Made by a program: the position numbers and the translations under genes | Shown: positions 1 through 47,045 of the stretch, one piece after another | Position numbering within the stretch: position 1 is the first letter of the stretch | How the letters are laid out: each line of letters opens with the position of its first letter | The notes under the pieces: model-generated | Seen by the model: the letters and a program-made list of their open reading frames with translations, nothing else | Told to the model about the DNA's origin: nothing | The model's database searches: none | Assembly (NCBI GenBank): GCA_002104905.1 | Contig: MCFE01000677.1 | Coordinates: 1-47,045, forward strand | Length of the DNA stretch: 47,045 bases | From: Basidiobolus meristosporus CBS 931.73 | Taxonomy: Eukaryota; Fungi; Basidiobolomycota | Direction of reading: 5' to 3'

Positions 1-482
1 ACAAACGAGTGTATACACGATATATAAGAGGTGGCATCAAGATCGAAATATTCCACAGTACTAACTCCTAAAAACCCTGACAGGGCTAGACCGTTCTGCA
101 AGACGACTTGAAGGATTTCAATCGTATCAAACCAGATAATCTAGTCAACGTTCGTCAGAAGCAGTGAGATTGCTAACATAACAAGTTTAATGGCTAAGGG
201 ATGCTCAGCGTGGTTGCGAGAGAAATCCGAGTACACCCAAAGCTCCTTGATATTCCTGCCACAATTAGCGAAATATTTACCCGAAGAATGTGAGAACCAG
301 TTATTAAAGCAAGTAGCTAAACTCTATCATCCGACTTGATTGGCTTGGTACTAATGTCCATTCAGCCAAACCAAGTGCTAGCGGAGACGATATGCCCACT
401 CTCATGATGGCTTCAACATGCAGGGTGCCTTATAAAGACTAACTATTCAGCCATCACTTTCCTATCATTTTCCAAAAGCATT

Positions 483-1019
483 ATGAATTTCTTCACAAAC
501 ACTATACTTGCATACAAAAAGATACGTAATACTACTCAGAACTACGTCGAAGTGAAGCCCTCGACTGAAATCACTTGCCCGTTTGAAGATCAGGGTGATT
601 CACCGGACTCAGTGAGCCAGGAAAAAACCATACTTGACATACTAGGGGAGGAACGGGTGGAGAGGATTGTTGAGAGGTTCTATCATTATAACCTTACTGA
701 TAAGAATACCAAGGCTTTTTTCCAGGGAATCAATGTGGAGCGTTTACAGAGAATGCAAACCAGGTTTCTTGTCCATTTGTTAGGGGGGAAGGCCATCAAT
801 ACACGTAAGATGAGAGCCGCGCATAAGCGTTTACTGGACCTTAACGATCGACACTTTGATGCGGTTTTGAACAACCTGAGGAAGGCCGTGTGGGATATGG
901 GTATAAACCGGGAACTAACCAAGAAAATAATGGCTGCTGCAGAGACTACCCGAGACGATGTTCTTGGTAGGACACCGTTACCCAAACGGCAACCCTGCGA
1001 TGACCCTGATTTCGACTAG
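483..1019 (+). CDS. Group 1 truncated (2/2) haemoglobin, trHbN/GlbN-like, single exon
   Basis: 178-aa ORF with the group-1 2/2 globin pattern: TILDILG, IVERFY (B9-B10 FY), FF at CD1, RLQRMQTRFL (E helix), LGG, MRAAH (proximal His F8), HFDAV, RDDVLG. TATA-like TATAAA at about 431. Confidence 0.88.
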   Translation: MNFFTNTILAYKKIRNTTQNYVEVKPSTEITCPFEDQGDSPDSVSQEKTILDILGEERVERIVERFYHYNLTDKNTKAFFQGINVERLQRMQTRFLVHLLGGKAINTRKMRAAHKRLLDLNDRHFDAVLNNLRKAVWDMGINRELTKKIMAAAETTRDDVLGRTPLPKRQPCDDPDFD

Positions 1020-1939
1020 CCAGAGTTAAATGGCTCACTTTGGCACTGGTGCTGTCATGAATAGAGCTTCCATACGATCCACAAATCGCCCTTTAGCTAT
1101 TCCATCTAACTGCTTCGATACGTTGTATGTTCTCGATCGATCCTCATTATTAGTCTACGTAGGCATCCTAGTAACCACCGCATCCTGTATACCATTTTGA
1201 CACTCGACACGCTTTTATCTGATTGTTTGGCACCAAATAGTGGACAACCATTGATTGGAGTAAATAGTAATATGTTCTTGCTTAATACTTGAATCAAAGT
1301 ATTCTGACGTTGGGGGAATGCTGATTGACACTGCTATGGGCGAGGGATGATTCTGTGCCACGTACCTCCACCTTGCTAGAGGTGGGTATACTTCTCACAC
1401 TTTACTCTATTTGATCGTACAGTGTAGGGGTGAGTGATACACCTTATCGAAGAGTCTAACTAAATTTGGCAAACACACTTCCTACATCTCGAACGTGATT
1501 CTGAAGCCATGTAAATGATGGTTGCGTGATTGGAGAGCTAGTCCATCCCCAGCGGTTCGTTTTGCCAGCCAGCGAGGGAGCAGCAGAGAGCGCCCATCAG
1601 TTCAACTAGTCGTTTATTGAAGTTGAGTATTTCTAACGAATCCATTCTATGTGGACGGAGGGAAACAATCTTAACAACCAGCGATCAAGGCAACGTCCGA
1701 AGGGCATCAGCCACCATCGGCAAATGATCATTCTCAAGAAAATCTATCTACAAAATTGAAAGATTAAACTAACGTACACTCGGTGATAAGTCGGCCAAGG
1801 TCCATGATGAAAATTAATTGACCACTTCAAAAAATAAGGCGTGGGGAAAGGCAGGTTTGAGCGCCAAAACAAAATTACTCAAAATCTTGTGTTCTTTAGG
1901 CTAGGCGTGATGATTCCGGCACTTCGGTGCGCATCGAGA

Positions 1940-3028
1940 TCAAGCATCTCGTTGCCGTTTTGCAACAGGCGAACAGCATTCACCTTCTCCCGAGTTGTAT
2001 AGAAAATCGGAGGAGGAGTTGGTCGATGTGGTGCCTGGGTTCGTTGAGGAATGCAGCCATGCATCCTCCTCAAGCAACCACTTGAAATCAAACCCAGTTG
2101 TGTCTGGCATGGTGACTGGTGATAGAGGAGTATACTCCTCCCCAATGATCCCGGAAAACCCATTAACTGACAGGCTTTCTGTACCAAATCCCTTTCTCTG
2201 GGGCCTGGGCAGAGGGGAGTTGTTGATGGGGCCACCACCTTCGTAGCCCGGATAGTGCGGGGTGGATTTGCTCAGTGTGGGGATAGGAAAATAAGGATTC
2301 ATGAGATTGAGATGTGAAGTAGAGGGGATGAAGTACGGCTTCATGGCTGAGTTGCCCAGGTGATCTAACATCTCATCACAGTTCTGTCTCTTCAACGGGG
2401 ACCCCTCAGTGGCAGCAGTATCGATCTCTGAGGAGGGAGAATGCTTCCGTTTGCTCTTACTACGGTTGGGGCTGTATTTGTAGTCGGGGTACTTTTGCTG
2501 GTGGTCAAGCTTGATCTTTTCAGCCATCCACTGATACTTCCGCTTCTCTTCTACCGAGATATTCTTCCACATTTTCCCAATTATCCGAGATACTTCCATG
2601 TTGGTGATACCAGCGTTGGAGGCGAAGATCTCCGACTGCTTGTCACGGCGAAATAGGAAGAAGCAGTTGGCAGGCCGTGGGATTTTCGCCTTCTTTGGTT
2701 CAGAAGAGGCCTCTTCGGTTTCTTGTTGTTCGGAATGGACAGAAGTGGAATCGAAATTGCCATCTGGCCCAGGAGACACAAATTGTCGGATAGGTGGAGG
2801 GCTCATCATGCTTGGATAGAATGGGTCGTGGGGATGGCTCGGCTGTTGGTAATAAATCTCCTGTGCTTGATATGGGTTTTGGTACATAGCGTAAGGGACA
2901 TTCTCAGGCAATGAGGGATGGTAGGAGTGGGGCTGAGACTGGGACTGTGCTGTGTGGTTCCGAGACGAGGGATGAATCATATTTTGGGGGGAGTAGTCAT
3001 CGACTGTGTATAATTGTTGAGTCTTCAT
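1940..3028 (-). CDS. HMG-box transcription factor A (MATA/SOX-TCF class), single exon
   Basis: Complete HMG box at about 2468-2686: KIPRPANCFFLFRRDKQSEIFASNAGITNMEVSRIIGKMWKNISVEEKRKYQWMAEKIKLDHQQKYPDYKYSP. Q/P/Y/H-rich N-terminus, S/T/P-rich C-terminus. Confidence 0.92.
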   Translation of the reverse strand: MKTQQLYTVDDYSPQNMIHPSSRNHTAQSQSQPHSYHPSLPENVPYAMYQNPYQAQEIYYQQPSHPHDPFYPSMMSPPPIRQFVSPGPDGNFDSTSVHSEQQETEEASSEPKKAKIPRPANCFFLFRRDKQSEIFASNAGITNMEVSRIIGKMWKNISVEEKRKYQWMAEKIKLDHQQKYPDYKYSPNRSKSKRKHSPSSEIDTAATEGSPLKRQNCDEMLDHLGNSAMKPYFIPSTSHLNLMNPYFPIPTLSKSTPHYPGYEGGGPINNSPLPRPQRKGFGTESLSVNGFSGIIGEEYTPLSPVTMPDTTGFDFKWLLEEDAWLHSSTNPGTTSTNSSSDFLYNSGEGECCSPVAKRQRDA

Positions 3029-4648
3029 GGGCTGTCTATGCTATGATAGGAGAGGGGCTCGGATATGTATATCTATATATACGGATTTTGATGGAGCGCA
3101 ATTCAGGTGAGGATGTGTGCACTCGAGGTAGGCCTGGCTTAGCTTTTATAAAATCTCCCCTTGTGGTGTCCGATCGGAGAATTGATCCCAGCAATTCTTA
3201 CTGATGAATTCTCGTGGTTGTAGACAGATCTCTACACTAAGACGTGGCAGCATACCTTCGGAAAAGTTATTGTCGAGCGCTCTTTACTTCCTGCCTGGAA
3301 TTCAGTTTAATCCCCGATGCTGTAGGTCGCGTAGACTGGCCAGGCCTGCCTGCATCGGATTTGCGAGTATTCTTGGCTGGGATTTGGCGCGCTGGCTCGT
3401 CCAATGAACGGGTGCAGAAATCATGGTGGTTGCGAGCAATTTAGCGGAACAAGGGATTCTAGAGGCGATCGGACAGATCAGAACTCCGACTGTGCTTACC
3501 CAGTTCAAATTCACAACCATACATGATTGTTTGTTCACAATGGCAGGCCTGTGGTTAAATGGGTGATTAAGTTAACCGGCTGGCCACGCTCGTGGGCATT
3601 TAGTTTAATTCTTAACCCACCACTTCGAACACCCTTTGCTGAGGCTTCGCCACAGCAACACGGCTCAATTCTGGCCCTGGCAGTAGTGCACCCGCCCGCT
3701 AAACATCCAAAATATTCGGCTCGGATAAATCCTACACAAGGATATTTACCCACGTTGTTCTTCATCCCGACACTATTGATTACTCAAGCGTATGATGCCA
3801 CCACGTTTAGGGCGGCCGTCAGTCGACGAGGTTGACTCGGCATCTTTGAAACCTATTACGTATCTCGTCTCGAATTCAATGTGCGGGTGGTACCACTCAA
3901 TTGAGATCCGAAATCACCAGCGTCACCCTATCACCACATACTTTTGTAGCCGGACATACTGAGCAGGCCAAAATTGGGGTTCGGTTGGACACAGATATGC
4001 GAGATTCTAATGACAGGCATTGTGGGTCATTCAACTCCATCAAGTGCCAGCATGGAACTCATGCAGCCGCCAGAGGCTGGCTTGCGGTTGCTAAGGATCA
4101 TTTGTGGGCTCATCAGCAGCGTTATGTGAGGCTAGCCATCTCATCATCAGCAGCTCTTGATCACTACCTGAAATGACATGTAGACATGTGCAATGGATCT
4201 AGCTATGGAAATTCCCCCGGCGCGTGAGTAGGTATCCGCGGATTCCGCTCAATAGCAATCTCAATTTGAAACTGTCCCGCTTGACAGATGGAGTTAGTGG
4301 TAGCGTACCTCTCGATGTCGCCTAAAAACAAGTTTCACCCGGATTTAGAGTCAGGTTTACACAAGCGGTCCTTTCAAAAGAGCCTATCAAGTGATGATAT
4401 GAAAAATCATCGTTTGATGCAATATTGTATTTGGCATATAGCATAGAACGAATAAGAGCTTGTGACAGCTTTCTGGCCCAATCTCCTATTTCTGTAGAAT
4501 ACAGGTTATTGTATTGCCATATTATTCTAGCCTCCAGGCAATTCTGAGCGGCACGTAGGATATAAATATCTTCGCCGGTAGAATCCTCTCCCCTGCTTAC
4601 TACTTCGCAAGCTTTCCTGTCTCCTCTCTGTAACGTTTCTTTTTCAGA

Positions 4649-6620
<1,972 letters not shown>

Positions 6621-6981
6621 TTACCCCTCATTTTCCAACATTCGTCATGTCCGCAATTGCATCCATCTCTGACCATCATATCATATCCCCTTCGAGTCAA
6701 GTGATCCCACCTGTCCATCCACATTTGTCAGTCAACAATCCATAATAAACCCAACATACAATAGCAAAACCTCTCAGACTTACTATCATGCTAGATCACC
6801 GACCAATTGACAGGTGGTGACGCTTCGTTTCCTTTGGAACCTCGCTTTATTCCGAATGAAGCAAAGAAAACAAGTCACAAAACTCAATGTCATCAATGTT
6901 GGTTTATGTAAAAAAGAGCAAGGAAAGGAATGGAAAAAGGTAAAGGCCGCTGTAAAGTTTCAAGTAATCTTTGTGGGGGGG

Positions 6982-9900
6982 TCACTCCTCATCCTCATCC
7001 TGATAGTACTTCTTGAATTCGTTCGCTTTCCTTCTCGCGTTATTCAATTCTTTCTCGAGTTTAAGGATGGTCACTTGCTGCTCCATCTCCCGCAGCTTGT
7101 GGTCCTGTATCGACAGCTTCGATAAGTCCAAATCTTTCTCTTCTTTTCTACGCGCGGTGAATGCTTTGACAGCCTTGACAACATCGCGGGATGCATCGGT
7201 CACTGCACGTGATGCCAACTCCAGATTCTCCTGCGTCTTGGAATACATGTTGGCCTTCACACGAGCTGCAGCCACCAATTGGGCAGTTGCGGTGGCGACA
7301 TCGTTCGATGCATCAATCAACTGCTCAAGAGTATGAGTGCCTCGGATCACCCCATTGGCAACTTCAACAAGGGTGTTGGTTGCAGAAGAAACTCCTCTAG
7401 CAGCCGACACAAGCCCCTCAGTCCAACGGTTGTTCTTCTTGTAGTAAGCATTTTTGGACAAAGAGCCACGACCTTGGTCAACGATTTCTTGTTGGGAGGC
7501 GTGGGCGCAACGAACCAGGTTGACAATAGCCCGGGTCATAGCCGCAGCGGTGTCAAGGAGAGCATTGTGGATCTGATGATCTTCGCTAGACACCTCGGCT
7601 CGTTTGGGCTCATTGCGAAGATTCGAGAGTTTCTCGGTTGCATCTTCAACGGTGCGAGCAGCATTCAACATTTCCCGCTCAACTAAGGCAGCCAAGTCTT
7701 CCTGCCCTGCGGTGTGAGAATCCTTCGGTAGAAGCGCTTCAATCAGCTGAATTAGTCTGTTCAAGGTCACCTGAATATCATTGTTGCCTTTGGCGATCTC
7801 GTCTGGCCGATTGGTTTCGGGAATAGACAGGATGTTGGTAGACAACATATTGGTGAAAAATCCTTCTGCTGCTTCCGCAGAATACCTCCCAGATCGAATG
7901 ATTTCTTCCACCTGATCATCCTCGTCGGCAAGGCGAGTTACGCCCTTGACGTTGTCAAGAAGTTGAGATACCGCTTCGGCAAAGGCAGTGGCAGTATTGA
8001 TCACGGAGATCTGATCTTCAAAGTCCGTCAAGTACTGCAAGTAGCTAATAGCAAACTCGCTGGATGCAATGTATGCGCGTTCCACCATCGAGAGGACGTA
8101 CTGTGCAGTAGCAGATTGGTTTCCTTGCGTGGCGGGCGAAGTGAGCTCGAACGCGGCATCGTTCAACTTTTTGATACAACTACGGAACACCGAATCTTGA
8201 GTAAGGCGATTAGAGTCAAGCATACAGCCGTTCATATAAATCTCAATGCGACGTACCTAAGATTGTGTGAAGCTTGCTGGTTTGCTCTCCCCGAAGTGCA
8301 TCAACGCGTTTCTGAAGCTCGGACTCGGTAGCTGAGGATGTCTAGAGGCCATATGGAAAACAGCTCAACACCATTATTTGAACAAGTGTAGCAAATGGCA
8401 AAACTTACATCCTGTAACTCCGCCAATGCCATCAGGCTTTGGTCCATCCCCGCTTGTAAAATAGCAATCTCCTCCTCCTTAGCCTAATAAACTGCTTTAG
8501 CTAGCTAAAGATACAAAGGTTAATCTACCTAATGGCTTACCGCTGTTGCCTTATCTAGTTCATTTTTAACAATCTCCCAATCTCTAGCGATTCCTTCCTC
8601 AGCTTCACGTTTGTCCTATAGAGAAGGTACAATAAATCAGTGGTTCTCAAATTGCGGCATAAACTACATCACTAACACGAAGGACATCCTCCAGCTCCCT
8701 CTGCTCTTGCTCAAATCTTCTGCGCATGTCAGCCAATTCCCCACCAGCAGACTTTAGACAGGTTAGAATTCATCATTCGCTAAGCACTGTATTGCAGCTA
8801 TCTACCTCCATTAATTTCTCAATCTTAGCCTTAGAGTCATCCAACTCGCGCTTCATTCGAGTTAACTCCCCAGAATCAGCCTAGCATAGAATATTGAGTG
8901 ACGAGCTCAGTAAATCAATAGTTGCTGATAACATACCCCGCGTAGACGTTCGAGCTCATCCTTAGCCCGATCCCGCTCCCGAATCATATCCATTAGCTCG
9001 GTATTTTTTGCCTAGGCACAGATGTTTAGAACACTTGCCAGAACTTTGTGCATAAATCGACTCTAGCTTACTTTCAATTCAGACTGCATACGATCAAACT
9101 TATGAGTAGCTTCGGTGGCAGCATTAGCTTTAAGGTTGACTTGCTTGAGTTTCCCAAGAAGCTCAAGGTGCTCTTGACGGAGCTTGGCATAGATTTTAGC
9201 AAGAGCTTCGTACTTGGCTTTCCATTGAGCAATCTCATCTGTTTTCCACTTACGTGTTAGTAAAAATGCACAATGACGGTTTGATAAGTGAGAGCGAGTG
9301 CTACCTTGCAGCTGCTTTATCAAAGCATCAAGATCTCCGTCGTTTCGTTGATTCGCGAGGCCAAGTCTGGCCAATTCGTTTTCCAAGGCTTTGATTCGCT
9401 GGACACTCAAGATTAGAGATGTTACGAAGATACAGCTTACCAATACCTTTCTCTCACCTGGTCATATTGAGACATCAACATCATATCACGATCTTGCTGG
9501 TTACGATAATTCATGATTTCTTGCTCCAACTCATTGTATCGGTTTTGAGCTTGCTCTTGCATCTGTCTTTCTCTTAATAAACGCTGTTGCTCTTCGTATT
9601 CTTTTTGGAGTGCGAGTTGCTTCCTTTGTTCTTCTAAAGGATCTACTTTTGGCTCTTCGGGAGGTGGTGTAACATGACGAGGTGGCAAACGAGGGGCAGA
9701 GCTAGGACTTTGAGCAAGGAAATTTGGAGGATCCTGGGAAAATAAGCTCAATTGTTATTGAACCGCTTAAACTAGTATGAAGAAAAACCCACCTGGTCCA
9801 GTTTAGGGATAGCGATCAGACTTGTAAGATAACTGATATTTGAGCATTCGTAATAGAATTTCCTAAGAGCATAATGCTGGGCATTGAAACGTGCACGCAA

Positions 9901-10888
9901 AGGCTCCAACGGTTCGTGCGATTCGACACCTGGTACAATGTTGGGTTGCTTTAGTCGACAATACACACGCACCACCAATGCAAAAACAAATCCACTACTT
10001 ACGTCGATGCATCGCCATCAGCATTCTTGTTGCAAACTCGTAGATACCGTAGCTTTCTTCTACTAAAGGTACCAATGCAGAGATTCTGCACTCATTATCT
10101 GAAACGGGCCGGAAAGTCCGAAAGATTAACTTCTGGAATGTATCAATGCGATCTTGTAAATTCATTAAATCGGCAATCGTCTCGTAGCTACCGGGGAGTA
10201 TTCATATGAATGGTCAGGAACGCCCATCAAGGCCAAATATCAAGTACTGGCACCAGCACAGGCAAATAAACTTACCCTTCGTTGGGATCGTCGACACCTT
10301 TGACACTCACGTAATCTTCATAATCGAAATTTCCATTAAACTCGGGATGCAAACGGTGGTATTCGAGCTTTGCGATGATGAAATCAACATATGCTCGGAT
10401 AAGAACACCATAACCCTTAAAGCTATCTTGGGAGAACGACTGACTTAAAACCTCAAGAAAGCCAATCTCGTTCATTGCTTCACGTAAAGTCTGAACAAAA
10501 GTGTTTTTAGAAATCTATGGCAGCAGTTGATTTTTCAAAGGGAGCTAGCACTTACCACTGGGTGTCCACCACGAATGACTTTGTGGATGGTAATCAGAGC
10601 TTTAAAGCACTGCACTTCATCGGCCAGCAATGGCTGGACCTTTAACCCCATCCAAAAGGATTGCGAACTCTTGGCATCCCACGTATATACGATGCAACCT
10701 TCACGACGACATATAAGTAATTTTGCTCGGTGGTAGACACAAAACGTAAGGACCAGCTTAGGACACAGCTACTTACTTCTCACGTGCTTCTGTTTGGGTG
10801 CAGTCTCATCCGAGTTCACAGCCTTTTTAATGTTCATGGCGAGCTCTTGCTCGACCTTGTCTCTATCCGAATGACGGTGGGTAGCCAT
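6982..10888 (-). CDS. SLA2: Sla2/End4 (HIP1R family) endocytic actin adaptor, multi-exon
   Basis: N-terminal ANTH exons (MATHRHSDRDKVEQELAMNIKKAVNSDETAPKQKHVR; YHRLHPEFNGNFDYEDYVS), central coiled coil (WKAKYEALAKIYAKLRQEHL), C-terminal I/LWEQ domain (WTEGLVSAARGV...ATAQLVAAARVKA...QVTILKLEKEL). Confidence 0.95.
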
Positions 10889-11098
10889 CTTGTGCTTTGG
10901 CAATTAATGTAGACAAACTCGAAATATACAGTTGAATAATCACTTGCGTTGACGAAATTATCCTTCAAGATATCTCGAACAATCCAATAACATTCATATG
11001 GTTGATTTTGCGCATAAGTAAGATCACCTGATGATATCACTCGTACAGTCACAGTGATTTTCAAATATGCAAGCAACCTGAAAAAGGACTACGTTTAC
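10889..11098. promoter_or_regulatory. Short shared (bidirectional) promoter region between SLA2 and MDM35
   Basis: The two ATGs (10888 minus, 11099 plus) are head-to-head and 210 bp apart. Confidence 0.55.
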
Positions 11099-11329
11099 AT
11101 GTCTTCTCCGGAGCCCCCTTCAGAGTTCGACAAAGATTGCAGTCAACTGGAAAAGGCGTTCAACGCCTGCTTTGAAAAGTGGTATTCGAAAGAGTTCCTG
11201 AAGGGCAACACAGTACCCGATCCGAATTGCGAGAGGATTTTCAGAGAGTTTATTAGCTGTGCTAGTGTACGTGCCATATGCTCTTTGCTTGTAACTGATG
11301 TCAGGTACCCTAGCAAAAAGCCAGAGTAG
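11099..11329 (+). CDS. MDM35: Mdm35/TRIAP1 twin-Cys mitochondrial intermembrane-space protein (3' exon structure unresolved)
   Basis: CSQLEKAFNACFEKWYSKEFLKG...CERIFREFISC has twin CX9C motifs and the family CFxKWYSExFLKG pattern. Likely GTACGT donor after 11266; last exon not resolved. Confidence 0.75.
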   Translation: MSSPEPPSEFDKDCSQLEKAFNACFEKWYSKEFLKGNTVPDPNCERIFREFISCASVRAICSLLVTDVRYPSKKPE

Positions 11330-12030
11330 CTAATCCTGTTGTTGAAGCATTCACCACCCCCTAATCTCAGAGAAACAAGCCTACATAAAAAAGCAAATAC
11401 CAACTGTAGTGGAAAAAACCTATATCCAAGCATGCCTTCCGTAACGAATAATCGCTTACGAATGTATGCTCTATACTAGTCGAAATCTGAAACACATAGC
11501 GACCACGCTGCCTATGCCTACCCCCTAGCCACTATCTCCACCACATATGCCAGCAAGTCTAGGAATAAACTGGCAGATAATACACCCATTGAACCACGTT
11601 CAAATAACTTCGGGGTAATTTCTCGGCTGGAATGGTGATATTCTGGATGATTGAATACCAGAATATTCTCTGAAAAGAGGGAAAATCTCGGCGTATTAAG
11701 AGTCATCAGTTTGTGTTGATTGGTTTAAGGTTTTTTTTTGGATTTCTATATTCATCCAAATTACCATTAAGACATAGCGGATCCTGTAATCTTGATCTTT
11801 ACCACATTTAATTGGTGAGATAGGGATCTTTGTTGTATAACTCATACCGAGTATGGACCCTTAGAGCCAATATATAAAGCCAATCTGGGTCCTCACCAAC
11901 AGTAGAATTCTTCCCTAATTTTGTCTTTCATCATTAAACACCCGTTGTAAAGTATTCAATTGCGCACAGCACATCCAGCTGCTAATATCCTGCACTCCAA
12001 GATATTCTTGTGCATAAGACATCCCCTCTC

Positions 12031-12825
12031 ATGAGTGGCATTCCCCCCATCAAGTGTTTCTCTGGTGTTCCAGAATTTACGGTGAACTATTTACCGAACC
12101 AACCACCTGTTGTCTCTCGACCCAAGGAGGATTCCATATCTCTGGAGTTCGCTTTGGAGGAGTCCCCGGATTTTTTCAATGATTTCAACTCTAATGGCAC
12201 GCAAACACGTGAATCAACTGGCTCGATACCCGAAGAAGGCGAGTTCTTCTTCGTACCTAACGGATTTGTCCCGGTTTTGATGATGGACTCTATAGCCTCA
12301 GTGGTTGAGTATAACCTACCCCCCGAGGCAATCCCACTGAACCATCCAGTCTGGGTGCCTCATGACTATCCACTTCCTGCAAGCCTTTCAAAGAAGATAT
12401 GTCCAATCGCGCCCCCCCTCGCTGCTGTTCCTAAGATTCCACCCAAGGTCATAAGAAAAGAGAAGACCCCTCGTCCTACCAACGCATTTATCCTGTTCCG
12501 GCGGGAGAATCATGGAAGAATCTTCCAACAAAACCCACATCTCTCTAACAACGATGTGTCCAAAGCATTAGGCAAGGAGTGGAAAGAACTTCCGGAGAGT
12601 GAGAAGGAGGTATATCGTCGAAAGGCTCGCAGCCTGCAACAGGAACATCAGGAAAAGTACCCCGACTACAAATTTACCCCTCAGCAAAGCCGCCGCAAGC
12701 GTGTTCGCCCGATTAACGGTAGCGGATTGAGCCAGGAGCAGTCTGATGTTGTATCACCCCCGTCGAGTGGTAACCAGAATTCATTCCATATATTCTACAT
12801 CCCAAAAGTTGCGAATCTCAGCTAG
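12031..12825 (+). CDS. HMG-box transcription factor B (MATA/SexP-SexM-like class), single exon
   Basis: Complete HMG box at about 12469-12681: PRPTNAFILFRRENHGRIFQQNPHLSNNDVSKALGKEWKELPESEKEVYRRKARSLQQEHQEKYPDYKFTP, followed by basic RRKR. TATATAAA at 11871. First in-frame ATG at 12031. Confidence 0.92.
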   Translation: MSGIPPIKCFSGVPEFTVNYLPNQPPVVSRPKEDSISLEFALEESPDFFNDFNSNGTQTRESTGSIPEEGEFFFVPNGFVPVLMMDSIASVVEYNLPPEAIPLNHPVWVPHDYPLPASLSKKICPIAPPLAAVPKIPPKVIRKEKTPRPTNAFILFRRENHGRIFQQNPHLSNNDVSKALGKEWKELPESEKEVYRRKARSLQQEHQEKYPDYKFTPQQSRRKRVRPINGSGLSQEQSDVVSPPSSGNQNSFHIFYIPKVANLS

Positions 12826-14239
12826 GATTTGTTTTGCATATCCGGTTCATCATTTCATCGATTTCCAACTTTGGAAAGTATGTTGCAAGTAATAATTAGT
12901 CAGATGCTTGATGCTTTTGTATCTATTCCATCTCCAAATCTCTATTGTATAGAAGTTCATTCATGCCATCCGTATATCAGTGTCTGTAAATGAATATGTT
13001 GTTAGTGCTGTAAGTAAAGAATCCCTAATGTTTATTCGGTATTAAATGAATTCTGGAATGTAGCCAAATGAGGTATCATTGATCAAACCATGTTACACCA
13101 CACTGTGGGAAAATCAGGGATATCCCATGAAAATATTGGGTTTGTGCTGGCAAATGGACATGCGCGGGTGAGCTTAAAGATGGCAACGAACATTCCACCG
13201 TGGCCAATGGAGCCATAAACGCTCTATTGTCGACACAGTAGTTAGCCACCCTTTGAAAAGATTTGGCAATTGTGTGGCCAGATGCCCCCGGAAGCATAGC
13301 GCATCACTAATAGCTCGTACGATCGAAGTGGCTATAAAGATTTCCTGTTAGCGGTCCAGGAGAAATACCTTACTAATCCGGTAACATTGAGTACATATCA
13401 CCTGCTCCTGTCCATCGGTTCCACATTGCATGAGATTGCTTGGACGCTTGGCGCTTCATTGGTTCCAGTGGACACAACAGGATGGAATCAACAAAAACGA
13501 GGACAGGTGATGCCGGGGATGTCCAATCAACAGCGAGTTAGATGTGGAGTCTGCACCGCCCGCTAAATAGTGCCAGACAATGACCGTGAGGCTTTGATGG
13601 ATTACCATCCAGGTCCCAAATGACGGATACACACCGGTGAAACAGGAGTGCCAGGGCTCAGAGGGGTGGAATCTAGCTGCCATTCGCACATCGGTGGTGG
13701 CCAGCGCTTCGCTCCAGACGGAGCTTTATTGGATGTGCAATATGTTTCTCCGTTCCCAAAATAAAGTCTTTGTGAGGGAGCGTTACTAATTCAATCTAGA
13801 AATCGATACAGAGCACCGATTTCACTGCACAGGAAACGATCACTCATAATGAGTAACACAGAATAACTGCTGATAAGCTATTAACAAGTCACTCGCTGGC
13901 AATGAGTCTCGACTGACAACCACCGCCAGATCTGGATATTTGATCTTCGAAAAGAATCGAGATAAGAACTCACCCATCTCCCCTGGTTTGAGGCCCATGG
14001 TGGGTTGGTGAAAAAATCATGTGCGTATCGGTTTTTCTGTATTCAAATGGATAGTTGGTCGAGGGGAACAAAACCGGAATACAAGGGGATGGGTGAGGCA
14101 GGCAAGTGGGTGAAGGGGTACATCGAAAAGAAACGGGGAGCATTCGAGCGCACGAAGATGACGGCCTGTTGAGCAGTGCCCAGGTGAATCATATCAAGAA
14201 CCGTAGGTACATAACGCTGGGGTGCTCGGGCCTAAAGAC

Positions 14240-14722
14240 TTAATGAAACAACGCTCTTTCTTCGCTGCTGATCTGTTGCCAGATACTCATGATGATACGC
14301 GACGCCTCATCCCCATATATCTTACACTTGGCCAGCTCCACCATCTTGATGGCGTAGAAATTGGAGTATCCGCGCTGCATGCCTTCTAGCTCAGGTCCGG
14401 AGGGGGGAGCTTCCGAAGCGACGTATTTGCGAATCTTGGTGGGCACGTGTGCACTCGTTACTTGATTGGGGCCTTCTGGAGGCAAGTATGCAGACCATGA
14501 GGTTGCAGAGTCGTTGTACCCGTTTTTCGCGAGCTCGAAAAGCTTCTCCTCGCCGATCAACAACGCGCGATAGCCGCGAGGAATATAGTAATATCTACCC
14601 TCCTGGCGCTCCGAAAGGAGAGCAGTGACGTGTGAGGGAGGGCGGGAGATGGTGAGACTGACGTTCTTCTTGATCTGGCATTGTATTCCGCTAGATCCGG
14701 CTAATGCGGTTTGAGTATTCAT
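14240..14722 (-). CDS. ORF C: divergent, C-terminally truncated HMG-box-like protein, probable paralogue of HMG B
   Basis: C-terminus QRGYSNFYAIKMVELAKCKIYGDEASRIIMSIWQQISSEERALFH* aligns to HMG helices 1-2 (EASRIIMSIWQQISSEERALF vs EVSRIIGKMWKNISVEEKRKY of HMG A, 10 of 21 identical). N-terminal EGRYYYIPRGYRALLI matches EGEFFFVPNGFVPVLM of HMG B. Helix 3 is absent, so it may be a pseudogene. Confidence 0.6.
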   Translation of the reverse strand: MNTQTALAGSSGIQCQIKKNVSLTISRPPSHVTALLSERQEGRYYYIPRGYRALLIGEEKLFELAKNGYNDSATSWSAYLPPEGPNQVTSAHVPTKIRKYVASEAPPSGPELEGMQRGYSNFYAIKMVELAKCKIYGDEASRIIMSIWQQISSEERALFH

Positions 14723-15357
14723 GGCTTGGTTGGCGTAAACGGTGAGGAAAGGAGTCCTTAGGAATGGGGATTTGAGGATTTGTACAGTGATGGTGGATCC
14801 AGCTGTAGTGCAAATGCAACTTTCAGTTTGAGGAAACTCGTTGCATGCGATTTGTTATTTATAACAAATGGAGTTTCCGTCAAGATGGCTTTCATGGATC
14901 TTTCTCTAAACCGAATCCATACTATTACCATAGTCGGCCATGGAAATACTGGTTCGGATAATCATGGAATTGCATTCGATGGGTGGTGATGGCATTTGTG
15001 ATAGAGCGGAGTGTCCCGCTTTTCGAGCACAGGGTAACCAATGGGGGTAGATGAAGGGTTGCTAATTCTGGCCATGTTTGTTGGCTACTTCATGTGACAC
15101 TGGATGCTACGAAATCAGTTATTAAACGACCCACCGAGGTATTTGCCATTCCGGCACACCATCTCTCAGTTATTAACCACTCTATCGAGGTGCTTAGCAT
15201 CATGGCAAAATAACTCATTTTATTGTTCGATTTTATATTCAGTGTTTAGAGACAAGGGAAAAGAAATCATAGAACAGAAATTTACTGACCCTCAGATTAG
15301 AGTCTGTCCGTCTTACAGACATATCCGTCTGAAATAGATTAACCTAGGTAACTAAAC

Positions 15358-16827
15358 TTAGTTGGCCTCGGGGGATCGTCTAGGCGATGCGGTTTCACGG
15401 TTGTTTGGTGAGATGCTGCGACGAGGAGAGTGGTCGCGCTTAGGAGAGCGGCTGCCACGAGGGGAGTGGTCACCTGAGTTGGGCATACGAGGTGATACAC
15501 TGCGTTCGCCAGAGCGAGATCTTCTACGAGAAGTACTGCGTGGCTTGGGAGACCTGCTTAATGAGCGGCTATATCTAGAGCGGGAGCGAGAATTGGATCG
15601 GGAGCGTGAGCGATATCTTCTGGGTGATCTGCTGCGTCTAGGAGAGCGAGATCTAGAAGAGGGTCTTCCACGAGCGCCGCCTCCACCCCTTCAAAGTGAA
15701 CTCCAGTTAGATCTCTTGTAAAGTAAAGGTTGGTGATAATTGTTAGGCCATGAACACAAGTTCAAAATAAACCATTACAATCCCATAGTGAGAGCTAACA
15801 ATGAAACGTTCAATTACCGGCAATCCCGAGCTTTGTGGCCAGTTTCACCGCAAGAGCTAATAAAAAGAATGTGAATCATTGAGCCATCGAAGAAAATGAG
15901 TTGAATAGCCGTACAAACAGCGGTTCTCTTCGTATCTACATAGGGTCGGTTAGCTCCATGTTATCCACAACATAAATACGCGAAGACGACTTACCTTCTG
16001 GAACGAACACCTCTGAGTAAGATGGAATATTCAAACAGTTAGTACTCCAATCATGGATATTTTAATGAAGCTACAATCTCACCTGCCAGGTGGGTCGGGA
16101 CAGTCTCTGGCCCTATGGAATGGTAGATGTGTCAATTTAGCATTACATTTAGATCAATGCCGCTTAACCTGCAAACGGGCCAGGAACAATATACTAACCA
16201 ATGACCTACAAAAACAATCCTGGTTAGCTCACTATATCCAGACCATGAAGAAATAAAATCTGCTCTTGGTAGATGCATTGCATACCGCTATTTCCACAGT
16301 TGAAGCAACGTTCACCGCCTTTTTCTCTTTCCTCGGCACGACGGCCGCCCTTGGCAGCTTCGACGATGATTCTCTCACCTTCTAGCTTGTAGCCATCCAA
16401 AGCTCTAACGGCATCATCGGCATCTGATACAGAGGGGAGAAGTTAAGAACCATTCGGAGGGAAGTGCCTGTCAACAAAATAGTACCTCTATCGTCGTCGA
16501 ACTCGATAAAGGCAAAGGAGCTCTACAAAAGTGTTAATCATAAAACACGGGATAAGGCAGTGCTGAGATATATACCTTCATGTCAATGCGTCTGACTCTA
16601 CCATACTTGGAGAACATGTCATCTAGATCACGCTCGCGGACATAACGCGAAAGGTGACCTAATAAAATAAGAACAACGGATCAGTATTGTTAAGAACGAG
16701 TGATGAAGGATCCGACAAACTAAAAGCCATGGCAAGCCAAAAAGGTGTCAAGGCCATCGATCTACCCACCAACATAAACTCTAGTGTTGCCACGACGACG
16801 ATCTTCTCTCGAATCGTAATTTGACAT
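15358..16827 (-). CDS. SR splicing factor: RRM + two CCHC zinc knuckles + RS/SP domain (SRSF7/RS2Z-like), multi-exon
   Basis: Spliced reading MSNYDSREDRRRGNTRVYVG HLSRYVRERDLDDMFSKYGRVRRIDM..SFAFIEFDD..DADDAVRALDGYKLEG, then CFNCGNSGHWARDC and CFSCGETGHKARDC, then an RSRSP/RSP repeat tail ending RRSPEAN*. Confidence 0.9.
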
Positions 16828-17561
16828 TTCCTTTTCAATTATCTTCTTGAGTAAAAACCGCAAAAAGACTAGTGGATACAGAAAGACTGAATCTCGAAGA
16901 GGGATTAAAGGAGTGGACAAAAAGTAATAGTCCTATAAACCGATGTAGTTGAGATTGTTTTTCTTAGCCTCGAAAACCCATATTACTCAACTTTTTCTCT
17001 CATCACCTGACCCGGGATGAAGAAATTAGCGCATTCACCGAAATTTTCAACAGGTGATGATCGCTTGATAGAAGCGCTTCTGGAGCAGGACATCCGCTTA
17101 TGCCCTGATGTGGTTACTCTCTGTAATCAAGCCCCTATGTAGATGGCTTAGAAGGAGAGCCTCCCTTCCTCTAATCACACATTCCTTCCGGCCAAAAGAT
17201 CATTTTCTTCTATACATGCCATCAGCATCCGCATCACCAACAGCTCGTATTGGTCGCAAGCTGCGCTAGCAATACGAATCTCACTGTTTTCTACACTGCG
17301 TCGCCAAATAGCATGTATTTTGACTTCATCCAATAAGGGCGTTTCGTGGTATGGAATTTGCTGAATGGAAATGTGGAGGGTTACTCTTGGTCCATATTTA
17401 GAAAAGCTGAACATCAAATTTGTCATAATCTTCTGTTCAAAAAAAACTCACTTTAACAAACGTTTATCCCCCATTCCTGTCTGCACTTCTTTGAGTGGTG
17501 GTTTTATCATTAAGTTGACTTTACGGAAACCTGACTGCGTTTGCTAGCCTGTTAGTCTTCA

Positions 17562-19239
17562 ATGGTCGATTCAAAGGCTGACACTCCGAAACATGAGACA
17601 ACCGACCATAATGGGTTCACTCCCAATATGGTCCCGAAATATTCGGATGACATTGATCCTACACTCTCGTTCTTTTGTAAGTAATGCTTTGCTCTTTTCC
17701 CACAACTGCTCTCTCAAGGCTTACAATTCCCGCCGCAGATTCCTCTAAAACCATCAGCCTCTTGATCTTTATGCTGTTCGTTTTACTGTACGTGGCTCTG
17801 GGGTCAAATTCTCAAGATACCGTAGGAAACATCAAAATGTAACGACAGTTTGTTTCTGATAAGTACATGGCGAAGGCTAATCGAGTATCTAGGGGTATTT
17901 TTTCGGCTGCGATAGTCTTCATGTTCATTGGTTTGGTGCAATTTGGAGACGGTGCTTTCATTAGGCCTCATCCTGCACTTTGGAGAATCATTCTCGCTGC
18001 CAGCGTTTTGTATGAGATGTTCTTGGTCTTTATTTTATTCCAGGTATGTCCTTTTTCTAACCTGGACCAATATCAACCGAAGAGTTGTATCGTCTAAATC
18101 AATTTATTCGTACACGCACACAGAATGCCACAGACGCACGTTCGTTGTTCAAGTACATTGATCCCTCTCTTGGCACTCCGCTTCCAGATAGATCCTATGC
18201 AGAAAATTGCGAGTTTACCGTATCCAACATTTGGGTAGGAAAGGCGAGAGACATAAGTGTGGAGTCTTGTATTAACCTATAACCCAACCTCTAGAATTCC
18301 ATGGATGCTTTTGTTCTAGCGCACTCGATCGGCTGGTTCTTCAAGGCGATTATTTTACGTGATTACTGGTTTTGCTGGATCCTCTCTATCATGTTCGAGT
18401 TTATGGAATACTCCTTGCAGCATCAACTTGCCAACTTTGCCGAATGTTGGTGGGACCACGTAAGAATATACAATAGCATGGTGGTTATGCCAATGTGCCT
18501 CCAAGCTAATAGAGTGAATTTCTAGTGGATTTTGGATGTCCTCGTCTGCAACTGGCTTGGCACCTACGTTGGAATGAAGTTCTGTGAATATTTTTCGATG
18601 AGGGTGAGTTGTTATCTATTTCGTTGGTATGTGGTAATATGCTGATATATCATCACCAGCATTATTCCTGGAGAGGCATTAAGCAGATCCCTGACTATCG
18701 TGGGAAAGTCAAGAGAACTGTACAACAATTCACACCACATAGCTGGACAACCTTCCACTGGGGCGCCACTGAAAGCTTCAAGAACTACGCGGCGGTCATT
18801 GTGCTGATGATCCTCGCATTGATGTGTGAATTGAACGCATTTTACCTTAAAACATTGCTGTGGCTACCTCCGGAGCATTACCTCAACGTCTCTCGTCTCT
18901 TACTGTTTTTCTTCATGGCCACCCCAGCAGTCAGAGAACTGTACCAATATCTTATGGACAAGTACGTCATTCACAAACCTAACACCTACTTGAAGCGTAA
19001 CTAATTCTTATATCCCAACCAGAAATTGTAAACGTGTTGGCGCACAGGCATGGCTGACCATTGCATGCATCATGACCGAAGCCCTCATCATCCTGAAGTT
19101 TGGCCGCAACGAATTCCCCAACCCTGCACCGATGCACATCAAGATCTTCTGGGTCATCTTGCTTAGCTTGGTTGGCATATATCCGGTGTGGCAATTTTTG
19201 ATCAAACCTAGACTAGAGAAGGCTGAGAAAAAGGATTGA
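17562..19239 (+). CDS. Phosphatidylserine synthase, base-exchange (PTDSS1/2) type, multi-exon
   Basis: Exons encode [100 protein letters not shown]: the PSS (PF03034) family motifs. Confidence 0.9.
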
Positions 19240-19621
19240 CCTTCTTCAACTTAACCCTTCTTCCTTCCCCTCTATGCATTTGATCGCTCGTGATAGACCC
19301 ATCTTCTCGCTTGGCTACGGCCAATAACCCACCATGCACCATTTCTAACCCTCAGCACTAAGCCCACATCCCCAACCCTCTTCCATATTTCCATCAATAA
19401 ACAAGATTTCAGAACCGCAATCACAGAGCTGCACCCAATCTTCAGGGGATCATGGTCATCAATATTTCGGATGGTGTTTTTTTAGAGCACACCCCTGCTC
19501 ATCGAGCTCATTGTATTCGAGGAGAACGATCATAATTGATCGGGGGTTGATAAGAGACCACCACTTAGTGCGCTGAAAATCCCTCTTGATCCTTTAGGAA
19601 TTCATTCACTGGACCTTCAAC

Positions 19622-20160
19622 ATGGTACGTTACAGCCTGCAATTCCACGCATCCATCCATTCATCCATTGCAACCATTTGAACATTTTACTAATGCGCCT
19701 CGATTGACCTTAGGCCGATACTGAACAAAACGTTGAACTCAAGAAGAAGAGAACTTTCCGTAAGTACTCTTACCGCGGTGTTGACCTTGACCAACTTTTG
19801 GACTTGTCCAGCGAGCAATTCATGGAACTTGTTCACTGCCGTGCTCGCAGAAAGTTCAACCGTGGTCTTAAGCGTAAGCCAATGGGTCTCATCAAGAAGT
19901 TGAGAAAGGCCAAGAAGGAGGCTCTCCCCAACGAGAAGCCCGAGACCGTCAAGACTCACCTTCGTAACATGATCATTGTTCCTGAAATGATCGGCTCTGT
20001 CGTCGGTGTCTACAACGGCAAGACTTTCAACCAAGTTGAAATCAAGCCTGAGATGATTGGTCACTACCTCGGTGAGTTCTCCATCACCTACAAGCCTGTC
20101 AAGCACGGTCGCCCAGGTATTGGTGCCACCAACTCCTCTCGTTTTGTTCCTCTTAAGTAA
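19622..20160 (+). CDS. RPS15: 40S ribosomal protein S15 (uS19); ATG-only first exon, intron 19625-19713
   Basis: [21 protein letters not shown]...[69 protein letters not shown]. Confidence 0.97.
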
Positions 20161-20612
20161 ACAACTCAACTATAATAAATACATCACATTTCGTATTCGA
20201 ATTCTATCCATCCAACTCTGTACAAATCTGATTTCTGTGCTCCCCGCCTTGAGCAAAATAAACTGTTTATGCCAAATCTTCGTCGGCAATACCTTCATGT
20301 TGCTTGGCACAATGGGTGTTTATGTCCCACCACCAGCGCATTTGCCGCATAATGCACCGGTTCCTACAATCCTGACGATCTGATTGGGAAGTCGGAAAAA
20401 AAATTCCCATTTTTTTTTCGATATTTGGGCCTTTCCTCATGGTCCCCGAAAGATGTGATTACAAAAGCAGACCGTGGCCGGTAACGCCTCTTCCTTCTCG
20501 AATTTTCGTGTACTCTTCCTAGGGGTAAGATATACTTGGCCATCGATAGATGAATGCCAGCATTTGGTGGATGAGCATGCACTAACCAGCCTGTTTGACT
20601 TTAGAATTTAAT

Positions 20613-20942
20613 ATGCGTTACATTGCTGCCTACCTTCTCCTCACCCTCGGTGGTAACCAAACCCCCGCTGCTGCTGATGTTGAAAAGCTTCTCTCCTCTG
20701 TCGGTATCGAATCCGACTCTGAGCGCCTCAGCAAATTGATCTCCGAATTGGAGGGCAAGAACATTGAGGAACTCATTGCCGAAGGTAAGGAGAAGCTCGC
20801 TTCCGTTCCTTCCGGTGGTGCCGCTGCTGCTGCTCCCGCTGGTGCCGCCGCTGGTGCTGCTGATGCCGCCCCTGCCGCCGCCAAGGAGGAGGAAGCCAAG
20901 GAAGAGTCCGACGATGACATGGGCTTTGGTCTTTTCGACTAA
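20613..20942 (+). CDS. RPP2: 60S acidic ribosomal protein P2 (probable 5'-UTR intron 20525-20604)
   Basis: [15 protein letters not shown]...[15 protein letters not shown], Ala-rich hinge, C-terminal [13 protein letters not shown]. Confidence 0.97.
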
Positions 20943-21371
20943 ATACAAATCCCCTACCTTCGTACTTTCTATCTTGCTTAGCAACTATACATGGTGCCTC
21001 TAACTGTGCCCTGATCGTTGTGTAAACACAATAAACATTCAAACCAACTCGACCAATTCATTGTCACTTCATCTTCCTCCGGGAATGGGACTTGTTGCAC
21101 AGAGCAGCCTAGTCAGGCAACAGCGGAACTGATCCTTGTCGGCTTCAGCCAAATCTACAACTACCACTTGCTCGATGGCGACCGAGCAAAAGCCGTCACA
21201 CGAATCACAACTAGGGAAGGGATTTTTTTTTGACTTGGTTTCAACAAAAAAAATGGGAGTATTTGTGATTTTTCTTTATTTTCGTGGTTAGCGGGGATTT
21301 TTTTCTCGAGTTCTTGAGTAGTGACTTCCTGTAGCTTGGCTTCTTGCTGATTTCCCTTTGACCATACTCAA

Positions 21372-23452
21372 ATGACGACTACTCAACCCGCCAGCAATTC
21401 GTTTGCTAAGCGCTTGGCCCATACAGGTGATTTTCCGTTTCGATGCTTTCGTACCACTGACCGCTCGAAGGGCCCCAGTTATTTATCATTTTTCCGCCTC
21501 CGTTAGACAAAAAGATTCGCGACAAAGCAGTCAAGGCTCTTGGAAAATGGCTTAGTAGCAGGGAGGACATCGATCAGCTCGAGCTATTGAAATTGTGGAA
21601 GGGTCTCTTCTATTGTAAGTAAACTCTCAGCCCAGCCTGCTCCTTTTCTCGGCCTTGGTTTTAATCGGCGGTGCTCGGCCAGGTTTCTGGATGTCAGACA
21701 AGCCTCTTATTCAGCAGCAGCTATCCAACACTCTCGCCACCATGATCTTGAGTCTTCCCGAGAAAATCGCCATCCCGTTTGCCCAAGCTTTCTGGGAGAT
21801 CATTGTTAGAGAGTGGAACGGTATCGATCGCTATAGGTAGCTTCATGCAATCCGTATATTGTTGAGTCTTGGCGTTAATGTAATATCTCTCGACGTGGTG
21901 GCTAGATTGGACAAATTCTACCTTCTCCTCAGAAGATACGTCAACTCCACACTTACCCTACTGATGAATAAGGACTGGGATGCCGAGTTGGTGGAGCAAT
22001 ACGTGGAGATGATGAAGAGCGGTGTGTTCAAGTAAGTTTCTGCAGCAAGCAACAGCTCCGCAGAGAGCACCGGATTAACCCCTCTCAAAACAGCCCAAGC
22101 AACCTTCAAGTCCCCAATAGCGTCCGTACACACATAGCGGACTTGTTTTTGGAGGAGCTCGAGAAAGTAGTCCCTGCTGAGGTAAGATGCCCTCGGGCGA
22201 CCCTCGTCAACCCGGATTGGCACTGATTTTGCTTCTGTAGAAATCCCAGGAAATCCCAATGGAGAAGGTCTTGGAACCCTTCGTCCACTTCATCGCACGC
22301 AACCCCAATAAGCTAGTGTACACTCGTCTACAGGAGAACCTGTTCCAGCCCCTTTCGGAACGCATGCAGAATGGTAAATAATTCGGGTTCGTTTCATTTG
22401 ATTCGCTATCGTTTCTAATTTCTGTTGAAGAGGAGCCGGAGCAACATCGTTACAACTACGCGTCCATCATCGAGCTGCTCGCCGAACTGGCTGTTGACGC
22501 CGAGACTACTGGAATCAAACGCAGACGTATCAACCAGTTTTTGCAAGCTATTGGTGGAACTCCTGACGAACCCCAAGCTCTTAAAGATGACTCAACGGAT
22601 GTTGAAGAGCCGGAAAGCGTAGATGATGAGGTGGTGGAGCTAAGTAATGCCGACTCTAAGAAAAGAAAGAGACAGAAGAAGAGTCAAGACCCAATTGAAG
22701 CCCACGATGTTGCCGAAGTAGCCAGCGAGCCGGTCCAAGAGGGCAAGAAGAAGAAGAAGAAGCAAAAGGCTGTAGAAGAAATCCTCGAGGCCATCAGTGA
22801 GCCAGTCCAGGTAGAAGAGCCTAAGAAGAAGAAGAAGAAGCAAAAGGTGGCTGAAAAAACAGCAATCTCCGAGCCCGTTGAGGTTGCTCAGCCCGTGAAA
22901 GTCAAGGCTAGCAAGAAGCCAAAGAAGCAGGTGGTTACCGAGGAAGCTGTTGAACCTATGGTCGTTGAAGAAGCCGCCACTACCGAGGAGCCAGTAGGAC
23001 GATTTTATATCATGATTATAGTGTGTCCAGCTTTTAACCGGGGGTATCTTAGGTCAAAAAGACATCCAAGAAATCCAAGAAACAGAGGGTTGTCGAACCT
23101 GAAGCGACGGTTGAGACACCCGAGGTGGAAGCACCCGTCAGTAGCTCAAGCATTGGACTACTACCATCTCCCTATTATTAATTGTCATTGTTATAATTAG
23201 GCCAAAAAGTCCAAGAAAGTGAAGGCCGAGAAGGAGGTGACCCCCAAATTGGCAGAGCCATCAACTCCACTTTCTAGCGCGTCAAAGAAATCCGTTCAAT
23301 GGGGATTGGAAAACAACTCGGTGAAGAGATTCAAGAAGCAACTCCCCGTTTCCCCCATGCCATCTCCAGTCGCTTCCGATAGAAAGCCCATCAAGAGCGC
23401 GTTGAAGAAATCCAAGCGATCTGTCGCCGCCACCCCCAAGTCATCCATATAG
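21372..23452 (+). CDS. RRP1: rRNA processing protein Rrp1/Nop52 with K/E-rich tail, multi-exon
   Basis: FAKRLA, RDKAVKALGKW, LLKLWKGLFYC, FWMSDKPLIQQ, FWEIIVREWNGIDRYRLDKFYLLLR; low-complexity KKKKKKQK tail and a terminal KKSVQWG...PIKSALKK segment. Confidence 0.92.
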
Positions 23453-23765
23453 AATGTCCTCTTAATTTCCTGTTTATTCGATCTTGATTATATCAACTTT
23501 CCCCTTATGATTTATATCCATGCCTTTACCATAATCATAATCCGAAGCCATCTTTACAAAGTTGAAAAGGAGTAAAAACTGCTAGATTATTTTCAACTGC
23601 GCAGTTCAGATGCGTTAGGTGTCACCAAAGGGTAGATACTCCCTTGAGGTCCACTATATCAATCTACGCCGATTAGTGACGGTAGAAGCGTTGAGTTCCC
23701 GGGCCCTTACCCCTAAATAGCTCTCTTGCTGCTCACCATCTGCGATGATGAGAAAAAACCGATGG

Positions 23766-25628
23766 CTACGAAAGTATTGTGCGTGATACCTGGCCATGGT
23801 TTTGATCAGACTTTCTCCCTAGCAACGATAGTTGGTCGAAATGCAGTATAAGGAGATGAACTTCTAGCCATACTCCAGAGTCAATCATTCTCACACGGTT
23901 GGCCAGCTCCAAGTCTTTCAACGATTTATAGCTTATCGACGCACTAATACATTTAGTAGAATACGTCATTCGAACTATTAGGACGTGACGGCAACATAGT
24001 CTTACCCTCTATCATCATTAGGCCGGAGCAAAGAGGATCTGGAGATCGTGGCCAAGTTGGCAAGCACCTGTTCATCCACCAACAGCTCCCAGTTAACGCG
24101 CTGGAGTTGGACATTTCTAAGTTACTTGGCCTGAGCAGAAAAGTCACTGGAGATCTCACAATTTCGCAGAAATTCACCACCCAATCGATTATGGTTGGAT
24201 TTCTCAGTATTGGCTCCAAAGATAGGATGATAAAGCCACCTTATGAGGGAGTTAGCACCAATCGATATAGGATGGTATTGCAGGCAACAACCTGACTGAT
24301 AGATCAGACTGATGCTTGGGGGATCACTGGAAAGAGTCATGGTATATCCAAATAGGTGGAACTCTAGGCTGGATCTCCTCTTTAGTTGGCTCAGATTCGG
24401 AATGAAAAATATCTGGTTGGTGACCGAGCGGTGCACCTGTACATTCACAAGAGCGATTTATACCCCGTGCTTTCAAGATGTGTTCCAAAATACCCACGAA
24501 AATGGTTGCGAGGTTAGTGCTGTTGCAAGTAGGGTCCTCCGTCATTCGTGTGGCCAAGTATCTCCTAAGACTTTTGACCTCTGGATGCGTCTTTGGTCCA
24601 TAGATGAAGAATGCTTTACCCACCCATTTTTGAGGGAGCTGTATACCAAAAGGTAGGCGATTAGTGGAAAACCCAATCAGAAGGATACACATACATACCC
24701 GCTGAAGGTTTGTCATGAACTTGCTTAGTATTTCGCGATACCCTACTGATGTCTCGAATACAGTCTGATACCTGATAGAAACCGCATTAGACGCTGATCT
24801 ACCAATGAGGTACTGTACTCTAAATAATCTTGGTTTCCAGAAAAGGGATACCACACATGTTCTTGAGATACTCCTCACTTATGCTACACTAGAATTCTAT
24901 GCAGATATTGATGTATATCAATTCAGTCACTTACGGCGTGTCGGAAAACTCCTCCCCATCATAGGTATTTCCCTGTATTATCCCGGTTAAGGACCGTCAA
25001 ATTGCATTGAAACGATTGATTACCCAGTGTGGTGTTCTTGGGTTAAACGAAGGGAATTCAGTAACTAGTGGCAATACTTTACTACACTACTATTACCGGT
25101 AGTCATCCCTTGGGGATATTTGTCGACTTGTTGGAGATTCACAGCAGGCCTACATAAATAGTTCGATCAGGTGAATACAAACACGTATTCACACCATAAA
25201 AACACATACTTCAACTTCCCTGTCCAATGATCCTTGACGGGTTTGGTCACTCTAAAGTAGGTAGTGAATAGAACAGCTCTGATAGACATAGAGGGCTGGA
25301 TCTTCACATCATCCAGGATATTCAGCGCTCCCGCGGCATGGTATTCCCTGATCAGTTCGGAACAATGAAACTTCTCTTCAGGTTCCAAGCTAAGCAAAAC
25401 CAATTAGCCAGCGTCAGGGAACAACCACGCAGTTCCATGGTTAATACGTGATATCATCACTTCCTTCCCATTTGGTGGCATAGTAGGTTACGCCCTGCAG
25501 GTAGATAAGGTGAGTTTAATGTCCATTCAAGGCCCCTACCCTAACCACCCTACCTCAATCTCCCTGCAGCCTAGAATTCGCTCGATGATAAAGCATTGGT
25601 TGGGATCACCAGGGTTCGCTTCTTCCAT
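23766..25628 (-). CDS. N-terminal chromodomain protein, multi-exon; downstream exons only partly resolved and 3' end approximate
   Basis: Splicing 25628-25554 + 25494-25448 + 25389 onward (GT..AG introns, frame preserved) gives MEEANPGDPNQCFIIERILGCREIEGVTYYATKWEGSDDITLEPEEKFHCSELIREYH, a chromodomain. Downstream fragments (VHRSVTNQIFFIPNLSQLKRRSSLEFHLFG; SGGFIILSLEPILRNP) look coding. Confidence 0.65.
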
Positions 25629-25833
25629 TTGATAGTATTTGGTTGGAGAAGCCACCTGAGGGCCATTTTATAGTTTATTCTTAACCAGACATGTGTCACT
25701 CGATCACATCACTTATCATAAATAGACATACATCAATGCATTGAAAGTCAAATGCAATATTATTAGAATACATGAAATCCATTCAACTTCCGCGGCTTAT
25801 AGAAAAGGAAACTAATCAATAATGAATCTGGCT

Positions 25834-26865
25834 TCAGGCGCTTGGCCTACTGTCTTCGATTTTCAATGTGAACTCATTGTTCTCTGTGTTCTTCATCGGT
25901 TGATAGGTGACCGGCTTTTTCGAGTCATCCAGGCCATAAATGTAGCTAGAGTATATTACCAAGGAAGAGCCTATAATGAAGACAAAGGTGACATGGAAGT
26001 CGAATAAATAGATCGAGCATAGACTGGACACGATGATCGATATGCTCGTAGCGAATCCTTTGAGGATGTTGTCGGCGTATTTAACCACCATGGCCACAAT
26101 GATCCCGCCACAGGCCTGGCACGCGATCGCCATGAATGTATATATATTGTAACCGTACCAAAAGCCATTGGACATCACGCTCTCTCCATCCATCCACAAG
26201 ATTCCCAAAAAGAAGGCCGGGAACAGGGAGAAAAATGAGAGCTGGATGTTACGGACCCAGAGGGAAGCGCGTGTTCCTTTGAGAATTTTCTCGAAGTACA
26301 CGCCAGCCAGTCCAGAGAGAACACAGGCACACACCACAGTGGCCAGGCCAAGTAGCCGCTGACTGCTCTTCTCCACGTCGTCCGAGATATCGGTCTTGAT
26401 TTGCACCAAGATCACCCCAATGGTGAGGAGAACCAACGAGAACCATTTCTTGGCTGATAGGGATCGTCGAAGTATGATGACAGTACAAAGCGCGGTGGTG
26501 AGAATCTTCAGTTGGTAAGTGACTTGGAAGGTGGCTGCGTCCAAGAGAGTGACCGCCACGTACTGTAGGTTATTCTGCAAGGTGTAAAGTCCGGCGGGAA
26601 TCATGAGTTTCCAGGCGTCTCTGCCAAAGATTTCGGAGAATATTTCTCCAGGCTGGATACGCCCCTTTGTTCTGAACTCGTCACGAGCGTGCATGTATAA
26701 GCATATGAACAGTTTGGAAAGCTCGGATAGCGCGACTGCTGTTGAGGTGGCGTAGCGGGGTTCAAAATGGCGTGACTGTCTCATGACAAGGACCAAAGCA
26801 CTATTTTGAACGACCAAGATGAGTAAACTCAAATACTTCATTGGAATTTTCTCTGGCAGTAACAT
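25834..26865 (-). CDS. Nucleotide-sugar transporter, SLC35A/UDP-galactose (Gms1-like), single exon
   Basis: MKYLSLLILVVQNS, STAVALSELSKL, IPAGLYTLQNNLQYVA, LDAATFQVTYQLKILTTA, SGLAGVYFEKILK, SLWVRNIQL, VVKYADNILKGFATSISII. Confidence 0.92.
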   Translation of the reverse strand: MLLPEKIPMKYLSLLILVVQNSALVLVMRQSRHFEPRYATSTAVALSELSKLFICLYMHARDEFRTKGRIQPGEIFSEIFGRDAWKLMIPAGLYTLQNNLQYVAVTLLDAATFQVTYQLKILTTALCTVIILRRSLSAKKWFSLVLLTIGVILVQIKTDISDDVEKSSQRLLGLATVVCACVLSGLAGVYFEKILKGTRASLWVRNIQLSFFSLFPAFFLGILWMDGESVMSNGFWYGYNIYTFMAIACQACGGIIVAMVVKYADNILKGFATSISIIVSSLCSIYLFDFHVTFVFIIGSSLVIYSSYIYGLDDSKKPVTYQPMKNTENNEFTLKIEDSRPSA

Positions 26866-27493
26866 CTAAAGATAGGAGTGGCTTTAAACATCGGCCGAAA
26901 ATAAAGAACAAGAAACAAGTGAACACGGGCAATTCAGGGAACCACAGTTACCTTGGAGTAATCGTGTCGGCGCTAGGGAGATAAAGACAAAGAAACACAC
27001 AAGTCTCCAATGGAATAATCTAGTAATACAAAAGACAGGTGAATCGGATTCATGGAAGTCAAAACGGGATTTTATAAAGGCACAAAATTGTCTTTGTACT
27101 GCCTTGTTGGCGTCCAATTGCATGAATACTATACAGATCCAATGATTTAATTATGTGAATTGAGGAAGGCAAGTCAAAAGTGCTCAGCCCAATTTCGCTT
27201 AAAAATAGAACATGCTATATTTCAGCAATGCGACAATCCACCGATCCAATCACTCCCTTTAGGCAAGCAAACAACAAAGATTGCTACGTGACGCCTAATA
27301 CGCCGAGACGAACGGCAAATTCCAAATAAATTACCATGGAGTAAGCCAGCTTAGAGGCTGAGCACCCAATCATACACAAGTGGTTGACACGAGTATTTTC
27401 TTGCAAGTATTAGTAAATTAACAAGGGAGTTCGTTAGGTATCATTAACAATTTATTTCATTTTGGAAGAGATACCACCATGAGCAAGTGTGAA

Positions 27494-28012
27494 TTATTGT
27501 TCCATGGCATCAGCAGATTTGGCAGAGCGGTCCTTGCGCTCAAGGAGAGCCTTGCGATCTTTGTCGAGCTTGAGGCTGGTGACAACAACCTTGGAGGGGT
27601 GGACACCAATAGCGGTGGTGGCACCGTTGACCTTCTCGCGAGTGAGACGTTCAATTTGGATGACCCACTTCTTACGGTAGACTTGGACAATCTTGCCTTC
27701 ACGGCCCTTGTAGGTACCACGAACAACCTGAACTTCGTCATCCTTACGAACAGGAATGGAACGAGCATGGTACTTCTCTCTCAACTCCTTGGAGAGAGCA
27801 GCAGACATGATCTTTCTTCTGATGCTAGAAGGAGCGGCAAAGTGGGCCTTGCGGCTCTTGCGGCGGGAGGAGCTGACGTCTACAAGAACAAGATTAGCAA
27901 ACTGTTTCGTGCGATTCCCGAGAACACTACCACAACAAAGACACTGTCGGGGCTACTCTCGTTGATGGATGGCGGTTGTGGAAACGGATTATTTACCTTG
28001 ACTGAACTTCAT
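27494..28012 (-). CDS. RPL26: 60S ribosomal protein L26 (uL24), two exons
   Basis: MKFSQ|[34 protein letters not shown]...[13 protein letters not shown]...KVVQ-like [17 protein letters not shown]...[25 protein letters not shown]. Confidence 0.97.
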
Positions 28013-28380
28013 CTTAATCCCCAAGCACTACACGAAGTCTGGTAGTATATTTGAAAGAGAAAGTTTCAAAATTTATTTTTCCTGGATTTTTGTCGTTATT
28101 TCTGGATCATGTGATATCGAAGCGACATTCGGTTGGCTTACATGGAATTTTTTTCGAATCCTCGTTCTTGACGTGGTAATGGTTAACCAAGTCTGATCGA
28201 AAACACTCGAACCCGGTGCCTGATTAATTTCCTGAATTGATCGACCGGATGACAACATACTTACTCGTTATGACTGCACGGAAGGGATGGATTAGTAAGA
28301 CCAGATAAATATTTTGAACAGTCCTTGTTTCGTTGGATAAATTGGTCTCAACGTGAGAGCGCACCTAGTTGAACTTGAAA

Positions 28381-29393
28381 ATGTGGGTCTTTGGCTATGG
28401 TAGTCTTATCTGGAAAGTGGATTTCCCTGTTGAGAAAATGTAAATGCGAACGACTCTTCTTAACCACATATCATCCTCAACTCTTTCCTAATTTTCTAGA
28501 GTACCTGGATACATTAAAGGTCATGTTCGACGCTTCTGGCAGGTATAGTGCCCAACATGAAGTGTCCCCGCTGGATAACTACTAATTCCCCCTTTATTTT
28601 AGGCTAGCACTGATCATAGAGGGATTCCAGGTGCTCCAGGAAGGGTGGTCACTTTGATTCCACACGAACAATGGAAGCTTTTAGACGACTTTGTATGTAG
28701 CTGATGGGTTGCGTTCCTCATATTATATTTGCTAACTCTCTTCTTTACAGCATGAACACTGTGAAGATGACGTTACCTGGGGGGTTGCGCTGAAAGTACC
28801 GGAAGATCAGGTAGTGGCAGTGAAAGCCCACCTGGATTATCGGGAAAAGGTAAATTTGAATGTGTGGTCTTCGTTTCAGGGTGGGTATGCTAACCCGGCT
28901 ATGGTACCAGGGTGGCTATACCGAACACTACATGGATGTCTTCAACTACGAAAGTGATACGCCCGTTGTTAAAGATGTAAGTCATTCCATCGTTTTATTT
29001 AGCTGTTGTACATATACTGAGCATTCCGGATCAGGCCCTAGTGTATGTTGGCACCACCATGAACCCGCAATATGTCGGACCAGCTAAATCCGAAGATATT
29101 GCATACCAGATTTATTCCTCGGTTGGTGCGTCCAGCCAGCATTTTACCTAGAACCTAGCGATTTCGAGACTAATTTGATGTTCTTAGGACCCAGCGGGCC
29201 AAATGTTGACTATCTACTGAACCTATGCGAGGCGCTCCGCTCCATAGCCCCTAGCGCTCGAGACGATCATATGTTCGACTTGGAGAAGAAGGTCAAAGCG
29301 TTGGTTGCGGCCGATGCCCCCAAAGCATCGGATGGGAAATACTCGGCGTCGGATTTGATACTGGAGATCTTGGCAACCAACGTCTCTGCCTAG
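28381..29393 (+). CDS. GCG1: ChaC-family glutathione-specific gamma-glutamylcyclotransferase, multi-exon
   Basis: MWVFGYGSLIWKVDFP, GYIKGHVRRFWQ, STDHRGIPGAPGRVVTL, TWGVA, HLDYREKGGY, GPSGPNVDYLLNL. Confidence 0.92.
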
Positions 29394-29865
29394 CCCATAG
29401 AATACAGTGCGTTAAAACCACGACTGGCTTGCCAGGCAACATCGACCAAACTGGTGTCAGCCAACAACCTGCTAATCAATAAATGTCTCATTAAGATGGA
29501 ATTAATTACCCCAATTTGATCAATTTCTCATGATTAGATCAGCCAATGAAATTTCTTCTGACGACAGACCTATACTTACTAAGTTGTCAGATCAGGATCA
29601 TATTTACTGAGTAATGTGCAGTGTAGGGCATGAATCCATTGAAAGGCCAGCCAATGATGACTTGTTTTTTTCCGCTCACCAGTCCTTTTTTCTGCCTACA
29701 CGGAAACCTTTATTAAGCAGCCATAAGGTTGTCTAGTCTATCCCCTGTGGGCTATATATAAAGCTCGACCTCTGTCTTGAGTTATTTCAAATAATCTTTG
29801 TATTCCCTTCTGATAGAGCCACTCAGACGAACCACTTTGTTGATTGGTGTTTTTTTAAAAAAAAG

Positions 29866-31293
29866 ATGGGAGAGGTAAGTTGAGGTTAGTTTTCTCAACA
29901 TCAATAAAGATTTGTTGCTGATCTGATGGGCCAACATCACGGCAGTTCGAGGAGCTTATGAGACTTGCTACTCAACACACCCGTGAGGTTGACAAAGAGA
30001 TTGAGCGCAAGAAAAAGAGGCAACAACTTGAAGATGAAAAAAAGCGAAGAGAGCAGGAGAAAAGAAGACAAGAAGAGAGGGCCACCACGGCCATCCAATT
30101 GGCCGAATTGAGAAAAAGAGATTTGGCCTTGGAGAGGGAGAGAGCGGAACGTAAACGGGAACGGGAGAGAGAGATGGAAAGAAAAAAAGGCCTTGAGGAG
30201 CAAGCCAAAGGCCGTGATGTACGGGCTGGCTCTATTAGAAAGGAAAAAGCAAAATCCCAGCCCTATTCCGAAGAGACCACAAGGAGAAAGGTGAGTCAAG
30301 TCTTGGTTTGGCTTTTTTTCGTGAGACTATGAGCAGCTCAATGTGCATATCTTTTTCATTAGCCATACACGTCTATGTCATTCGATGATTTAATTAATCA
30401 AGCTTCGGACATTCCCACATCAACGTTTAAACTTGTTCCGACCAGTAGGTCAGGGCCAAGCACCAACAACTCTCGTAATCCAGCAGCTAGGCGGGACGCC
30501 ACTATTTCTAGTCGTGCTGCTAAGGACACTTCGTCCAGAAACCCATCTGTCCGAGATCGCAATGGTTCTGGTGAAAGGAGCGCCATTAGAACAAACAGCG
30601 CGACCAAATCCGGAGACGACGATCCCTACAAAAAACGGTCAAGCAGAGCGTACGAGTCGGATCGTACTCGTAGCGTGTCCTCCAGTAGAAGCATCCCAAC
30701 GAAGTCTACTGCTTTGAGAGATGTGAGAAGATCGGCCAGCGACCTTGATGTTCCCACCAGAAAAGCCAAACTATCTCCAGGTCTCAAGCCATCCAGATCT
30801 TCGGAATCCGCCAAAGCTCGTAGACGTAGCCTATCACCGCCACCCAAATCTCGCAAAAGAAGCGTCTCTCCTCGCAAGTCTAGTAGCCGCAAGCCTTTCG
30901 ATGATTCGGAGTTTAATGAGGATTATGTTAAGAAGGGAAACATCTCATCCATCATCGGGCAGCTCTTTGGTTATGACAGATCAAGGTAACGTCCAGATAT
31001 TGATGCACCTGCGCCCACCCGACATCTAACCTCTTTGAAGATATGTCAACGAAAGATACTCTGATGATGATATGGAGGCTAGTATGACCGATTTAAGGAA
31101 GGAAGAATCCAGAAGGTATGCTGGTTGTTACGAATTCAGCCTTTAAGCAACACACTAAATGACACTCTCTAGCGCCAAAATTGCTCGTCTGGAAGATGAG
31201 CGCGAGGAAGAGTTGGAGCGCCAAGAGCAAGAACGGCTTCGTGCTCGTAAGAAAGCCAAGCTAGAGATGGAAAAGAAAAAAAGGGCCCGCTAG
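29866..31293 (+). CDS. SPT2: Spt2 chromatin protein / histone chaperone, multi-exon
   Basis: Charged coiled-coil N-terminus, S/R-rich middle, and the C-terminal SPT2 motif ISSIIGQLFGYDRS..YVNERYSDDDMEASMTDLRKEESRSAKIARLEDEREE. Confidence 0.85.
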
Positions 31294-31611
31294 AGTAAGG
31301 TAATGAGGTAGAAAGAATGCTGATGATTCTTTCGACGTTGAAGTTAACCAGCCTGCCATTCCACTTGGCGTTTGGAAGCCTGGTATGACAAGGGCATGCG
31401 GAACGTCTGACCCACATCGTCTTGTAAAGTTAGGCTGGAGACACTCTCGTGCGAACAATGAACAAATATCACGCTTCAAAGCGGGCAGTTTAATAGATTA
31501 TCAGGTTTAGATATCAATAAATGTACATATTCAACATTCTAGGGTTAGTTTGATTAAGGGTGAGGAAGTATTAACAATAGAGAGAGATAAATATACAACG
31601 GGGCATGTTAA

Positions 31612-32889
31612 TCAGGGGGATTTCTCTAATAGCGACTGGAACCAAGGATCCCAGAACATCTCTTCGACAGAAGGACGTTCGGCCGGATTGGGGTTCAACA
31701 TTGAGCGGATAAGAGGCAACGTATCGGATGGAATATTTCTGAAGAATTCATCTTCGTGACGATGCTTCAGAAAATTGGCGTATGCGCGGTTGGTGGGACG
31801 GGCAATCTCCCAGGGGAACTTGCGAAGAACCATGCACACGTACACAATTGCCAGCGACCAAATATCTGCTTTCGCTGGGTCATAGGGGGAGCCCTCGTGA
31901 ACTTCAGGTGCAATGTATGGGTCGGTCCCGGTTATAGATGTGGCGAGCTTACGCTTGCGGCTAAGCGAGTCGCCGAAGATAAATGCACAGCCGAAATCAA
32001 TCAACTTGATTAGCCCGTCTTCCCCAAGACAGAAATTTTCTAGTTTCAAGTCACGGTGTGCAATACCGCGCTGATGCAAATACTGCAGAGAGTTTACCAT
32101 CTGCACGAAATAACGATTGATCTGATGCTCGCCCATATTCACCCCTTTGAAGAGGGCCACCATATCCATTGAGCAAAACTCCATCACCTGGTGGATTTGA
32201 CCATCTTCTAGAGCCACGTCGATGGTTTTAATGATGTTAGGATGGTCGAGCGAAGCACCGATGTAGATTTCATTGCTGATGATCTCGTAATAATGTCTTC
32301 TCCCCTCAGACCCTCGAATGGGACGAAAAGTCTTGATCGCAAACTTCCCTCCACAAGCCATGGAATAAGTGGAATAGACCCTCCCGCCTGAACCCGAGCC
32401 CAACATCTCGGAAAAGGAGCCGTAAAGCTCGACAAGCGAAGGCTGGTTACGGCTCTTCAAAGCGATGATCAGCGGAAGATCATCTACCACTTCCTTCTTG
32501 AGCGGTCTCTTGTGGAATTTAGTTTTCAGGTGGGTGGAAAGCCGGGGCCCTCTTTGTGTTTTCCTCTTTGGATTCTGGATGGCTGAAAAAACAAATCGAC
32601 GGGAGATCTGAGACAGCTCTGAGATATCAACTTTAGTAACCTCCGAATCCTTGAGCGACTCGTCTGAGGTAAGGGTCGAGAATGTAGATAGTCCATGGGC
32701 GACAGGGAGAGTAAAGTCGGTGGTTGCTTCGAAGTGAAAGGTGGAAAGTGGATCTTCGTTGGCCGATACGAGGAACGGTTTCTCCTGGTAGAGACTTTTA
32801 TCAGAAGATTCGGGATAGAGCATTTTCCTTGATGCCTGACGGTTGAATATGCTGATGATTAGCCGTGGTCGACGTGGGTGTCGATGCAA
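31612..32889 (-). CDS. Ser/Thr protein kinase, fungal Npr/Hal (Hrk1/Sat4-like) family, paralogue 1, single exon
   Basis: GSGSGGRV, FAIK, ISNEIYIGASLDHPNII, HRDLKLEN, DFG, GTDPYIAPE, DPAKADIWS. The true start may be the downstream MLYPESS. Confidence 0.9.
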   Translation of the reverse strand: MHRHPRRPRLIISIFNRQASRKMLYPESSDKSLYQEKPFLVSANEDPLSTFHFEATTDFTLPVAHGLSTFSTLTSDESLKDSEVTKVDISELSQISRRFVFSAIQNPKRKTQRGPRLSTHLKTKFHKRPLKKEVVDDLPLIIALKSRNQPSLVELYGSFSEMLGSGSGGRVYSTYSMACGGKFAIKTFRPIRGSEGRRHYYEIISNEIYIGASLDHPNIIKTIDVALEDGQIHQVMEFCSMDMVALFKGVNMGEHQINRYFVQMVNSLQYLHQRGIAHRDLKLENFCLGEDGLIKLIDFGCAFIFGDSLSRKRKLATSITGTDPYIAPEVHEGSPYDPAKADIWSLAIVYVCMVLRKFPWEIARPTNRAYANFLKHRHEDEFFRNIPSDTLPLIRSMLNPNPAERPSVEEMFWDPWFQSLLEKSP

Positions 32890-34839
32890 GATGCACTTTG
32901 CTGATGTTCACGAAGGAGTGCGAAAGATTGAAAGGGACCGGAGATAATACTGCTGGCTGAATCTTAGGAGATATATATTGAAATTAGTGGGTGCGCCGTA
33001 CATAACTGCCTGCGGAAACATTACTAATGATGGATAGGTGGATCTCTTGGGAATCAATATTTTGATAAACCTATTCTGGAGTCTCATTCGCCAAGAAATT
33101 CACCTAACAATAGGCCCCTGCCTAGCATCGTTTTGTAGTAGAAGAGCGGCCTCCACGTGTTTTACTCGACGAAAGCTTGATGATTAATCCTGCTGCGGTT
33201 CCTAAGAGAGTTAGCTCGCGTTTAGAGTGGATCGATTATGTCATCATCATCGTGACTCAAATAAGCTACGATCTTTTTCCTTCGATAAGCAATAAGATTT
33301 TAGGGGTGCCTCTCATCCACCCCCAATCAGGTGCGGAGATGGAGGAACGGAGAAGTTTCTCCGGGAGCTCCTGTAATATCCCACTAATCTTATCAAGATC
33401 GAGTGTTCATATTGGTGCGATATTTCTAGAATATGCTTTCTCTTTGTTGGACATATTGCCTCAATCAAGCTGTCCGACTAAACGTTGGGCTTGGTATTCC
33501 GTATTTGCTAGATTACGTTTCATTGACAGTTAAGCGTGCTTATCATGTCACCAATCTATATTTGTCGTGAAATCGGGTGGATTCTTGATTATTGTTTGAG
33601 TGTATCACCCGGAATGTCACAAACTCTTCATTCCAATGATGGTCCAATCAATGATCATCCTATATTAGATACATTGAAAACCGGGATTTTCATTTCCTTC
33701 CGGAGTACGGACAACAAGACTTGCGGAAACGTCCTCCCTACGTGGATGCAGTCAAGACATAAAGAACAGTCAGGGGGGAGTGGGGTGGACTATCCTAAAC
33801 AGATCAGTGGCGATGTTTGCATGGCCACTCGTTACCGAAGGATCGATTGTTCACGGAAACTTGTGCTTTAATGTCTCTGCTTGTTTTGACTGTACCTACC
33901 GATAGATGGTGGCAAAGGTGCGATACTTGATGAATCATCGAGATCTCATGCTGGAGAAACACTGCCAGGGGAATCCTAATCCGGATTTCGAGCCTCCGTT
34001 AGCACGCTTCAAGATGACCCCTGCACCCAGTCAGTGAGAAACATCAATGCAGATTTTATTATTGTCAACTTCAATCAGAAACCGGCGAATGTATGAATCT
34101 CCTCTACCCATCCGCAGTTTCCTTATTGCTGGAATTCCGCGGACTCCGAATTGCCAGGCTGGCATGAATTTAGTAAGCAGCTCAGAAGGCCCTTGCTGCC
34201 AATCAGCGTGATGCAGCTCTATCAGATACACCGTCATGCTCATATTAATATACACACACTTAACGGGGGTCCGATTGGAAGCTTTAATCTAATCAATTTT
34301 CTATCAGGTTGTGGCATTGCTGGCATGGTTGGCATTATTAGTAATTCTGAACACCAGCCTACGATCACGAATAGCACAGCAAACCAGATCAGCTATCAAC
34401 TGACGAAATCAAGTATCAAGATTAGCTTCCGTGCTATAGCCATTTTTGGGAACTTCAAATGAGCTTTATCGTTCTGCATTTTCATTGGCCCCTGAGGCGA
34501 TATCAAGTCCATCCTCTGCATTCGCACGATCCGCAGTAATGAGCTAGCGAGGCATTTTCCGGAGCACTATTGGCCGGTTTGGCGCTGTAATCCAAATAGA
34601 TTAAGTTAATCAACAGATATACACTTCCGGAGAATTTCCCGGAAGCCCGCAACAACTTCGATCGATGTTATAGACGTAATTAGATATTGCTGCTACAATA
34701 ATTAGCAATTTTGATCCACCGGAACTTCCTCGGCCACGGAGGAGAAATCCCGAATGCCAAATTTCCATCCCTATAAATAGGGGCCATTCTACCTTGTATC
34801 CAACATCAATACATTCGTGGATTCCACTCTGGTATCAAG

Positions 34840-36039
34840 ATGCAAGTCCCTGAAGTTGTATACACTATTGTTAACAACAAGCCATTTTATCAAACCAATT
34901 TCCATACCAACATAGCTCCTCCAAACAAGGGCCTTCAGATCCCTTATCACTCATACAGCCAAGCATCCTTCTCCCTTGCCGACTCCCACAAAACCAGCCT
35001 CTCTTCCTTCTCCACATTCACTTCCAACGACTCACAGTCATCTGGGTTTTCGGAAGACTCCGTTCCAGAGCGGTTTGTATTCTCGGCAGTCAAAAAGCAG
35101 TCCAAGAAGAAGCATTTCAAGCTTTCCAAACTACTGAAAGCCAAAGCCAAGTCCAGCAAAAAGGCTGAACCCAACCAGCTACCCTTATTGGATGCTTTGA
35201 AGAAGCGCGATCTTCCCTCCCTTTCGGAGTTGTACGGATCCTTCTCCGAATATATGGGTGCCGGTGCCAGCGGCAACGTGCGCTCAACATATTCCTTGCG
35301 TGACGGCAAGAAGTATGCAATCAAGACATACAAAGCCAAGCAAGAGGGTCAGAAGGATAAGCACTATTTCGAGCGTATTAGTAACGAGATTTACATTGGT
35401 GCATCGCTCTCTCACCCCAACATTATTCGTACAATCGATGTCGTAATGGAAGAAGGTCAGATTCACCAAGTGATGGAGTTCTGCCCTAACGATCTTGTCA
35501 CCATCATCAAAAGCGGACAAACAACTCAAGAAGAGATTAATGGATACTTCGTTCAGATGATGAAGGGTCTTCAGTATCTTCATCACCGTGGAGTGGCCCA
35601 TAGAGATCTCAAATTGGAGAACCTTTGCGTGGATGAGCAAGGCACATTGAAGATTATCGATTTTGGAAGCAGCTTTATTGTGACCAATCCTCTCGACTCA
35701 CTCCATCAAAAGTCCGCCACATCGCTGGTCGGAACTGATCCGTACATCGCACCCGAGGTTCATGCCAAGAAAGCATACGATGCCACTAAGGCTGATATCT
35801 GGTCAGCAGCAGTGGTGTTTGCAGCAATGGTTCTTCGCAAGTTTCCCTGGAAGGTGGCCCTGGAATCCGACAGCAGCTACGTCAAATTCCTTCAAAACCG
35901 GGACAAAGATGAGTTCTTCCGAGTGCTTCCTCAGCAGTCAGTGAGCCTCATCCGGAAGATGCTGGATCCCAACCCGGATAATCGTCCCTCAGTTGACGAT
36001 ATTTTCGAGGACTCATGGTTTCAATCATTGGTGTTGTAA
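34840..36039 (+). CDS. Ser/Thr protein kinase, fungal Npr/Hal family, paralogue 2, single exon
   Basis: GAGASGNV, YAIK, ISNEIYIGASLSHPNII, HRDLKLEN, DFG, GTDPYIAPE, DATKADIWS. TATAAAT at about 34772. Confidence 0.92.
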   Translation: MQVPEVVYTIVNNKPFYQTNFHTNIAPPNKGLQIPYHSYSQASFSLADSHKTSLSSFSTFTSNDSQSSGFSEDSVPERFVFSAVKKQSKKKHFKLSKLLKAKAKSSKKAEPNQLPLLDALKKRDLPSLSELYGSFSEYMGAGASGNVRSTYSLRDGKKYAIKTYKAKQEGQKDKHYFERISNEIYIGASLSHPNIIRTIDVVMEEGQIHQVMEFCPNDLVTIIKSGQTTQEEINGYFVQMMKGLQYLHHRGVAHRDLKLENLCVDEQGTLKIIDFGSSFIVTNPLDSLHQKSATSLVGTDPYIAPEVHAKKAYDATKADIWSAAVVFAAMVLRKFPWKVALESDSSYVKFLQNRDKDEFFRVLPQQSVSLIRKMLDPNPDNRPSVDDIFEDSWFQSLVL

Positions 36040-36938
36040 ACACCCTCCTCCTCATACCTCCCTCGCCCCCTTTCTCATGTAATATACACATTAACCACAT
36101 TCAACTAATACAGCTCAACCCGATGGCATTCCAATAATTGTACCATACCTCCGTCACACGACTAGAACAATAAATAAACCCCATAATATCCATTACACAT
36201 TTGCCTAAATGGGCCGAGTTGGCCACCAATTCTATTAACCGTTTGATTGTAATTCCAAGCTTGGGAATATTCGACATATATGGCTATACACGTCAGGGAT
36301 TCCATATTGGTCTTGCTCGGTGGGGACGATTGCATTGTACTCGCCCACGTTTGATCCACTCGAGCCAGGCTCGTCCAATCATGTCTTGTACGTTGGATGT
36401 GTTGCCAAGCGATACTCTTTTGGAAAGATCGATCTTTCGGCGAATATACCAAATCCCCCGCTTCCCACCGAGGTCCGTATCCTACGTACGGTTGATATAA
36501 CATAATGCTTTCGCTGCGGACCCACCGACTGACGCGCATTCTTTCGGTGCCGTCAGAGGGTAGAGCATGGGCGGCTCACCGGGGATCATTTCGTTCATTC
36601 ATCAATCCCCAACATCACCCTCCATGATGCCGTTGAACCATCGCCCAACCCTGACGTATCCAACAGGAATATCCCCGTTGCGGCAATCCGGAATCCCGGC
36701 CAATTTTATCACACCAATTCCCCTTGGCAACCTGTTGCCGGTTACAGTAATTGAGGTGGTGACCCAATCCGGTACTATCAACACTTGGTGAGCCATGTGA
36801 AATTCATGGGCGTTGCAGTTCCTCATAAAATCCCTGGTCCCACGCTTCACCTAACGAAGGCCACTGTCATCAGGGGACGGCTACTTGGACGATAGATGGC
36901 CGGACTGTCATTTCCGCTAGCCTCCTTGTGGAGACCAC

Positions 36939-38042
36939 GTGCAGCCGTCTCACCATCCACGGAGAAGTAGCTTCGTGGCAGATGTCTTCCTTGGTATCTC
37001 GGAGCGTCCGACCAGTTCAACCATTAGCACGAGTGGTACTGGAGTAATTGGCAGTTTGGGTGGATCTGAGAGCAATTCTATTGTTCCATGGCCGCGGCAG
37101 CACTGGTTAGCATCTACGGACACAAGCTTGACCCGTCTATTCAAACAGGTTCCTTACTTGCAGCCCGGTCAGCCATTCCTTGTTGCCAAGTGTCTGACTT
37201 GGCTCCTTTCACTTTATCTAAGATACGGAAGAGACAAGGAGGTGCGTTTTCGTAGTCCCCCCGAATGCCCACCAGTACCCAGCCCGCATATCTGATAGAG
37301 AAATAGAATGGCATGTACTGCATGCTCCCTTCCGACACAGGAAGCTAGCAATCGGAAGTTTGGCCACCAAACAAACCGACCACCTAAAGGTACCAACCTA
37401 CTTTCAGCCCTTAGATCCACCTAGTTGGATCTCGAAGTCTGGCTCGACTACTATCAATACCTGTCTAAGCCCATAGCTAGCGAGAAGGGGGTGGCGCTCT
37501 TCCGTAGCATCGATCGTATCATATCACGCAAATCTTCGGGTTTCTTTGGCCTCCCTTTGGCATCTCTCCATAAGATATAAGCTACTGTTTATCTGGTCGG
37601 ATTTGGTGCTTCTACCATTGGAAGTCCCATTACTATATCCGAGTCTCCACCTCCTAGGCATGGGAACTCACGGCTCAAGAAATCCTGTAGGCTTTGTTTT
37701 GGCGAAAATGAAGATCCACTCAATCGGGTATATTATGCTTGGATACAGTGCCTTCTTCGTCGAAAGTTCGATGCTGAACCACTTGGAATTCCATTCATAC
37801 GGTGCCCTAATATCTCTTTGAAATTGCGGAATCCCCGGAAGTTACCACAATATTCGGTCCCACCCCCAAAGTCCCCAAACCTGCACACCACTTCTCAGGT
37901 CCTTTTCGAACGCTGCGGCAAAGCTCACTCCAAAGCGGAAGCTCTTTATACCATCTCAATAAACCCACTCGTGGACACTGTTGCGATGAATCATTCTAAC
38001 CCCCCATGCTATTCACTCATCTTACTCGTGTCTTATTGCTAA
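36939..38042 (+). pseudogene. Possible decayed spliced gene of unknown product
   Basis: A frame can be threaded through candidate introns 37149-37222, 37242-37306 and an unusually short 37390-37424, then continues to 38042 with one in-frame TAA near 37570. No family recognised. Confidence 0.2.
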
Positions 38043-38461
38043 GCGTCAAGTATTGCCCGATTGACCCAAGATTTCATTTGCAAGATATCGGCTAACCCTT
38101 TGGGTTGGCGAAGTCTTAGAAGGGACCAGAATTGCCAAATCCCTCTACATAGCCGAAACTTTGTGGGACTCTTCTGTTCACCATTCGGTTTACGTGGTTC
38201 TTCAACAGTGAGAACGCTTTATATGAGCTCAACATACCTCCATATGAATGCCATAAAGTCCTCTAGTTTGTCCAGTCACTTCCAGTAGGCCTCAAAATCC
38301 TGCCACAAAAACCATACATCCCATGTGGGGTGCTCAGTGCACTGGATGTTTAAATCACGGCCTGACCATTTTAGAGTTTCATGTCATTTTCACATGGGTA
38401 CATCGTATTTTTGCGGAACCATTATATATGCAACCAGCTCAATTGGTAACAGGGGCATAAA

Positions 38462-38652
38462 TGTTGTAAACTTTGTAATTCCACCTAAACATTCACCCAA
38501 CTTAGTCGCAGTCTACAAATCTCAGTGAATTCTGCCCAAATTCCCCGATGGGATTTACTTGCAATATTTCATCAAAATATCTGGTACGCAGGACATGAGA
38601 AATAATGACCAGGTTAGGTGAATAGTTGGGTGCAATTGCAAAATTTACAACC
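38462..38652. repeat. Two copia LTR 5' ends joined head-to-head, forming an imperfect inverted repeat
   Basis: TGTTGTAAACTTTGTAATTCCACCTAAACATTCACCCAACT from 38462 matches the reverse complement of 38612-38652 at 32 of 41 positions; both resemble the LTR start at 45490. A polypurine tract (TTGAGTGGGAG on minus) abuts 38652. Confidence 0.7.
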
Positions 38653-39208
38653 CTCCCACTCAACCATAATACTGGGATTAACTAGTCCCAACCGTGGTCC
38701 AAGATACACAAGTTTGTCTCTAGCTAATGGTTTTGTTGATACATCTGCCTTCAATTCATCTGTAGGATGGTAAACTAAGTTGGTTAAGCTGTTTTGGATA
38801 GCTTCCTATATGAGATGATGTCATATATCTATGTGCTTATCCCTAGTATGAAAAGTTGGATCTCTACCTAATGTTTTACATTCTTTATTATCTGGAAATA
38901 TAGCAGTATAGTATTATTGACTTACACCTAAATCTTTAAAGAGCTTTTTCACCTACATTGCTTCTATTGTGGCCTTACAGGTGGCCATAAACATTGCCTC
39001 TGTGATGGAAAGTGTAATGGCTGGTTACAATCTTGAGTTTTATGATATTCCACCTTTACAACAGAGAAAGGTGTATCCTGTGGTGGATCTTCTGACTACT
39101 TGATTTTGCCCCCCAATCTGCAGCAGAGTGTTGTAAAAGATCCAGCTCTGAATCAATATAGGTGTAACTTAAGCAGCAATCTATAGCCCCTGTAAGGTAT
39201 CTGAATAC
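38653..39208 (-). mobile_element. Ty1/copia RT C-terminus and RNase H remnant with PPT
   Basis: Minus-strand reading VFRYL..ADWG..RSTTGY..LSITEAMFMA..FHTRDKHIDI*HHLI*E..DELKADVSTKPLARDK, with stops and a frameshift. Confidence 0.85.
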
Positions 39209-39553
39209 TGTTGCAACATTCTGGGGAGTATTGGAAGTGATGTGGAGAACTACAGGATTTCATGTTATTCACTTGTGGATTTATTGATCAAAACTAAAGT
39301 ATTTGTACTTTGGATAAAATAAGTCAAGTTAGTGTGTGGGCTGTTTAGGAAGGTCCAAGAATAAATGTGCTTCATTTGGGGCCCTTTGGACAACATTGCA
39401 TATGGTGATAATCTGGGAACATGATAATTTAGTGAGAGTATTTTCAGTAAATCCCAACAAGAAATTTGGTCAGGACAGATTGCTAATTACAGAGTAAGAT
39501 CTATGCAACTAAGTTAGCATAAATATTTAGGTGACAACTTAGCAATCACAACA
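39209..39553 (-). repeat. Isolated copia-family LTR (345 bp)
   Basis: On minus it starts TGTTGTG and ends TGTTGCAACA; internal blocks (CTGACCAAATT.CTTGTTGGGATTTACT, GTTGTCCAAA, TCACTTCCAATA) match the 45490 LTR. No matching TSD, PBS or PPT beside it. Confidence 0.75.
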
Positions 39554-39759
39554 AGTGTCTGCTTAACTGCAGCAACATGATCAGATTCATACTTCTGAAA
39601 GTTCATGAGATAAAGCAAGAGACTACTGTACCATACTCCCCACAGCAGAATGGAGTAGCAGAATGTGCAAACAGATCAATGATTAATATGACAAGATCTA
39701 TGATCCATGATCAAAAAGCATCCTATGATTTTTGGGCAGAATCTGTTGCCACTGCTGTA
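39554..39759 (+). mobile_element. Ty1/copia integrase core remnant; continues at 45474-45489 after the gypsy insertion
   Basis: QETTVPYSPQQNGVAECANRSMINMTRSMI...FWAESVATAV, resuming as (AV)YLN on the far side of the gypsy element. Confidence 0.85.
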
Positions 39760-42700
39760 TGTGGGTTATCACTGACTGTACTTTAGTTGTAACACAGCAA
39801 CTTGGTGGATTGCATGGGTTAACTGGCCAGTGTATTTAATCCGTTTGTGTATCTTCTCTAAGATGGTTCCTACTTGGAAATGCGGTTCAAGATGTTTGCA
39901 AATTTCTTGGAGGAGTCCTTTGATTGAGAGTTCTACTTCTGGTGCTCTTGCGGCTCATACCAGGTCTGCATATACCTCAACAACCATAGTACATATTAAT
40001 GGCAAGTATGCAACAGAACAGGGGGGCTCTTGAGGTCTTGTAAGGGTGTGACAGTTGATTCCTTGTGCCTTCTGTCTGACTGTGTCCAGTATGGATATGG
40101 GAATTAGTGCGGCGTCCTTCTCCTTAATGATCAAGGAACATCCTCTTAGGTGGTACATGGTCTTCTTGGGTAGTATTTCCATGCTTCATATTGGTGTAGG
40201 TAACTTGTCTTGTCCCTCTATGATTGTGTCTTGTATCAATGTAACTGCTCCAGCAAACAACTCTATAGGTGGCTCTTGTTGCATGTAATGCTTGTACCAT
40301 ATCTCTCAACACTTGCAGGTTGGTCTTGTTTTTGATATCATCTTGATTCTTGCTGGTGGGAGGGGTATTGCCAGTTTTGGGTCAACTGTTTCCTTTGGCG
40401 CTTTCCATATGCATTCTTTTGTTCTCCCCTTTGGGCAAACTTCCTTGCACATATCATTTGTACCTATATTGACTAAAATCTCCTCTAATAAACTTTTATG
40501 TATCCTGTGTCTTCCTCTATCCTTGTCCTGATAATTGTTTAATCACACTTTGGCTTCAGTGATGATTGGTGGATCATCATGAAATGGCTTCAGATGGGCT
40601 GGCGCTACATTGCTGATTGTCTTATTGTTCAGGGTGATGGTGTACTTTGGCCTGTGGTCCAAACTAATAACGGTGCAAGGGCCAATCCATTGGGGTGTAA
40701 ATTGTGGGCAAAACTTGAGGCCTGCAACAATTTGATTGTACCACACTTTATTGCCTGGTTTCCACTTTTGTCCTGTAAGTTTCTCATTTTTGGGTGGAGG
40801 GGGAAGGTGCTTGTCAACATTTTCAAATACTTTTATGTATAGGTGGGCAATACAGTGTATCAACCTTTGTACATAGTTGTTATGTGTCATCAAGGGGGCA
40901 CCTTCCATTGCCAATCTAGCTTCTTCATGCCACTTGGGCCTTTGTCCATACAGAACTTTGTACAGGGAGAAACCTGTTGTTTGATTTGGTATTGTACGCA
41001 TTGCTAGGAGTGTCAGTGGGAGTAGCTTGGCCTATGATTGGGGAAGTTCCCAGTGGAGCTTCTCTAGTATGTGGCAACATGTCTAGCTCATCCTCTTGGT
41101 TAATCCGTTGGTCTGGGGGTGATACCTGGCCACAAAGACCTGAATCACGCCCATCATTTTGCACAAATGGGCCACAGTGTTGTTCAGGAAGGAGCAACCA
41201 TTGTTGGACAGGAGTATCTGAGGATATCTGTGCCGGCAGATGAGGTGTTCTAGAATGAATTGGGCAGTTGTCTTCTGGTCCTTATCTTGGATGGCTTGGG
41301 CTTCTACCTGCTTTGAGAAATAATTGATAGCAATTATTATGCATTGTTCTCCTTTCTTTGTTTTTGTAAAGGGGCCAATGGAGTTGATCCCTACCCAGTG
41401 GAAGGGTAGGTCAAGCAGTATAGGTGCGGTTGTCCCTATCTTCTGACTCCAGTTAAATCTTTTGAAGGTGGTGCATCTTCATAGAATATTCATGACATCA
41501 GTCAACATTTTTTCCAATAAAATGATTTCTTAACATCTTGTATGTTGTTAGGGGGTTAGTGTGTCCTAATGACATATGTCTTTCTTGTATGATTTCTTTG
41601 CAGGCAGTTACTGGGAGTACCTTGACTCTGAACTGTCCTTGGAGGAACCATAACTGGTTTTCTTGTACTTTGTAATGACACCATTTCTTTCAAAAGTCTC
41701 TCTTCTGCTTGTTTGTAACAATGTGTTTGGGATACTTCCCTCTTCTTTTAAAGTAGATTACGTCCTTGTAGTCATTGCTGATGCATACTTGGCAAACAGG
41801 ATAGCAACTGAGGAAGTCTGCGTCTTGATGCTTCTTGCCAGTGCAATGAGTTATTTTGAAGTTGTATTCTTGTAATTGGAGGGCCCAACATGCTAGTCAA
41901 CCGGTAAAGTCTTAAGTTTTCATTAGCCAGACCAGTGTGCTGTGGTCTGTTACTATCATGAATTGGCAACCATCTATGTATGTATGGAACTGTTTAATTG
42001 AATAAACAACAGCCCAACATTCTATCTTGGTAACGGGGTAGTGACATTTGTGTATATTTAGCAAGCAGCTCATGTAACCAATTGGGTGGAATTTGCCAGG
42101 TTAGTGGTATTGTCCCAGTACAGTGCCTATACCAGTGAGACTTCCATCACAGTTAATAGAAAATCTTGCATCCCAATTGGGAGAACGTGACACTGGCAGT
42201 GATGTCAGGGAATGTTTCAGCTGATTGGATGCTCTCTTTTGAGGCTCCAACCACACAAAACACTGGCCTTTTTGTGTCAGTTTGTGTAGGGGGGCTGCTA
42301 TTGTTGCAAAGTTCTTGACAAAGCAGCAATAGTAGCCGGCTAATCCTAGGAATCCCAACACTGCATTAATATCCTTTGGTGCAGGTGTATCTTGAATGGC
42401 TTTCAGGAGAGAAGTAGGGATGTAGTTTGAGTTGGTTCTTGAGGAGGGCTGTCAGGATATGTTGCACATTGTGTATATGTTCTTCTACATTGGGGGAATA
42501 TATTGCAATGTTGTCCAGATACACAAGAGCGCATTCCCATTGTAGATTTCCTAGCACCTTGTCAATCATCCTTTGGAACATAGCGGGGGCATTGCACAAG
42601 CCAAAGGGTAGTTGGTTCCATTTGTATAATCCAAACAATGCTACAAAAGCGGTTTTGGGTCAATCTTCCGGGGCTACTTCTACTTGCCAATACCCAGAGA

Positions 42701-45078
42701 TTAAGTCAAGAGGGCTAAAATACTTAGCTCCAATTAATCTGTCCAAGAGGTTGTCAATTTGCGGTAGCAGATACACGTCCTTCTGGGTGATGGCGTTCAA
42801 TTTTTGGTAGTCAATGCAAAAGCGTTGCTTTCTGTCTTTCTTTGGGACTATCACTACAGGGGAGGCCCGTGGAGACTGGCTCTCTGTAATGATGTTGTCT
42901 TTTAATAAAGGCTCAATTGTATCTTTGATATAGTCTGTGTCAATTTCTGAGTTCCTATAGGCTTGTTGCTTGATGAGGTATTTGTTGGCAAGGCGGATTT
43001 GGTGATATACCCCAGGTATATGACCAATTACTTGGTTCTTAGAGAATACTTGGGCAAGCAGGTGTATTCCTTCTAGGAACTTGTCTTGTAGTGCAGGCAG
43101 TAGACTGGGGTCCACATCTAGTTTGAGGAGATCTTCTTCTGGTTCCTTGTTTGTAGGTGGTCCTTGGTTGTTTCCGTCAACTTCCTCTAGGTTTAACAAT
43201 GGCACACCTCTAGGCAATGTCACCATGTGTTGCCTGTTGTTAACCACTAAGCACTCCAGACTTTGCGTTTCAAATTTTGGTGGTATCCATACTTTAGGGA
43301 TCAAGATTCCTTCCAGTTGCTTGGATGCATTTGCTGCAGTTATCATTCATCTGCTTGTCAATTAAGCTATTGGTGTCACTAATGAGATCACCATCACACT
43401 GGCAGGTGGTATATTTATCACCTTTTGTGTGATGATCAGAGACTGCAATGGTTTCACCTCTTTGATTGTCACATTGATGCTATGCACCTTGCTCTCATTG
43501 GTGATATGTATCAGTGGGATACTTTTGGTATCCCACCTGAGTTCAGATGCACTGTAAAGCATATCCATCTTATGTTGGATAAACCAACTCTCACCAATGA
43601 GTAAGTTGTTGGCTGCAATGGGTAGAAACACAACATCTTGATGTATAATCAAGTTGCCTAGCCAGATGGGCAATTAGGCACCACTCCTACTGTTGTGTCC
43701 AGTAGGTCATTTGCTGGCTATACCCAAATGGTGTTGTTGGGGACTATATTTAACTTTGGATGTTTTGCTAATGATTCTGACATGATCAGCATAGAGGATC
43801 CTGTGTTGATAAGGGCAAGAATCTCCTTATTCTCTATATTTACCTTTACATATGCACCTTTATTTGGTTCTTGCAGGACCGTCTGGTTGACATGAAGGGT
43901 TGTTATCTCCTTTAATCCCTCTATCAGTTCCTTGACTAGATCCGGGGCCAGTCCCAGTAAATTGGTTATTTGGAGGGTTGCCTTGGTTTGCTCTAGTATC
44001 TTCATTATGGGGAATAGGCCATGGGAAGACATACTAGCATTCTTTGATCATTTCAACACTTCTTCCCAAGGCTCATTCTGCACCTCTTCACCTAATTCCG
44101 TGTTCTTTCCTTTTGATGGAACCTCTACTACAGGTTCCTTTGCCTCTTCTCTAGAAGCATCATGTTGACGCTTCTTCTTTTGTACTTCAACTGTTCTGAC
44201 CAGACGACTTAAATTGACTGAGTTCTGTTGGCCTCCTGGCAAGGGACTCTGTCTTTTGATGCCTTCTTCTCTTTTGTGTCTGGTACGGGCTCTTGTCCAT
44301 ACCATTTTTCACATTTGTGGGCTTGGTGGCCTACTTCTCCACATACATAACATGGGCACTGTTGTTGTGGTTGTTCCATCTGTTAGGTCAGGGCTTGTAC
44401 CTGGGCCTTTAAATCTACAACAGCTTCCCAGAGTTTATCACCTTCTTTGGGGACTTCTTGGACATTGTTGAGTAATTCCTCTAATTCACAGTCTTTCAGG
44501 GAGGCAACTTTTTCTTTCTTACAGGGGATCCCTGTCCTTCAATCATTTGTATCACTACAGGGTAGCCCCCATAGCAAGATGATCCTTTGTACTTGTTTGA
44601 CCAACTCTTGCAATGTATTACAACCCTGTTATTCTTTGGATACCCTATGTCTTATTTTGTTGTCTAAGCCCATGATGTAATACCTCATGAGCTGTTGTTT
44701 GGTGATTTTGTCCTTTGGGAGACATTGGACTTGTTGAAGAAGCAGTTCAATGTAGGCTTCATAGCTGTCACTGCTTTTCTTCTGTGAGGACAGTAGAAGG
44801 GCTTTGTAGTGGTATCCTTTGGAATATAGAAAGCGTGTCTTGTGGCTTCTTCTAGTGCATCCCAGTCATCTTTAACTGTTTCTTCCAGCCCATAATTCTA
44901 TTGCCATGCTGACCCTTCCATATGTCTTGTAAACTCCCTTACTTTCTTATTGTCATCCCATCCTGTGTCAACCGCAACTCTCTCAAACTTATCAAACCAC
45001 TCAAGGGCTTTCTCTCTCTTTCCCTTGTATGTGTTTAGTTTGATTGTAGTAATCATTACCTCACTTGTGCTTATTTCT

Positions 45079-45093
45079 GCAGAGACGGCACCA
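45079..45093 (-). promoter_or_regulatory. Gypsy primer-binding site TGGTGCCGTCTCTGC, probably tRNA-His
   Basis: Begins TGG 4 nt after the LTR end. TGGTGCC(G/A)TCTC is complementary to fungal-type tRNA-His 3' ends; tRNA identity is inferred. Confidence 0.6.
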
Positions 45094-45097
45094 AATA

Positions 45098-45473
45098 TGT
45101 GGGTTATTACTGACTGTACTTGGTGAGTGGAAGAGCTTGTAGGTCAGGTCAGTACCACTTGATTCACAATAGCTTCCAATAGAAGGTAGCAAGGTAATAA
45201 AGACTTGTGTTTATTCCGTCCAAATCCTCTTGTCCTCTCACTTGGTTCAATTGGGTAGATATATATATCACTTGGGGGGCTTAGATAATAGACAATGTGT
45301 TCTAAAATAGGGGTGTGACCACCTTCCTGTTATGGTAAGTGTTCTAACTAGATGAGGGCAGGGATAGGAGGGAGGGCGCATGGGGGAATCACAGGGAGGA
45401 TACTGGGGGACTTTGGGTAGGACTCTGGGGAGAACTCTTGGGCAAAGAGTGGGTACTGCATTTAGTACTCACA
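45098..45473 (-). repeat. 5' LTR of the gypsy element (376 bp)
   Basis: Bounded by TGTGGGTTATTACTGACTGTAC and GTACTGCATTTAGTACTCACA (imperfect inverted termini, TG...CA). Its 45098 end matches 39760-39783. Confidence 0.8.
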
Positions 45474-45564
45474 CTGTATACCTTAACAATGTTGTAAAAA
45501 TTGTAATTCCACCTAAATATTCACCTTAGTCACCTAGACCATCACCTTCAAATCCTAGAGAATA

Positions 45565-46201
45565 CTGACTAAATTCTTTGTTGGGATTTACTCAATATAA
45601 CTACCCAGAAAATGAAAATTCTCAAAGCTGTCCAAACAGCCTCAATCTTTGCATACATACTCTTGGGACCTTCCTAGACCTATTCAACATGTTTGTTATG
45701 CCAAGACCATGTAATAGTATAAATACTACTTTTATATTCAATATATCATCAAGTGAAAACCACATAATGTACTTGTTCTCCCAATCACCTCCAATATCTC
45801 TAAGACTCTTACAACAGGTTATGGGCCCCAAGCTGTCACTTTCTTCAATGCCTACTACTGCTATTACTGGAACTTTTCCCTCTGACCAAATTCCTTGTTG
45901 GGATTTACTTAGAATATTTACCCAAAACATGAAAATTAGATAAGTTGTCCAAACAGCCCCAAACTTTGCACACATGTTCTTGGGACCTTCTTTAACCTAT
46001 TCTACATGTTTGTAATGCCAAGACTAGGTAAAAGTATAAATACTACTTTTACATTCAATAAATCATCAAGTGAAAACCACATAATCTACTTGTTCTCCCA
46101 ATCACTTCCAATATCTCCAAGACTCTTACAACAGGTTATGAGCCCCAAGCTGTCACTCTCTGCAATGTCTACTACTGCTATTACTGGAATTTTTCCCTCT
46201 G
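45565..46201 (+). repeat. 317-bp diverged tandem duplication of LTR 3' part + PBS + gag start
   Basis: Parallel ORFs 45578 and 46006 share near-identical text; CTTACAACAGGTTATG occurs with the PBS at 45817 and 46134, 317 bp apart; junction microhomology CTGAC at 45565 and 45882. Confidence 0.88.
45817..45828 (+). promoter_or_regulatory. Half-tRNA(iMet) primer-binding site GGTTATGGGCCC (second copy GGTTATGAGCCC at 46134-46145)
   Basis: Immediately follows the LTR-terminal ACAACA; complementary to the initiator tRNA-Met anticodon stem-loop, the priming mode of Drosophila copia and yeast Ty5. Confidence 0.8.
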
Positions 46202-47045
46202 CTGAAAAGTTGGATGGCTCTAACTACCAAGTGTGGAAGGTGAAGATGAAGATGCTGCTACAAGAAAGAGGCCTTTGGGATATTGTCATGGGAGAAGAAT
46301 GCCCTCCTAAAAATGTGGGAGAGGAAGCCTTAAAGTACCAGAAGAAAGAACAAAGTGCCTTTAACTGCATTTGCCTTAATGTCAAGGACAAATTGCTAAT
46401 TCAATGCTCAAGAGCAAAAACAGCAAAGAATGCCTGGAAAGCATTGGAAGACACCTAACAGTCATGTTCAGCTGCCAAGAAGATGTATCTGAGACAAAAA
46501 TTCTTTACTACAAAGATGCTGCCAGGAGAAGAAATGAAAAATCTAATTAACAGAATCACCCTGCTGGTAGATGAGATGGAATCTGTGGGCGTACCAATTA
46601 CTGATGAGGATGTGATAGTTACCATCCTGAATAGCCTGACAGACAAGTTTCCGGGCCTTGTATCAGCCCTAGAGTCCAGAACTGAAGATTTGACCTTAAA
46701 TTATGTATATGGAAGGCTCCTGGATGAAGAAATAAGAAAATCAAGCGCCAATAAGAAGGTAGCAGAAAATGCTTTAATAAGCAATGATAACCAACAAAGG
46801 AGGTATCCAAGACCCTACAAAGGCAACAGCAACCTATTTTGCTACTACTGCAAAAAGAAAGGACACACATCAGACCGGTGTCTCAGAAAGAAAGATTATC
46901 AGCAAAAGAAGCCTGAATATCAAAATGCTGCAACAACTGAAGATAGACTATTCATATCTGCACTAAATATGACCAAAAACAAGGATTCTCAGACGTGGTA
47001 TATTGACTCTGGAGCTTCTCAACACTTTACCCACCAAAAAGAACT

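Follow-up and report, generated by a model that had tools for sequence, protein, structure and literature searches.

A conserved cluster of HMG-box genes around SLA2 in Basidiobolus and its possible relation to mating-type loci

Gene content of the locus

We describe a locus at which HMG-box genes lie on both sides of the endocytic adaptor gene SLA2, at distances of 1.2-4 kb. The window (the whole stretch of 47,045 nucleotides that was analysed) had been ascribed to an apparently early-diverging fungus, and this is borne out by the nearest proteins, which all come from Basidiobolus and point to a species other than B. ranarum. The cluster of six genes named in the original prediction is also present, with all six at or near the expected positions according to Pfam matches and alignment with B. 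ranarum; within 13 kb the order is HMG A (-), IDP (+), SLA2 (-), MDM35 (+), HMG B (+) and ORF C (-). The features are as follows.

1940..3028, minus strand: HMG A, intronless, 362 aa, SOX/MATA-type, box at residues 116-184 (Pfam HMG_box, 6.8e-21)
4645..6620 (ends approximate), plus strand: IDP, NADP isocitrate dehydrogenase, several exons
6982..10864 (far end approximate), minus strand: SLA2 "type I", ANTH and I/LWEQ endocytic adaptor, several exons
11054..11329, plus strand: MDM35-like twin-Cx9C protein, first exon or ORF (Pfam UPF0203, 2.6e-11)
12031..12825 (ORF 12010-12825), plus strand: HMG B, intronless, 264 aa, box at residues 153-221 (Pfam HMG_box, 1.2e-24)
12826..14239, no strand: spacer separating HMG B from ORF C, whose 3' ends converge
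14240..14722, minus strand: ORF C, 160 aa, HMG-like domain ending early in helix 3
15207..17073, minus strand: right-flank gene (previously called an SR gene), collinear with a B. ranarum gene of 293 aa

IDP is collinear with a B. ranarum gene annotated as PF00180 Iso_dh (70.6% nucleotide identity). The exons of SLA2 were mapped using the SLA2 protein of B. meristosporus; the ANTH region aligns with residues 7-155 of that protein, the C-terminal I_LWEQ domain is found in the last exon (6982-8235, minus strand; Pfam I_LWEQ, 2.6e-48), and the B. ranarum orthologue is annotated with both domains. The likely ATG of MDM35 lies about 45 nt inside the ORF, and that of HMG B is probably at 12031, as indicated by the alignment of its family. 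Within the spacer only 13371-13426 aligns with B. ranarum (78.6%). The B. ranarum orthologue of the right-flank gene carries no Pfam domain, and beyond this gene both species continue alike with PSS, RPS15, an acidic ribosomal P protein and Nop52. A globin is a further neighbour of the locus. Scans of the window with Rfam and for tRNA genes returned no matches.

The predicted lack of a triose-phosphate transporter (TPT), an RNA helicase and APN2 agrees with our results, in that neither the scanned ORFs nor the neighbouring genes annotated in B. ranarum include any of the three, with non-exhaustive coverage of intron-split genes at 23-40 kb; the transporter at 25834-26865 is of the Nuc_sug_transp type (PF04142) and not a TPT. 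HMG A, HMG B and ORF C had been described as intronless, and each is indeed a single ORF, with B. ranarum gene models that are single-exon too. In the MAT HMG genes of Pezizomycotina an intron splits the codon of a conserved box serine (10.1101/2025.08.27.672719), whereas the three Basidiobolus ORFs are uninterrupted and this box intron is absent.

The HMG-box genes and ORF C

HMG A and HMG B reach 74.9 and 86.9 bits, respectively, against the Pfam HMG_box model (gathering cut-off 25.4 bits), and the alignment of both proteins contains the pattern PRPxNxF...W...YPDYK(Y/F)xP, on which the assignment to sequence-specific SOX/MATA-type boxes had been based. The assignment is supported by comparison with boxes in the PDB, where SRY/SOX proteins score far higher than HMGB proteins for both HMG A (43-58 versus 27-39 bits, with SOX17 and SRY as top matches) and HMG B (51-64 versus 31-41 bits, with SRY and SOX2 as top matches); "SOX/MATA" is a joint class here, as the comparison was made without named fungal references and does not separate MATA from SOX.

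Outside the box, HMG B has a family-specific N-terminal region, and in its AlphaFold2 model the box is the sole folded part. Its dN/dS is 0.06-0.12. Four B. ranarum relatives of HMG B are 74, 62, 55 and 50% identical to it, and HMG A has a B. ranarum orthologue (K7432_001170, 66% identical) and a paralogue (K7432_009334, 48%). Full-length relatives of both proteins were found by protein similarity search in Basidiobolus only; the searches, including those with box-only queries, returned Basidiobolus relatives together with a few Sox or unnamed proteins. One paralogue of HMG B (P0003) and one of HMG A (P0006) are located in unrelated neighbourhoods. A CHCH gene near P0003 was compared with MDM35 as a potential marker of a paralogous block and was discarded, the two having no similarity.

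ORF C had been described as a degenerate HMG gene, a description that we can confirm only in part because the ORF has no match to the Pfam HMG model, even at an E value of 10. Three weak and collinear signals point to a kinship with HMG proteins; decay is not supported, the gene being constrained. The N-terminal motif of ORF C matches the HMG B family (hhalign P 0.003), and residues 122-160 weakly resemble helices 1-2 of HMG A. The AlphaFold2 model, which is confident over residues 110-160 only, contains helices at 110-132, 137-150 and 153-159 (pLDDT 84-91), and a Foldseek search with this model produced a top list consisting mostly of HMG boxes, none of them significant. Matches of ORF C to BRCA2 OB2 were short and below the cut-off and were disregarded.

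In each of the three copies of ORF C (160, 160 and 158 aa), the HMG-like domain is cut short near the start of helix 3; the copies share the ending ...EERALF(H/R)-stop. A continuation exon that would complete the box was considered and rejected, as the stop codon in frame is conserved and the downstream sequence of neither species encodes a YPxYK-like peptide in any frame. The dN/dS of ORF C is 0.11-0.17, a sign of purifying selection. By these comparisons, ORF C is a diverged paralogue of HMG B and not a decayed relic. It would have originated as an inverted neighbouring copy of HMG B that kept the N-terminal motif of the family and lost the DNA-contacting N-terminal strand together with most of helix 3, and we infer that its product most likely serves as a non-DNA-binding partner or antagonist.

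Conservation of the cluster and the linkage to SLA2

The B. ranarum contig JASJQH010006900.1 carries the identical order HMG A-IDP-SLA2-HMG B-ORF C-293aa-PSS-RPS15-RPLP-Nop52, at 66-83% nucleotide identity to the window and with dS above 1, i.e., saturated synonymous divergence. A second and older paralogous block of B. ranarum (JASJQH010007640.1) comprises SLA2'-HMG B'-ORF C' at about 70-74% nucleotide identity; MDM35 is present in the main block and absent from the second one. Among the non-ribosomal genes of the locus, HMG B is conserved best (78% nucleotide identity to B. ranarum).

Contigs from four runs were compared in the search for idiomorphs. The source sample contains two versions of the locus, roughly 88% identical and with the same genes, and a second isolate again contains both versions with unchanged gene content. 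Neither these samples nor the two B. ranarum blocks revealed idiomorphs, and none would be expected in a homothallic species anyway. The idiomorphic alleles for which a check had been proposed did not emerge: the two versions have the same gene content, and their divergence is similar across the flanks. In the second version, different sequence takes the place of parts of the spacer between HMG B and ORF C. We rejected a MAT-specific reading of the two versions because of the similar divergence of the flanks and because a duplication of this sort also affects an unrelated locus (84.8% identity over 23 kb).

In the SLA2 tree, types I and II fall into a single Basidiobolus clade (support 97/97), with stems of 0.6 for type I and 0.23 for type II. 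The HMG-linked SLA2 is, on this tree, the faster-evolving of two genus-specific paralogue types. Type II loci have the order Nup35-ELL-RagA-SLA2-MFS-C2 and no HMG neighbour. The linkage was also sought in six other early-diverging fungi, namely Tieghemiomyces, Ramicandelaber, Smittium, Dissophora, Gaertneriomyces and Neoconidiobolus (three Kickxellomycotina, one Mortierellomycotina, one chytrid and one member of the Entomophthorales), and in none of them does the annotation or a six-frame HMM scan place an HMG box within 10 kb of SLA2.

Comparison with mating loci and interpretation

SLA2 flanks MAT in Ascomycota. As in the ascomycete MAT1 locus (SLA2 - MAT1-1/MAT1-2 - APN2), SLA2 of the Basidiobolus locus directly adjoins HMG-box regulator genes, the boxes belong to the sequence-specific type, and several HMG-type genes occur at one locus, as they do in homothallic ascomycetes. 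The differences from MAT1 are that 1) the Basidiobolus locus has no APN2 among the scanned ORFs and annotated B. ranarum neighbours and no match to the alpha-box model PF04769, 2) it has shown no idiomorphs, and IDP and MDM35 are interleaved with the HMG genes, and 3) the linked SLA2 is a paralogue restricted to the genus, and the linkage is missing in the six other early-diverging fungi.

The Mucorales sex locus resembles the Basidiobolus locus in that the host is a zygospore-forming fungus outside the Dikarya, with HMG-box genes as candidates for sex determination, and the divergent pair of HMG B and ORF C recalls sexM and sexP. However, the Mucorales order is TPT - sexM/sexP - RNA helicase, whereas the Basidiobolus genes are flanked by the globin gene, IDP, SLA2, MDM35, the SR-like gene and PSS; HMG B and ORF C are moreover neighbours within a single genome and not alleles of one another, and ORF C lacks a complete box. 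HMG-box factors outside mating loci are known from the 12-gene HMG network of Podospora anserina (PMC3730723), and arbuscular mycorrhizal fungi have multi-copy SexM-like genes (PMC3834313). The Basidiobolus genes are similar to these sets in being lineage-expanded SOX/MATA-type paralogues that are scattered and not all at a mating locus, and differ from them in that three genes are tightly clustered and the cluster was kept through duplications.

The reading that we favour, and consider probable, is that of a Basidiobolus-specific cluster of genes for sequence-specific HMG-box transcription factors situated among housekeeping genes. HMG A and HMG B would represent two different genus-restricted families, and the neighbouring SLA2 would be one of two paralogues generated by a duplication within the Basidiobolus lineage. 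The link between SLA2 and the HMG genes arose, as judged from sequence, inside Basidiobolus, and the SLA2-HMG B-ORF C block would have been copied again through large-scale genome duplications. In view of the duplication history of SLA2, the resemblance to the ascomycete SLA2-MAT arrangement would therefore be lineage-specific, a product of chance or convergence and not inherited synteny. HMG A and HMG B probably bend DNA and regulate a developmental programme, sexual or not. Several observations sit less easily with this reading: three genes of the HMG family, from at least two families, within 13 kb exceed random scatter; SLA2, HMG B and ORF C stayed together through two rounds of duplication, and MDM35 was lost from one copy; the convergent and very divergent HMG paralogues are what fused idiomorphs in a self-fertile fungus are expected to look like; and it is SLA2, of all genes, that flanks MAT in Ascomycota.

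A less likely alternative, to which we nevertheless attach some weight, is that this is a sex-related locus of self-fertile Basidiobolus, with HMG B and ORF C as former idiomorphs joined tail to tail, HMG A as a linked accessory regulator, and a linkage to SLA2 that is independent of that in Ascomycota. It would account for the convergent HMG B/ORF C pair with its common N-terminal motif and otherwise strong divergence, and for the purifying selection on both genes, which have stayed linked in both paralogous blocks and in all Basidiobolus genomes that were compared. Basidiobolus is reported to be homothallic or heterothallic, depending on the species (PMC7466969), and the mating genetics of Zoopagomycota are described as not understood in a 2023 review (PMC10386755), in line with the earlier statement that no mating locus is characterised in the lineage. 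The SOX/MATA type of the boxes is compatible with a mating function but does not predict it, because Phycomyces sexM clusters with SOX, whereas sexP clusters with MATA_HMG (PMC2999568). Further points against the sex-locus interpretation are that no genome or version has shown idiomorphs, that B. ranarum has four or more paralogues of HMG B, of which one lies in an unrelated neighbourhood, and that the conservation of HMG B is unlike that of mating genes, which typically evolve fast. A role of the HMG cluster in sex is plausible and unproven.

A pseudogene interpretation, in which ORF C is a decaying HMG gene and the cluster is what tandem duplication left behind, without joint function, is very improbable; the missing Pfam match and the truncated box would fit this explanation, but start, length and stop of ORF C are identical in three copies across saturated synonymous divergence, its dN/dS is low, and the B. 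ranarum annotation also calls it a gene. The proposal that SLA2-MAT synteny predates Ascomycota, with the SLA2-HMG linkage ancestral to terrestrial fungi and both arrangements derived from one ancient sex locus, is the least credible of all, for although HMG genes closely flank SLA2 on both sides and the linkage is older than the split of the two Basidiobolus paralogous blocks, it is opposed by the unlinked SLA2 of all six outgroup genomes, by the HMG-free type II loci and the more diverged, genus-specific nature of the linked paralogue, by the missing APN2, alpha-box gene and box-serine intron, and by the TPT and RNA helicase, rather than SLA2, that flank the Mucorales sex locus (PMC3834313).

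Without outgroup sampling, adjacency of SLA2 and HMG genes outside Ascomycota should not be taken for ancient synteny, and in this case both the outgroups and the duplication history of SLA2 oppose inheritance. ORF C also deserves attention in its own right: it encodes a conserved protein of HMG origin whose end falls early in helix 3. If the locus did turn out to be related to sex, it would be the first such locus of Zoopagomycota and would represent a convergent association of SLA2 with MAT. The conserved cluster of three HMG genes provides a concrete and testable candidate in a group that has no characterised sex locus (PMC10386755).

HMG genes and their neighbours

The predicted six-gene HMG cluster around SLA2 (an endocytic adaptor with ANTH and I/LWEQ domains) is present, as judged from the ORF list, Pfam matches and collinearity, and it brings together three HMG-family genes, representing two families or more, inside 13 kb.

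Genes of the cluster, with coordinates, strand and basis
1940-3028, minus strand: HMG A (ORF list and Pfam scan)
~4645-6620: IDP, NADP isocitrate dehydrogenase, between HMG A and SLA2 (collinear with an annotated Iso_dh gene)
6982-8235, minus strand: I/LWEQ exon of SLA2, whose exons reach ~10864 (ORF list and Pfam)
11054-11329, plus strand: MDM35-like ORF, twin-Cx9C protein (ORF list and Pfam scan)
12010/12031-12825, plus strand: HMG B (ORF list and Pfam scan)
14240-14722, minus strand: ORF C (ORF list)

HMG A and HMG B each consist of one ORF containing a full HMG box (74.9 and 86.9 bits, respectively; Pfam cut-off 25.4). Among solved structures, both boxes obtain their top scores against SRY/SOX (~49-64 bits), far above those against HMGB/UBF (~30-40 bits), and their earlier description as sequence-specific was correct. 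Close relatives of HMG B (74% identity) and HMG A (66%) are all from B. ranarum, protein searches found no full-length relatives of either outside Basidiobolus, and the proteins closest to the window SLA2 are from B. meristosporus; the window accordingly comes from a Basidiobolus species other than B. ranarum, which bears out the expectation of an early-diverging host.

Just past HMG A, at 483-1019 (plus strand), there is an intronless 178-aa ORF whose globin domain is of the bacterial-like (truncated) type (PF01152, 1.8e-11); it could be one of the many bacterial-origin genes reported in Basidiobolus (PMC7466969). Farther right are two intronless protein-kinase paralogues in divergent orientation, at 31612-32889 (minus strand, 425 aa) and 34840-36039 (plus strand, 399 aa), which share an N-terminal region (RFVFSA..., LPL(I/L)..LK.R..PSL.ELYGSFSE) besides the kinase domain. 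The AT skew is strongly negative across 40-45 kb, and 40500-47045 holds retrotransposon remains.

Retrotransposon remains
40543-41001, minus strand: integrase-like tail
42660-43346, minus strand: reverse-transcriptase fragment
46006-46458, plus strand: copia-type gag

ORF C

ORF C, originally predicted to be a degenerate HMG gene, gives no HMG hit in Pfam when the threshold is relaxed to E 10. The window protein and its B. ranarum counterpart each have 160 aa, another B. ranarum copy has 158 aa, each of the three ends in ...EERALF(H/R)-stop, and dN/dS against B. ranarum is 0.11-0.17 with dS saturated. Low dN/dS at saturated dS points to a gene under constraint rather than a relic; the part of the prediction that stands is kinship to the HMG family, where three weak but collinear signals link ORF C to the HMG B family. 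First, the motif EG-x-YYIPRGY-xx-LL (residues 41-56) aligns to EGEFFFVPNGFVPVLM of HMG B (residues 76-91; hhalign P 0.003). Second, residues 122-160 are similar to the first two helices of the HMG A box (blastp E ~0.001 in a tiny database), and the best sub-threshold matches in a six-frame HMG HMM scan are the three ORF C copies. Third, the motif lies 80 residues from the box asparagine, compared to 82 in HMG B.

The AlphaFold2 model of ORF C is confident only at residues 110-160 (pLDDT 84-91), where it has helices spanning 110-132, 137-150 and 153-159. Foldseek returned no significant match for this model, the top of its list being mostly HMG boxes (~45 columns, 1.2-2 Angstrom). When helix positions are compared with those in the predicted structure of the HMG B box (158-174, 180-193, 196-216), ORF C stops about seven residues into helix 3; the basic PRPxN strand is missing and no continuation exon exists. 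We infer that ORF C is a diverged and truncated paralogue of HMG B, which has probably lost DNA binding of the kind expected from a normal box.

Of the 1.4-kb spacer that separates HMG B from ORF C, only 13371-13426 (56 nt, 78.6%) still aligns to B. ranarum; this block has no Rfam match and could be a 3' UTR or regulatory element that both species share. In both species GT directly follows the ORF C stop (TAA then GTCTTT in the window, 14238-14243; TAA then GTGGTT at ~12150 of B. ranarum contig L001); a 3' UTR intron may have its conserved 5' splice site here.

Duplication and a possible sexual role

The gene arrangement of the window recurs, strands included, on B. ranarum contig JASJQH010006900.1 (HMG A, Iso_dh, SLA2, HMG B, ORF C, a 293-aa gene, PSS, RPS15, an acidic ribosomal protein and Nop52); the two sequences stay collinear for ~22 kb, with 66-83% nucleotide identity. 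Another B. ranarum contig (9.9 kb, ~70-74% nucleotide identity to the window, MDM35 absent) carries SLA2' (minus strand), HMG B' (plus strand, 62% identical to HMG B) and ORF C' (minus strand); consequently, the SLA2-HMG B-ORF C trio is older than an earlier duplication. Other paralogues have different surroundings in B. ranarum: that of HMG B (P0003) neighbours Htd2, CHCH, HAD and a kinase, and that of HMG A (P0006) neighbours RsmB-like, RPL26, RPL35Ae and two unknown genes, with neither IDP nor SLA2 adjoining. P0006 lies ~3.6 kb from its RPL26 copy (L012:1809-2454, 92% aa identity), and the window has RPL26 at 27494-27880 (minus strand), ~13 kb right of ORF C; the P0006 region and the right part of the window may be paralogous, with rearrangement, or the two RPL26 genes may simply be ribosomal gene copies.

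Contigs from four DNA sequencing runs (X1, X3, X4, X5) were aligned to 10300-16200. The source sample contains one version identical to the window (0 differences, depth ~50) and another ~88% identical to it (depth ~100, a ratio of roughly 1:2), which spans SLA2, MDM35, HMG B, ORF C and the right flank, with only parts of the spacers replaced. Both versions also occur in a second isolate, and a third organism has two versions ~88-90% identical to the window. Because genes and flanks are similarly diverged between versions and the unrelated locus of the other Basidiobolus SLA2 paralogue (type II) is also doubled (MCFE01000346.1 and MCFE01000580.1; 23 kb, 84.8% nucleotide identity), the two versions represent genome-wide duplication or homeology, not mating-type dimorphism. 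The depths and the second isolate point to fixed homeologues or unequal ploidy over segregating alleles. The allelic dimorphism proposed as a check did not appear: both versions carry the same genes, and no alternative gene content (idiomorphs) was seen at 10300-16200 in the four runs, which is no refutation if the fungus is self-fertile. Basidiobolus is described as homothallic or heterothallic, depending on species (PMC7466969).

The locus might still be the sex-related locus of Basidiobolus, a tentative reading that we consider rather unlikely. It would suit the concentration of HMG-family genes, the convergent and very divergent HMG B/ORF C pair, the retention of the trio across duplications, and a lineage without a known mating locus; Zoopagomycota mating genetics is still not understood, according to a 2023 review (PMC10386755). 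However, several HMG A/B paralogues sit elsewhere, HMG B is unusually conserved (78% nucleotide identity to B. ranarum), box class is no predictor of mating function (the Phycomyces sexM clusters with SOX, its sexP with MATA_HMG; PMC2999568), and SexM-like genes can be multi-copy, as in arbuscular mycorrhizal fungi (PMC3834313). Taken by itself, a position next to SLA2 says little about a sexual role: a scan of very many windows would be expected to meet, by chance, some HMG gene beside one of the few classical MAT-flank genes.

Age of the SLA2-HMG linkage

SLA2 proteins were collected by exhaustive search, and 10 kb per side was read in six genomes.

SLA2 neighbourhoods (10 kb per side) in outgroups
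Tieghemiomyces parasiticus, Kickxellomycotina: without HMG
Ramicandelaber brevisporus, Kickxellomycotina: without HMG
Smittium angustum, Kickxellomycotina: without HMG
Dissophora ornata, Mortierellomycotina: without HMG
Gaertneriomyces semiglobifer, Chytridiomycota: without HMG
Neoconidiobolus thromboides, Entomophthorales: without HMG

Neither annotation nor a six-frame HMG HMM scan placed an HMG gene near SLA2 in these outgroups (0/6), or at the two collinear type II loci of B. meristosporus CBS 931.73 (order Nup35, ELL, RagA, SLA2, membrane protein, MFS, C2). Type II is 57% identical to the window SLA2 (type I) over the C-terminal 400 aa, and this split together with the type II pair implies at least two rounds of SLA2 duplication in Basidiobolus. 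Both types form one Basidiobolus clade (97/97) in a maximum-likelihood tree, with a longer stem for type I (0.6) than for type II (0.23), which identifies the HMG-linked SLA2 as a duplicate specific to the genus and the more diverged of the two. The SLA2 neighbourhoods of the six outgroups are all unlike either of the Basidiobolus ones.

Taken together, the outgroup absence, the genus-specific duplicate and the dissimilar neighbourhoods do not support inherited SLA2-MAT synteny; a linkage predating Ascomycota had been proposed, and an ancient synteny from which this locus was inherited is very improbable. We favor, with moderate confidence, the interpretation that the locus is a lineage-specific cluster of HMG transcription factors beside a genus-specific SLA2 paralogue.

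Follow-up and report, generated by a model that had tools for sequence, protein, structure and literature searches.

A full SRY/SOX-type HMG-box regulator, HMG B, and an uncharacterised, genus-restricted relative that appears to be a truncated HMG derivative, ORF C, lie side by side next to SLA2 in Basidiobolus and share a strongly constrained motif. The explanation that we favor for this pair, and hold with moderate confidence, is that one ancestral gene gave rise to both, with B continuing as the regulator and C becoming a small partner or competitor that acts through the motif. Both genes lie in a 47,045-nucleotide contig of Basidiobolus meristosporus CBS 931.73 (MCFE01000677.1), referred to here in its full length as the window. 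Positions 4188-23594 of the window are collinear, at 83% identity, with contig MCFE01000082 of B. meristosporus CBS 931.73, and the nearest relatives of the window proteins come exclusively from B. meristosporus and B. ranarum.

The gene order in this region is HMG A, isocitrate dehydrogenase, SLA2, a small Mdm35-like gene, HMG B, ORF C, an SR-protein-like gene and phosphatidylserine synthase. HMG A (1940-3028, minus strand) is a full HMG-box gene (Pfam HMG_box 6.8e-21), and SLA2 (6982-10906, ends approximate, minus strand) is recognized by its I/LWEQ domain (2.6e-48) and by its collinearity with the annotated ANTH and I_LWEQ genes of three related loci (L001-L003). The end of SLA2 is about 1.1 kb from HMG B, and the Mdm35-like gene (11054, plus strand) is the only gene between them. 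HMG B (12031-12825, plus strand) and ORF C (14240-14722, minus strand) are each encoded by a single exon, of 264 and 160 amino acids plus stop, respectively. They are convergent, as the first-pass annotation of this DNA had described, with their stop codons separated by a 1414-bp spacer (12826-14239). This spacer is not conserved relative to the B. ranarum loci and measures 1.35-2.3 kb in the other loci; within it we found no Rfam family, no structured RNA, no notable repeats and no inverted repeats. The order C-B-SLA2, with B and C tail-to-tail, recurs in all four loci available for comparison, counted as three genomes (the window, B. meristosporus and B. ranarum), and in B. ranarum two C homologues hold locus tags adjoining those of two HMG B homologues. 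Gene calls for the 10 kb to either side in two of the related loci (L001 and L002) comprise NST, Nop52, two ribosomal proteins, PSS, an unnamed gene, SLA2 and IDH, and the open reading frames of the window agree with this inventory. In locus L003, a stretch between C and B that might have been the decayed remains of a B-like gene was rejected as such (hhalign P 0.32, not significant).

The shared motif is found exactly where the first-pass annotation had placed it. The conserved block comprises residues 68-86 of HMG B (12232-12288, plus strand), with a 16-residue core, E69-M84, at 12235-12282, and residues 40-58 of ORF C (14549-14605, minus strand), with the core, E41-I56, at 14602-14555. The statistical case for the resemblance is modest when single sequences are compared (ungapped score 43, shuffle P 0.008) and considerably stronger at the level of families. 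With 20,000 column shuffles as the null, the best segment of the profile-profile comparison is B 68-86 against C 40-58, scoring 48.5 versus 21.6 +/- 3.1 for the shuffled profiles (P about 5e-5); the claimed motif thus exceeds its shuffled controls. A gapped profile-profile comparison with enlarged alignments gave 45.5 versus 20.5 +/- 3.0, with 17.9 for the reversed profile and a block-shuffled maximum of 30.7. The corresponding hhalign comparison of the B and C motifs returned P 7.5e-4 over 21 columns; the hhalign probabilities for this and for the comparison of the ORF C tail with HMG boxes discussed below are only 17-35%. With a 19-column matrix for each family we also searched the six-frame translations of the window and of five related loci, 254,716 positions in all. 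Members of the matrix's own family scored 81-92, every member of the other family followed at 43-54, and the best unrelated match reached 24.8. HMG A, by contrast with these true cross-family matches, attained at best 8.6 and 11.6 with the two matrices, which bears out the earlier observation that it lacks the motif.

Within each family the motif block is invariant, across six B-type genes on the one hand and five C-type genes on the other; the invariant residues in the five C-family members are G42, Y45, P48, G50, Y51, R52, L54 and L55. The encoding DNA has diverged to the point where only 29 of 57 nucleotides are identical between B and C, which indicates that the motif has been held by selection at the protein level and not by recent gene conversion. 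Together with the lack of inverted repeats, this value leads us to reject recent gene conversion or an inverted duplication at the DNA level. Beyond the motif there is little to align: a BLASTP comparison of B with C returns the motif segment alone (23 bits, E 0.002), in keeping with the low similarity reported previously. In the AlphaFold2 model of HMG B (pLDDT 39), residues 70-76 and 79-84 form a strand-turn-strand around the P-x-G turn, which we take as a hint of secondary structure only, the motif region having pLDDT below 50 in the models of both proteins. Two further candidate repeats were considered and set aside: a mini-motif (Y-LPPE in C, YNLPPE in B) that scores 17, on a different diagonal and within the noise, and a possible internal copy of the motif core at the invariant C-terminus of B (FHI-YIP; P 0.06, not significant).

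HMG B belongs to the SRY/SOX/MAT class as judged by its box (12466-12672, plus strand; residues 146-214), which matches the Pfam HMG_box model (PF00505) over positions 1-69 of 69 at 1.2e-24 and 86.9 bits (cut-off 25.4), and whose nearest solved structures are those of SRY and SOX (1e-17). The box carries a net charge of +10 and has a pI of 10.3. Four B. ranarum proteins, 190-273 aa long, are collinear with HMG B, which has a dN/dS of 0.05 relative to its B. meristosporus homologue, an intact 265-aa open reading frame for which the annotated model is merely 72 aa long. HMG A and HMG B are 45% identical, and this identity is confined to the box. In word searches the whole HMG B protein reached only Basidiobolus and its N-terminus only B. 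ranarum; feature searches of the ESM Atlas with ORF C and with the B N-terminus gave scores that were all below 0.9 and unusable. B. ranarum has two more B paralogues (L004, L005), and these stand alone, with neither SLA2 nor a C gene nearby.

As judged by its conservation, ORF C is a real gene with purifying selection acting on its protein. It has homologues in related genomes: those of B. meristosporus and B. ranarum are 160, 158 and 160 aa long and show identities of 88%, 61% and 56%, and at SLA2 loci these always stand beside a B homologue. Between the window and B. meristosporus pN is 0.060 and pS 0.343, giving a dN/dS of 0.14 (Fisher P 4e-13, with approximate site counts); in the more distant, saturated comparisons pN is 0.22-0.25 and pS 0.74-0.79. 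The stop codon occupies the same position in four orthologues and lies within one residue of it in a paralogue, P0009. When 1.84 billion representatives were searched exhaustively with HMMER, the C profile returned the C cluster and this one distant paralogue, all from Basidiobolus, plus one 1811-aa match (E 7e-4, in five stretches) that we take to be spurious; the family thus appears to be restricted to Basidiobolus. P0009 (145 aa, E 2e-20) is a B. ranarum protein with the same motif and the same shortened end, and its locus (L006) lies elsewhere in that genome, with no B-type gene. ORF C has no match in Pfam or NCBIfam; anillin and SRP14, which surfaced in the Pfam, NCBIfam and PDB sequence searches, have E above 0.1 and were dismissed as noise. 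The ORF C family seems to be a previously undescribed group of truncated HMG derivatives confined to one genus.

The evidence that ORF C derives from an HMG protein comes from its C-terminal tail (residues 112-160; 14243-14389, minus strand), whose last 50 residues are the best-conserved part of the protein. This tail appears to correspond to helix 1, helix 2 and the first eight residues of helix 3. It matches helix 2 of HMG A in a BLASTP comparison (E 8e-4) and HMG boxes in hhalign (P 4e-4 over 27 columns, probability 35%), and MAFFT registers it to the HMG box with just a two-residue gap. In the B/C profile comparison the HMG helix 2 region is the second-best segment and is collinear with the motif. 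The tail is also the one region in which the AlphaFold2 model of ORF C is confident (pLDDT 86-89). Superposed on the first 47-49 residues of the SOX17, SRY, SOX30, SSRP1 and other boxes, the model gives VIA-align Z scores of 4-5.5 at rmsd 1.9-3.3, which by themselves are weak values, and Foldseek yields E of at least 0.48, which is not significant, although HMG boxes occupy the top ranks. A search of ORF C for PF00505 found no match, whether with the whole protein (E up to 1) or with its tail by itself (E up to 10).

The tail seems to agree with a canonical HMG box in the register of helices 1 and 2, in a conserved Ser and a conserved Trp and in an acidic beginning of helix 3. It differs in being acidic and in lacking both the basic N-terminal strand (RPxNAF) and the remainder of helix 3, including its YPxYKY end. 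All five family members end eight residues into helix 3, so the three-helix, L-shaped HMG fold is not completed. The net charge of the tail is -2 to -5 (pI 4.5-5.2), versus +10 to +13 for the B and A boxes. The possibility that a missed 3' exon completes the box was considered and rejected, because similarity to the B. ranarum loci breaks off at the stop codon, the reading frames beyond it are not the same from species to species, and no splice donor is conserved. Having lost most of helix 3 along with its positive charge, ORF C most likely no longer binds DNA, at least in the manner of an HMG box. The first-pass annotation had credited both proteins with a box. This holds for B, which has a full one, whereas the box of ORF C appears to stop short after helices 1 and 2 and the initial turns of helix 3. 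The spacing that it reported is nonetheless preserved, the start of the motif preceding that of the Pfam HMG_box by 77-78 residues in B and that of the HMG-like stretch by 72-76 in C.

The two similarities between B and C are thus collinear and nearly equally spaced (diagonal 28 for the motif, diagonals 34-36 for the box). Taken together with the adjacency of the genes and the purifying selection on both, this makes common ancestry the economical reading, and the proposal that B and C are anciently diverged paralogues sharing a motif outside the box is upheld by both segments (hhalign P 7.5e-4 for the motif, 4e-4 for HMG helix 2). The split between B and C is far older than the duplications inside each family, and no trace of the duplication that separated them is left at the DNA level. 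The motif could instead be a short linear motif gained independently by two unrelated genes, for example through a common partner, and it is true that only about 20 columns align outside the box and that gapped alignment extends no further. We regard this as improbable, since the second-best segment is HMG helix 2, in the same order and at nearly the same spacing, since B and C are neighbours, and since a block of 16-19 residues with eight or more shared positions is unlikely to have been gained twice. Nor do we think that an HMG gene was duplicated and that ORF C is what survives of one copy as a decaying pseudogene, with the motif as a leftover. Its truncated box and the want of a Pfam match would fit such an origin, yet selection contradicts it (pN 0.06 versus pS 0.34 for the window against B. 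meristosporus), the frame is intact, with the same length and stop in four copies and the same architecture in a fifth, paralogous one, and the truncated tail is the very part of the protein that is best conserved; the pseudogene origin is very improbable. A chance resemblance between unrelated sequences might be invoked on the grounds that the single-pair P is only 0.008 and that the match was noticed post hoc, but the family-level tests and the invariance of the motif in both families contradict this, and we find it scarcely credible.

The motif is the sole block outside the box to be kept in both families, which argues that it probably mediates a protein contact. We suggest that the ancestor had an N-terminal strand-turn-strand motif about 75 residues before an HMG box, and that its two descendants have been maintained as a convergent pair adjoining SLA2 in Basidiobolus. 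B would have remained complete and basic, a predicted DNA-binding regulator of the SRY/SOX type, and C would have retained, besides the motif, helices 1 and 2 of the box, most of helix 3 and the positive charge being lost. If the motif is, as we infer, a strand-turn-strand element for protein-protein contact, C could serve as a small partner or competitor, either pairing with B-type proteins through the hairpin or vying with them for a common partner, and would thereby tune the neighbouring HMG regulator. The existence of solo paralogues of both types counts against this mechanism, because it indicates that the two families do not always act as a linked pair.

An arrangement of this kind would resemble the relation of Id proteins to bHLH factors and that of plant microProteins such as LITTLE ZIPPER to their targets. 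Id proteins and LITTLE ZIPPER are small dominant-negative relatives of transcription factors, and the likeness would be that a short paralogue keeps the presumed contact element, without a working DNA-binding domain, in the same genome as its full-length relatives. ORF C corresponds to a microProtein in its shared motif, its truncated acidic box and its length (160 aa versus 264 aa for HMG B), a correspondence that is one of sequence only. It would differ from these systems in that two of the three HMG helices persist in C and are strongly constrained, which implies that the tail must itself do something. To our knowledge there is no fungal example of the control of an HMG regulator by a small paralogue, and modulation of B by C through the motif would provide one.

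The position of the pair next to SLA2 raises the further question of whether it is related to a mating-type locus. SLA2 flanks ascomycete MAT loci, in which the HMG gene MAT1-2-1 and the alpha-box gene MAT1-1-1 constitute MAT1, including fused homothallic forms. B and C could accordingly be former alternative alleles of an SLA2-linked locus that were joined when the lineage became self-fertile, with the motif as the contact for a heterodimer or a common partner. Such a history is compatible with paralogy, to which it adds a historical claim, and several features are in its favor: both genes lie between the same flanks beside this marker of MAT loci, B is of the SRY/SOX/MAT class, the divergence of B from C is as extreme as that between idiomorphs, and entomophthoroid fungi have been reported as homothallic (PMC3734969). 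It is weakened by the solo paralogues that B. ranarum has elsewhere in its genome, both of B (L004 and L005) and of C (L006), which mark the two as gene families and not as a strict allele pair. Both genes are moreover present in each of the four SLA2 loci that we compared, with no B-only or C-only haplotype among them, C has no working HMG box, and the locus has no alpha-box, APN2, tptA or rnhA. We consider the fused-allele history unlikely. Somewhat less likely again is its more specific form. In this version a non-Dikarya fungus would have had an SLA2-linked HMG mating-type locus with two idiomorphs, the pair would be the remnant of that locus after fusion in a self-fertile lineage, and C would be a second specificity factor of HMG origin whose contact with B is made by the hairpin; this would constitute a zygomycete parallel to the ascomycete HMG/alpha-box system. 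The first-pass annotation had considered the pair consistent with a self-fertile locus holding both specificities. As a second full HMG specificity gene ORF C does not qualify, being only 160 aa long and ending in what seems to be a truncated, acidic remnant of the box.

Our literature search found no paper that defines a mating-type locus in Basidiobolus or in other entomophthoroid fungi. Basidiobolus itself is described as homothallic or heterothallic depending on the species (PMC7466969). Should heterothallic Basidiobolus strains turn out to hold either B or C alone, this would pinpoint the group's sex locus; if neither this reading nor modulation of B by C is true, B and C would be an ordinary old duplicate pair.

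We compared the locus with the two best-known arrangements of fungal sex genes. The likeness to ascomycete MAT1 is that SLA2 adjoins an HMG regulator and a second, HMG-derived and highly diverged protein. The difference lies in this second protein, since alpha-box proteins keep a three-helix domain and C ends within helix 3; neither ORF C nor its tail has a Pfam match to the alpha-box (PF04769), and no APN2 or other endonuclease gene is among the neighbours called in L001 and L002. The parallel with the mucoralean sex locus that had been drawn earlier is set back by the organism, Basidiobolus lying outside the Mucorales, and by the flanks, which here are SLA2, IDH, the Mdm35-like gene and the SR-protein gene and not tptA and rnhA. 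Neither of the latter two is among the gene calls for the 10 kb to left and right in L001 and L002, an inventory with which the window open reading frames agree. In contrast to SexP and SexM, both genes occur in one haplotype in all genomes seen, and C is not a full HMG protein. What the two systems do have in common is a zygospore-forming, non-Dikarya fungus with an SRY/SOX/MAT-class HMG regulator in a small conserved neighbourhood, and two linked genes with almost no common sequence.

Beyond the 16-residue motif shared by HMG B and ORF C, each protein family conserves a short LPPE block further along the protein than the motif; in the window it lies at 12316-12327 on the forward strand in HMG B and at 14474-14485 on the reverse strand in ORF C. 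The block is directly preceded by Tyr in the C family and by Tyr-Asn in the B family, and its spacing differs between the two, placing it on diagonal 16 of the profile-profile comparison (the offset between B and C residue numbering) versus diagonal 28 for the shared motif. The score of the LPPE block was within noise. We also considered the C-terminal FHI-YIP block of HMG B (residues 251-260, window 12781-12810), which is invariant in the B family, is predicted to form a strand, and looks similar to the aromatic-aromatic-[IV]-P core found in both B and C; as a second, internal motif copy in B, it was not significant (P 0.06). The motif itself opens with an acidic residue and then aromatic-x-x-[VI] (window 12235-12255, forward; 14582-14602, reverse), an arrangement that in both proteins may also match the permissive consensus for Atg8/LC3-interacting regions.

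In one B. ranarum locus (L003), the spacer between C and B is longer and contains a 219-aa ORF (L003:2161-2820, forward), one stretch of which shows a loose correspondence to the B motif block and to the NLPPE-IPLNHPVW block that follows it. This ORF may be what is left of a degenerated B-like gene, but the hhalign P of 0.32 is not significant. A distant ORF C paralogue, P0009, stands alone elsewhere in B. ranarum (145 aa, L006:7328-7765, forward), sharing with ORF C both the motif and the truncated end, and its convergent neighbor is a C2H2 zinc-finger gene rather than an HMG gene.

In the B. meristosporus locus L001, an intact HMG B ORF of 265 aa (L001:11929-12723, reverse) is 93% identical to the HMG B of the window. 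The public gene model at this position comprises only 72 aa, which is why a protein word search missed the gene.

Elsewhere in the window, a pair of similarly sized protein-kinase ORFs on opposite strands, 2 kb from each other (31612-32889, reverse; 34840-36039, forward), may have arisen by duplication. An exon of a base-exchange-type phosphatidylserine synthase (PF03034) lies at 18609-19004, forward; this enzyme type is probably unusual for Dikarya, and its presence would fit an early-diverging fungus. A bacterial-like (truncated) globin ORF occupies 483-1019, forward, and retroelement fragments, a reverse transcriptase piece (reverse) and a copia-type gag ORF (forward), sit at the lower-GC end of the window (42660-46458).
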